Below, piece after piece: positions 1 through 64,000 of a stretch of 64,000 nt of DNA. The notes below the pieces were generated by a model, which made no database searches, had not been told where the DNA came from, and worked only from the letters and a program-made list of their open reading frames with translations. This DNA is from Ginglymostoma cirratum (taxonomy: Eukaryota), in contig JAHRHZ010000146.1 of the NCBI GenBank assembly GCA_024137785.1, positions 85,571 through 149,570 on the forward strand. The letters are read 5' to 3'. The translations under genes and the position numbers were made by a program. How positions within the stretch are numbered: position 1 is the stretch's first letter; every line of letters begins with the position of its first letter.

Positions 1-89
1 ACATTATTCATTACCTCCTGGTATTTTTTTAAACAGTTGCTCAATCATTGCATGGTAACATTTCCACAGGAGAGTGGCAGTATAGTTTT

Positions 90-1105
90 GTGGGAGTAAA
101 ATCATATCTCTCAAAGTTGATTTGAGTTTTTTGAAGAAGTAACCATGAAGACTGAGGTTGGAATAGTACACATTATTAACATGGACTTTAGTAAAGCCTT
201 TGACAAGGTTGTGCATGATAGACTAATTAGTAAATTTAGATCATATGGGACTTGGTGAGTTTGCAAATTGGATACAAAATTGGCTTTATGGTAGGAGAGG
301 TAGGTTGGTGGTGGAGGGTTCTTTTTCAGACTACAGACCTGCGACCAGTGGTGCCCCTCGGGGACTGGTACTGGGGTCCACTTTTGTTTGTTATTTTATA
401 TTTTTATCCAAAACATTCATATGGGAAGCATGGTTAATAACTTTGCAGATAACATCAAAATTGGTGGTATAGTAGACAGTGAAGAAGATTATCTAAAATT
501 ACAAAGAGATCTTGATCATTTGGGTCAATGGGCTGAGGAGTGGCAAATGGAGTTAAATTTGGATAAATATGAGGTATTGTATTTTGGTGAAACAAACAAA
601 GACAGAACTTATACAATTAATGGTAGGGCCTTGGGTAATTTTGTAGAACAGAGAGACCTCGGGGTTCAGGTACATAATTCTTTGAGATTTGCGTTACAGG
701 TGGACAGTTTGGTTAAAAAGGCATTAGCACACTTGCCTTCATCGCTCAGACCTCTGAGTGTAGAAGTTGGGATGTCATATTGAGGTTGTACAGGATGTTG
801 GTGAGGCCTCTTCTGGAGGACTGTGTCCAGTTCTGGTTGCCATGTTATAGGAAGGATAGTATTAAGCTGGAGAGTGTTCAGAAAAGATTCATCGGGATGT
901 TGGAAATGGAGAGCTTGAGATATAAAAATAGACTGGGACTTTTTTCACTGGAGTGTAGGAGGTTGACGGGTGATCTTTACTGAGGTTTATAAAATCATGA
1001 GATGATAGATAAGGTGAATGACAAGGGCCTTTTCCCTGGGGGAGGGAGTTCCAAGCTAGGGGGCATATTTTTAAGGCGAGAGGAGAAAGATTTAAAAAGG
1101 ACATG
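90..1105 (+). mobile_element. CR1 LINE RT fragment
   Basis: MDFSKAFDKV, FADN, RDLGVQV, LEDCVQFW. Confidence 0.9.
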
Positions 1106-1899
1106 GCTGGGGTGGCGGGGGCAGGGGGTAAAATTGCAATCGATGCAACCTCATTTTGAGGCACTGCTTCCATTCATTGGCCAAGACGCTGTGCTGATTT
1201 CAAGTGTTGACTCTCATGGAACCTTCATGTTATCATTGTAAACCTTTTAAGAGTTATAACTTTGCATGGTTATCACACAGCATCAGTTTTCTCTGCAATA
1301 GGGCATTTTATAGCTGTTTATTTTGTATGATCGTGTGCAGGTGTGTGTTACCTCGTTGGGCTGGGTGGCTGTGAGAGATGCCAAGCAGGGTGGTTTCAAT
1401 TCTTGCAGTGAGATTTCAAAGGAGATCTAGGCCTTTGCAATTTTGAAAGATAAACATAACACCAGTCCTCTTTCGCTCCATCTCTGTCTCTCTCTCTCAC
1501 TAACAAGCGAGAAGCCCGATGATCTTCTGGGGAGAGTCGTGACTTTACTAAGGTTAGAATGAGCAGATAGATTTGATTTTAAAGATACGCAGGTTTGAGA
1601 GTAGAGATGTCAAAACCTGAAAATTAACCAAAATTGACACAATGGAATTTGCCTGTTTGGTGCATCTACTAGAAGGGGGAAGTGATGAGGAACTTTGGAC
1701 CTTTCAATAGATAGAGAAATATGGGATAGAAAAGTGTCGTGGTGTTTTTCAATACATTGGCTAATGATATTTTTTAAACAAGAAACAGTCAAGTTCTACC
1801 CTAAGACGTACCTGGTCCTTTCTTCCTAGCAATGATTGGTTTTCAATTTCTAAACCCCCAAGAAAATGGTTGGATGTGATCCTATGAAGCCTTGCATTG

Positions 1900-2230
1900 T
1901 CTACCAATGAAAGAAAGTGTGCCAAATGCCTTCTTCACCACCCTGCATATCTGTGCTGCAACTTCCAAAGAACTATGTACCTGAACCCTTAAGTCTCTCT
2001 GTTCAACACCACTCCCCAGGGCCCTACCATTAACTGTATAAGTCCTGCCCTTTTCAGCTTACCAAAATACAACACTTCACATTTATCCAAGTTCAATGCC
2101 ATCTGACCTCCTAGGCCCATTGGCCCAATTGATTAAGATCTCCTTATAATCTCAGATAACCTTCTTCACCGTTGACTGTGACACCAATTTTGGTGTGATC
2201 TGCAAACTTACTCACCATGCCTCCTATATT
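1900..2230 (-). mobile_element. CR1 fragment
   Basis: Reverse complement of RT 3' region (KFAD, WANG). Confidence 0.75.
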
Positions 2231-2713
2231 TTCATTGTCATTTGTTCAACAGTGTTTACTAGTGATACCAATAAAGAATGGCCTAGTCGTGTTTGCTCAG
2301 ATTTTTCTGAGTTCATGGGTGGGGGCTGGCGTGGGTGGGGTGTGGAATGCATGTGTGGAGTTGGAAACCCAGGCAGACTAATCATCATTCTGATGAGCCA
2401 TAGGACAGGCTTGAAGGACGAAATGGTTTGCTTCTGCTCTTATTTTGGACATTTATGATGAACAGGATTAGACATGCATGCAGTGAAAAGCGAGCTCACT
2501 CTGCACGCAAGGTATTTCAGATCTCTTAGAAAAATGACCACAGAGGGTTCGATTCTCTGTTGAGCATCTGGCTGGAACAGTAGCCAGTCCACGTCTAATG
2601 CTAACCACCTCCTTTTGAGCAAAAATCCCAATCCTTGAGGTCATGTTCAAATTGCCATCTCAGCAACTGGTAGCCAATTGAGTCAAACACAAAAAGAGGT
2701 CAGAAGAAAATAT

Positions 2714-2906
2714 TTCAGAGATCGTAGGAACTGCAGATGCTGGAGGATCTGAGATAACAAGGTGTAGAGCTGGATGAACACCGCAGGCCAAGCACCTTCT
2801 TCAGAAAATGGGCTGAAGAAGGGTCTAGGCCCGAAACGTCAGCCTTCCTGCTCCTCTGATGCTGCTTGGTCTGCTGTGTTCATCCAGTTCTACACCTTGT
2901 TATCTG
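2714..2906. mobile_element. Short non-coding PLE-tail fold-back with 12-bp TSD
   Basis: Inverted arms; TSD agaagaaaatat at 2702-2713 and 2907-2918. Confidence 0.85.
2813..2843 (+). ncRNA. Minimal hammerhead ribozyme-like motif (PLE)
   Basis: CTGAAGA-A-GGGTCTAGGCCC-GAAA-CGTC. Confidence 0.65.
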
Positions 2907-3629
2907 AGAAGAAAATATGCCTGACCTTACAAAAAAATCCAGACAAATAAAATAGGCCTTTTCCATCCGCGATTGAAAATGTCGAATGAGGTTTATTTGA
3001 GTTTCACTTCTTCTGACAGGCTGACTGGTCTCACCAGGTCAAGACAATTTTAACCGACAAATGAACTATTTCTACCAGAACAGCCAACTGTATATTGCAT
3101 ATTCTATTCAGCGTTAGGCTTTACAAAAATTCAAATGCATTTTTTGGTGTAAATGGATACCATACTTAAGCATGTTTAGGTTAATTTTCCTGCACATTGT
3201 AACTTGTGTTTCGATAATAAAGATGTGTATCTTGCGGAGACACAGTTCCTTCTGGAACTGCTACTTTGCAGCTGTACAAAACAGTGCAAACTGCATTTTG
3301 TTCTTCTTGCTTAATAGATATTGAATCTGGGAATATTTCTCTCGTCGTTTTCATCATCTTGTTTTTTTGTTTGCTGCAGTTTGTATTGAAGGCAGACGAT
3401 AGAAAATTAATGACGCCATAGACTGACCAGACCATGGTGCTACTCATTCATTGGAAAGCGAGGTATTGTGGGTAAATCACCACAATTTATGTTATTTTGG
3501 CTACTTATTAAGAAAATCATAGACAATCAAATACTGAAACAATAATTGAAATTGATTACATGTAGCAACCAAATATAAGACTGTTCAACTATAAGCCTGC
3601 AACCCAATTTAGCTACGACCAGATTAATA

Positions 3630-4287
3630 GTCATACAGCACTCAAACAGACTCTTTGGTCCAATCAGGCCATGCTGAACATAATCCCAAACTAAACTAGT
3701 CCGACCTGCCTGTGCTCGGCCTATATCCCTCCAAACATTTCTAATTCATTTACTTATCCAAATGTCTTTTAAATGTTGTAACTGTACCCACATCCGCCAC
3801 TTCTTCACCACTTCATTCCACACACAAAACACTCTTTTGTGTGAAAATGTTGTCCCTCATGTCTTTTTTAAATCTTTCTGTACTCATCTTAAAAAAAAAT
3901 GCCCTGTAGTCTTAATACCACCACCTGGAAAAGACACCTGCCATTCACCTTAACCATACCTCTCGTGACCTTCTATAAGGTCACCTTTAAATCTCCTACA
4001 CTCCAGTGAACAAAGCCTCAGTCTATCCTGTCTCTCCTTCTAACTCAACCTTCCATTCCTGGCAACATCCTGATAAATCTCTTTGAGTTGATAATACCCT
4101 TCCTATAACAAGGAGACCAGAACTGGACACGGTACTCCAGAAAAGGCCTCGCCAACATCCTGTACAACCTGAATATAACATCCTAACACCCATAGTGAAA
4201 GGCAGCTTGCTAAAGGCCTTCTTAAGCCATCCTGTGTACACGTGACACCAACTTCAACAAATTATGTACCTGAACCCTTAGGTATCT
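3630..4287 (-). mobile_element. CR1 3' fragment
   Basis: CR1 3' UTR and LEYRVQFWSPCY-type sequence. Confidence 0.8.
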
Positions 4288-5684
4288 GTGGTGAAATCTG
4301 GCCAGGACTTCAAACAACCATGGTCTGTCTCCTGGAGGTGCTCCAGGGTTCAATCTTTTAGTAGCTCTTCGAAGTTCTATTCAGTTGTTCCAGTGTGGGA
4401 TTGTGATATAATTTTCTCTCTTTCAGGCTGGAGTGTGGCATTATTGATTTCTTTTCGATTCTTTCATCCCCATCATTGATGACTTTTTCAGAGACCATAA
4501 GACTGTAGCTTCTGTATTCATTCACGGGATGGGGGCATCACTGGCTAGACAACATTTATTGCCAAATTGCCTCTGTGGGTCTGGACTCACATGTAGGCCA
4601 TGGCAGTTAAGGATGGCACTTTTCCTTCCCAAAAGGACATTAGTAAACCAGATGGTTTTTTCCCCCAACATTCACAATGGATTCATGGCCATCTTTCGAC
4701 TCTTAATTCCAAATATTTATTGAATTCAAATTCCACCATCTGCCATGGCAGGATTTGAACCCAAGCATATTATCTGGGTCTCTGGATTAACAGTCCAGCA
4801 ATAATACCTCAAGGCCATTGCCTCCCTTTGCTTGCCTGCTTATCAAAAATTGCTCCTTCATTCCTTGATGCATTTGGGGTTAACTGTCTGTTTAAAACAC
4901 AACTTTTTCCTGCAATTAACCTCTTTATTTCAGAGCATTGCTACCTCAAGCAGGCCTAATTTCCAATTTATCACAAGGCAGCAAATTATCAAGCAGTGTT
5001 ATCTCCTCTTGCCCAGGAAACAGCTTCTTATGTTTTCTATAACTCCATCTCTCCCTGGGATGGTTAATTTGCACATTGCCACAACTGCTTTAATACCAGC
5101 TTCTTGCTGTCCCTTTCATATCAAGAAAGTTCATTCCAAGAAGAATTATTGCTGCTTCTTTCAATCCATATATAGCAAATTATCTTTGTTCATTTTTCAA
5201 ATCCACCAATGGTTATTAAAATTCTGAAGTTGATTGTCACAGAGACAACTGATGATGGTTTAACCTGAGTGTTGCCGTACCCCAGTTGAGGGGAGAAGTT
5301 CAGATGGGGAGTCTTTCATGGGAACCGCAGCCGGTGCGGAAATTTGACCCCCACAAGTCTATGTTGGAAACCAGTTATCCAGCCAACAGAGCAGAGCCGT
5401 ACACCAGGCTCTGAGTGTGGGTCTAAGTAAACTAAGGCTGTAGGCAGTGCTCCAACTGCAGACTAATCACTAACGAAGAGAAACGGACATCACTGGTCCA
5501 TTTTTTATCCCCATTGAGATGCCATTTGAAAATCTTCAAGTGGCACTCAAAATTAGTTTTGAAATGATCTGCTTTCTTTCCATTCACCAGTTTGGATGTA
5601 AATATCCCTGCATCTTTTAAATCAATTGTGCGACGTGGGTGTCACTGGCTGAGAAATGCTATACCCTTGCCAGGAGCAGTATAT

Positions 5685-5983
5685 ATGTATGTGTTTGTGA
5701 GAGAGTGAGAGCGAGAGATCTGTCTCTGTATGTGTGTGTGTGTGTGAGAGAGAATGAGAGTCTCAGTGGTCTGTGTTTGAGTGAGCGAGAGAGAGGTTAG
5801 AGTCTCATTGTGTGAGAGAGACAGCGAGCGAGAGAGGAATCTCATTGTGCGCATGAGAGAGAGACAGGAGTCTCAGTACGCGTACAGAGACAGAGAGGAG
5901 TCAGTGTGTGTGTATGTGTGAGAGACAGGAGTCTGCTTTTGAATGTGTGTGATAGAGAGAGAGAAGTCTGTGTGTGAGAGTGA
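5685..5983. repeat. GA/GT low-complexity repeat next to N gap (5984-6198)
   Basis: Visible dinucleotide runs. Confidence 0.9.
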
Positions 5984-6566
5984 NNNNNNNNNNNNNNNNN
6001 NNNNNNNNNNNNNNNNNNNNNNNNNNNNNNNNNNNNNNNNNNNNNNNNNNNNNNNNNNNNNNNNNNNNNNNNNNNNNNNNNNNNNNNNNNNNNNNNNNNN
6101 NNNNNNNNNNNNNNNNNNNNNNNNNNNNNNNNNNNNNNNNNNNNNNNNNNNNNNNNNNNNNNNNNNNNNNNNNNNNNNNNNNNNNNNNNNNNNNNNNNCA
6201 TTTCCAAGAACCCCAATATCTCCTCCCTTTTGAGCTCAACATGACCCAATCTATCTACACACCCTTCCCCAGACTCATCACTTGACACCAGCTCCTCCAC
6301 AAACCACCTTCTGGAAGCAGTGACTGCCCTGATGCAAATCATCCCCACATCAGCCAATCAGTGTCACCACTCTGCTGTTCTCTTCTGCCCCATCAAAATA
6401 TTTTAAGAAGTTAGCCTAGACCCAAACATTTTCTTATTTTGAAGGCAAAGGTAAAGTACTGTGTTTTAGACGTAATACAATTGGTCAAACTACTCTACAT
6501 TAAGCAAAACACAATTTATTCAAACACTATAGTTAAAACACAATAGAAGAAAGAAGATAACGCAGT

Positions 6567-7660
6567 GTGGAGCCGGAGGAACACAGCAGGCCACACAGCA
6601 TCAGAGGAGCAGGAAAGCTGACGTTTCGGGTTGGGATCCTTTTTCAGAAATGGGGAGGGGGGGAAGGGAGCTGAGAAATAAAAAGAGAGGAGCGGTGGGG
6701 CTGGGGCTGGGGAAGGTAGGTGGAATGGTGATAGGTGAGTGTAGGTAGGAGTGGTGGGGATTGGTCAGTGAGGTGGGAGGGGCGGATAGGTGGGAGAGAA
6801 GATGGACAGGTCACTAAGGTGGGGACGAGAGGGAGGGTTGGTCGTGGGATGAGGCTGGGGTGGGGAGATTTTGAAACTGGTGAAGTCCACATTGAGAGCA
6901 TTGGGCCGTAGGCTCCTGAGGCAGAATATGAGGTGCTGCTTCTCCAGTTTCCAGGTGGCGTCTTTGTGACACTGGAGGAGGCCCAGGATGGACATGTCAT
7001 GCAGGGAGCGGGAGGGGGAGTTGAAATGGTTCGCAACTGGAAAGTGTTGTTGTTTGTTGTGAACAGAGCACAGATGCTCCACAAAATGGTCTCCGAGCCT
7101 CCGCCTGATCTCACTGATGTAGAGGAGGCCACATCGGGAGCTGCTGATGCAGTAGACCACATTAGTGGATGTGCAGGTGAACATCTATCTGATGTGGAAG
7201 GTTTATTTGGTGCCTTGATGGAGCGACATGTCCATCCTGGGCCTCCTCCAGTGTCTCAAAGATGCCACCCAGAAACTGGAGGAGCAGTACTTCATATTCT
7301 GCCTCGGGAGCCTACAGCCCAGTGGTCTCAATGTGGACTTTACCAGTTTCAAAATCTCCCCACCCCCGACCAACCCTCCCTCTCATCCCTGCCTCCGTGA
7401 CCTGACACAAACTGTCCATCTTCTCTCCCACCTATCTGCCCCTCCCACCTCACTGACCAAACCCCACCACTCCGTACCTGCACTCACCTATCACAGTCCC
7501 ATCTACCTTTCCCAGCCCCACCCCTCCCCTCTCAATTTTTTTCTGAGCTCTCTTCTCCCTACCCCATTTCTGAAGAATGATCCCGAGCCGAAACGTCAAC
7601 TTTCCTGTTCCTGTGATGCTGCCTGGCCTGCTGTGCAAATCCAGCTCCACTCCTGTATCT
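6567..7660. mobile_element. Penelope-like fold-back: minus EN+tail joined to plus EN end+tail
   Basis: GIY-YIG ORF 6765-7184(-) and ORF 7228-7662(+); tails face outward. Confidence 0.9.
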
Positions 7661-7879
7661 AAACAAGTTGGCTGTTTTGCCTGCCCCCGGCTTTTTTGAT
7701 AGACTTGTTTCACTTTTTGAAGCTCTCTGTACTGGCAACTCCAGCTGCTGCTCACAAACATATATATTTTTTAAAATCCCTAAGTACAGACAAAGCACAT
7801 ATCTCTTAAAGGAACCGCACATTTTAGCTTCCTGCCTTGCACCTCATAGTTACACTACCCAACTTCTTAACATATAGGA

Positions 7880-8525
7880 TATGATAACTGGAAATTTAGA
7901 AAATAATGGCAATATCGTGTAGAGCCAACATAAATTATGAAAGGGAATTCACGTCTGATAAGCTTTTTGGGGTTTTTTTCAGGACGTTACTCACAGACTA
8001 CATAAAGAAGTGTGTGATATATTTGAATTATCAGATCATTTTTGATAGGATCCCTCACAGAAGGTATATAACAACACTGGTGTGCATGGGATAGGAGGTA
8101 ATGTGCTAGTATAGATGGAGAAGTGGTTGATAGACAGAAAACAAAGAATAGGAATTAAATCATTATTGACAATCATAGCAAAGGAATTTGGATGGGGGGG
8201 ACCAATTATGCTATTTATAAGTTTGCTGATAACATAAAAATGGTGAGAATCTAATTTGCGAGGACACAGGAGGCTTCAAGAGGACTTAGGCAGGTTAATG
8301 AGTGGGTCAGATGATGGCAGGTGCAACACAATGTGAATAAGTATAAAGTTATCCTCTTGGGCACAGAAGACAGAATATTTCTGAAAAGTGGAGGGGTTGG
8401 TACTTGTTGGAGTACAAGGACACTTGGTGTCCCTGTCCGTGAATTTTTGTAAGTTAGCGTGCATAATCTACAAGGACGGTAACGAGTACGTCGACTTTCA
8501 TTTCAAGAGGATCTGAATTCAGGAG
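7880..8525 (+). mobile_element. Old CR1 fragment
   Basis: FDRIPHRR, KFADN remnants. Confidence 0.6.
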
Positions 8526-8526
8526 T

Positions 8527-10405
8527 AATGGTGTCTTGCTGCAATAGTAGGGAGCCTTTATTTGGGACAATTATTCTTGCCAACTTCTACGGTGATCTGG
8601 TCTCCCCAAATCTAAAACAGGTTTCAATTCTGGTTGCGACAGCTCTTTGGTTTCCACCATCATCACCAGCTGTTTCAATTTCAGTCTGGCTGAACTGCAG
8701 GGTCATCCGAGGGTTTTGAAAATGAAGATGTTGGCAAGAGGTTATATCTGGTGGCCAGGAATGGATGCAGACACAGCTGCATTGGTGGGGTCATGTCCAG
8801 AGTGCCAACAAGGGCCAGCATCTCCTCCACGTTCATGGGAATGGCCGTTAAGTTTTGGTTTTGGTTGCGTGTCAACCATGGGCTCAATGTCCTTAATCAT
8901 TGTGATGGCCACTCAAAGCCTGAGTCCAAAATCTTACATTTTCAGTTCTGACTGGAAGTATGTCCAGAAAATTTACAACCACAAGGGTCTCTTCCACTGG
9001 CAGTATCTCTGGTGGTGTATCTGCCAGCGGGAGGCAGCTCAGTGCGTCTGCATTTGCTGCTTGGCCTCCCGGACAGTTTTCCAACTTGCAACTGTATGTA
9101 CTTAGTATTGAGCTCACCGCTGAATTCAGCCTGAAGCAATGAGCAGCACTGCCTTGTCCTCTTTAAGTAGACATAACAGGGGTTTGTGGCTTGTTATTGA
9201 GATAAATTTGTATATGGAAAGGTATTGGTGGAACTTCCTGACTCCAAATATGACTGCCAAATCATCTTTCTCTATGTGGGGATATTTACGCTCTCCACTA
9301 GCCAAAGTCCTGGATGCATACGAGATTGGGCGGACCTCTCCATTGGGTCACCTATGAGCTAATACTACCCCGATGTCATATGGGGAAGCATCGCATGCCA
9401 ATACCACATCTCACTTGGGACTATGGTGTGCAAGCACCTTAAAGGATGATAGGGAAACGTTTCTTCACTTCCCTGAAAGCTATGGCTTGGCTACACAACC
9501 ATTTTCAATGTTGATCCATTTTTAAGAGTTGATGCAAAGGTACCAGGATGGAGGCTAGGTTATGTATGGACTTCCCATAATAATTCACCAAACCAAAGAA
9601 ACTCCTAAGCTCCAGTACTGATGTGGGAGCAGGGCACCTTTGATCAAGCTCACTTTATCTTCCAAGATAACCTGGTCTTGTCAACTCTGCAACACAAAAT
9701 AAGTGATTTGAGGTGCTTGGAACACACATTTTTTTTTCCTTCTCAGGCATGTGCCTGCCAGGGAGAAATGTTTAAGGACTATGTCCAAGTTCTCTAAGTG
9801 CTCCTTATTGGTCTTCCTTGTTATTAACATGTCACAAATAGCAACCTGAGGTAAACCTTGTAAAATATTCTCCATTGTCAGCTGAAAAATTGCACAGAGT
9901 GATGGTACCCCAAATGGCAGTCACGTTTCCTGCTACAGACCCTTATGGGTATTAACTATAGTATACATCTGGGAATCCTTCCCTAACCACAAATGCAATT
10001 ATGCGCAGTTCATGTCCAGCATTGTGAAGGGCAGCCGCCCCTAGTCAGCACTGCATATAAATCCACTTTGTGAGGGAATGGGTATTTTTCCAGCTGGAAT
10101 AGTTTATAATTTATTGAAAATTCCCTCAAAGGTGAAACGACACGTCAGGCTTCACAACCAGTATGACCAGTCCTGCCCAATCCTGGACTGGTTTGATGTT
10201 TCCCTTGCTTACCAGCTTTCTGATTTCTGTCTGTACTTTCACCTGTAATGCCTTACAGAATCGTGGAGTTGATTCCTGGTCAACATGCAATGTGGCCTTG
10301 CCTCCTTTGATAGTCCTTAGATCTTCCTGAAAAATCTCCGGGTACTTAAGTAGGACTTCACTTGGGTAGTCTTTCTCGAGGAATCATTCTCAAATAATCC
10401 TCATA
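8527..10405 (-). mobile_element. Gypsy/Ty3 pol fragment (RT-RNaseH-IN), decayed, with inverted integrase segment
   Basis: Minus strand: MENILQGLPQV..EHLENL, ACDASPY, ANADALS; plus strand ~8685-8900: GHP..MKMLARGYIWWPGMD..CPECQ..WEWP. Confidence 0.85.
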
Positions 10406-10414
10406 ACTCTTGAG

Positions 10415-10672
10415 CTCACTCTCTCTCATGCACAGTCTTGCTCACACACACACTCTCTCTTGCACGCATACTCTCTCTCTCTCGCACACTCTCTCGAAGA
10501 CACTCCTGCACACACACACTTGTACACAGACATTCTCTCTTAAATACTCTTGTACACACTCTCGTACACACATACACGCTCCCTCTCTTACACGCACACT
10601 CTTGTACACAAGTATGCACACACTCTTACATATGCTCTCTCGAGTACGTGTGCTCTCTCTCTCTTGCACACT
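10415..10672. repeat. CA/CT low-complexity repeat
   Basis: Visible dinucleotide runs. Confidence 0.9.
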
Positions 10673-11017
10673 ACAGCACAGAAATAGACTCTTCAGTCCA
10701 ACTTGTCCGTGCTGACCAGATATCCTAAATTAACCTAGTCCCATTTGCCAGCTCTCTAAAGCCTTCCTACTCATGTACCCATTCGTGTGTCTTTTAAATA
10801 TTTTAATTTTACCAGTCTGCACCACTTCCTCTAGCAGCTCATTCCATACATGTATCACCCTCTGCATGAAAATATTGTCCCTTAGATCTCTTTTAAATAT
10901 TTCCCCTCAAATCTATGCACCATAGTTTTGGACTCCCATACTCTGGGAAAATGACTTTGGCTGTTGACTCTATCCGTGCCCCTCATGATTTTATAAGCCT
11001 TTATAAGGGTACCCCTC

Positions 11018-13362
11018 AGTAGGAACTGCAGATGCTGGAGAATCTGAGCTAACAAGGTGTGGAGCTGGATGAACACAGCAGGCCAAGCAGCATCAGAGAA
11101 GCAGGAAGGCTGACGTTTTGGGCCCAGACCGTTCTTCAGAAATGGGGGAGGGGAAGAGGGTTCTGAAATAAATAGGGAGAGAGGGTGAGGCGAATAGAAG
11201 ATTGATAGAGGAGAGGATAAGTGGAGAGGAGACAGACAAGTCAAAGAGGCGGGGATGGAGCCAGTAAAGGTGAGTGTAGGTGGGGAGGTAGGGAGGAGAT
11301 AGGTCAGTCCAGGGAGGACAGTCATGTCAAGGGGGCGGGATGAGGTTAGTAGATAGGAGGTGGGGGTGTGGTTGAGGTGGGAGGAGGGGATAGGTGAGAG
11401 GAAGAACAGGTTAGGGAGGTGGGGAGGAGTTGGGCTGGTTTTGGGATGCGGTTGGGGGAGAGGAGATTTTGAAGTCTCCACCTACCTAGACTCCATTTTA
11501 ACCCCCTTGATCCAGGAACTCCCTACCTACGTCCATGACACCACCCACGCCCTCCACCTCCTCCAGAACTTACAATTCCCCAGTCCCCAACACCTCATTT
11601 TTACTATGGACGTCCAGTCCCTTTACACCTGTATTCCCCAAGCAGATGGCCTAAAGGCCCTCCGCTTCTTCCTGTCCCACAGACCTGACCAATCCCCCTC
11701 CACCGACACCCTCATCCGCTTAGCCGAACTCGTCCTCACCCTCAACAACTTCTCTTTCAATTCCTCCACTTCCTACAGACAAAGGGGGTGGCCATGGGTA
11801 CCCGCATGGGCCCAAGCTATGCCTGCCTCTTCGTAGGTTATGTGGAACAATCCCTCTTCCGAAGCTACACTGGCCCTAAACCCCACCTCTTTCTCCGTTA
11901 CATTGATGACTGTATCGGCGCCACCTCGTGCTCCCACGAGGAGCTCGAACAGTTCATCCACTTCACCAACACCTTCCACCCCAACCTGGACCATCTCGAA
12001 CACCTCTCTCTCCTTCCTGGACCTCTCAGTCTCCATCTCGGGTAACCACCTAGAAACCGATATCCATTTCAAGCCCACCGACTCCCACAGCTACCTAGGA
12101 TACACCTCCTCCCACCCACCTTCCTGCAAAAATGCCATCCCCTATTCCCAATTCCTTTGCCTCCGTCGCATCTGCTCCCAGGTTGAGACATTCCACTCCC
12201 GTACATCTCAGATGTCCTCATTCTTCAAGGACCGCAACATCCCCCCCGCAGTGGTCGAGAACGCCCTCGACCGTGTCTCCTGCATTTCCCGCAACTCATC
12301 CATCACGCCCCGTCCCGGCAATAACAACTAAAAAAGAATCCCTCTCGTCCTCACGTACCACCCCACCAACCTCTGGATCCAACGCATCATCCTCTGGCAC
12401 TTCCGCCATCTGCAATCAGACCCCACCACCAAAGACATTTTTCCCTCCCCACACTTATCTGCTTTCCAGAAGGACCACTCTCTCCGTGACTCCCTTGTCC
12501 GCTCCACACTCCCCTCCAGCCCCTCCACACCGGCACTTTTCCCTGCAACCGCAGGAAGAACTACACCTGCCCCCACACCTCCTCCCTCAACCCAATCCCA
12601 GGCCCCAAGAAGACTTTCCACATCAAGCAGATGTTCACCTGCACGTCTGCCAATGTGGTATACTGCATCCGCTGTACCCGTTGTGGCCTCCTCTACATCA
12701 GGGAAACCAAGCGGAGGCTTGGGGACCGCTTTGCAGAACACCTGCACTCAGTTCGCAACAAACAACTGCACCTCCCAGTCACGAACCATTTCAACTCCCC
12801 CTCCCATTCCTCAGATGACATTTCCATCCTGGGCCTCCTGCAATGCCACAGTGATGCCACCCGAAGACTGCAGGAACAGCTAATCATATTCAGCCTGGGG
12901 ACCCTGCAGCCCAATGGTATCAATGTGGATTTCACAAGCTTCAAAATCTCCCCTCCCCCAACCGCATCCCAAAACCAGCCCAGCTCGTCCCCGCCTCCCT
13001 AACCTGTTCTTCCTCCCACCTATCCCCTCCTCCCACCTCAAGCCCCACCCCCATCTCCTATCTACTAACCTCATTCCACCCCCTTGACCTGTCCATCCTC
13101 CCTGGACTGACCTATCTCCTCCCTACCCCCCTACCTACACTCACCTTTACTGGCTCCATCCCCGCCTCTTCGACTGCCTCCTCTCCACCTATCCTCTCCT
13201 CTATCCATCCTCTATCCGCCTCCCCCTCTCTCCCTATTTATTTTCGAACCCTCGTCCACTCCCCCATTTCTGATGAAGGGTCTCGGCCCGAAACATCAAG
13301 CTTTCTTGCTCCTATGATGCTGCTTGGCCTGATGTGTTCATCCAGCTCCACACCTTGTTATA
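11018..13362 (+). mobile_element. Penelope-like element, 5'-truncated RT + GIY-YIG + tail, preceded by an inverted copy of the tail
   Basis: MDVQSLYT, AMGTRMGPSYA, RYIDD, FTCTSANVVYCIRC..LYIRETKRRLGDRFAEH; inverted tail 11018-11476. Confidence 0.92.
13270..13300 (+). ncRNA. Minimal hammerhead ribozyme-like motif (PLE)
   Basis: CTGATGA-A-GGGTCTCGGCCC-GAAA-CATC. Confidence 0.62.
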
Positions 13363-14044
13363 CTGTAAACAGGTTCTTGGAATTTGCATTTTAATGATCT
13401 TCAAAGAGCTGTCTCCATTTCCAACCTCTGCAAAGAGAACCAAAACATTCCTACATTGTACCATTTAGTTTACATTGTCCATCCTCAGTCTAATACCCGA
13501 AAGGCATCGGTTCACATCTCACTGAATTTCGTCGGCAGGAGGCTGAGAGATGCTGATGTATAAAGTGTGAAATGTGTTTTAATCTGTAAACCCGGGACAT
13601 TTCCAATAGTGTCAGTCAGTCAACTAATTTAGGTTTGTTCACGACAGCCATTTCATTTAGCTCAGCAATGGTATTGATTTTACAAACAGGGGGAGACACG
13701 AATGAGTGAGGACTTGGGAGTCCGTGTGTATTTGAGTGCAGTGTAGATTCACCAGAATGATAGCAAGTGTTCAATGGCGAGGGAGTAAAATGAGACAAAC
13801 CCAGGGTTGTGTCCCTGGAATTTAGAGGGATTGGAGGTAATGAAAGTTTTTGAGACAATAATGGAAACCGCTGGGATAGATAGACAGAAAGGTTTCTTAC
13901 TTCTGGGTCTAGGATTAGGATCATCTTCTAAAAATCTAACAATACTCTGAAACCCTTTCAAGACTAAAATGAAGGAAGAAAGCCTCCCATTTCTCTACGT
14001 GATGTTGCACAGACTCTTTCTTCCTCACTCATGAACTGAACCTG

Positions 14045-14960
14045 TCATAGTCATACAGCACGGAAATAGACCCTTTGGTTCAAGCTGTCCATGCCGAACA
14101 TAATCCCAAATTAAACTAGTCCCACCTACCTGGTTCTGGCATATATCCCTCCAAACGTTTCCTCTTCATGTACGTATTCAAGTTTCTTTTAAAAAGATGG
14201 ATGTGGGTACAATTTCAACACTTCCTCCAGAAGTTCATTCCACCTGTGAACTACCCTCTGAAAAGTTTGCCCCTCATAACTTTTTTAAATCTGTCTCCTC
14301 TCATCTGAACAATGTGCTCCCTGGTCTTGAAATCCCCCATCACAGGGAAACGACAAGTACTATTAATCCTATCTACACCTCTCACTATTTTATAAACTTT
14401 ACAAACTAAATTGTTTTGATTTGATTTGATTTGAGTTAATGTTGTCACATGCACCCAAGTATAATGAAAAGCTTTGTTTTGTGAGCAGTACAAGCAGATC
14501 ACAGCGAACAAGGACATACAGACCACAGGGGGCTCAGAAAGATCGAGGCATACAATGTTGCGGCTGCACAGTAGGTTCAGATAGCAAAATTAACACAAGC
14601 AAGATCAATAATTATTTGAAGTTAGAGAGGTGTATTCAGCAGGCTAATAACAGCAGGGAAGAAGCTGTTCTTGAACATGTTGGCGCATGTGTTCAAGCTT
14701 CTGCATCTTCTGCCTGATGGAAGAGGTTGGAAGACAGCGGGAGGGGTCTTTGATGAAGTTGGCAGCCTTTCCGTGGCAACATGAAGTGCAAATGGAGTCC
14801 ATAGACGGGTGATTGGCTTTTGTGATAGTCTGGGCTGTGTATGCAACTTTCTGTAGTTTTTTATGGTCCTGGGAAGAGCAGTCACCTCTCAACCTTCTAC
14901 ACTCCAGTGAAAAAAGTCCCAACCTATCGAGTCTTTCTTTACAACTCAATCTTTCCTGCA
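14045..14960 (-). mobile_element. CR1 3' fragment interrupted by a Rex/Babar-type LINE 3' end (~14410-14880)
   Basis: LPSGRRCRSL..FKNSFFPAVISLLN and (gattt)n tail inside CR1 sequence. Confidence 0.75.
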
Positions 14961-16267
14961 TTCTCTGTCCTGCTTGTGTTTTACTGTCCCATGTAAAGTT
15001 GTGTTATGAGGAAATGTAAGACAGGATCCCATCATCTCAGTCATTCATAGAAATTATGCCCAATGCACTGTCGGTAACAGAGAATGATTCACTCCTATCT
15101 GCTACGGTACAGCTCATGTCTGTCTCAGACTCAGCTCTGAAACATCTCCAGGATGGTCCCATCCTGTATCTGTGTATCTCTGGCTCTGTTTTTGTGTCTG
15201 CAACTCTCTCACTCTGTCTCTGAAGTTAGCTTCCCCATTCCATCAATTACACTGAGGGCATTACAGAACAGCTCTATTCCCTGTAAACCAGTTTGAGACA
15301 CGCTGAAGACATGAAATGTGTTTTATAAATGTCCATCCCTCAGTTACCTTGAGGGTGCTCAGTGTCAGGGTGTGATTTGGATGATTAAAATGCAAATTCC
15401 AGGCCAGGCCTCAAGGACATTTTTGCTGTTTATGACAAACAGAAAGCTCTCATCTCTCACATGCCTATTTCACTGGAATTCTCTTCTTCATATTAATTGA
15501 CCATCAACAGTGAGGTCAAAGACTGCTTTACTGAGACAACATCAGGAATCCTGTGGAACACTTCCATCCTCAAATATCTTCAGAACGACAGTAAACAGCA
15601 TCTGCTTGTATCCTCCCAAAGTCTACTACTCTTCCCTGTTTACTCCATTGTCAATTTGTGTGTGATCTGCAAATTCTGATGATTATTCCTGTTTAATAGG
15701 GATGGATAGAGAGTAAAGCTCTCTCTACACTGTTTATATCAATGACTCCCAAGATAGGTACAGCACAGGGAGCTCTCTGGATGACGTTGTAGCAAATATG
15801 TGAAGGACAGGCATTGTCCAAGTAGAGATGCAGAGTTAAACTCAGTCTAAACCGTCTCCATCGCACACCTCCAAACACAGATACACACGCGCACAAACAA
15901 AAGGCACAGTCCTGAAATCTTGACTGTGATACAACAGGGTCAATATATTGCTGGCTCAACATTCTCAACAGGGACTGAACTCTTCCATTAATTCACATTC
16001 TTTGTTTGATTCTCCCTGTTCTGTTCTGATTTTCTGCTAGATTCCTGGTTCGTAACATCCAAGACAGTCTTAGAGTTAAACACTGACTCAGCAGAGATAG
16101 TTTAGAAAGTAAATTGGAAAGAGGACAGTTGATAGGAAGTTAATCTGCTCATTCAGTCAAAATGATGTGTTCCCAGATTTTATGAGGGATTGATATGTGA
16201 CAGTGAGGAAAGGGGATCAAATTATTCTAAGTCTGCACTGAAAAATTAAAGCTGACCTCCAATCACA

Positions 16268-16535
16268 GGTGGCACGGTGGCTCAGTGGTTAGCACTGTTA
16301 CCTGAAAGTACCAGGGACCCGAGTTTGAGTTCACCCTTGGGCGACTGTCTATGTGGGGCTTGTACGTTCTCTGCATGGGTTTCCTCCGGGTGCTCTGGTT
16401 TCCTCCCACAGTCCATAGATGTGCAGGTTAGGTGGATTGGCCATGCTAAATTGCACTGTAGTGCTCAGGGATGTGTAGATTAGGTGGGTTATAGGGGGAT
16501 GGGTCTAGGGGGATACTCTGAGGTTTGGTGTGTAC
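16268..16535 (+). mobile_element. HE1-type tRNA-derived (V-)SINE
   Basis: ggtggcacggtggctcagtggttagcact A box; ctccgggtgctctggtttcctcccacagtcc core. Confidence 0.85.
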
Positions 16536-16922
16536 TCTCTCACACAATCTCACTTTTTCTCTCTCATACACAATCTCACTATGTCTCTCTCTTTCATGCA
16601 CAATCTCTCTCATTCATTATCTAGATTTTATTCTGCTGTCTATCGGGACCGAGGCAGATGAAGGGAGAATGGTATTACAGAATTGAGCTCAACGATCAGC
16701 CTTGATCATATTGAATGGGCAAGCAGACTTGAGGGACCAAATGGCTTACTCCTGCTCCTATCTTCTATACTCTGGTCAGGAAAAAGAAGAATGCATCCAT
16801 TAGGTTTAAGCTATTGGGCTCAAGTGAATCCCTAGATGACTATAAAAAGTGTAGGAGCACACAAGAGGGAAGTCAGAAGAGCAAACAAAGGATGTGAGGT
16901 GGCTCTGGCAAATAAGGCATAG

Positions 16923-18770
16923 GTGTTCCACAGAGTGGTCCCCAAGCCTCCGCTTGGTTTCCCCAATTTAGAGGAGGCCGCAACGGGAACAGAGGATGCA
17001 GTATACCACATTGGTAGATGTGCAGGTGAACATCTGTTTGATATAGAAGGTCTTCTTGGGGCCTGGGATGGGGGCGAGGGGGGAGGTGTAGGGGCAGGTG
17101 TAGCACTTCCTGCGGTTGCAGGGAAAAGTGCCGGGTGTGGTTTGGCTGGTGGGAGTGGACAAGGGAGTCACGGGGAGAGTGGAGGAGGCCATCCCTTATT
17201 CCCAATTCCTTCGCCTCTGCCGCATCTGCTCCCGAGGTGAGGCATTCCACTCCCAAGCATCCCAGATGTCCTCGTTTTTCAAGAAGCTATACTATCTCCG
17301 ATCTCTTCCTCCGTTATATCGATGACTGTATCGGCGCCACCTCGTGCTCCCACGAGGAACTCGATCAGTTCACCCACTTCACTAACACCTTCCACCCCAA
17401 CCTTAAGTTCACCTGAAACATCTCTGATGCCTCTCCCTCCTTCTTGGACCTCTCTGTTTCCATCTCTGGCAACCACCTGGAAACCAATATCCATTTAAAT
17501 CCTACCAACTCCCACAGTTACCTAGAATACACCTCCTCCCACCCACCTTCCTGCAAAAAGGCCATCCCCTATTGCCAATTCCTTCGCCTCTGCCACATCT
17601 GCTCCCGACATGAGGCATTCCACTCCCGGTCATCCCAAATGTTCACATTTTTCAAGGGCCACAACTTCCCCTCCACAGTGGTCGAAAATGCCCTTGACCG
17701 TGTCTCTCTCATTTCCCGCAACTAATCTCTGCCCACAATAACAACCAAAACAGAATCCCCCTCGTCCTCATGAACCACTCTACCAACCTCTGGATCCAAC
17801 GTATCATCCTCTGACACTTCTGCCATCTACAATCCGACCCCACTACCAAAGACATATTTCCCTCCTCATCCTTATCTGCTTTCGGGAGGGACTGCTCTCT
17901 CCATGACTCCCTTGTCCATTCCACACTCCCCACAAGCCTCACTACCCCCGGCACTTTTCCCTGCAACTACAGGAGGTACTACACCTGCCCCTACACCTAC
18001 CCCCTCACTCCCATCCCAGGCCCTAAAAAGACCTTCCACATCCATCAGATGTTCACTTGCACATCTGCTAATGTGATATACTGTACCCACTGTTCCAGTT
18101 GTGGTCTCCTGTACAGTGGGGAAACCAAGCGGAGGCTTGGGGACCGCTTTGTGGAACACCTACGCTCGGTTCACAACAAACAACTGCACCTCCCAGTCGG
18201 GAACCATTTCAACTCCCCCTCCCACTCCTCAGACGACATGTCCATCCTGGGCCTCCTGCAGTGCCACAGTGATGCCACCCGAAGACTGCAGGAACAGCAT
18301 CTCATATTTTGCTTGGGAACCCTGCAGCCCAATGGTATCAATGTGGACTTCACAAGCTTCAAAATCTCGCCGCCCCCGACCACATCCCAAAACCAGCCCA
18401 GCTCATCCCCGCCTCCCTAACCTGTCCTCCCACCTATCCACTCCTACCACGCCAAGCCCCACCCCCACCTCCTACCTACTAGCCTCATCCCGCCTCCTTG
18501 ACCTGTCCGTCCTCCCTGGTCCAACCTATCGCCTCCCTAACTCCCTACCTAAGCTCACCTTCACTGGCTCCAACCCTGTCTCCTTGACCTGTCTGTCTCC
18601 TCTCCACCTAACTTCTCCTTTATCCATCTTCTATCCACCCCCCCCTCCCTATTTATTTCAGAACCCCCTTCCCCTCCCCCATTTCTGAAGAAGGGTCGAG
18701 ACGCGAAACGTCAGCCTTCCTGCTCCTCTGATGCTGCTTGGCCTGCTGTGTTCATCCAGCTCTACACCTG
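16923..18770 (+). mobile_element. Penelope-like element with 5' inverted/rearranged segment
   Basis: Minus EN piece 16923-17185, then plus RYIDD...GIY-YIG (ORF 18049-18420) and tail. Confidence 0.9.
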
Positions 18771-19959
18771 GATAGATACATGGATGGGAAGGATTTAGAA
18801 GGATATGGACCAAATGTGGGCAGTTGGAACGAGCTGATCGGGCACCATAGTCAGCATGGACCAATTTGGGCCGAAGGGTCTGTTTATTTGCTGTATTACT
18901 CTGTGACTCTATGTTTCTGTGTAATGTCTCCAGGTTCAATGATAAGACCAATGTTGGGTAGCAGAGAAAGCTGTGGGGATGACCAAGGAGGCTGTGAACT
19001 GAAATGGACAGCTTCACTGAGTGGGCAGGTAATGGGCAGATGGAATATAACGTGGAGAAATGACCGTTTGTGGTAGAGCTTTGCAAACTAACTCAGTGAC
19101 ACATTATCTATGAAATGAAAATGTATTTTGTTTTTCATCTTGTGGAGTTACCATTAGTAATTGGTGAGCTTGCCTATTGCCACAGCACAGCTAGAATGAT
19201 GTAGGCGAGTCCTTTAATAATACATTCAAGGTACGGGGTGGGGGGTGGTGAGAAACAACAACTCAGCAGGTCTGGCAGAGTGTGTAGCAAGATAGCGGTG
19301 TTGACATTTTGAGTTTGGTTACTCATCGTTCTAATGAAAAGATTAGTGAGTGAAGCTAGTTGAATTGTTCTAATAGAGAGCCTGCATTGGACCAGCTTTG
19401 CAGACTCCAGGAATTTTTTTTTACACATTCACATATGGACAAATGTCTGGCTCAGGATCAGAGCCATCTTCTCACAATGGCTTTAGGAATAAGTGCACAG
19501 AGCTACACTTTCAGTTCACATTCACATTTCTAGTTTGTGCAGAGGCTTTCAGTTCAGAGTTGCTGTCTTGTGAATTCCCATCACACCCTCCATTGCAGAC
19601 ATTATGGGCAGTTGTAAACTTGATCGAACTCCCCCATAACCATTACAATCAACTTGTCTCCAGTTGCATTCCAACTGGGATCACAAGTAAATAATGTTCA
19701 GGCGCAGAATCATTCATGATGACTGCGATGGTTGAACAATTCTGTGATGCTTCTCCCAGCTTCTTTTTTTTTTGCCAGATATCTTCAATCAGAATCCTCT
19801 GGTTAATGGTCATTAATGCCTTTGGAAACTGTTTCTCCCACTTGACTCTTTTGCTTGTAATTTTGTGCCATAACTCATCTTAATTGCCCCTTTTTCCTCA
19901 CCCAAAGTATTGCATGAAGGAACTCCAGCTGAAATCATATAGTGTGGAGATTAAGTTTC

Positions 19960-21020
19960 TATCTGAATTGTGCAGGTTCATAGTTCCTTGAAATTGAAGT
20001 CACAGGTTGACGTGTTTAGTACGCTTGCCTTTATAGGTCAGTGCGTCAAGTATAGGAGTAGGGAGGTCATGTTACAGATGTGCAGGACATTGGTTGGGCC
20101 ACTTTTGGAATACTATGTTATCCCTGCTATGGAAAGGTTGTTGTGAAACTTGAAAGGATTCAGAAAAGATTTACAAAAATATTGCCTGGATTGGAAGGCT
20201 TGAGATATCGGGAGAAGCTGAATTGGCTGGAGCTAGTTTTCCTGAATGTTGGAGGCCGAGCGGTGACCTGACAGAAGTTTATAAAATCATGAGGAGCATG
20301 GGTAGGCTAAATAGACAAGGTCTTTTGCTCAGGGCATTGGAGTCTGAAAACAGAGGGCACAGGTTTAAGATGAGAGGGGAAAAATTTTAAAGGGACATAA
20401 AGGCCAACATTTTCACGCAGAGGATGTTGCGTGTTTGGACTGAGCTGCCAGAGAAAGTGGTTGAGGCTGGTACAGTTCCAACATTTAAAAAGCATCTGTA
20501 TGGGTATATGAATAGGAAGGGTCTAGAGGGATATGGGCCAAATACTGGCAAAACTGACTAGGTTAATTTAGCTTATCTGGTTTGCATGGACAAGTTGGAC
20601 CAAAGTAGGTGAGTGGGTTTGGGACCCAGAGAGATAGTGGAAAAAATTGATCAGTCTGAGGCTGGTGCAGTTTAGAAAAAGAAAGAGTCAAACAGTCAAG
20701 GTAGGCAGGAGCAAAGTATAGAATGAGGTTGTACTGATAAATTAAACTGCATTTATTTCAATTCCAGAAACCTGACAGGTTGGGAACACGGGACTGGGAT
20801 AGCATAGATGCTCCAGAGACGTAGCTCTAGGATGGACAGGGCTGGCAATTAAATGTTCCAGTGTATAGATGCGAAAGAAAGGAGAGAAAGTGGGTGAGAA
20901 AGGAGGGGGAGTGTCCTTGCTTTTATTAGGCATAACTTTATGGCTGTATTTAAGGATGCTATTCGGTGCATTCGGTGAAGTTATTTGGCTGGAATTGAAA
21001 AACAAGACAGGCTTATTGGA
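19960..21020 (+). mobile_element. CR1 fragments
   Basis: LERIQKRFTKILPGLE; 3' UTR; degenerate endonuclease region. Confidence 0.75.
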
Positions 21021-21539
21021 CTAGCAGAGGGCTGCGACGAAGCTGATTGGCGGTCACGACGGACACTTGCATCGGCGCTGTCACCACTACCAGAAGGGGG
21101 ACGTTGAAAAGAAACACTCCAAGTTCAAGTGATGACAAGCATTGAGCAGAGGGTTGTGATGATGTTGATTGGTGGTTGGGGTGATGTTTTGCATTGGTGC
21201 TGTCACCAATACCAAACAGTGGTTTATGGAGGGAGTATTGTCAAGGGACAGTCAAGCCCCAAAATCCTATTTCAGTATTTCCTTGCTTCCTCCTCCAACC
21301 AGGAATTAAATCAATGTGAGGACTATAAACTGAGGGAAAGTGAGTGGTCTTGCACTACTGAAGGTGATGACAAGGGAGACAGCTGATTGGTGAGTAGTGG
21401 GGAAAAGTAGGGAAGTCTTTACAAATTCTGTTACTAAGAGTACTTTTTTTGGCTTCTAATCTGTAAAAGTAATATACAGACCAGGAAAAGAGGGCTGCAG
21501 ATAACTGGATTTGATTCAATCTAATAGAAAGTACTCTTT

Positions 21540-22985
21540 AAGACCATAAGACAAAGGAGCCATTCGTCCCATCGAGTCTCTGCCGCCATTCAATCATGGC
21601 TGATAAATTCCTCAACCCCTTTCTCCCGCTTTCTCCCTGTAACCCTTCATCCCCTTGATAACCAAGAACCGATCTATCTCAGTCTTCAATGTACTCAATG
21701 ACCTGGCCTCCACAGCCTTCTGTGGCAGTGAATTCCATAGATTTAGCACTCTCTGGCTGAATAAGTTTCTCCTTATCTCTGTTCTAAAAGGCCTTCCCTT
21801 TATTCTAAGGCTGTGTCCTTGGGTCCTAGTCTCTCCTATCAATGGAAGCATCTTCCCAACATCCACTCAGTCCAGGCCATACAGTATCCTGTAAGTTTCA
21901 ATTAGATCCCCTCATCCTTTTAAACTCCAATAAGTATAGTCCCAGCCTCAAGGGTCCTCATATGTTAAGCTTTTCATTCCTGGACCATTCTTGTGAACCT
22001 TCTCTGAATCCGCTCCAGGGCCAGTACATCCTTCCTTGAGATATGGCGCCCAAAACTGCACACAATACCCCAAATGTGGCCTGACCAGAGCCTCAGTAGT
22101 ACATCCCTGCTTTTATATTCAAATCCTCTCAAAATAAATGCCAACGTTGCATTTGTCTTCCTGACTACTGACCCAACCTGCAAGTTTACCTTGAGAGAAT
22201 CCTGGACTAGAACTCCCAAGTCTCTTTGCACTTCAGACTTCTGAATTTTCTCCCCATTTAGAAAATAGTCCATGCTTTTATTCTTCTACCCAAAGTGCCT
22301 AACCTCACACTTTCCCACGTTGTACTCCATCTGTCACTTCTTTGCGCACGCTCCTAACCCGTCCAAATCCTTCTGCAGCCTCTCCACCTCCTCAATACTA
22401 CCTGTCCCTCTACCTATCTTTGTATCGTCTGCAAACGTAGCCAGAATGCCCACGGTTCCTTCAACTAGATCATTAATGTACAAAGTGAAAAATTGTGGTC
22501 CCAACACTGACCCTTGCAGAACACCACATGTCCCCGGCTGCCATCCTGAGAAAGACCCTTTTATCCACAATCTCTGCTTTCTGCCAGACAGCCAATTTTA
22601 TATCCATGCTAGTACCTTGTCTCTAACAACATGGGCCCTTATCTTACGCAGCAGCCTCCTGTGTGGCACCTTGTCAAAGGCCTTCTTGAAGTCCAGGTTG
22701 ATAACATCCATTGGCTCTCCTTGGTCTACCCTGCTCGTTACTTCCTCAAAGAATTCTAGCAGATTTGTCATACATGACCTCCCCTTGATGAAACCAAGCT
22801 GACTTTGCCCTACTTTACCACACACTTCCAAATATTTAGAAATCTCGTCCTTTACAATGGACTCCAAAATCTTACGAATGACCTAGGTTAGGCTAATCGG
22901 CTTGTAATTTTCTGTCTTTTGCCTTTACTCCCTTTTTAAACAGGGATGTCACATTAGTGATTTTCCAGTCCTCTGGGACCCTGAC
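21540..22985 (-). mobile_element. CR1 LINE RT + 3' end
   Basis: DFKKAFDKVPH, QGSVLGP, FADD. Confidence 0.9.
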
Positions 22986-23049
22986 ATGTGTGGATGGCAG
23001 CTTGTGCATTTGTGGCTGGGGACCTTTAAAGTAATTGCCATTACGTGAT

Positions 23050-24730
23050 TGCCCCTGTCATCCCCACCATATAAGCCACGGCCTGTTTTCGTTCCAGCTC
23101 TTGCTGTGAGGAAAGCGCCCTGGATGTTGACTCCTTTTTCCAAACTTCTCAGTGCCAGGTTGGAAGTTTAAGTGCCCAACATTCCAGAATGAAATGGACG
23201 CTTTGGCCGCAGTTATAGCACAGATTAGGTTTGGGGTTCATTTGTGGGATTTCCCTCTTCTGGGGGTGGGGGACTTGTATAGAGGGGTAGTCTGTCTGGG
23301 AATCCTTGGTGTATTCCTGCTCCTTCTTTCACGCCTCCAATGCAGAGGGGCCTATGAGAAGTCTGGATTGCACTTATGCAGCCTGACATTCCGGATGGCT
23401 GCTGTATCCTCATGTCCCTCTCCGACACAGCACTTATTTTGCGGAGGGCTCAAGCCTCATTACAGGAGGCTTCAGAGGAGTCACATCTCAGACATACATG
23501 CCTCCCCCTTTCTGAGGCATAGGAGACAAGGGTGCAGACCCAGCTCTTCCATTGTGCATTGGTAAGACAAGCGCGGGTAATGTCCCTGAAAACATGGATT
23601 AATCGGACCCAGAGTCTCCGGGCAAAGCTGGTGGGGTGTTCCCCTTGTTGTTGTCAGCACTTGTGCAGAGCTGTCTATATGGTCTGCCTTAACCTGCCCT
23701 ACAGCAGTAAGGACTGCTGCCTTCATGACAGCAAGTGATCGCCCTCTCGAGTTGTTGGTCCTCAGGGAGGGTCCAGTCCATGTGTGACAGTCTGTTGGTA
23801 GATTTCATCAAAAAATGTATATGGGTCTGAGGTGGATGCCAAAAAAGTGTCACTGTTTGGCAATGCCTGCCAGTTGGGTGGCTGAAATAGGTATGGTACA
23901 TGTAGTGCGACCGTCAGCTGTGTGATGCTGGGTGACCACAGGATTCACAGGGCTGTGGTGCTGGCTGTGTGTTGGGGTCTGGAGGGCGATGGGTGCTGGA
24001 TGTGCAGCCACCTGGGAGAAGGGAGTTGGGGGTTCCCAAGTGTGGGGCAGAGGTGGATTGGGAGTGGGTGAGTCAGTGCAGAGCCTCTTGTTATCTCCAT
24101 GGGGAGGTAGAACCCCAGAGGCACACATTATCCCATTGTAAGCAGAGATCTGGTTCTCTCGGGATCGTATTTTTTTCCTGGCAGTTTGAATGCTCCATAT
24201 TGGGGCTGATGTGCATTGGACAAGCTGTATGGCTGCATGGAGCTCCCTGCACTATTCTTCCAGCTTGTCAATGTACGATGAGGCTGCCTCCTGATCCTCA
24301 ATAGCCCTCCTCTCACCAGAATGGGCTCTTTCCAAATGTGACTGCAACAATCCCACATGCATCAGATTTTTCGGTATTCTGGTATCCTGCTCTTTAACTA
24401 CAAGTTTTAAATTTTCCAATTCATTAGTCGTGATTTCTAATTGCTCCTGCAGCGATTTAATCTCAGCTAGTCGTCTACGGGAGTCTTCTTGGATACATGC
24501 TATTGCTATTGCTGTGGTTATCTCAGTGGCCTCCTTTCCTCATTTGTTGCATGCTTCCTGCCATGTGCCTTGGGCTGTGAAACCTGTGGTCCAGGGCCAG
24601 GTTAGGCTGCTACAGAATTCTGTCCATTTGGACCACTTTTTTAAAGAGGTATTGTCTGAGATTGTAGTCCCATATCGGACAAAGGCACATTTGTCCTGTT
24701 TTGATAGCAAGCATATTACTGCTGCATTGT
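23050..24730 (-). mobile_element. Decayed gag-like ORF of an LTR retroelement/retrovirus-like lineage
   Basis: Frameshifted blocks CPIWDYNLRQYL/WSKWTEFC, coiled coil RRRLAEIKSLQEQLE, PVNPVVTQ, TSDPYTFF..HGLD, PTSFARRLW. Confidence 0.6.
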
Positions 24731-25319
24731 TCTCTGAATTTCTCTTAAAATTAAAATTTCCTCGATTCTTTGGAACTCGAAAATCCCTCAATTCTCTTGA
24801 ACTCAAAATAATGTCCCTTTGATTCTTAAAAATGACTTTCCCATGGTTCTGACCCCACCAATACTCTGGGGGTGGAGATAACGCTCAATACAGAGCGTTA
24901 CTTTTACTCATTCAAACTCAAAGGAAATTAAAATTCAAATCCCCTCAGCTCCATCCCCATTGGACACTTCCAGGACAGGGTCAAAGGTATAAAATTCAGA
25001 GGAAAGTTTCTTCTCCTCTGAAAATAAATAAATTAAATCCCCATCTCACACTGACCCCATCAAACGCCTCTGGGACAGGGACAAACCCGGGGGTTAAAAT
25101 AAAATCTCTATTGGTTTGTTCAAGGAATTCAAAGTGTCTTCATGGTTTCTACACAAGAGGCAAACATCTGCCCCCCTCAAGGCTGACATCCTCACAGACC
25201 CTCTATACCCCATTACCTCTTTTTGGGTCTTGTTTTGCTCACTCTGGCTTTAGAACAAGATACACTTAATAGTTTGAAATAAGAGTCAATCATTTTGCTG
25301 GCAGGCTACTGTCAAGTTT

Positions 25320-26195
25320 CTGTGTGCAGCAGTTGGGATGACATGTTACATCTGTACAAGACGTTGGTGTGGCCACATTTGGAGTACTGTGTACAGTTCT
25401 GGCCACCCTGCTGTAGGAAGGATGTTATTTTCCTGGATGCAAAAATGTTACGGAGACTGGAGGCTTTGAGTTACAGAAAGAGGTTGGATAAAGTTGGACT
25501 TCTTTCCCTATTGCTTCAGAGGTTGGGTGGTAACTTTAGAGAGGTTTATATCATTACAAGGGCCATAGATCAAGTCAATAGCCAAGGTCTTTTCCTGATG
25601 GTAGTGGAATCTAAAATAAGAGGGCAGAGGTTTAAGGTGAGAGTGGAAAGATTTAAGGGGAACCTGAGAGGCAATTTAATCACACAGAGATGGTGCATCT
25701 ATGTAATGACCTACCAGAGGAGGTGTTGGAGCTGTGTAAATTAACATTTAAAAGATATTTGGGCAAGTATGTGGGTTGGAAAGGTTTAGAGGTTTAATGC
25801 AGGCAAATGGAACCAGTTTGGGAAACCTGATCAACATGGAAGAATTGGGCCGAAGGGCCTATTTTCATGCTGTATACCTCTATGATTCAAACTGGAGAAA
25901 TCCTATTTGGGGTGGCTGTTTAAGAGTAAATCCACATCTGACATGTTGGAGTCTTTTAAAGCCCAATTGACCAGAGTTCAAGGCAAACATATACCTCTGA
26001 AAATGAAAGATCAGGCTGACAAGATTCTGGACCCTTGGATGACGGATGATATTGTACGTTTAGTGAAAAGGAACATCATGTTTCAGAAATAGCAATTAGA
26101 CAAGGCTCTTGGAGTATAAAGGGAACAGAAAAGAACTTCAAAAGGAAATTAGATGGGTCCATGAAATGCCCTTGGCCTGTAGGATTAAGGACAAC
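25320..26195 (+). mobile_element. CR1 fragments
   Basis: LYKTLVWPHLEYCVQFW. Confidence 0.8.
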
Positions 26196-26204
26196 ACATG
26201 GCAT

Positions 26205-26570
26205 GATATAGAATCCCTACACTGTGAAAACAGGCCATTGAGCCCAAGAAGTCCACACCAACCCCTTGAAGATCATCCTGTCCAGACCCATTTTCTCTCC
26301 TACCCTATCCTATTCTATTTCTGTAACTCTGCCTTTCCCATGGCTAATGCATCTAGTCTTCACATCCCTGAACTCTATGGGTAATTTAGCATAGCCAATC
26401 AACCTAACTTGTCTTTCTTTGGACTGTGGGAGTAAAGCGGAGCACCCTGTGGGGACCCATGCAGACCAGGGCAGAACATGCAAACTCCACATCGCCAGTC
26501 GCCCGAGATTGGGATCAAATCCAATCCCTGGCACTGGGAGGCAGCAGTGCTCACCACTGAGCCACTGTGT
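26205..26570 (-). mobile_element. HE1-type SINE
   Basis: Reverse complement of A/B boxes and core. Confidence 0.85.
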
Positions 26571-27307
26571 TTGAGATTGCACAGCAGATCCATTAACAGT
26601 GTTCGACCTTCCAAACCAAGGGAGTTGAAGCCAAAAAATTGGTATTGACTCCTGGGATAGCCATATTTTATTTGATCAGCTACTCATTGTCCAAACCTGT
26701 TGCAATCACCAAGACCATTACCAATTGCAATGATCTAGGAACCACTTGCCATTTGCCACTTTTTTGCCCATTTTCCTTGCCTTTCTACATCTTTCTGCAA
26801 CTTCCCCACTTTGTCACCCCTACCCATCCCTCTACCTGTCGTTGGGTCATCTGTGAACTTGGCTACAGTGCCCTCAGTTCCTTTGCCCAGATCGTTAATG
26901 TATAACGTGAACAGTTATTGTCGCAACATGGACCTGTGGAACTCCACTTGTCCCCAGCTGCCATCCTGAAAAAGACCCCTTTATCCCTACTGTCTGCCTT
27001 TGTCAGTCAGCCAGTCTCACGTTTTAATGAAGATCTGTAGCTCAGGTTGTGGTTGGAGTTATTGGTTGTTTCACCGAGCTGACTGGTTTCCGTGCAAATG
27101 TTTGTTGGTGACCTAGAAAGGAGATGAAATGTTTGCATAAAAACCAGTCAGCTCAGTGAAACATCCAACAACTCCACTCAGCCAGTTCTCTTTCCATGCC
27201 AGTAACTTGCCTGGGCTTACCATGGGCTCTTATCTGGGCTAGCATATTTTATATGGGGCACCTTGTCAAAGGCCTTCTAGAAATCCAGGTAGATCACTGG
27301 TGATGGA

Positions 27308-27532
27308 TAGTAGGAACTGCAGATGCTGGAGAATCTGAGATAACAAGGTGTAGAGCTGGATGAACACAGCAGGCCAAGCAGCATCAGAGGAGCAGGAAGG
27401 CTGATGTTTCGGGTCTAGACCGTTCTTCAGAAATGGATCAGAAGAAGAATCTAGGCCCAAAACACCAGCCTTCCTGCTCCTCTGATGCTGCTTGGCCGGC
27501 TGTGTTCATCCAGCTCCACACCTTGTTATCTC
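27308..27532. mobile_element. PLE-tail fold-back in CR1
   Basis: Two opposed copies of the ctgctcctctgatgctgcttggcc...ccttgttatct tail. Confidence 0.85.
27400..27430 (-). ncRNA. Minimal hammerhead ribozyme-like motif (PLE)
   Basis: CTGAAGA-A-CGGTCTAGACCC-GAAA-CATC. Confidence 0.55.
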
Positions 27533-28615
27533 ACATCCGCTGGTTTTCCTTTGTCTAACTTGATTGTTATTGTCAAAGAATTTATATTTGATTTGTCAGG
27601 CATGACCTGGCCTTCGCAAAGCTATGCTGACTCGACCCTATTTTATCATGCACTTCCAAATACTCTACAATCTCATCCTTAATAATGGACACTAACTTCA
27701 TATCAATGGCTGAATAGTTTCAGAGGTGAGTTGTTTTGACTATGAGCCTACATTACTGAGATTTTAGTTCTGTGCTGCTCTTTCAGAGAGTTCCCAGGCT
27801 GTGGAGTTAGTGTGGCTCCTTCACTGTGGATCTGAATCCATGTCCACTTATTTTTCTGTTTCATCTTTGTATGATCACCTCTCTTTGCAATTGCCTTACT
27901 TTCTTTGACTCTTATACTGGTTATATTCTTGTGAGGTTTTGAATTTCCTTCTTAGTCCTGTTGACAGCTTTAAAATGTTGTGTCTGTTACTGCATCAATG
28001 ACACTAGGTTGACTGCTTTCTGGGGAGAGAAATCAAAGGTCACAACCAGCAAAGGAAACAGGAACAAAAAGAACAATTGCTGAAGAAACTCAACAAGTCT
28101 GGCAGCATTTGTGAAGACACAGCAGATCTCACATTTCAGGTGTAGACATCAGGAATGGTAAAATAAATCAAAGAACCGTGGATGCTGGAGGACTGAATCA
28201 AAATCTTTTCTGAAAAAAGGGGATTGGGCTTAAACTTTGAACCCTGCTCAGATGCTGCCATACCAGTTGAGATTCTCAAGAGATTTCTGCGTCTATTCTA
28301 AAATTTTGGTCCATTTTAACCAGAAGCCTTCGCTGATGAAGGAGCACCGGAGGTTGATGGGAGAAGACTTGGTGCGAATAAGCAAATGGGGAGCGGAATT
28401 TTGGATGAAATCAGGATTACAAGATTATATTATTGGTATGGGAGATCAGCACAGAATGTGTCAGCATAGTTCAGTCGTGAGAGGTTACAATGGAATGGAT
28501 GAGAGTTTGAGCAGTAGATGAGCTGAGACTAGCATGGAGTTGGATGATGTTACAGAGTTAGATGTAGGTGATCTAGATAATGGGGAACTGTGGTTGGGCA
28601 CTCAGTTTGGTGGGA

Positions 28616-28792
28616 CAAAAACAGAAGTTGCTGGAAAAGCTCAGCAGGGCAGCAGCATCGGTGAAGAGAAAATCAGACTGAATGTTTCGGGTCCGGTGAC
28701 TGTTCTGAAAGCTCTGAAACGTGCTGAGCTTTTCTAGTAACTTCTGTTTTTGTTCCTGATTTACAGCATCCACAGTTCTTTTGTTTTGTTTT
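28616..28792. mobile_element. PLE-tail-like fold-back (second family) with 12-bp TSD
   Basis: aaaacagaagttgctggaaaagctcagc / gctgagcttttctagtaacttctgtttt; TSD agtttggtggga at 28604-28615 and 28793-28804. Confidence 0.8.
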
Positions 28793-28919
28793 AGTTTGGT
28801 GGGAAATGTTTCACTTTGGTTGTGACCAGTGTGATTCAGATTGAGACAGTTTACAGGGAGATGGATGGAGTTTGTCACAGTTACAAAGGACGTGCCCTCA
28901 GACTTTCTAACATTTCATC

Positions 28920-29185
28920 ATAGAATCCCTAGAGTGTGGAAACAGGCCATTTGGCCCAAAACATTCACGACAACTCAACAAAGAGCATCCCACCCCCTTC
29001 TACCCTTTCCCTGCAGTTCCTATGGCCAAACCACCCAACTTGCACATCTTTGGACTGTGGGAGGAAACCCACACACACATGGGGAGAATGTGCAAACTCC
29101 ATACAGATAGTTGCCCAAGCCTGGATTCGAACCTGGGTCCCTGCTGCTGTGAAGCAGCAGTGTTAATCACTGAGACACTATGCTA
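28920..29185 (-). mobile_element. HE1-type SINE
   Basis: Same consensus as other copies. Confidence 0.8.
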
Positions 29186-31196
29186 CCCCTTCAACAGAAG
29201 AAACTTCTGCTCATCCAGTACTGGGTGTCAGACAAGTCAGGAAGGGAACTTGGAGTTAGAACATAGAACATTACAGCACAATACAGGCCCTTGGCCCACA
29301 ATGTTGTGCCGACCTATTGCTCTACTAAGATCAATCTACCCTGCATACCCTACATTTTATTATCCTCCGTGTGCCTATCCGAGAGTCACTTTAAAAGTCT
29401 CTAAAGTAGCTGACTCCACTACCACTGCCTGCACTGCATTCCACACGCCATGAGTGATGGTGTTCACATGAACCTACTGCAGTGGTCCTTCTGGTTGACG
29501 GAGTGTGTGCGTTTGGGAGATTCTCTCAAAGTTCTGGTTGATGTGTATAGATAGAAATCATCACCTTTTGCCCTCACCTTTTTCTCTCTCCTAATCTGTC
29601 TCTTTCTGTCTGCCTTCCCAGAGAGGTCAGTATCTCGTATAGATCTAGACTGGTAGCAGGTTTCCTTCCCTGCATAGCATCAGTGAATCACGTTTTTCAT
29701 TTAGACAATTCAACAGCTTTCTCGGTCACTTTCTTCCCATGTGTCAGCCCCAGAACTTACCAGATAAATGCGACTCTGTTTCACAACAAGCATTTGTATT
29801 TGCGTAGGTTCTTCTTTATTTGACATATTAAGTAAATTGACAGGGCTTTAGGAGGGGAGCATGAACAGTTGGGAAACTGAAAGTAAACATCACATCAGGA
29901 TCTGACATAGTCACCCAAATTGTCATCATTGACTGGAGTTGAAATATAAACAGGGCCAGGGCTCAGGTGAAGGGAAATTTTGAAATCCAAAGTTTGAAGC
30001 ATGTGAACAGTGGAATCATTGAATTTGACGCCACAGAAGGAGACCATTTGAACCATTATGTATGTACTGGTTTCTGAAGGACCAACCCAGCTCATCCTAT
30101 TCTCCAGCCCTATCTCTGTAGGTCTCTGAATCCATCACTTTCAAATATGTATGCAATTTTTTTTTAAACTTCATATGGAATCCACCTCCACCTCTACCTC
30201 TCTCTCTCCCATGGAGCATATTCCAAATCCCAACAACTGAGAACAGAAATTTCTCCTCACCTCATTCCTAGCTGTCTTGCTGCCAGCCTTGATGTTGTGA
30301 CCCCTAGTTACTGACATTCCGACTAGTGGAATTTTACCTTCTTTTATCCTGTTTAACCTTCTTTACCCTGTTAAGTGTTCATAATTTTGAACACCAAAAT
30401 CAGATCAAAGTTAATGCTCTCCAAGGCAATTAGCCCAATTTCTCTAATCTTTCCTTGTATTTAAACTCCCTCATTTGTATTATCATTGCAGTAAATCCAT
30501 TTTGCACTGTTTCCAGGGCTTTAACATCCTTCCTGAAATAAGGGACACAGAATTACACATGATATCCAAATGTAGTCTGACTGATGGTGACAGTTGCTGA
30601 CGCAAAGTCACGTAGAGCCCTGGAGTCATAGAGCACGGAATCAGACCCTTTGGTCCAACTCGTCCATGCCAACCAGATATCCTAAATTAATCTTGTTCCA
30701 TTTGGGAATGTTTAGCTCATATCCACCTAAACCCTTCCTATTTATATACACATCCAAATGCATTTTTACATGTTGTAATTGAACCGGCCTCCTCCACTTC
30801 GTTTGGCAGCTGATTCCATACACGCGCCACTCTCTGCGTGAAAAATTGCCCCTTAGGTCCCTTTTATGTCTTTCCCCTCTCATCTTAATGTCATTCAAGA
30901 TGGCAGAAAAAGGGACAAAGGGTTTAACTGAAATTGGACACGAGCAACTAAATAAATGACAGAAAATAGTGGTTAAAAAATATATTGAAGAAAACAGAAG
31001 GGAAAAAAGAAAAGGGATATCCTGTCTGGACTCAACTAAGGGATTGTTTCTGAAGATGGATTATGAATCCGTGTATAGAATGAGGTTCCCCAATAATATG
31101 TGCACTCTCCTTGATACACAGCCCTCCAATTTCCTGATGTATACACTTACAGGGAGGGTTGTATCATCCAGTGGATGTAATAGAGATTAAGAAGAT

Positions 31197-31497
31197 CAGA
31201 ATCCCTGCAGTGTGGAAACAGGCCCTTCAGCCCAACAAGTCCACACTGACCCTTGGAGCATCCCAAAAAGACCCATCCCCCTATAACCCACACACCCCTG
31301 AACACTATGGGCAATTTAGCATAGCCAATCCACCTAGCCTGCACATCTTTGGACTGTGGGAGGAAACCAGAGCAAACCCACGCAGACGTGGGGAGAATGA
31401 GCAAACTCCACACAGACAGTCACCTGAGGCTGGAATCAAACCCAGGTCCCTGGCGCTGTGAGGCTGCAGTGCTAACCACTGAGCCACCGTGCCACCT
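31197..31497 (-). mobile_element. HE1-type SINE
   Basis: Same consensus, full length. Confidence 0.88.
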
Positions 31498-31789
31498 GAG
31501 GTGATGAGAACTATTGTGGCTGGAAGAGGGTACAAAGATGGAGCACATTCTTATGTTTATACCAGCCCTGGGTGAATAATTGTTTCATCAGATCCCCTCA
31601 CCTTATGCCCTCTGGTCTCAGACAAGTTTAAAATGGGGAAAAGATTCTCACATTCTATCCCACCTGTGACTTTCATAATCCAATGCCTGTCCCCCAGAGA
31701 GCTTCCTCTGCTCCCAGTAAAGCAAACATAGCCTGTCAAATGTACCCTCATAACCGAAGCAATTCATCCCCACGCAACATTCTCGGATG

Positions 31790-33025
31790 TGAGATCAAGA
31801 AAGAAGAGGTGTTGAGTCACTTGATGCGCATTAAGGTGGCTAAGCCCTCAGAGCCCGATGTATCCACTCCATCTTATTGAGATAGGCATGATTGCTGTGA
31901 CCTTGACCAAGATCATTTTAACCTCACAAGCTATGGGAGAGGTCCTGACTGACTGGAGAGTAGCTAATGTTCCACTGTTCAAGAAGGGGAAGAGGGATAA
32001 TCCAGGAAACTATAGATCTGTGAGTCTCGCATCGGTGGTTGGGAAGATAATGGAGAAAATTCGTTTCGATAGGATCTAAAATAGGGACTAATTAGGGACA
32101 GTCAACATGGCTTTGTGCAGGGCTGGTCGTGTCTTACTAACTTGATTGAGTTTTTTAAGGAGGTGACAAAGATGATCGATGAGGGTGGAGCAGTGGATGT
32201 TGTCCACGTGGATACCAGTAAGACTTTCAATAAGGTCCCCCATTGTAGGCTCATCCAGAAGATCAAGATGCATGGGATCCCTGTTGACTTCGCCACGTGG
32301 ATTCAGAATTAGCTTGCCCATAGCAGACCGAGGGCAGTGGTGGGAAGATGTGTTTCAGGATTGAGGTCCGTGACTAGGGATGTTCCACAGTGATCTGGAC
32401 TTTGCTATTTGTGATATATTTGAAAGACTGAGATGAACAAACAGTGAATGGGTTAGTAAGTTTGCAAACGATACAAAGATCTGTGGAGATGTGGATAGTG
32501 TAAAAGATTGTCAAAGGACACAAAGAGATACAGAACAGTTGCAGATATGGACAGAGAAATGGCATATGGAGTTTAATCCATGTAAGTGTGAGTTGCTGCA
32601 GTTTGGGTGATCAAATATTAAGGAAAAGTATACAGTTAATGGCAGGACTCTGAAAAGCACTGAAAAGAATGATCTTGGGGTTCAAGTCCATATTTCCCTG
32701 AAAGTGGCCATGCAAGTGGTAAAGAAGGCATATGGCAAGCTTACCTTTATTGGCCAGGAAACTGAGTGCAAGAGTCAGGATGCCATGTTGCATCTTTATA
32801 AGACATTTGTTTGGCCACACTTAGAGTATTGCATTCAATTCTGATCGCCACATTACAGGAAGTATGTGGAGGCTTTAGAGTGGGCACAGAAGAGGTTTAC
32901 CAGGCCTTTGCCTGGATTAGAGGCTATGAGCTCTCAAGACAGGCTAGGGAAACTTGAGTTGTTTTCTCATGAACAATGGAGACTGATTGGAGACTTGATC
33001 AAAGCCCATAAAATGATGAGATGCA
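31790..33025 (+). mobile_element. CR1 RT fragment
   Basis: NYRSVSLASVVGK, SCLTNLIEFF, KFAND. Confidence 0.88.
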
Positions 33026-33425
33026 NNNNNNNNNNNNNNNNNNNNNNNNNNNNNNNNNNNNNNNNNNNNNNNNNNNNNNNNNNNNNNNNNNNNNNNNNNN
33101 NNNNNNNNNNNNNNNNNNNNNNNNNNNNNNNNNNNNNNNNNNNNNNNNNNNNNNNNNNNNNNNNNNNNNNNNNNNNNNNNNNNNNNNNNNNNNNNNNNNN
33201 NNNNNNNNNNNNNNNNNNNNNNNNNNNNNNNNNNNNNNNNNNNNNNNNNNNNNNNNNNNNNNNNNNNNNNNNNNNNNNNNNNNNNNNNNNNNNNNNNNNN
33301 NNNNNNNNNNNNNNNNNNNNNNNNNNNNNNNNNNNNNNNNNNNNNNNNNNNNNNNNNNNNNNNNNNNNNNNNNNNNNNNNNNNNNNNNNNNNNNNNNNNN
33401 NNNNNNNNNNNNNNNNNNNNNNNNN
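33026..33425. other. Assembly gap
   Basis: Run of N. Confidence 1.
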
Positions 33426-33514
33426 GGAAACCCACACAGACCTGGGGAGAATGTGCAAACTCCACACAGACAGTCGCCCGAGGGTGGAATCGAACCCAGG
33501 TCCATGGTGCTGTG

Positions 33515-34315
33515 AGGGTGGGGGTTTTGGGCTGGGGAAAGTAGGTGGGATGGTGATTGCAGGTAGATAGTGGTGGGGATTGGTCAGTGAGGTCGGAGGG
33601 GTGGATAGGTGGGAGAGAAGATGGACAGGTCAAGGAGGCAGGGATAAGAGGGAGGGTTGCTCTTGGCATGAGGCCAGGAGTGGGGAGATTTTGAAGCTCG
33701 TAAAGTCCACATTGAGACCATTGGGTTGTAGGCTTCCAAGGCAGAATATGAAGTGCTGCCCCTCCAGTTTCCGTTGGCATCGTTGTGACACTGGAGGAGG
33801 CCCAGGATGAACATGTCGTCCAGAGAGTGGGAGGGGAATTGAAGTGGTTCACGACTGGGAAGTGTTGTCGTTTGTCGCGAACCGAACATAGCTGCTCTGG
33901 AAAGCAGTCTCTGAGTCTCCGCTTGGTCTCACCGATGTAGAAGAGGCGAAATCGGGAGCAGCGGATACAATAGACCACATTAGTGGATGTGCAGGTGAAC
34001 ATCTGTCCGATGTGGAAGGTTTTTTTGGGGCCTGGGATGGAGGTGAGTGGGGGGGCCGGGGGGTGGGGAGGTGTAGGGGCAGAAGTAGCACTTCCTGCGG
34101 TTGCAGGGAAAGCCGCTGGGTGTAGTGAGGCTAGTGGGGAGTGTGGAGCGGATGAGGGAGTTGCGATCCCTCTGGAAGTCAGATAAGGGTGGGGAGTGAA
34201 ATATATCTTTCATAGTGGGGTCAGATTGCAGGTGGCGGAAGTGGCGGAGAATGATGCACTGAATCTAGAGGTTAATTGGGTGAAACAGGAGGGCAAGGGG
34301 AATTTTGTCTTTGTT
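33515..34315 (-). mobile_element. Penelope-like fragment (linker + GIY-YIG)
   Basis: FPCNRRKCY, MFTCTSTNVVYCIRCSR..YIGETKRRL. Confidence 0.88.
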
Positions 34316-34409
34316 TTTATACTATCTTTATTTATAAACCTATTTGTTTTGTAACGACTCATTCCCTCTCTGGCAACTTGTGTGTGTCCGTGTGTGTGTG
34401 TCTCTGAGT

Positions 34410-35015
34410 CTGTGCATGTGCTAAGGCAGGCATCTGATCCTATTGAGAATAAATTAAATACAGAATGGCTTCTGTAAATTTCATGACAGCTTCAAATCAC
34501 TCTCAAAAGAAGCTTGTGTTTTTTGGCAGAATTTAACGGTTCAGAAAATCTCTGTAGAGAGATTTCAAAGCATTTAGTTGAGTTTCTGAAGGTACCGATC
34601 CCTCTGCTCTCCAGTTCATTCTTAGCTTGCCTGCGTGAAGTACATCAACGGTAGAACATAGAACATAGAACATAGAACAGTACAGCACAGTACAGGCCCT
34701 TCAGCCCACGATGTTGTGCCGAACTTTTATCCTAAACCTAAGATCTATCTAACCTCCACCGCTACCTTATACTATCAGCCATATGCCTATCTAATAGCCG
34801 CTTAAATGCCCCTAATGAGGCCGACTCCACTACCCTCTCCAGCAATGACTCCGGTAGAGTCTCATTGTCGCATTTCTATGTGGGAACTTGTTGTGCACCA
34901 GCTGCAGTGAGGTATGGGGAATGATTTGAAGCTATAATGAAGTATACAGAAGCCATTCTGTATTTAATTTATTCTCCATAGGACCAGATGCCTGCCTTAG
35001 TGCGTGCGCACAGGC
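34410..35015. mobile_element. Long inverted-repeat element (MITE-like) containing a CR1 tail insertion
   Basis: ~90-bp arms ctaaggcaggcatctgatcctattgagaataaattaaatacagaatggcttctgta / reverse complement at ~34919-35012; CR1 tail 34656-34851 with cggtaga TSD. Confidence 0.75.
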
Positions 35016-35839
35016 ACACACGCACACACCAGGGTGAAGGGTCGGGTGTCTGGCGGGGTGCTAAGGAGAGGGAACACCTTGATAGTCTCACTGGGCTGCC
35101 TGTGAGGATCCTGCTATTCATGCCATTGTCGGCAGTGTTTCCTTTTCACATCACAAACCAGTCAACAGGGCCCCCAGCTTCAGTTTGCCCATGGTCTGTG
35201 GATGGACTGCATCACTCCTTTCCCAATCCCCCATTCCATACTGCCCCCTCCCCACCAAATGTGATACCTCTGTTGTTATTGTAGACAAAGCATAATAGTT
35301 GAGAGAGAGAAAGAAGTGTGGGTGGGGGTATGGGGCAAAGAGTGAAAGAGAGAGAGGAATGTGTTAGAAATGGAAAACTCGTCAATATTTCATGTAGAAA
35401 CAGCACCAAGATCCAGAAAAAATGGGCACAGACTATGGGTGATGAATGGAAGTGTGACAGTGGGGACATCAGTTTGTATTTTCCAATGTGTCACAGAAAC
35501 AACTGTTAAGTGTCAGATTTAAGCACAGAGGGAGGGAAGTAGAAAAACAGGCTCTGAGAGTGGTTCTCCAAAATATACACTTGGTGGAGTCAGAGAGCGT
35601 TTGCCCTGTGATCTCAGTTAAAATCTATTCCTGTTCACTGGGTTTAATATCAGGAGAAATGATAATAAAATAGGATGATTTTAGAAGTTAATGAATGATG
35701 ACATCTTACACTTCGCTGTTCCTGTTCTCTGCATTTAATATTAGGGGACATGCTAGTAAAAATGTATGATTATGGAAGTCAGTGAGCGGTGGGATCTTGC
35801 TGTGCTTTTCGTGCCGCAGTATGTTTTTAATTTTAATCA

Positions 35840-37870
35840 GTCTGCATTGGCCCATCAAGTCTGCTCTGCCACTTGATCTTGGCTGATATACTTGTCAACC
35901 CTATTCTCCTGCCTTCTTCCCATAACCCTTGATCCCATTAATAATAAAGAACTTGTCTATCTCTATCTTAAATACACTGAAAGGCACTGCCCCTACAGAC
36001 CTCTGCAGCAAAAAGTTCCACAGATTAACCACCATCTGACTTTAGAAACAATTCATTATCTCAGTTCTAAAGAGTTGTCCTTCACTCCGAGTCTGTGCCC
36101 TTGGGTCCTGGTCCCTCCTCCCACTGAATACATCTTCTCCATGGTCACTCTATCCATGTTTCTTTGTATTCTATACATTTCAGTCAGATCCCCCCACATC
36201 TTTCTAAATTTCATTGAGTACAGACCCACTGTTCTTGAACCACTCCTGATATGACAAGTCTGTCATCCTTGGGGATGATTCTTGTAAATCTTCTCTGGAC
36301 GCCCTCAAATGCCAGCATATCCTTCCCCAAATTTGAAGCCCAAGACTGCTCACAATATTCCAAATGCAGTCTGTCCAGAGCCCTACACAGCCTCAACAGT
36401 GCATCTCTACTCTCTACTGAATCTGCATGTTAACCTGAAAAGAATCTTGAAGTAGGTCTCTCAAGTTCCGTTGTGCTTCAGATTTCCGAAGCCTTTCCCC
36501 ATTTAGATAAGAGTCCATGCCTCCATTCTTCCTACCAAAGTGTATAACCTCATTTTGATTTGTTGGGCGTGACCATGTCCTTGACGAAATTGCACTGACC
36601 CAGCCCAATTTTACCGTGAACTTGCAAGAACTCTGCAATCTCATCCTTAAAAGTGCATTTTAAAATCTTTCCAACAACTGAGGCAAGGCTGGCTAACTGG
36701 CCTGTCGATTCTTGTCTTTTGCCTCCCTCCCTACTTAAACAGGGGCATTAAATTAGCCATTTTCTAGTCATCCAGGACCCAGTATTCCAGAAAGACCATC
36801 ACCAACGCTTCTACAATCTCCTTCAAAACTCTCGTGTGTAGTCCATCTGGTGCAGGTGATTTATCTCCCTTCAGATCTTCATCTTTGTGATGGCCACAAC
36901 ACTTATGCTTTCCCTTGACCCTCTTGATGTTCTGGTAATGCTGGTGATGACTTTCACTGTGAAAACTGATGCAAAGTCCCTCTTCAGCTCCTGCACTCTT
37001 TCTTCATTTCCCATTACTCCTTTTTTTTTGAGCTATCCTCCGCTGCTTTTGAAAGGCTTCCCACTAACCTTCACCACATTGTATGCCTTTTGATTTGCTT
37101 TTACGAACCCTGAATTCCCTTGTCAGCCATGGTTGCCTCATTTTCCCTTTAGCATGTTTCTTTTTCCTCAGAATGAAGCTCTGCTGTGCCTCTTGAATTA
37201 TCTCCAGAAACCATTGCCATTGCTGTTCCACTGTCTTCCCTTCTAACGAAATGCGGCCAGATCCTCCCTCATGTATTTATAGTTATACTTACTCAATTGT
37301 AATACCGTTACATTTTATTCAATCTTCTCCTGCTCAAACCACAGGCTGAGTTCCATCATAATATGCTCAGTACCCCATTAAGGTTTCTTCACCTTAAGCT
37401 CCCTAAGTAAGTTTGCCTCAATACACATCAGCAAATCCAGAACTGCCTGTTCCCTCGTGGGCTGTACCTCATGCTACTCCAAAAAAATCTCGTAGACATT
37501 GCCTGGATTCCTTTTCTTCAGATCCACTACCAACCTGCTTTACCCGGTCTGTATGCATCTTGAAGTACACCATGATTATTGACATCGTGCCTTTCTTACA
37601 CATCTTTTCTATCACCTGACTCATTTTCTGTCCCAGATGTTGATGGGAAGATTGTAAATAACTCCCAGCAGTCTCCTTTTTTTGTTTGTGGTTTCTCAAC
37701 TCTACCCACACACATTCTATGCTTTTTGACTCTATATCACTTCCGATCAATTTAATTAGACTTTTACCAAAGAAGACAGCCCCAACCCTTCTGCCCATTG
37801 GCCTGTCCTTATGATAGGACATGATGTAACCTTGGACATTTAGTTTGCAGCCCTGATCCCCTGATATGAT
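35840..37870 (-). mobile_element. Degenerate CR1 (APE to 3' end)
   Basis: ECVWVELRN, LEYCEQSW, VQRRFTR. Confidence 0.75.
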
Positions 37871-38709
37871 GGCAGCATGGGCTGTCCAGACCGTAATTAA
37901 TTGCCTTCCATTTCTTATTGAATGTATCTGATTTGTTTTTGAATGCATTGTTTATTTATTGCTTTTACTAGTGTTGGTTTACTTCCCATTTTTTTTCCTT
38001 TCCGCCTCGGTTTCCCTTTATTTTTCTCGTTGCTGCTCCTTTTTGGGCTTTGTCAGCTTAAACCTGTTTCTTCTAGAAAGGCGGGTTTGCAGCAGTAGGC
38101 TGTCTCTGTAGGTGCCATTTGCACAGGGGTCTAGGCCCGACGTCAGCCTTCCTGCTCCTCTGATGCTGCTTGGCCTGCTGTGTTCATCCAGCTCTACACC
38201 GTGTTCTCTGAGTCATTATGACACACCGCCTTACATCCACTTTGTTTCAATTCGAATAAACAAAATAGTGAAAAGAACCAGCCTTCGCATAGTGTTCATC
38301 CTTCTTAATATAAAAGTGTTTCTGTAGCTGTATTTCTTTCAGGGGAGCTTTATAGCTGTGTGATAGGGAGAACTTGACTGCCTTTTTTTAAAATTGGAAC
38401 TCCAGACTCTGGGTTTTGTTTTAAAGAGAGAAAGGTTTTCTTACTTGAAAGAACATAAATTTTAGTGAGAAGGTAGCTTTTTATTGCAGCTGTTCCGTGC
38501 CCAGTCTGCATATATATATATACTCTTCCCACCTTTTATGCTTCAAAGACCACAGATCCACGCATCTAAAACAGCAGCGTTTATTAAAGAGGTCTTTACT
38601 CTACAAGGAAACAAATGAGTCATAACGACAAGCTTAGATAAAAAGCAATGAATAGTGTTATTGTTTGCAACAAGATAGCACTAAAAACACATTCTAATTT
38701 TGAAGAGAT

Positions 38710-38920
38710 TGTAGGAACTGCCGATGCTGAAGTCTGTCATAACAAGGTGTAGAGCTGGATGAACACAACAGGCGAAGGCTGACATTTCGGGTCTAGACCC
38801 TTCTTCTCTTAATTTCTTCTTCATTTCTGAAGAAGGGTCTTGACCCGAAACGTCAGCTTTCCTGCTCCTCTGATGCTGCTTGGCCTGCTGTGTTCGTCCA
38901 GCTCCACAACATTTTATCTC
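38710..38920. mobile_element. PLE-tail fold-back
   Basis: Opposed tail copies with hammerhead core. Confidence 0.85.
38827..38857 (+). ncRNA. Minimal hammerhead ribozyme-like motif (PLE)
   Basis: CTGAAGA-A-GGGTCTTGACCC-GAAA-CGTC. Confidence 0.68.
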
Positions 38921-39478
38921 GAGGCTGAACTCTTGTTTCCTTCCCAAATGGCTGATGACATCATCAGTATGTCATGTGATTGAATTTATAAAGTGACACT
39001 CCAAGATATTATTTAAATATGCAACAATTTGCCAACAATCCCCCCCTTCCCCTTACTTACATTACGGTTTTATGATCCTGGAACTCTGTATTGTGTTCTT
39101 CCTTCAGCAGCCACAGCTCTTAATAGGGCAGTGCTAAGCACAAGAATTGCCAGGCCCTGATTATATTGTATATATTGTAATGCTCAGTAGACAAGATTTG
39201 CACCTGGTGAAATGGATACCACATTGATTCCAGGGAAGGCATTGCCATTTTGAGCTGTTTGTGGTTCGGCAGGCCTTCATTAAAATGCAGCTCAGATTTC
39301 TCATCAATTCTCTAACAGCAGGCAAGTTCCCCAAAACATCATCAAGTTTCCACTCGAAATGGCTGCATTATGTTTTGGAAGCTAGGCCAAAACACACAAA
39401 AGCTATTTTTTTCATGTATTTAAACTGTTATTTTAAATGAAGTTCAGTTTGAATATTCATTTTGTCATTTCTTCATTT

Positions 39479-39509
39479 CTGAAGAAGGGTCCAGACCCGA
39501 AATGTCAGC
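39479..39509 (+). ncRNA. Minimal hammerhead ribozyme-like motif in a solitary PLE tail
   Basis: CTGAAGA-A-GGGTCCAGACCC-GAAA-TGTC. Confidence 0.6.
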
Positions 39510-39689
39510 TTTCCTGCTCCTCTGATGCTGCTTGGCCTGCTGTGTTCATCCAGCTCTCCACCTTGTTATCTCTTATTTCTAATTTTGAAGAGTTTTTTAA
39601 TGTTTCTGCAGCAATGTCTTAATGTCCAGGATATGAAATGTGAATTTTCATTGATTATTGCTGTTTCTGTAAATAAAAATAGTCTGCAG

Positions 39690-40090
39690 AAGATTTGGCA
39701 GATCTCTTTGGGATTTGTACCCACCCTCTCCCGAAAAGGAAGTATATATTTAAAATCTAAATGTGTGCTATTTTTGGAATCATTGAGCTTGATGTGGTTG
39801 AATATTTTGCTGTTGGGCTGAAGTCCAGCGATTTGTCTTTGGAGTCATGAGACAGGGCTTCAGTCTGTAACCACTGTCACTTCCTGGCAGCTGGAAAAGT
39901 ATTCCTATAAATTTATTCGCACAGAACATTTACCAAAACTTCAGAGACTAGACAAAGCTCCAGTCTTGAAAATTGTCCCAAGGATAATTGAGATAATGTT
40001 ACGAAGGCACCGTGGGAGTGGAAAGAAGCAGCAACCATGTCATAATGGCACGAACGTGGAAAATTAGCAAAGTCTTACCAACAGTTGTCA
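39690..40090 (-). mobile_element. PIF/Harbinger transposase fossil (DDE core, C-terminal half)
   Basis: ANFPRSCH ... GSDSGYRLKPCLMTPKTNRWTSAQQQNIQPHQAQ*FQK*HTF ... PKEICQIF is collinear with HARBI1-type ARFPGSCH / GDSGYPLxPWLMTP / H..TR..IERTFG. Confidence 0.7.
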
Positions 40091-41614
40091 CTTCAAAGGC
40101 AGTTCTTAACAGAGATTTTCTGACAGGTGAAGAGGATCAATTGGCACAGAAACAGAGAGGAAAATGCTTTATTAATATTTAAGCTGATTTTAAACTGACT
40201 GTCTGGGTGGAGTTTGCACAATCTCCTCATGCCTGTGTGGGCTTCCTCTGGATGCTCCGGTTTAGCTCCAAGGGTCGGTGTGGACTTGTTGGTCTGAAGG
40301 GTCTGTTTCCACACTGGAGGGATTCAATGATTCATTGGAACAGGTCCCTTCGACCTTTGTATTGGTACCAATGTCCCATGAATTTAACCACATTTTTTCC
40401 ACAACAGTCCTCAAGTCACATGTTTATCTTTTTCATCTTCTTGACACTATGCCAATTTGTTTGTGGCTCAGGTCGTAATTGTTGCCTGGTTGTCTCCCTC
40501 AACAACAGTTATTGGCTCAGTATGAAAAGGAAAAGAATTAATTCTGCATCAACTAACCACCACCTTCATTAGTGGAGTTAAAACAATGATACAATTCACA
40601 TCATTTGGTTAGAAAAAGATTAACAGCAGGCATGCAATTCATACAAGGCTAAAATTCATACAACCCACTGGTTTTCAAATGATGCACTCCCTGGACAGTC
40701 AACAGAAACAAAAGCCTGAGAATAGAAACTCACGCAGGCCAGGTGTTTCTTCCAGGTCTGGGGAGGTTCTCCACACTTTCCAAGTGTGGGGTTCATGACT
40801 TCTCGAAAGTTGCTCTCTGGAGTTTATGTTGATGGCACACTGAAATCCTTCATTTTCATCCTTTCTCCCTATCTTCCTGAACTGTGGTGTCTTCTTGTTG
40901 GTTCTCACCTCATCTGAGCATTGGTATCTCTCCATCTTGACCGTGCAAATCTTACTTATCTTAAATATGTTGCTGTTCCCTTTTTAATAGTTCTGTAAGT
41001 CACCTTGAGATGATTTCTTGTGCTGAATGTCCTGCAAACAGAAGTTGCCTTTGATATTGTAGTAATGCATGTCTATAATTTATACGGGTGTTGGTGCCAA
41101 GGAATTTAAGAAAGCTCATTGTCTCATCTAGAGCCTGCTTTTTAATTGGGTTTCTGTTTGGGTTCAGATGACTCGACGCATCTCTTTCTTATCCTTTTGA
41201 CACTTGCTTTTCTTTACCCCAATTTATAGGAATTTGTAAAAGACTGCGACAAGCCACAAGTTCAATTGCCGTCTCTTGCTTTGCCACTGTAGGCTATTTA
41301 GATCAATATTATTGATGATCTGAGATAATTGACAAAAAAAAGCCAACAGCACCATGAAGAAAAGCCCTTCTGTGCAGCAAGTGGCCATTATCTGGAATGC
41401 GCGGTTTTGCGGGAACAAATTCAGTGGTAGCTTTCCGAGGAGAATTGAATCAGCACTTGAAGGGAATAGAACTGCAGTTAACTGGCACAGGCAGAATGGT
41501 CTTCTCTGCTGTCACTAATAAATTATATGTATTAAATAAGACCCAGAAATTGCTACTTAATCACTTCAATTATTTCCCCTAACGACATTTTCCTGGTCTT
41601 TGCTACGTTATGAA

Positions 41615-42185
41615 GCACAAGGGACTTGGGAGTTCTAGCTCAGGGTTCTCTTCAGGTTAACAGCTAGGTTCAGTTGGCAGCTAGGAAGGCAAATGCAATG
41701 TTAGCATTCATTTCGAGAGGGTTAGAATATAAGAACGGAAATGTCCTGCTGAGTCTGTGTTAGGCTCTAGTCAGACCGCATTTGGATATTGTGAGCAGCT
41801 TTCATGTTGTCATTGCCTTCTCTCCATCTCCTCTGCTCTTGTCAGAGGATGTAGCAGGGTATAGATTTGTTGGAGGCATGGGCAGAAAAATGGCAGAGGG
41901 ATGTAAACCAGACAAATGTGAGGTGATGCGTTTTCGAAGGCCAAGCACAGGTGGAAATTACACAGTGAATGGCAGAACCCTTATGAGTATTAATATGCAG
42001 AGGAATCTGGGTGTTGGGTCCACAGATCTCTGGAGGTGGCAGCATAGGTAGATAAGGTGGTTGTGGTGCTGGGAGGGGGTGGTGCGGATGGGGTTGGGGG
42101 GGAGGGGCAGGAATCAACAGAGGACGAGGAAAGAGAAAGCGATTTGCTGAGACCACATCTGGAGGTCATTGTGCAGGTCTTGAAT
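41615..42185 (+). mobile_element. CR1 fragments
   Basis: DKCEVM, LRPHLE. Confidence 0.7.
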
Positions 42186-43896
42186 CTGGAATGTGAGAAG
42201 GAAAAAAGAGAGCGAGGGGAAAAAGGAAGGAAAATTCTGAAGAGTAGAAGCAATGATAGAGACTGTGGTTACGGCAGAGGGGAACGTGTTTAAGAGAAGA
42301 GCTGGAGAAAAAGGTACAACAACAATTTATATTAACCCTTTTGCACAGAGAAACCTCCCAAATATGTCACAGGGGAGTTATGAAACGAAGTTTAACATTG
42401 AACTGACAAAGTAATCCCTCAAACATCTAACACAGAGGTGAGGGTGGAATTTGAATTCTAGTTTTTAAAAAGTCTCGGTTTAAGACTGTAATGATGATCA
42501 TGAAACCATTGCTACTTGTTGGAAAAACCATCTGGTTCATTAATGTCCTTTACGGAAGGAAACTGCCATCCTTACCTGGCCTGGGTTACATGTGACTCCA
42601 GACCCACTGCAATGGGGTTGACTCTGAGCTGCCCTCTGGCCTAGCCATCAACACCCACATTCTGTGAATGTTCTTTTTTAATAACAGGCACAAAAATAAA
42701 ATGTCAGGTGGAGAATTATTTCCTTTTTGAAGGGAGAGAAAGTTGGAGTCCAGAGAGATTTGAAGACAAGAGACACAGTGGGCATACGGGCACCATGGCT
42801 AAATGGTCACTTATGCAGAACAGGAATAAATGAATGCTGCTACCATTATACAGGCATTTGCTGGGACCAGGTCTCTGTGCAGTTCTGACATTCCCCTGTC
42901 GATTTTACACTGAATGGCGGTTACACAGAAAGTTCACTCAGTTTCTCCCTGGAATTAAGGGTTGGCCCTATGGTGGCAGGCAGACTAATTTAGGCCAAGG
43001 TAAGGCAGACTAAGAAGCAATTTCATTCGAACATTGGGGATTGTGGGAACACCACCACCTCCAAGTTTCCCTCCAACTCACTCACCATCCTGACTTGGAA
43101 ATATATCGCTGTCCCTTCACTGTCGCTGGGTCAAAAACCTGGAATTCCCTCCCTAATAGCATTGTGGGTCAACCCACAGCAGGAGGACTGCAGCAGTTCA
43201 AGAAGGCAGCTCACCACCACCTTCTCAAGGGCAACTAGGGATGAACAAGACATGCTGGTCACCCACATCCCACAAATGAATAAAAAAAACTTGACAGAGT
43301 GGACAGCTTGTACCCCCCAGGCTGGGGAATCTATAACACGGGGGCACAGCCTCAGGACGAAGGCCTAATCATTCAGAACTGCACTGAGGAGGAATTACCT
43401 CACTGAATGGGCCATGAGTTTTGTGAAATCTCAACTTTCCCCCCCCTCCCACAAGCGATGTGGAATGCCTGTCGCTGAATATAGTGAAGGCTGTGATCAA
43501 TTCTGCGCACCCTGCCTCAGGTTGGACGTATGGGCCTTAGAATGAGAGCACTGCAGTTTAACCAGAATATCCTTAGAAGGGTGAAATACCGAGGGCAGGT
43601 TACACATTGTGATGCCCAAACAATGGGAAGGGGTAGGGTGGCAGTATTCCTGCCTCTGAGCCAGGAGGCCTGGCTCCAATCCCATCTGCTCCTAGGATGT
43701 GTGATAACATTGTGTGATAACATTGACGAATGGGCTGAGTAGATTGAGGTGTTTAAAATGATGAATGGAATTGATTGGGTCAGTGCAGAAAGACTAATTC
43801 CTCTGGTGAGGGGGGGGGGCAGCACACAACAAGGCGACAAAACCTTGTCAGGCCATTCGGCGGGATATCAGAAAACACGTCTTCAGAAAGAGGGAT

Positions 43897-44026
43897 AATA
43901 GGTACTGCAGATGCTGGAGAACAAGGTTATCTGAAGAAGGATCTAGGCCCGAAACGTCAAGCTTTCCTGCTCCTCTGATGCTGCTTGGCCTGCTGTGTTC
44001 ATCCAGCTCCACACCTTGTTATCTTA
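43897..44026. mobile_element. PLE-tail insertion with short inverted arm and 12-bp TSD
   Basis: TSD agaaagagggat at 43885-43896 and 44027-44038. Confidence 0.8.
43931..43961 (+). ncRNA. Minimal hammerhead ribozyme-like motif (PLE)
   Basis: CTGAAGA-A-GGATCTAGGCCC-GAAA-CGTC. Confidence 0.58.
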
Positions 44027-44289
44027 AGAAAGAGGGATTGGGAACACTCTGCCCCATCCCCACAATACTGAAGCCAGTGCAAATTCCTAAACGGAGATGC
44101 TGGTGGTTTTATTACCGTCAGGGAAGCGGATGAACAGCCAAACAGGTGGTTCCAATGAAGTTAGGTAACAGTTCAATAAGGATCAGTTGGAATGGTGCAA
44201 CACACTACAGGGGCTGAATGGCTTCCTGCTGTTCCCATTCTCTACATCTCTCCCTTTGGATTCCTCTCTTTGACTCCTGAGCCTATATT

Positions 44290-44730
44290 AGCTTCCCAAT
44301 TCCTCCGTCTCCGTCGCATCTGCTCTGACGAGGAGACGTTCCACGCCCAAGCATCCTGGATGTCTGCCTTTTTCAAACAACGTTCATCCAGACAGCCCTC
44401 CGCTGTGCATCCTACATTCCGCACTCCACAGCTCTTAACCACCACCCCACCCAAACATAATAATGATGATAGAGTCCCCCTTGTCCTCACTTCCCACCCC
44501 ACCACCCTCTGCATCCAGTGTATCATCCTCAAACACATCCGCCGACTCTAATTAGACCCCACCACCCAAAACATCTTCCACTGCCCGCCCTTCTCTGCCT
44601 TCTGCAAGGACCATTCCCTTTGTCACTGCTTAGTTCGCGCCACAATCCCCACCAACCACTCCAATCCGCCCGGTACCTTCCCCTGTAACTGTAAAAAATG
44701 CAACCCCTCCCACACACCACCTCCCTCACC
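44290..44730 (+). mobile_element. Penelope-like fragment abutting the ERV
   Basis: SQFLRLRRICSDEETF..RVPLVLTSHP. Confidence 0.8.
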
Positions 44731-47227
44731 TGGTCTGGTGTCTGCAGAGGTAGTCCTGTGAATGGAGAAACTTTAGAGACGATGTTAGTTGCTGGAAGTA
44801 TCTTTGCATTTCTTCTCCCATCACATTCAAGTCAATTTGGGTGGGTGGGCTGGTATTGGCATCCCAGGGTGTTCTGCTGGGTAGGCCATAGACTATTTCT
44901 GCTGCCGAGAGTCCAGTAGTAGAATGGGGTGTTATTCGCATGTGGTACAAAGCTAGGGGCAAAACCTTTAACCAGCTAAGGCCGGTCTCTAACTTCAACT
45001 TGGTCAATTTCGCTTTGAGTGTCCCGTTAGGTTTTTCCACTATCCCTGCCGCCCGGGGGTGGTATGCACAGTGGAATTGCTGCTGGATACGTAATGCATC
45101 ACACGGTTCCTTATTAATCTTTCCTATAAAGTGAGGGCCATTGTCCGAACTAATTTGTCAAGGCACTCCAAACCTCAGTATTATTTCAGTTAATAATAAT
45201 TTTACTACTGTTGAGGCTTTGTGATTTGTCGTTGGAAAAGCCTCTATCCACCTACTGAATACATCTACAATGACAAGACAATATTTATAACTATTTACTC
45301 ACGGTAATTCAATAAAATCTAGCTGAATGCATTCAAACGGGCCACCTGGCAAGGGTGTTTTTCCTGGTGAGCATCTCACCCCCTGACCAACATTGTTTTG
45401 CTGGCATGTTAGACATGATGCTATACAAGACTGGGCTGCCTCAGCCAGTCTGGGGTGCCACCAGGTACGGAGCATGATACCACTCATTCCCTCCTTGCCA
45501 AGGTGGGTGTCAGAATGCAGACAGTCAACAAGCATTGGTAACAAGCATCAGATATACACACACGGCCGACGGGGGTAACCCAAAGGTCTGACGACGCAGA
45601 ATGTGAACATCCATGCGCCTTCCAAATGTCCTTTTCAGAAGCAGGGGCGTCCCCCTGTAAGTGCTGAACAGTGACTATATCGGGCATGCCCGTCTTGTCT
45701 GAAGGAGGCGTTCGATTTACCGCCTGTTTGCTCATAGAGGGCACAATAAAAGTTTGATCCGCAGCAGCCTGTTTGGCAGCCTGATCAGCCCGAGCGTTGC
45801 CCTGAGTAGCTACACAATCGGAGGCATGGGCAGTGCATTTGATAATAGCCAATTGTTTAGGGAAGAGAATCCTCTTCCCCAAGAGAAGCCTGGAGAAGGT
45901 TTTTAAACAAACAGGGAATTCTGGATGGGTGTACCTGAGGACATTAAAAACCCACGCTGAGACCATAACTGGCCAAAGTCGTGGGAGACTCCAAAGGCAA
46001 ACCGAGAGTCGGTGTAAATATTCACTGACTTCCCTGAGGCTAGAATGCAAGCACAGTTACATTAGGGAGCCATGGTCGACAATAATTTACCAAGCCTAAA
46101 AAGGCCCTCATTTGTTTCGGGGTGGTGTGCGCTCCCTCCTTTTGTCCACTAGCGGTCTATTCCGTATTGTGTTTCCTGTTTGTCCGTTTAGTTTTAGACC
46201 TAGTATGACAGAAGATCGGGTCTTTACAAGCCATGGTTTGTCAGGAGGTGCATGTGGGCTGATTACTGAAAGGCTTGGAGATTCTGTAGCAGGAGGTTTG
46301 GGTTGGTCAGCGTACGGTGGCGGTGATAGGGCTACGGGCGATTGCTGAGACTGATGGCAGTGTTGGGGTGCCTCCAGATGTAGGTTGGCCAAGGACGGGT
46401 GGAGGGGGTAGTGGTCCCGATGGGGCAGAGGGGTGCCTTCCCCAGTCCTCCTCGTCTTGCTTATCTGTATCATTATTTTGGAGCAACATCGGCATGCCAG
46501 ATATGTCAGGAGGTACCTCCGATTTTTTATTTTCTGTCAACGCGGCCTGCCGCTCTAATCCCCATTCTTTGTCTCATCTTTCCCTTTCCAGCCTTTCTTG
46601 TTTAACCCTTTCCTGTTCATTCATCTCATGATCCTCACACTGCAGCTTTAAAACAATCCCAAGGTTTAGGTTTTCCCTCACTATCACATGCACTAATCCC
46701 TCTCCTATGTGCATTATCCACCCAACTGGCCAGTTTTGATTTCTCAGTCAGCTCCTCAGCTCTTTTTCTCCAGGATGACATTAACCCTTTCCATTTAATT
46801 CCCGCATTACGTGTCCATATGCCTCTTCTGCTTTAGTACATAGATCGATATCCCACAATCCCCCTAATGGCCAATTCTCATTTCCCAATTTTTTGTTTAG
46901 GCATGCCGACAGACGTCTGTACTGTACTTCCTTTTCGGGGTCATCCAGGCATAACCGATGTAAATGGGTTCCGACACCCGACTTATCTAACGTTTGTCCC
47001 ATTTTTAGCGCTTTTACTTTTTACTTATTTCTATATACTACACCAGTGTCCTTAGTCTCGACACCCACTTCAGGGTCCTGACCTTCGCGTGGGGGATTTC
47101 CCCTCTTAACAACCGTTCTAAGGCAGGGTGATTGAGACAGACAGACATACCTACATCTGAACACTTATTCTACTTTACCAATCTTATACTAACCACAGCC
47201 CCACAGACTTACTTCGTCAATTTTACT

Positions 47228-47420
47228 TGACCTGGGGACTCTAACCTCCCGGATTTTCCAGTTACCCTCCCGACCTAGGGACTCTAACCCCGGCCACCGG
47301 GGGCCTCTAACCTCCCGGATTTTCCAGTTACCCTCCCGACTGGGGACTCTCACCCCGGCCACAGGGGGCCTCTAACCTCCCGGATTTTTCTTTACTAACC
47401 TGGGGACTCGAACCTCCAGG
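47228..47420. repeat. Tandem repeats in ERV leader
   Basis: Unit ctctaacctcccggattttccagttaccctcccgac...ggggactct(a/c)accccggcca, about 68 bp, ~2.5 copies. Confidence 0.85.
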
Positions 47421-47622
47421 CGTTAGGATTTAGCAGAGTGCAAGACCGTGAGCTGTCTCGGGGTTCCGTCAGTCCAGAGCCACGCAGGGACGAGGGGTCG
47501 CACGGGTGGCAGGTTAGTGAGAGAGAGACCAAGGTACCTTGTGGGCTCGTCCGTCTCACTCCACCGACACTCGAACGATCACTTATTCAGTCCTCTACGT
47601 AAGACTGTACAGACATGTTGGA

Positions 47623-47640
47623 ACCCTGCTCGCAGCGCAA
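47623..47640 (-). promoter_or_regulatory. Primer-binding site, tRNA-Ser-like
   Basis: TTGCGCTGCGAGCAGGGT two bases after the LTR end; near-complementary to vertebrate tRNA-Ser 3' ends. Confidence 0.75.
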
Positions 47641-47642
47641 AA

Positions 47643-48748
47643 TGTTAAGGTTCGTTTTTGGAGACCCTCACGGACTTGATGCAATAACAACCTGTTTAGA
47701 AAAACATAAATCCTTTATTACAAAGCAAGTACAAGCTGTGGAGGATCACTGTACTCAACCCGGCACAGAGTGCAGAGTCTCGTAAGCGATTCTCCCCGAG
47801 CAGCGGACAGCCCCCGCTTTTTATACCTTATCGAGTGCATAATACATAAAGCAATTTTACATCTTTACATTTGAGTGACACGGTGGCACAGTGGTTAGCA
47901 CTGCTGCCTCACAGCACCAGAGACCTGGGTTCGATTCCAGCCTTGGGCGTCTGTCTGTGTGGAGTTTGCACATTCTCCCCGTGTCTGTGTGGGTTTTCTC
48001 CGGGTGCTCTGGTTTCCCCCCACAGTCCAAAGATGTGCAGGTTATGTTGATTGGCCATGCTAAATTGCAGATAGTGTTCAGGGAGGGGTAGATTAGGTGG
48101 GTTGTAGGGGTGCATGTCTGGATGGGATGCTCTGAGGTTTGGTGTGGACTTGTTGGGCTGAAGGGCCTGTTCCCACACTGTACGGATTCTAAGTAATCTC
48201 ACAGTGGCATGTTACGTGAAACAATCACTACACCGGACAATGACATGACACAAAAACAATTACTACATCGAAAACATAAAGAGAGCAGGATACAGTATCG
48301 ATCGTTCGCAAAGTGACTGCTAACAGCAGGAGGTGATTTCAAGTTGCTGAAGTGACAGAATGTAATTTCAAGCTGCCGAAGTGTCTGGCTTGAACAAAGG
48401 TCAGTGTCCTGGCCCCTTTAGCAGAAACAGAAGTTACACACTTTACAGGATTTCAGAAGTCTCACCTTTACAAACGTTGCCACCTGATCTTATTTGAGAC
48501 AGCTTCCACATACCCCTGTGCAGGAAGATAAAGATTTACAAAGTTTATACCTCATTCTATTCAGGCAGGAAGCTTAAGGCAGTGTCTTTTCGACTTATGT
48601 ATAGGAAGATAAGGATTTACAAAGTTTTACACCTAATTCTAGTTGGGCAGGAAGTTTTAAGGCAGTGCCTGCATACCTCTGTGTCAACAGATAAAGAGCA
48701 TTAATTTAGAGAGAATAGAGAAATCAATGGGATGTTATCCCAATAACA
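47643..48748 (-). repeat. ERV 5' LTR (contains SINE insertion)
   Basis: TGTTA...TAACA termini; TATAAAAA ~47825-47818; AATAAA 47719-47714; U3 direct repeats at ~48524-48590 and ~48603-48670. Confidence 0.8.
47877..48190 (+). mobile_element. HE1-type SINE inserted in ERV LTR U3
   Basis: A box tggcacagtgg, B box ggttcgattcc, CR1-shared tail. Confidence 0.9.
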
Positions 48749-49140
48749 TCTCAGCCCCTTACTCAAAAACTATGCCTTCTCACGACTGATCCCTCAACCA
48801 AGGGAAACACCTGCTCTCTATTTACCCTGTCAATGTCCCTCATAATCTTATACACCTCGATCACATCACCCCTCCCAGTTTTCTCTGCTCTAAAGAAAAC
48901 CATCAAAGTCTATCTACTCTCTCCTTATAGATCAATTTCTCCATCCCAGGCAACATCTGGCTTCCTCCACTGCTGTCACTTCCTTCCTGTAGTGAGGTGA
49001 CTAGGCCTGCACACCTTACCCCAGCTGTGGCCTGACCTGTGCTCTGTACAACTCCAACATCATCTCCTTGCAAAGACTGATGGAAGAAAGCATCCCATAT
49101 TGCCTTCTTAACTATCCTATTCACGTGCACTGCTGCCTTT
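48749..49140 (-). mobile_element. CR1 fragment flanking the ERV LTR
   Basis: MLPGMEKLIYKERVDRL. Confidence 0.75.
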
Positions 49141-49154
49141 CCCCAAGATTGTTC

Positions 49155-49325
49155 TGGCCTAAACTCCAGTAGCCGCCTCCCCCAACGCCAGCCCAAACCC
49201 AGCAGCCCCTCCCCCAACATGAGCCCAAACCCAGCAGCCCCTCCCCCAGTACCAGCCCAGACTCAGCAGTCCCCTCCCCTAGTACTAGCCCAAACCCAGC
49301 AGCCCCCTCCCTCTCTGAATCCCAG
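49155..49325. repeat. ~30-bp C-rich minisatellite downstream of MHC stop
   Basis: Unit cagcccaaacccagcagcccctccccc. Confidence 0.8.
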
Positions 49326-49631
49326 TCAGACTGGCTCGCAGGGATGGCAGCAGGAAAGCCCAGGAATAGAAAAGGGACCAGCCATGTCCTGGGTGAGATG
49401 CTCCAAGATCTGCTTCCCCCAACACATCGAGCTCCCCACCATAACCCACAATATCTCCAGGGGCAGCAGGAGGACAGTCTCGAAGCTCAGTGGGGATTTG
49501 TGTGAGCTGTTATTTAACACACAGTTAGAGAGTAAGTGGGAGAAGCAGACACTGGGCTCAGATTCCACCCTGGGATCGTACAGTAACCTCCCTCTCCCCA
49601 GCAGCGTCTACTCCCAGAAAGATTCCTACCT

Positions 49632-49678
49632 CTAAGCAGTGGCAAAGGAGCTTGAGGAGGAGTTCCCTTCATCAGAAG
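49632..49678 (-). CDS. MHC class I exon 7 (cytoplasmic end, TSDEGNSSSSSFATA*)
   Basis: caacag acceptor, SD motif and Ser-rich tail, TAG at 49634-49632 followed 2 nt later by a gtagga donor. Confidence 0.88.
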
Positions 49679-49952
49679 CTGTTGATGGAAAGAAACACCT
49701 TTTCAAAAATTGTTTACCATCAGGGAACACAGACAGGTTCACATGGTGGGAGGTGGGGTCAACATGGACAGGGGAGATGGACAGACAAATAAAGGGGGTT
49801 TGACACAGTCTGACATATACAAACACACGGACACAGCAGGAGACATCAGTCAGAAATGAAGACAGTGTAATGAAGGGCTCACTGCACACACAGAATGAAG
49901 AACATTGCCTGCTCTTTCGTTCAATAACAAACAGTGATTGGAGTAAACTTAC

Positions 49953-49985
49953 TTTTTGCTGGATTGTAGCCAGTCTCCTGGCCTG
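49953..49985 (-). CDS. MHC class I exon 6 (cytoplasmic, AGQETGYNPAK)
   Basis: tttacag acceptor, gtaagt donor, 33 nt, conserved cytoplasmic Tyr. Confidence 0.88.
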
Positions 49986-50592
49986 CTGTAAAACAAAGAA
50001 AGCTCAGTTAGTGACCACACCCCCACAGTCAGGGGAGAGATGTGGGAGGCTGAGACTGTTTACTCCCAGCCAGTCACCTCTCACATCCCCCGAGTGCAGC
50101 TCTTACTGAGAGCTGAGTACAGAGGGATAAGAGGGGACCAGTTCACAACACTGGCCCCACCCCCCTCCCACCCTGCCCCTCCCCAGAGCCTGTCCAACAT
50201 CCCCCCATCCTCTTGAGAGTCTGAAATCCTTCTTGATTTCTTCATTCTACCCATAAAATCTCCACTGGCCATTCACCTCTCAATTATTCTCTCTTATTAC
50301 TACATTGTCATCATCATTAATCACCAAGGCTACGCCTCCCTCATGACCATTACTGAGTAGATGTCACTCCTGGTCTAGATCAAGCAGCCCTGTATACCGT
50401 CTCCTATCCTCCACACTCATCTTTCAATCTGTACAATTTGTTCCCCACACTCCACATGTTTGTGTGAAGAAAGCTTTCCCCATTCCCATTCAATCTTACC
50501 CCCTCACTCTCCAACACAACTCCCCAATCTCTCCCCACACCCAGAGTCCCCTCCCACAGCATGTACCTGCCTATTCTCACCCAAACTCCTAC

Positions 50593-50689
50593 CTTTCTTT
50601 TTGTACCAGACGACCCCAGCGATGGTCGCAATAATCACCAGGAGGACAACGACAACACCAATTATAACTGGGAGCATGGAGCTTTGGTT
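50593..50689 (-). pseudogene. MHC class I exon 5 (connecting peptide/TM), frameshifted
   Basis: The spliced frame reads EPK.., but the TM segment SSMLPVIIGVVVVLLVIIATIAGVVWYKKK lies in another frame; 97 nt. Confidence 0.9.
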
Positions 50690-50898
50690 CTGAAAAAATA
50701 TAAAACGACAAAAGGTGGTCACACGTCAGCAATCCATTACAGAATACAGGCAGACAGAGGACACAGTTGCCCTGTCTCATGGACATACTGTACCTGCAAC
50801 ACAGCTCATCACTGGTTCCTCTCTGGGAGAGAGACTTAATCCTCACACTTTGCTCAGTACAGATTCTTCTTCTGGATCACATTGAGAGAAATCCTCAC

Positions 50899-51162
50899 CA
50901 TAAAACACAACTGGCTTCTGCTCCAATTCATCATGATCCACCACACAGGAGTACTTGGCCTGGGAATTCGGGTCAGACTCTGTCCATCTGTGGATCTGGT
51001 AAGACCCATCGTGATTGGGTTGGACTCCAGTGGATTCCGTCTCATCGATCTTTGCACCGTCTCAGAACAGATTCACGTCAATGGAATGAGAGTAGAACCC
51101 AGTGGCGACACAGGAGAGCTGTTTATTACCACTCACAGAGGTAAACGTCACAGAGGGTTTGA
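50899..51162 (-). pseudogene. MHC class I exon 4 (alpha3 Ig-C1 domain) with one premature stop
   Basis: VKPSVTF...LSCVATGFYSHSIDVNLF*DG...PNHDGSYQI...YSCVVDHDEL; cccag acceptor, gtgagg donor; 264 nt. Confidence 0.95.
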
Positions 51163-51489
51163 CTGGGAGAGAGAGGGAGACAGACAGAGTGGGAGTAAGG
51201 TTACATAAGGAGGAAGAGACTTAACAAAGTGACACCCTCGCACCCTCACTCACAGTCTCTCCATTCCCACTCTGAGCACCCTCACATCCTGTCCCTGTGC
51301 CCACTGAATCATTCCAACTCCTTTCTCACTCTTCCACCCAACACCTTATTCTCTTTCCTTCACTCTCTCTCTCTTTTACTCTGTCTTTTCCTCCACCCTA
51401 CAACCATCACTCACCCTCCATCCACCCATACCTCAGTCCCTTTCCCGCTCACTCTCTTTCTTCACTTCTGCAATCTCCCTCTCACTTAC

Positions 51490-51762
51490 CTGCTCTCAGC
51501 TCTTTCTCTCCAAACCGAAGATATTTTTGTAGCTAATAGATACATTCCTTCTCCAGGTAACCATTGTCTTGTTGGTTCCTTGCCCTGTCCTGATCCCACT
51601 TGTTCTTGCTGATCTCCGCTCAGCTTATAGGCGTGACCCACACCATTCTGTCCTTGTCAAAGCTAATCAGGTCCTTCCCATCCCAGCCATACCGCCCAAA
51701 TGCCCGGGTGCTGCCATCATCCCCGAGCTCACAGCCATACATCAGCTGGACGGTGTGGATCC
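51490..51762 (-). pseudogene. MHC class I exon 3 (alpha2 domain) with two premature stops
   Basis: GIHTVQLMYGCEL...WDGKDLISFDK...TPIS*AEISKNKWDQD...GYLEKECIY*LQKYL; ctacag acceptor, gtaagt donor; 273 nt. Confidence 0.95.
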
Positions 51763-52088
51763 CTGTAGAAAAAACAGACAGAGAGCCAATCAGGGGGAAA
51801 GGCACTAGAGATCACCCACTGGCACACACTCAATCAGACCCCTTCATTTACTGGGAGGACTGGATCACGGGGTCAAGGTTCAGTCCTGGATCTTTCGAAA
51901 CTCAGTGAAGAGATCACCCAGTAACTTTCTCCTGTTCACCCCAATTGAGGGGATGATTTTCTCCATGCATCAGTGTGGAGATTACTAGGAATCTGCTCCC
52001 ATTCACGAGTGTGATAGCTTCCCAATTCCAGGTGTCAACCGGGTTGATGGCAATGTTGATAGATCATGGCAATCACTAGCTCATTCAC

Positions 52089-52349
52089 CCCCGATCTGGT
52101 TGGTCCTCTGCATCAGGGTCTGGATATTGGCCTTTCCATGCTCCTCCCAGCGCTGTGCTGTTAGTGTCTCCTGCTCCCAATAATCTGGTTTCTCACTCTC
52201 CGCCATCCAGGGCTGCCGAGGGATCATCTCCTTCTGTTCACTGTCATAATATAAAATCACCATCTCATCCACACGACCAACAATCTGAAACTCTGGCAAT
52301 CCCGGAAATGGGCTCATTGCAGCGTAAAAATACCAGAGAGAGTGAGGAA
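52089..52349 (-). CDS. MHC class I exon 2 (alpha1 domain), open
   Basis: VPHSLWYFYAAMSPFPGLPEFQIVGRVD...DYWEQET...LMQRTNQIG; tttcag acceptor, gtgaat donor; 261 nt. Confidence 0.95.
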
Positions 52350-52849
52350 CTGAAACACAAAGAAAAAGAGATGTTAGAACATGAATCCAAATCCAACAAA
52401 ACCACCAAGTCTGGGGTACAGTCACAGCGAATTTAATAAATATCTGGAGCCAAGAATCTAATGATGACTGTGAATCCACTGTTGATTGTTGGGAAAAACC
52501 CATCTTGTTCACTAATATCCTTTAGGGAAGGAAACTGCTATCCTTTACCTGGTCTGGCCTACATGTGACTCCAGACCCACACCAATGTGGTTGACTGGTA
52601 ACCGCCCTCTGGGCAATTAGGGATGGACAATAAATGCTGCCTAGATGGCAACTCCCTCATCCCATGAATGAATGAACAAAGGAAAAAAAAGGCCTCTAGT
52701 CCGAAAAGCAACCTTCTGTCACCACACTGTCTCCTGCCATTGAGCTAATGATGTGTCCAATTTGGAAGCTCACCCTGAATCCTATGTGATCTAACTTTTC
52801 TAATTAGTCTACCATGCAAAACCCTGTTAAAGGCTTAAATAAAGTCCAA

Positions 52850-53410
52850 ACTGAGACTAGGAGCCACTCAAATCAATCACAGTCAGTAATATAGCGAGAA
52901 CGGACTCCATTCACATCAGGCACAGCAATAGTTTCCAAGACTGAGGTCCAGTCACGTCAAACACAGTCAGTAATAGACAGAGACATTGTTACAGTTTCAT
53001 TGAACATAGTAATACACTGAGACTGGGGACCAGTCACATTGGACACAGTAATAATCCGAGACCAGGGTCCAATCACATTGAACACAGTCAGTAACAGACC
53101 AAGACTGGGAACCAGTTACATTGAATATAGTCACTAATAGATCGAGAGCAGGGTCCAGTCGTATTGAACACAGGCAGTAATAGACTGAGAGATAGTAAGA
53201 ACTGCTGATGCTCGAGTCAGAGATAACACAGTGGGGAGTTGGAGGAACACAGCAGGCCAGGCAGCTTCAGGGGAGCAGGAAAGTTGACGGTTCGGGTCAG
53301 GACTCTTTTTCAGAAATGTGGTACAGTCACTGAAAACACACAATAATAGACCAAGACTGGGGTCCAGTCACATTGAACACAGTCAGTAGTGTATCTTGAC
53401 TGATGTCCAG
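52850..53410. repeat. Degenerate ~38-bp minisatellite in MHC intron 1, interrupted by a PLE tail (53194-53320)
   Basis: Unit gactggggtccagtcacattgaacacagtcagtaataga. Confidence 0.8.
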
Positions 53411-54272
53411 TTTCTTTAGGAACTAATAAAACCAACAAAACATGAAAAATTGCAAGAAAATATTTCACACTAGCATCATAAAATACAATGCGTCACTGAG
53501 CGATATCAGTAGTTATTTGGGGAGATTTGTGACAGAGTGGTCATAGAGTGTAATTTGTAGCAGCGTCTGAAAGAGGGTGTGTCATTTAGAAATGGGAAAA
53601 TACTGTGGCTTTTGGGAAATCCCAGCAGTTATATTTGTCTGTTTCTTTTCAGGACAATGATCAGTGATCAGTTTGTGACATCTGTTTCTCTACAGTCAGC
53701 TGTAGTCAGTGATTGGGTCACAGGAGATCGAGTAAAGCTGGGAAATGAGGAGCACATCAGCCATCATCTAATTGGTCATTGATGGAGTAGGTGGAGGAAA
53801 TGAAACTGTCTTTGTTCCCTCACTCCAGTGTCAACACCATGACTCTCTTTCACACAGAGGGCGGTGTGTGTGTGAAACAAGCTGCCAGAGGAAGTGGTAG
53901 AGGCGAGAACAATTACCAAATCTAAAAGACATTTGGATACGTACATGGATTGGAAAGTTTTAGAGGGATGAGAGCCAAAGTGGGAAAATGGGATTAGTTT
54001 AGTTCAGGAAAATGGCTGACCTGGATACGTTGGGCCAAAGGGCCTGTATCCGGACTGTGTGACTCCATGATTCCTTCCAACCTCACAACCTGACCATCAG
54101 ACTCTCACATCTCTCCCTCTGATATCTCCCCCCAGCCTCATCACTCTAATCCTCAGACGCCCACACCGTCTCCCAGTCTCTCTCACCAGCCCCTGACCCA
54201 GTGTCACCTTTCCCCTGGACCATTACTACTGTCTGTCTCCTTCCCCAGACTCTCTCTGACCCCAGGGCCCAC

Positions 54273-54321
54273 CTACAGATGCCCTTTCACACAGGAGGAT
54301 GAGCAGTATCAATCTCATCAT
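54273..54321 (-). CDS. MHC class I exon 1 (signal peptide)
   Basis: ATG at 54321, hydrophobic 16-codon leader, G|gtggg donor in phase 1. Confidence 0.88.
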
Positions 54322-54392
54322 TGTTGTTTAGCTTCTCAGTGTGACGACCATTTTGTACAATATCCTTTTGGAAAAGATAATCTTGTTGATGT

Positions 54393-54436
54393 TGAAATGA
54401 AATGAAAATCAGGGATCCCTCCTTACTGATTGGCTC
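54393..54436 (-). promoter_or_regulatory. IRF-element-like GAAA repeats and CCAAT box
   Basis: + strand GAAATGAAATGAAA at ~54394-54407; sense-strand GCCAATCAG at ~54426-54434. Confidence 0.5.
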
Positions 54437-54551
54437 AGTGGGTAAGCAGTGTCCAGTGCAAATGAGAACAGTTGAGAATCAGCAGTTTCTGGGGAGGACT
54501 GTCCTGGACAGGTTGAGTTTGTCTCAAAATAAACTTGAAAAACTGAACTAT

Positions 54552-54594
54552 CCAATCAGAGAAATATTGTAAACACACACCATCAGTTACCAAG
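54552..54594 (-). promoter_or_regulatory. MHC X-box/Y-box promoter module
   Basis: Sense strand CTTGGTAACTGATG-(21 nt)-CTGATTGG, about 230-270 bp upstream of the ATG; resembles an RFX X1 box plus NF-Y Y box. Confidence 0.7.
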
Positions 54595-54924
54595 CGGAAG
54601 AAGCTGTTGCCGGAAGTTTGAGAATTAGAGAAAGGTCACCCTGCTTTAGGAAGGATAATATTAAGCTGGAGAGGGGTCAGAAAAGAGACAAACAAAAGCT
54701 GCAGATGCTAGAATCCACGGTAGACAATCAGGAGGCTGGAAGAATACAGCAAGACAGGCAGCATCCGGGGGAAAGGAGCAGTCAATGTTTCTGGTATTAC
54801 CCTTCTTCAGGGCTGGATGTGGGTTCCACCCTCCTCCCCCTTTATCTGCAGCTCCTCCTACCCCCCACATTCAGTCCTGAAGAGGTAATACCCAAAACAT
54901 TGATGACTCCTTTCTTCCAGATGC

Positions 54925-56687
54925 CTAGGGTAAGAATAGGGCCAGTCAAAGACAGAAGTGGGAAGTTGTGTGTGGACCCTGTGGAGATCGGAGAGGTGCG
55001 AAACAAATATTTCTCATCTGTTTTCACTCGGGAAAAGGAGAATATTGTAGAGGAGAAGACTGAGATACGGGCTATTAGACTTGAAAGGATTGAGGTTCGT
55101 AAGGAGGATCCTAGAAGAGGTGAAGGTAGATAAATCCCCTGGGCCCGATGGGATTTTTCTGAGGATTCTCTGGGAAGCTAGGGAGGCGATGGCGGAGCCT
55201 TTGGCCTTGATCTTTGAGTCGTCATTGTCTACAGGTGTAGTACCAGAGGACTGGAGGATTGCAAATGTTGTGCCCTTGTTCAAGAAGGGCAGTCGAGATG
55301 ACCCAGGTAATTATAGACCAGTGAGCCTTACATCTGTTGTAGGAAAAGTTTTGGAAAGGATTATAAGAGATCGGATTTATAATCATCTAGCAAGCAACAA
55401 TTTGATTGGAGATAGTCAACATGGATTTGTCAAGGGCAGGTCGTGTCTCACAAACCTCATTGAGTTTTTTGAGAAGGTGACCAAGCATGTGGATGAGGGT
55501 AGGGCAGTTGATGTGGTGTACATGGACTTCAGTAAAACCTTTGATAAGGTTCCACATGGTAGGCTATTGGAGAAAATGCAGATGCATGGGATTGAGGGAG
55601 ATTTAGCAGTTTGGATTAGAAACTGGCTTTCTGAAAGAAGGCAACGAGTGGTGGTTGATGGAAAATATTCAGCCTGGAGTCCGGTTACTAGTGGTGTGCC
55701 ACAAGGATCTGTTTTGGGACCACTGCTGTTTGTCATTTTTATAAATGACTTGGACGCAGACATAGGTGGATGGGTTAGTAAGTTTGCAGATGACACTAAA
55801 GTCGGTGGAGTGGTGGGCAGTGTGGAAGAATGGTGCAGGTTGCAGGGAGACTTGGATAAACTGCAGAATTGGGCTGAAGGGTGGCAAATGGAGTTCAATG
55901 CAGATAAATGTGAGGTGATTCACTTTGGGAAGAATAATAAGAAGGCAGAATACTGGGTCAATGGAAAGATTCTTGGTAGTATGGATGTGCAGAGGGATCT
56001 TGGTGTCCAGGTACATAGATCCCTGAAAGTTGCCACCCAGGTTGATAGTGCTGTTAAGAAGGCATACGGTGTGTTAGGTTTCATTGGTAGAGGGATTGAG
56101 TTCCGGAGCCATGATGTCATGCTGCAACTGTACAAAACGCTAGTGCGGCCTCACTTGGAATATTGCATACAGTTCTGGTTGCCCCATTACAGGAAGGATG
56201 TGGAAGCATTGGAAAAGGTGCAGAGGAGATTTACCAGGATGTTGCCTGGTCTGGAGGGAAGGTCTTATGAGGAAAGGATGAGGGACTTGGGTCTGTTCTC
56301 ATTGGAGAGAAGAAGGCTAAGAGGGGATTTAATAGAGACGTACAAGATGATCAGAGGATTAGATTGGGTGGACAGTGAGAGTCTTTTTCCTAGGATGATG
56401 ACGTCGGCTTGTATGAGGGGTCATAGCTGCAAATTGAGGGGTGATAGATTTAAGACAGATGTCAGAGGCAGGTTCTTTACTCAGAGAGTGGTAAGGGCGT
56501 GGAATGCCCTGCCTGCCAATGTAGTTAACTCAGCCACATGAGGGGCATTTAAACAGTCCTTGGATAAGCATATGGATGATGATGGGATCGTGTAGGGGGA
56601 TGGGCTTAGATTAGTTCACAGGTCGGCGCAACATCGAGGGCCAAAGGGCCTGTTTTGCGCTGTATTGTTCTATGGTCTATGTTCTAT
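54925..56687 (+). mobile_element. Young 5'-truncated CR1 LINE with open RT reading frame
   Basis: ORF 55081-56541 (486 aa): KSPGPDG, NYRPVSLTS, QHGF, GVPQGSVLGP, FADD; 3' (t/g)tctatg tandem tail. Confidence 0.95.
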
Positions 56688-56849
56688 GCTGCTTGGCCTG
56701 CAGGGTTCAGAAAAGATTTGCCAGGATATTGCCAGGAATGGAGAGTTTGACTTATTTGGAGAAGCTGGATAGGCTGGGATATTATTCACGGGAGTGTAGG
56801 AAGTTGAGAGATGACCTTTTAGACACTTATGAAATCATGAGGGGTCATT

Positions 56850-57350
56850 ATCACTCTCAGTCCCATGCAGATGAGGATGACTTTCTTCCCCTCTCAGGGT
56901 GAGTCCATAAGTGGCTGTACAGGCCCATTCGGCTACCACAGGCTCTGTTACACTTGGGGCAGGTAGTGGTCATGGGGAAAGGTGGGTGGGGTATCAATGT
57001 GGTAGTGTGCTCCTTTTGATGTTTTCGCCTGGCTTCTGCTTTGTCCCAACAACAAGTCTCTAGGTGCTCAACGCCTTCCCACATGCTCCTCCTCCTCCTC
57101 CACTTTGGACGGTCTCTGGCCAGTGATTCCCAGGTGTCTGTGGGAATGCCACACTTTGCCAGTGAGGGCTTGAGTGATTACTCTGTCCCCCTGGGGTTCG
57201 CCTGCTGTTTCGAAGCTGGGAGTAGAGCACCAAGTTGGGGATTCCTGTGTCGGTCACGTAGACAACATCCCAACTCATTGTAGCCAATCAAGGGTGATGA
57301 CCGCCTCAATGCTGGGGATGTTGACCTGATCAAAGACTCTGCTGTTAGTG
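56850..57350 (-). mobile_element. RTE-clade LINE 3' fragment
   Basis: C-terminal CPKCNRACGSRMGLYSHLWTH zinc-finger-like motif. Confidence 0.75.
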
Positions 57351-58974
57351 CGTCATCAGTCGTGGGAAAAATGCTAGAGTCCGTTATAAAGGATTTAATA
57401 GACAGCACTTTGAAAAAGTGGGATGTGATTGGAAAGAGAATGGTTTTATGAAAGGGCAATAATGCTTGACAAATTGGCTGAAATTTTTGAGGATCTCACT
57501 AGTAGAATTGATAAGGTGGTATCAGCGTATATGCTTTATTTAACTTTTAGAAGGCTTTCGATAAGGTCCCACATAAAAGATTAGCATGTAAAATTAAAGG
57601 ATGTGAGATTGAAGATAGTTTATTGACATGGATAAAGAGCTGGTTGGCAAAAAGAAACCAAAGAGTAGGAATAAACTTCTTATTTACAAGTGGCAGGTAG
57701 TGACTAGTGGCATACCACAGCAATCGGAACCAGGACCCGAGCTATTCGCAAAATATACTAATGATGCAGATGAGAGAACCACATGTAATTCCTGCAGATG
57801 ATGCGAAGCTGGATGGAGAACGAACTATCAGGAGGGTGCAGAAATGTTTCAATGTGATGTTGACAATTTGAGTGAGTGGGCAAATGTATGGTTTCTTTTT
57901 ACTTGTTATCCATGCGCAGGAGACAGATATGTCAACAAAATGATGCATAGCTCAAATGTTCTTCACAGGAACAAAGGTATTATACTATTCTTACAGTGTG
58001 GAAGTATCTACACTGAATATTTCAACAAATAATGCATTCCAATTGAAACTTTACACTTGGTATCTGGACCCACCACAAGTAAACAGTTAACATTCCAAGT
58101 ATGTTCACATGACTCTTTTATCCGATCATAGTGTCATCGCAATTTACAGCATGGAATCAGGCCCTTCAGCCCAAACTGTCAATTCCACCCAGTTTTCATA
58201 ATTTGAACTAGTCCCAGTTGCCTATGTTTGGTCCATATCCCTCCATACCTCTCCCACCCATCTACCTTCCAAATGTTTCTTAGACAATGAAATTGTACCA
58301 GCCTCCGCCCCCACCTCTGGCAGCCTGTTCCAGACACTTAACACCCTCTGTGTAAAAACATTACCCTTCTGATCCCTTTTGTATCTCTCTGCCGTCACCT
58401 AAAACCAATGTCCTCTTGTTTTCAACTTCCCTACCATGTGGAAAAGCTGTTGCTGTCTATCTTATCTATGCTCCTCATTGTTTTATAAACCTCAAATAAG
58501 GTCATCCCTCAGCCTCCCACACTCCAGTGAGAAAAGTCCCAGCCTATCCAACTTCTTCTTAGAACTCAACTACTCTCCAGTCCAGGTAGTACCCGTGTAA
58601 ATATTTTCTGCACTCTGTCTGGTTTAATAATGTCATTTCTATAGTAGGGTGACCAGAACTGCACGCAGCACTCTGAATGTGGCCTGACCAACGCCTTGTG
58701 CAGCTGCAACAAGATGTCCCGACTCCTATACTCAATGCTCTGATGAATGAAAGCTAGCATGCTGAAAGGATCCTGAAGAAGGGTAATACCTCAAACGTTA
58801 TCTTCTCCTTTCCTCCAGATGCTGCCTGGCTTGCTGTGCTCTTTAGCTTTCTGTTTGTCTACCTTGGATTACAGCATCTGCTGGAATTTGTCACTAACAC
58901 TGAAAGTTTTCTTCACAGCACTGTCTACAAGTGACTCCACTTTCAAGCAGCTATGAACCTGTAACCTGAGATCT

Positions 58975-60130
58975 CAGATGTCCTCGTTCTTCGAGGACCG
59001 CAACTTCCGCCCTGCAGTGGTCGAGAACGCCCTCGACCGTGCCTCCCGCATTTCCCGCAACTCATCCATCACACTCCGTCCCTGCAATAACAACCAAAGA
59101 AGAATCCCCCTCGTCCTCACGTTCCACCCCACCAACCTCCGGATCCAACGCATCATCCTCCGACACTTCCGCCATCTGCAATCCAACTCACCACCAAAGA
59201 CATTTTTCCCTCCCCACCCTTGTCTGCTTTCCAGAGGGACCACTCTTTCCATGACTCCCTTGTCTGCTCCACACTCCCCTCCAGCCCCACCACACCCAGC
59301 ACTTTTCCCTGCAACCGCAGGAAGTGCTATACCTGCCCTCACACCTCCTCCCTCACCACCATCCCAGGCCCCAAGAAGACTTTCCACATTATGCAGATGT
59401 TCACCTGCGCATCTGCTAATGTGGTATACTGCATCCGCTGTACCCATTGTGGCCTCCTCTACATCGGGGAAACCAAGCGGAGGCTTGGGGACCGCTTTGC
59501 AGAACACCTGTTCTCGGTTCGCAATAAACAACTGCACCTCCCAGTCACGAACCATTTCAACTCCCCCCTCCCATTCCTCAGATGACATGTCCATCCTGGG
59601 CCTCCTGCAGTGCCACAACGATGCCACCCGAAGGCTGCAGGAACAGCAACTCATATTCAGCCTGGGAACCCTGCAGCCCAATGGTATCAATGTGGATTTC
59701 ACAAGCTTCAAAATCTCCCCTCCCCCGACCGCATCCCAAAACCAGCCCAGCTCATCCCCGCCTCCCTAACCTGTTCTTCCTCTCACCTATCCCCTCCTCC
59801 CACCTCAAGCTGCACCCCCATTTCCTACCTACTAACCTCATCCCGTCCCCTTGACCTGTCCGTCCTCTCTAGACTGACCTATCTCCTCCTTACCTCCCCA
59901 CCTACACTCACCTTTACTGGCTCCATCCCCGCCTCTTTGATTTGTCTGTCTCCTCTCCACCTATCCTCTCCTCTATCCATCTTCTATCCGGCTCCCCCTC
60001 TCTCCCTAATTATTTCAGAACATTCTTCCCCTCTGCCATTTCTGATGAAGGGTCTAGGCCCGAAATGTCAAGCTTTCCTGGTCCTATGATGCTGCTTGGC
60101 CTGCTGTGTTCGTCCAGCTCTATACCTCGT
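58975..60130 (+). mobile_element. Penelope-like element, 5'-truncated, 13-bp TSD, inserted in CR1
   Basis: GIY-YIG ORF 59220-59585, tail; TSD taacc(t/c)gagatct at 58962-58974 and 60131-60143. Confidence 0.92.
60042..60072 (+). ncRNA. Minimal hammerhead ribozyme-like motif (PLE)
   Basis: CTGATGA-A-GGGTCTAGGCCC-GAAA-TGTC. Confidence 0.62.
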
Positions 60131-61139
60131 TAACCCGAGATCTATTTGTTTCATAAGACTTTCCAGGGCCCTACCATTGACTGTGTAAGTCCTGTGCTGG
60201 GTTGACCTATTGAAATGCAACACCTTGCATTTGTTTAAATTGAACTCCATCTAATATTCCTCAGCCCACTGGCCCATTGATTAAGACCTTACTACATTCC
60301 CAGATAACCTCCTTCACTGTCCTCTCAGTGTCACCCGCAAACTTACTAACAATGTCTGCTAAATTCACATCCAAAACATTTATATAAATGAAAAATAATA
60401 GTGGACACAGCACAAATCCCTGTGGCACACCACACTCCAGATGAAATACGACCCTCTACCACCACTCTCTGTCTTCCACCTTCAAGCCAATTTTGTATCC
60501 AATTAGAGTCATAGTCATAGAGTGGGACAGCATGGAAACAGACTCTTCAGTCTAACTTTTCCATGCCGACTAGATATCCCAAATTAATCTAGTCCCAGCC
60601 CATCCAGATGCCTTTCAAATGTTGTTATTGTACCAGCCTCTGCCACTTCCTCTGGCAGTTCATTCCATACACGCACCAACTTCTGTGTGAAAAAGCTACC
60701 CCTTAGATGGCTTTTAAATCTTTCCCCTCACACATTAAACTTATGCCCTCTAGTTTTGGACACCCCTATCCAGGGAAAAAACTGCCTATTCATCCTATCC
60801 ATGCCCCTCATGATTATATAAACTTCTATAAGATCACCCCTCAGCATCTGACGCTCCAGGGAAAACAGCCCCAGTCCATTCAGCCTCTCCCCGTAGCTCA
60901 AACCCTGGTAACATCCTCGTAAATCTTTTCTGAACCCTTTCAAGTTTCACAACATTTTTCCTATAGCAGGCAGGCCAGAACTGAATGCACTATTCCAAAA
61001 GTGGCCTAACCAATGTCCTGTACAATAAAGGCAATGGTACCAAATGCCTTCTTCACTATCCTTTCTACCTGTGACTCCACTTTCAAGGAGCTATGAACCT
61101 GCACCCTAAGGTCTCTATTTGTTCAGCTAGCTCTCAAAG

Positions 61140-64000
61140 AACAAAGAAAATTACAGCACAGGAACAGGCCCTTCGGCCCTCCAAGCCTGCACCGACATGC
61201 TGCCTGTCACAACTACGGGACCATATCACTCTATCCCCATCCTATTCATGTATTTGTCAAGATGCCCTTTAAAAGTCACTATAGTATCTGCTTCCACTAC
61301 CTCCCCCAGCAGAGAGTTCCAGGCACCCACCACCCTCTGTGTAAAAAACTTACCTCGTACATCGCCTTTAAACCCTTCCCCTCGCACCTTAAACCCATGG
61401 CCCCTGGTAACTGACTCTTTCACCCAGGGAAAAAGCTTCTGACTGTCCACTCTGTCCATGCCCTTCATAATCTTGTAGACCTCTATCAGGTCGCCCCTCA
61501 ACCTCCATTGTTTCAGTGAGAACAGCCCAAGTTTCTCCAACCTCTCCTCATAGCTAATGCACTACATACCGGGCAACATACTGGTAAATCTTTTCTGTAC
61601 CCTCTCCAAAGCCACCACATCCTTCTGGTAGTGGGGCGACCAGAATTGAACACAATATTCCAAATGCAGCCTAACTAAGATTCTATAAATCTGCAACATT
61701 ACCTGCCAATTTTTAAACTCAATGCCCTGGCTGATGAAGGCAAGCTTGCCGTATGCCTTGTTGACTACCCTCACCACCTGCGTTGCCACTTTCAGTGACC
61801 TGTGTACCTGTACACCCAGATCCCTCTGCCTATCAGTACTCTTGAGGTTTCTGACATTTACTGTATATTTTCCACCTGATTAGTCCTTCCAAAATGCATT
61901 ACCTCACATCTTTCCGGATTAAACTCCATCTGCCATCTCTCTGCCTGAGTCACCAACCGATCTATATCTTGCTGTATCCTTTGACGGTCCTCATCACTAT
62001 CCGTAATTGCATTAACCTTTGTGTCGTCAGCAAGCTTACTAATCAGATCAGTTCCATTCTCCTCCAAATCATTTATATATATTACAAACAGCAAAGGTCC
62101 CAACACTGATCCCTGAGGAACGCCACTAGTCACAGCCCTCTGTTCATAAATGCACCCTTCCACTGCTACCCTCTGTCTTCTATGACCAAGTCAGTTTTTT
62201 ATCCATCTTACAAGCTCACCACGACCCCGTGCAACTTTACCTTCTGTATCAGTCTGCCATGAGGGACCTTGTCAAAGGCCTTAGTGAAGTCCATGTAGAC
62301 AACATCTACTGCCCTACCCTTATCGATCATCTTCGTCACTTCCCCAAAAAACTCAACCAAGTTAGTGAGACACGACCTCTCCTTCATAAAACCATGTTCC
62401 TCTCACTAATACGCCGGTTGATTTCCAGGTGGCAGTAAATCCTGTCTCAAAGAATCCTCCCCAATAATTTCTCTACCACTGACATGAGGCTCACCGGCCT
62501 GTAATTAGCTGGATTATCCCTGCCACCTTTCTTAAACAAAGGAACAACATTGGCTATTCTCCAATTATCTGGGACATCCCCTGTAGCCAGGCAGGATACA
62601 AAAATTTACCTCAAGGCCCCAGCAATTTCCTCCCTTGCCTCTCTCAGTATTCTTCAGGCCCTGGGGACTTGAGTACCTTAATGTTTTTCAAGACCCGGAA
62701 TACCTCCTCCCTTTTGACCTCAACATGATCCAAACTATCTACACACCCTTCCCCAGACTCATCATCCATCAAGTCCTTCTCTATGGTGAGTACTGACAAA
62801 AAGTCCATGCTTGTTGTCTCGGATTCTCCAGCATCTGCAGTACCTTTTATCTCATCTAATACCTCGCCCAATTCCTCTGGCTCTGCACATAAATTCCCTT
62901 CCCCGTCCTATAGTGGGCCAAACCTCTGCCTGGCTACCCTCTTACTCTTTATATGTGTATAAAAAGCCTTGGGATTTTCCTTAATCTTGTTGGTCAATGA
63001 CTTTTCATGACCCCTTTTAGCCCTCCTGACTCCTTGCTTAAGTTTGTTTCGACTTTCCTTCTATCGACTTTCCTCGACTTTCCACCCTTGCTTCGTGTGT
63101 TCCCAGCCTCCTAGCCTTGATAAATGCTTCCTTTTTCTTTTTGATTATGCTCACAATATCTCTTGTTATCCAAGGTTTCCTAAACTTGCCATACTTATCC
63201 TTCATCCTTAAAGAAAAGTACCGTTCCTGAGTTCTCAGCAACTTGCACTTGAAAGCCTCCCACATACCGGATGTTGATTTGCCCTCAAACATCTGCCTCC
63301 AATCTACATTCTTCAGTTCCTGCCTAATATTGTTGTAATTAGCCTTCCCCCAATTTAACACCTTCACTTGACAACTACACCTATTTAATCCATCAGTACC
63401 TTAAAGCTTACTGAATTGTGATCACTGTTCCCGAGCTGCACCCCTACTGTGACATCGACCACCTGGCCAGGCTCATTCCCCAGTACTATGTCCAGTATGG
63501 CCTCTTTCCTAGTTGGACTATCTACATACTGTTTCAAGAAGCCCTCCTGGATGCTTTTTACAAACTCTGCCTCATTCAAGCTCAAAGCACTAAGTGAGTC
63601 CCACTCAATATATGAGAAGTTAATATCACCCACAAAAGCAATGCTGTTACTTTTATATCTTGCCAAAATCTGCCTACATATCTGTTCTTCTATCACCCAC
63701 TGGCTGTTGGGAGGCCCATAGCAAGCCCCAAACATTGTGATTGCACCCTTCCTGTTCCTGAGCTCGACCCATATTGCCTCGCTGTACGATCTGTCCAGTG
63801 TGTCCTCCCGCAGTACAGCTGTGATATCTCCTTAACAAGTAGTGGAACTCCCCCACACCTTTTACATCCCCCTCTATCCCACCTGAAACATCTGTATTCT
63901 GGAACATTAAGCTGCCAATCCTGTCCCTCCTTTAATTAAGTCTCTGTAATAGCAACAACATCATATTTCGAAGTACGAATCCAAGCTTTAAGTTTATCTG
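61140..64000 (-). mobile_element. CR1 LINE ORF2 (APE + RT), disrupted
   Basis: YGPPNS..GDIN..SDHN endonuclease motifs; GVPQGSVLGP, LADD RT motifs. Confidence 0.92.

What the first reader, a model, noticed from the sequence alone, without database searches (positions are those of the whole stretch)
2702..2918. Self-contained ~190-bp non-coding hairpin element with hammerhead core and its own TSD
Seen: two opposed copies of the Penelope-like 3' tail, no ORF, one CTGAAGA..GAAACGTC core, and a perfect 12-bp TSD. The same architecture recurs at 27308, 28616, 38710 and 43897. Known: Penelope-like elements carry minimal hammerhead motifs and often have inverted terminal copies. Inferred: these may be a non-autonomous ribozyme-bearing fold-back family mobilised in trans, or extreme 5'-truncation/inversion products. 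The differing arm junctions between copies favour the latter.
Basis: partly seen in the sequence, partly recalled or inferred. Interest (0 to 1): 0.7.

Follow-up and report, generated by a model that had tools for sequence, protein, structure and literature searches.

The report
Back-to-back Penelope retrotransposon stub
This short DNA hairpin is two back-to-back stubs of a known kind of jumping gene (a Penelope-like retrotransposon) that landed as one insertion, not a mobile element of its own; its lopsided ends likely record the enzyme copying its RNA from both cut DNA strands at once.

Summary
Bases 2714-2904 are two head-to-head stubs of the terminal repeat (pLTR) of an abundant Neptune-type Penelope-like element. 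One stub carries the 33-nt tail and the other does not. Four paralogous empty sites confirm the target-site duplication; two of them indicate it was 14 bp, of which 12 are still perfect.

It is not a self-propagating family. Both of its junctions occur once in the 4.36-Gb genome, and 72 sampled fold-backs have 71 different junctions. The commonest junction among the top hits (127 exact copies) occurs in both polarities. The stubs also lack the sequence that lies downstream of the RT start sites. This copy's hammerhead has lost helix I.

The layout (inverted pLTR, one-sided tail, TSD) is published. Added here: tail-plus-short pairing, 14-15-bp TSDs with a symmetric T-rich bias at both nicks, arms that usually share subfamily variants and length class, and 41-42% of arms stopping at the hammerhead's 5' edge in two families. 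Best model (inferred): both nicked strands prime cDNA at two sites 33 nt apart, run off the RNA's 5' end and are end-joined.

This scan noted the same thing before (103 notes, at least 14 genomes).

The parts
2700..2713 (.). Left target-site duplication (14 bp with one changed base; 2702-2713 is the perfect 12 bp)
   Evidence: target present once at 4 of 4 paralogous empty sites (12-mer exact in 3, one mismatch in 1)
2714..2794 (-). Tail arm: inverted pLTR piece r131 to r51 (r1 = first C of CTGAAGA); 2714-2750 is the tail beyond the short end
   Evidence: 3 mismatches in 81
2795..2812 (-). End of the tail arm after a ~40-nt internal deletion: r10 to r-6, the 5' box of a second hammerhead, ending at the family's truncation hot spot
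   Evidence: both flanking junctions occur once in the genome
2813..2904 (+). Short arm: pLTR r1 to about r92-94, without tail
   Evidence: 4 mismatches in 94
2813..2840 (+). Minimal type I hammerhead core (CUGAAGA, unpaired A, 4-bp helix II, GAAA, CG, UC); predicted cut after 2840; the helix I 5' strand is replaced by junction bases
   Evidence: matches the min-HHR described in PMC4209133; no Rfam hammerhead hit
2905..2918 (.). Right target-site duplication (matches the empty-site sequence of 2 of 4 paralogues over all 14 bp)
11018..13361 (.). Long version of the same layout: tail arm 11018-11474 (-) head to head with a 1.9-kb short-ended copy 11475-13361 (+) carrying broken RT and GIY-YIG frames; the two arms differ at 4 subfamily sites
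17303..18769 (+). 5'-truncated coding copy of the parent element
58971..60132 (+). 5'-truncated coding copy; GIY-YIG (PF01541, E 1.4e-4, 22.5 bits against cut-off 22.6) and the CX2-5CxxC linker
27306..27536 (.). Fold-back of the same family (tail arm r-5..125, short arm r0..98), no clean TSD
43885..44038 (.). Fold-back with a 31-nt tail arm and a full short arm; TSD 43885-43896 / 44027-44038
38692..39592 (.). Composite: tail arm, short arm, ~550 bp of local DNA, second short arm; 16-bp TSD 38692-38707 / 39577-39592
28604..28804 (.). Fold-back of a second, more diverged family with the same layout; TSD 28604-28615 / 28793-28804

Best explanation
It is a single insertion made of two head-to-head stubs of the terminal repeat of a Neptune-type Penelope-like retrotransposon, likely dead on arrival and likely made by reverse transcription primed from both nicked strands of the target. 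SHOWN: arm identity and layout, the TSD (empty sites), unique junctions, a parent unit of about 3.5 kb whose ORF starts at r167 just past the tail, and two fixed 3' ends about 33 nt apart (near r94 and r127, each just after TATCTC). INFERRED: (1) the GIY-YIG endonuclease, probably as a dimer, nicks both strands 14-15 nt apart, leaving two 3' overhangs. (2) Each overhang pairs with 1-3 nt of element RNA and primes cDNA at an internal start, one at the tail site and one at the short site, usually on the same RNA or the same source copy. (3) When priming is in the 5' pLTR of the transcript, synthesis runs off the RNA's 5' end at about r-3, an initiator-like A at the 5' edge of the hammerhead (my odds for a transcript start 55%, an RT stop 25%, an endonuclease cut 20%). 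(4) The two cDNA ends are joined by host end-joining with microhomology or short locally templated inserts. The hammerhead is a passenger; in this copy helix I cannot form and no role for cleavage is indicated.
For: Identity: arms 96% identical to the pLTR of long copies in the window. The parent has RT (PF00078, E 2e-5, below Pfam's cut-off), DKG, a CX4CxxC linker and GIY-YIG with two internal cysteines, and a unit of 3,515 nt between successive cores. Geometry: among 201 junction-unbiased insertions, 72 are head-to-head and 1 has the bare tail-to-tail pattern. End pairing among the 72 is tail+short 54, tail+other 13, short+short 3, other 2, tail+tail 0. TSD of 11 bp or more in 45 of 55 young fold-backs against 1 of 150 shuffled flank pairs; mode 14-15 in 73 of 93 tail+short fold-backs over all loci. 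Both nick positions show the same T-rich bias on the nicked strand (T at +3..+5: 90/219 and 91/219 against 29% background, p about 1e-4 each). Mean microhomology is about 2.0 nt at the tail end and 1.7 nt at the short end in 60 of 70 with a TSD. Arms share non-reference bases at 1.75% against 0.51% in 500 permutations (maximum 0.89%). Long arms pair with long arms: 6 of 9 against 0 of 63, p = 5e-7. Hot spot: 82 of 198 arms start at r-6..+3, and 39 of 92 at r-8..+3 in a second family with a different upstream sequence. 7 of 20 copies selected for the ORF start also begin at r-5..+4. In vitro, an anole PLE cleaves and extends both strands, starts RT at two internal sites that bound the tail, and is predicted to be a dimer (PMC11167929).
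Against: No biochemical or RNA 5'-end data were obtained; only assembled contigs were available. In the wider, partly selected set, 5 of 110 fold-backs scored tail+tail. Most such rows are inverted arms next to a pLTR that reads on into the ORF, but L250 is a plain tail+tail case. [quoted passage not shown] 9 of 60 fold-backs differ at 2 or more subfamily sites between arms, so 'same RNA' cannot be universal. Several long pairs have near-equal arm lengths (-1235/-1146, -583/-555, -144/-144), which suits a snap-back origin as well. The 2702 tail arm includes CCC upstream of the proposed start A, and 5 of the 20 ORF-start copies run upstream of r-6 without a break. No clear cap-derived G was seen. 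TSD lengths were found by maximal extension with up to one mismatch, so they include microhomology.
Confidence: 0.65

Rival explanations
1. Snap-back (self-priming): one cDNA is made from the tail site, its 3' end folds back and copies itself, and the new strand is trimmed or stops at r94 before joining the other target end. This resembles the self-priming proposed for Adineta vaga PLEs.
For: It explains tail+short pairing, shared variants, long/long coupling and near-equal arm lengths in some long pairs. PMC3846280 reads the inverted junction palindromes as self-priming.
Against: The copied arm cannot start upstream of its template, yet the short arm starts more than 5 nt upstream of the tail arm in 25 of 63 short fold-backs, against 21 the other way. 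Later deletion would have to rescue these. Some insertions have arms of different subfamilies (11018: 4 discordant sites). The short end is also the end of 52 single-arm copies and carries primer-like microhomology.
Confidence: 0.2
2. The short palindromes are collapsed remains of long head-to-head insertions whose centres were deleted after insertion.
For: Long fold-backs with the same ends exist (10 of 72 exceed 300 bp). The 2702 tail arm has an internal deletion. Junctions are diverse.
Against: Deletion does not predict a sharp stop at r-6..+3, which is also seen in single-arm copies that are not palindromes and in two families. 15 of 63 short fold-backs have both arms at the hot spot.
Confidence: 0.1
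3. A non-autonomous, ribozyme-bearing fold-back family (retrozyme- or MITE-like) that is transcribed and mobilised as a unit.
For: Very high copy number (roughly 8-9 x 10^4 fold-backs, scaled from 20 in 470 kb), TSDs, one recurrent junction with 127 exact copies, and one pair of loci sharing a complex junction.
Against: Both junctions of this copy occur once, and there are 71 distinct junctions among 72. The shared-junction pair has only 2 copies, 41 kb apart, with different outer ends, as expected of local gene conversion. There is no tandem repeat, helix I is lost, and 5' ends do not pile up at the hammerhead cut (8 of 198 at r27-31). The sequence downstream of the RT starts, needed on the template in the anole system, is absent.
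Confidence: 0.04

Closest known systems
Insertion units of endonuclease-bearing Penelope-like elements with an inverted pLTR, one-sided 30-40-bp tail and TSD (Adineta vaga Pen2a, PMC3846280; general scheme in PMC8557442)
   Same: Head-to-head inverted 5'-truncated copy, tail at one end only, TSD, hammerhead in the pLTR, ORF start just past the tail
   Different: Here the whole insertion is only the two pLTR stubs (about 190 bp), present in tens of thousands of copies, with 14-15-bp TSDs (8-10 bp in the rotifer cases read) and a fixed 5' stop
Poseidon element PAc of Anolis carolinensis, in vitro (PMC11167929)
   Same: Two RT start sites bounding the tail, both strands cut and extended, minimal hammerhead not needed for insertion
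   Different: Other clade (this parent has the CX2-5CxxC linker). Here the hammerhead and tail lie upstream of the ATG rather than inside the ORF. Genomic copies show 1-3 nt of microhomology and tail+short pairing, which were not reported in the parts read
Minimal hammerheads of metazoan PLEs (PMC4209133)
   Same: CUGANGA, unpaired base, helix II, GAAA, palindromic CG, UH; mostly single and tied to truncated PLEs; that paper already notes pairs 100-700 bp apart on opposite strands in Schistosoma
   Different: In this copy helix I is destroyed by the arm junction and only one core is complete
Animal non-LTR retrozymes (PMC7229834; bioRxiv 10.64898/2026.07.22.740005)
   Same: Non-coding, pLTR-related, type I hammerhead
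   Different: Retrozymes are direct tandem repeats with two or more hammerheads and make circular RNA; this is an inverted pair with one incomplete hammerhead and no lineage
Twin priming of LINE-1 (recalled, not read)
   Same: Both target-strand nicks prime cDNA, giving an inverted 5' part and a TSD
   Different: In L1 the two cDNAs cover different parts of one RNA; here both arms cover the same sequence and start at two fixed sites 33 nt apart

Membership tests
EN+ Penelope-like element (parent family) | Single ORF with RT and C-terminal GIY-YIG | tested here: met
   RT PF00078 E 2e-5 and 4e-4 and GIY-YIG PF01541 E 1.4e-4, all slightly or clearly below Pfam cut-offs; found in separate broken copies in the order RT then EN; no intact full ORF among the 20 ORF-start copies
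EN+ Penelope-like element (parent family) | [quoted passage not shown] | tested here: met
   ADKG in P0001; VYCIRCTHCGLLYIGET and downstream histidines
EN+ Penelope-like element (parent family) | pLTR at both ends, containing a hammerhead and leading into the ORF | tested here: met
   The sequence past the tail reads into an ATG at r167; second core 3,515 nt downstream
EN+ Penelope-like insertion unit | Inverted 5'-truncated copy, 30-40-bp tail at one end, TSD | tested here: met
Neptune clade | CX2-5CxxC motif in the RT-EN linker (absent from Penelope/Poseidon, shared with Nematis) | tested here: met
   CNRRKCYTC; criterion from PMC8557442
Neptune clade | Placement in an RT tree with reference PLEs | not tested
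   No reference PLE proteins were fetched, so Nematis is not formally excluded
Minimal type I hammerhead | Core boxes, helix II and palindromic 15.2-16.2 pair | tested here: met
   2813-2840
Minimal type I hammerhead | Helix I of 4-5 bp | tested here: not met
   At 2809-2812 TGGG faces AGCC; the minimum-energy fold of 2803-2860 instead pairs the core with UCAGCC. The parent consensus has a weak helix I and family 2 a perfect 4-bp one
Minimal type I hammerhead | Self-cleavage as a dimer | not testable with these tools
   Needs an in vitro assay
Non-LTR retrozyme | Direct tandem units, each with a complete hammerhead | tested here: not met
   Inverted pair with one core; definition
Non-LTR retrozyme | Linear and circular monomer RNA | not testable with these tools
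   Only contigs were available, with no run on record as RNA
Self-propagating non-autonomous family (MITE- or SINE-like) | Dispersed copies share the same internal junction and ends | tested here: not met

The most novel reading that the evidence does not exclude
These tens of thousands of stubs are a genome-scale record of the unresolved Penelope insertion mechanism: an endonuclease-RT dimer cuts both strands 14-15 nt apart and primes two cDNAs on one RNA at sites 33 nt apart, and the short copies are integrated 'strong-stop'-like run-offs from the 5' pLTR, whose transcript begins at the first base of the hammerhead's helix I. This one step would account for the inverted pLTR, the one-sided tail and, by strand transfer to the 3' pLTR, the partial tandems.
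Probability: 0.4. Interest if true: 0.6.

Novelty: new member of a known kind. Interest (0 to 1): 0.33.

Why it matters
As an object it is ordinary: one of roughly 10^5 dead stubs, and a caution that such hairpins can be mis-annotated as MITEs, retrozymes or miRNA precursors (Rfam returns only sub-threshold miRNA hits). Its value is as evidence. The papers read call the origin of PLE tandem and inverted structures and of the tail undefined (PMC8557442), and the one in vitro system shows two RT starts and two-strand extension without linking them to the inverted copy (PMC11167929). The counts here give specific predictions for that system: a 14-15-nt stagger, tail+short pairing, and run-off at a fixed 5' end.

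Tried and rejected
Rfam: no match at gathering score in the window; only sub-threshold miRNA and snoRNA hits at the element, rejected as hairpin artefacts.

Hammerhead cleavage as the source of 5' ends: suggested by the biased top hits, rejected in the unbiased set (8 of 198 at r27-31, 1 at r29).

A splice acceptor as the hot spot: family 2 has an AG at r-3/-2, but truncated copies mostly keep that A (23 of 39) and family 1 has no AG there.

Cap-derived G: not evident.

RNA: no RNA holder listed. Laying 4 contig sets of guessed-RNA runs showed only that family sequence is present and cannot show starts, strand or level; used neither for nor against.

PDB search with the RT region found nothing at E <= 1. 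The look-up of earlier findings by sequence was empty.

I first noted the 550 bp inside the 38692-39592 composite as host-like DNA with one paralogue elsewhere. The paralogue turned out to be a duplicated segment, so the piece is a local rearrangement rather than a long-range capture.

Not in print as far as searched: searches returned no paper on these stubs in cartilaginous fish or on twin priming in PLEs. Subscription papers, repeat databases and all supplements were not seen and may describe them.

Full report
Setting. The window is G000:C146:85571-149570 of a 4.36-Gb genome. No call names the organism; 'shark-like' is my inference from genome size and repeats, and earlier AI notes say the same. 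Coordinates 'r' count from the first C of CTGAAGA in a family reference built from the window and fetched loci.

1. Observation. Bases 2702-2918 read: direct repeat (2702-2713), minus arm r131 to r51 (2714-2794), an 18-nt minus piece r10 to r-6 (2795-2812), plus arm r1 to about r92-94 (2813-2904), direct repeat (2907-2918). The arms are 96% identical to the reference and the RNA hairpin is far beyond chance (z = -10.1). Each flank has four paralogues elsewhere in the genome, all without the insert and with the target present once. Two of them read TGAGAAGAAAATAT, so the duplication was probably 14 bp and the left copy later changed. The hammerhead core, helix II and the palindromic CG are intact at 2813-2840, but the junction replaced the 5' strand of helix I, and the local fold sequesters the core. 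Rfam has no hammerhead hit. Of the four other sites named, 43897 fits, 27308 lacks a clean TSD, 28616 belongs to a second family, and 38710 is part of a larger composite.

2. Parent. The same sequence ends three long copies in the window that encode broken RT and GIY-YIG frames. In copies that read past the tail it continues into an ATG at r167, and full-length units have a second core 3,515 nt later. The sequence is therefore the pLTR: 5' leader and 3' end at once. DKG, a CX4CxxC linker and the CCHH-type endonuclease point to Neptune or Nematis by the criteria of PMC8557442; no tree was built. A 22-mer of the pLTR has 96,856 exact copies. Scaling from 80 arbitrary 10-kb stretches (470 kb after N; 45 insertions, 20 fold-backs, 22 exact 22-mers) gives about 2 x 10^5 insertions and 8-9 x 10^4 fold-backs, a rough figure.

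3. Sample. One search found 229 insertions after dropping those within 80 bp of a locus edge or with N within 60 bp. 28 top hits to the query were set aside, leaving 201 unbiased for junction; many of these were anchored on the exact 22-mer, which favours young copies. Of the 201, 72 are head-to-head fold-backs, 52 single short-ended, 48 single tail-ended, 18 other singles and 11 complex. 3' ends cluster near r92-97 and r127-133, each just after TATCTC, 33 nt apart.

4. Is it a self-propagating family? No. Both junctions of this copy occur once in the genome, and 72 fold-backs have 71 junction strings. The one shared junction belongs to two loci 41 kb apart with different outer ends and occurs nowhere else, even with one mismatch; local gene conversion is the likeliest cause. 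The junction that recurred among the top hits has 127 exact copies, sits on a CTGA/TCAG microhomology, spans several subfamilies and occurs in both polarities: 12 and 5 among 30 read, the other 13 being incomplete or atypical. 5' ends do not accumulate at the ribozyme cut (8 of 198 at r27-31). In the anole system the template needs RNA downstream of the RT starts and hammerhead cleavage is dispensable; these stubs lack the downstream sequence.

5. How they are made. Fold-backs pair a tail end with a short end (54 of 72; none tail+tail). In all loci, including selected ones, the count is 93 tail+short, 5 tail+tail, 3 short+short and 9 other of 110; most tail+tail rows are inverted arms beside a pLTR that reads on into the ORF, and L250 is a true exception. 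TSDs of 11 bp or more mark 45 of 55 young fold-backs against 1 of 150 shuffled pairs, with mode 14-15 (73 of 93). Single arms show one less often (7 of 40 and 10 of 44 with a narrow search). The DNA just 3' of each inferred nick is T-rich on the nicked strand, equally on both sides, and both element ends show about 2 nt of microhomology to the target. Two nicks 14-15 nt apart give two 3' overhangs, and extending each with minus-strand cDNA yields exactly this head-to-head layout with a TSD. The arms usually come from one source: shared variants exceed all 500 permutations, only 9 of 60 differ at two or more subfamily sites against 57% if paired at random, and long arms go with long arms (6 of 9 against 0 of 63). 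Junctions show overlap in 19, blunt joins in 7 and inserts in 46 of 72, and several inserts copy nearby element sequence, as polymerase-theta end-joining would (the enzyme is my inference from recalled knowledge).

6. The 5' stop. 82 of 198 arms start at r-6..+3. In the second family, with a different upstream sequence, 39 of 92 start at r-8..+3. Both families have CA at r-4/-3 in a context matching the initiator consensus YYANWYY (consensus recalled), and r-3 is also the first base of helix I. Drosophila Penelope has an internal promoter with an initiator in this region (PMC2377424 passages). 7 of 20 copies selected for the ORF start begin at r-5..+4 as well, while 5 run on upstream as partial tandems. 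I read the stop as the transcript's 5' end, reached when RT starts in the 5' pLTR. An RT barrier or an endonuclease cut (the anole enzyme prefers ATT near the ORF-pLTR junction) remains open. No RNA data could test this.

7. Against my reading. Snap-back copying explains the pairing, shared variants and near-equal long arms, and self-priming has been proposed in print. It needs later deletion to explain the 25 of 63 short fold-backs whose short arm starts upstream of the tail arm, and it does not explain arms of different subfamilies. The anole study saw no strand difference in RT start. The 2702 tail arm includes three C upstream of the proposed start.

8. Prior knowledge. The layout is described (PMC3846280, PMC8557442), and opposed min-hammerhead pairs 100-700 bp apart were noted in Schistosoma (PMC4209133). 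It fails the retrozyme definition. What I saw of each paper: PMC11167929 parts 1-2 of 4; PMC4209133 parts 1-2 of 4; bioRxiv 10.64898/2026.07.22.740005 parts 1-3 of 5; passages only of PMC8557442, PMC3846280, PMC8969392, PMC2377424 and PMC7229834; no supplements. L1 twin priming is recalled. This scan holds 103 similar notes in at least 14 genomes. I read them after writing my model in the notebook; they agree and are not independent support. One of them names the Penelope/Poseidon clade for another genome, whereas the linker motif here points away from that clade.

9. Verdict. A real feature and a new member of a known kind. The object is ordinary; the population statistics make a long-open mechanistic question testable. 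Interest 0.33.

Noticed in passing
window 38692-39592 and L296 (G000:C19:28762721-28766243): Composite insertion with one inverted and two direct pLTR stubs around ~550 bp of local DNA and a 16-bp TSD. In an 82-88% identical paralogous segment the target is single, and the 550 bp with its upstream stub lies about 90 bp earlier, so a local block was relocated into the new insertion.
   Followed up: partly
L205, L207-L211, L221, L224, L229, L277, L281, L282, L284, L287, L290, L291: Mini-elements with two direct pLTRs around only the first 0.1-0.7 kb of the leader and ORF. They carry up to two hammerheads in tandem and keep the sequence downstream of the RT starts, so they, not the fold-backs, are the candidates for retrozyme-like or non-autonomous templates; their junctions differ from one another.
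   Followed up: partly
window 28604-28804 and many loci: A second, more diverged family with its own pLTR, a perfect 4-bp helix I, ends near r98 and r133, the same 5' stop, and 28 fold-backs in the loci held. Its coding part was not examined.
   Followed up: partly
L117:1365-1539 and L118:1371-1567: Two fold-backs 41 kb apart in opposite orientation share one complex junction found nowhere else; likely gene conversion.
   Followed up: yes
window 55051-56541 (+): Open 496-aa frame with RVT_1 (E 1.4e-35), a well-preserved LINE copy, CR1-like by recall; many decayed relatives in the window.
   Followed up: no
window 2420-3250: The flanks belong to a low-copy duplicated segment with four paralogues at 83-97% identity on contigs C7, C85 and C172.
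   Followed up: partly
window 2390-2424 (+): A CTGATGAG...GAAA pattern match 300 bp upstream of the element, not part of the pLTR family; probably chance.
   Followed up: no
window 45484-46056 (-) and 8596-9105 (+): Decayed frames that look like pieces of LTR-type retroelement pol genes by eye; not tested.
   Followed up: no
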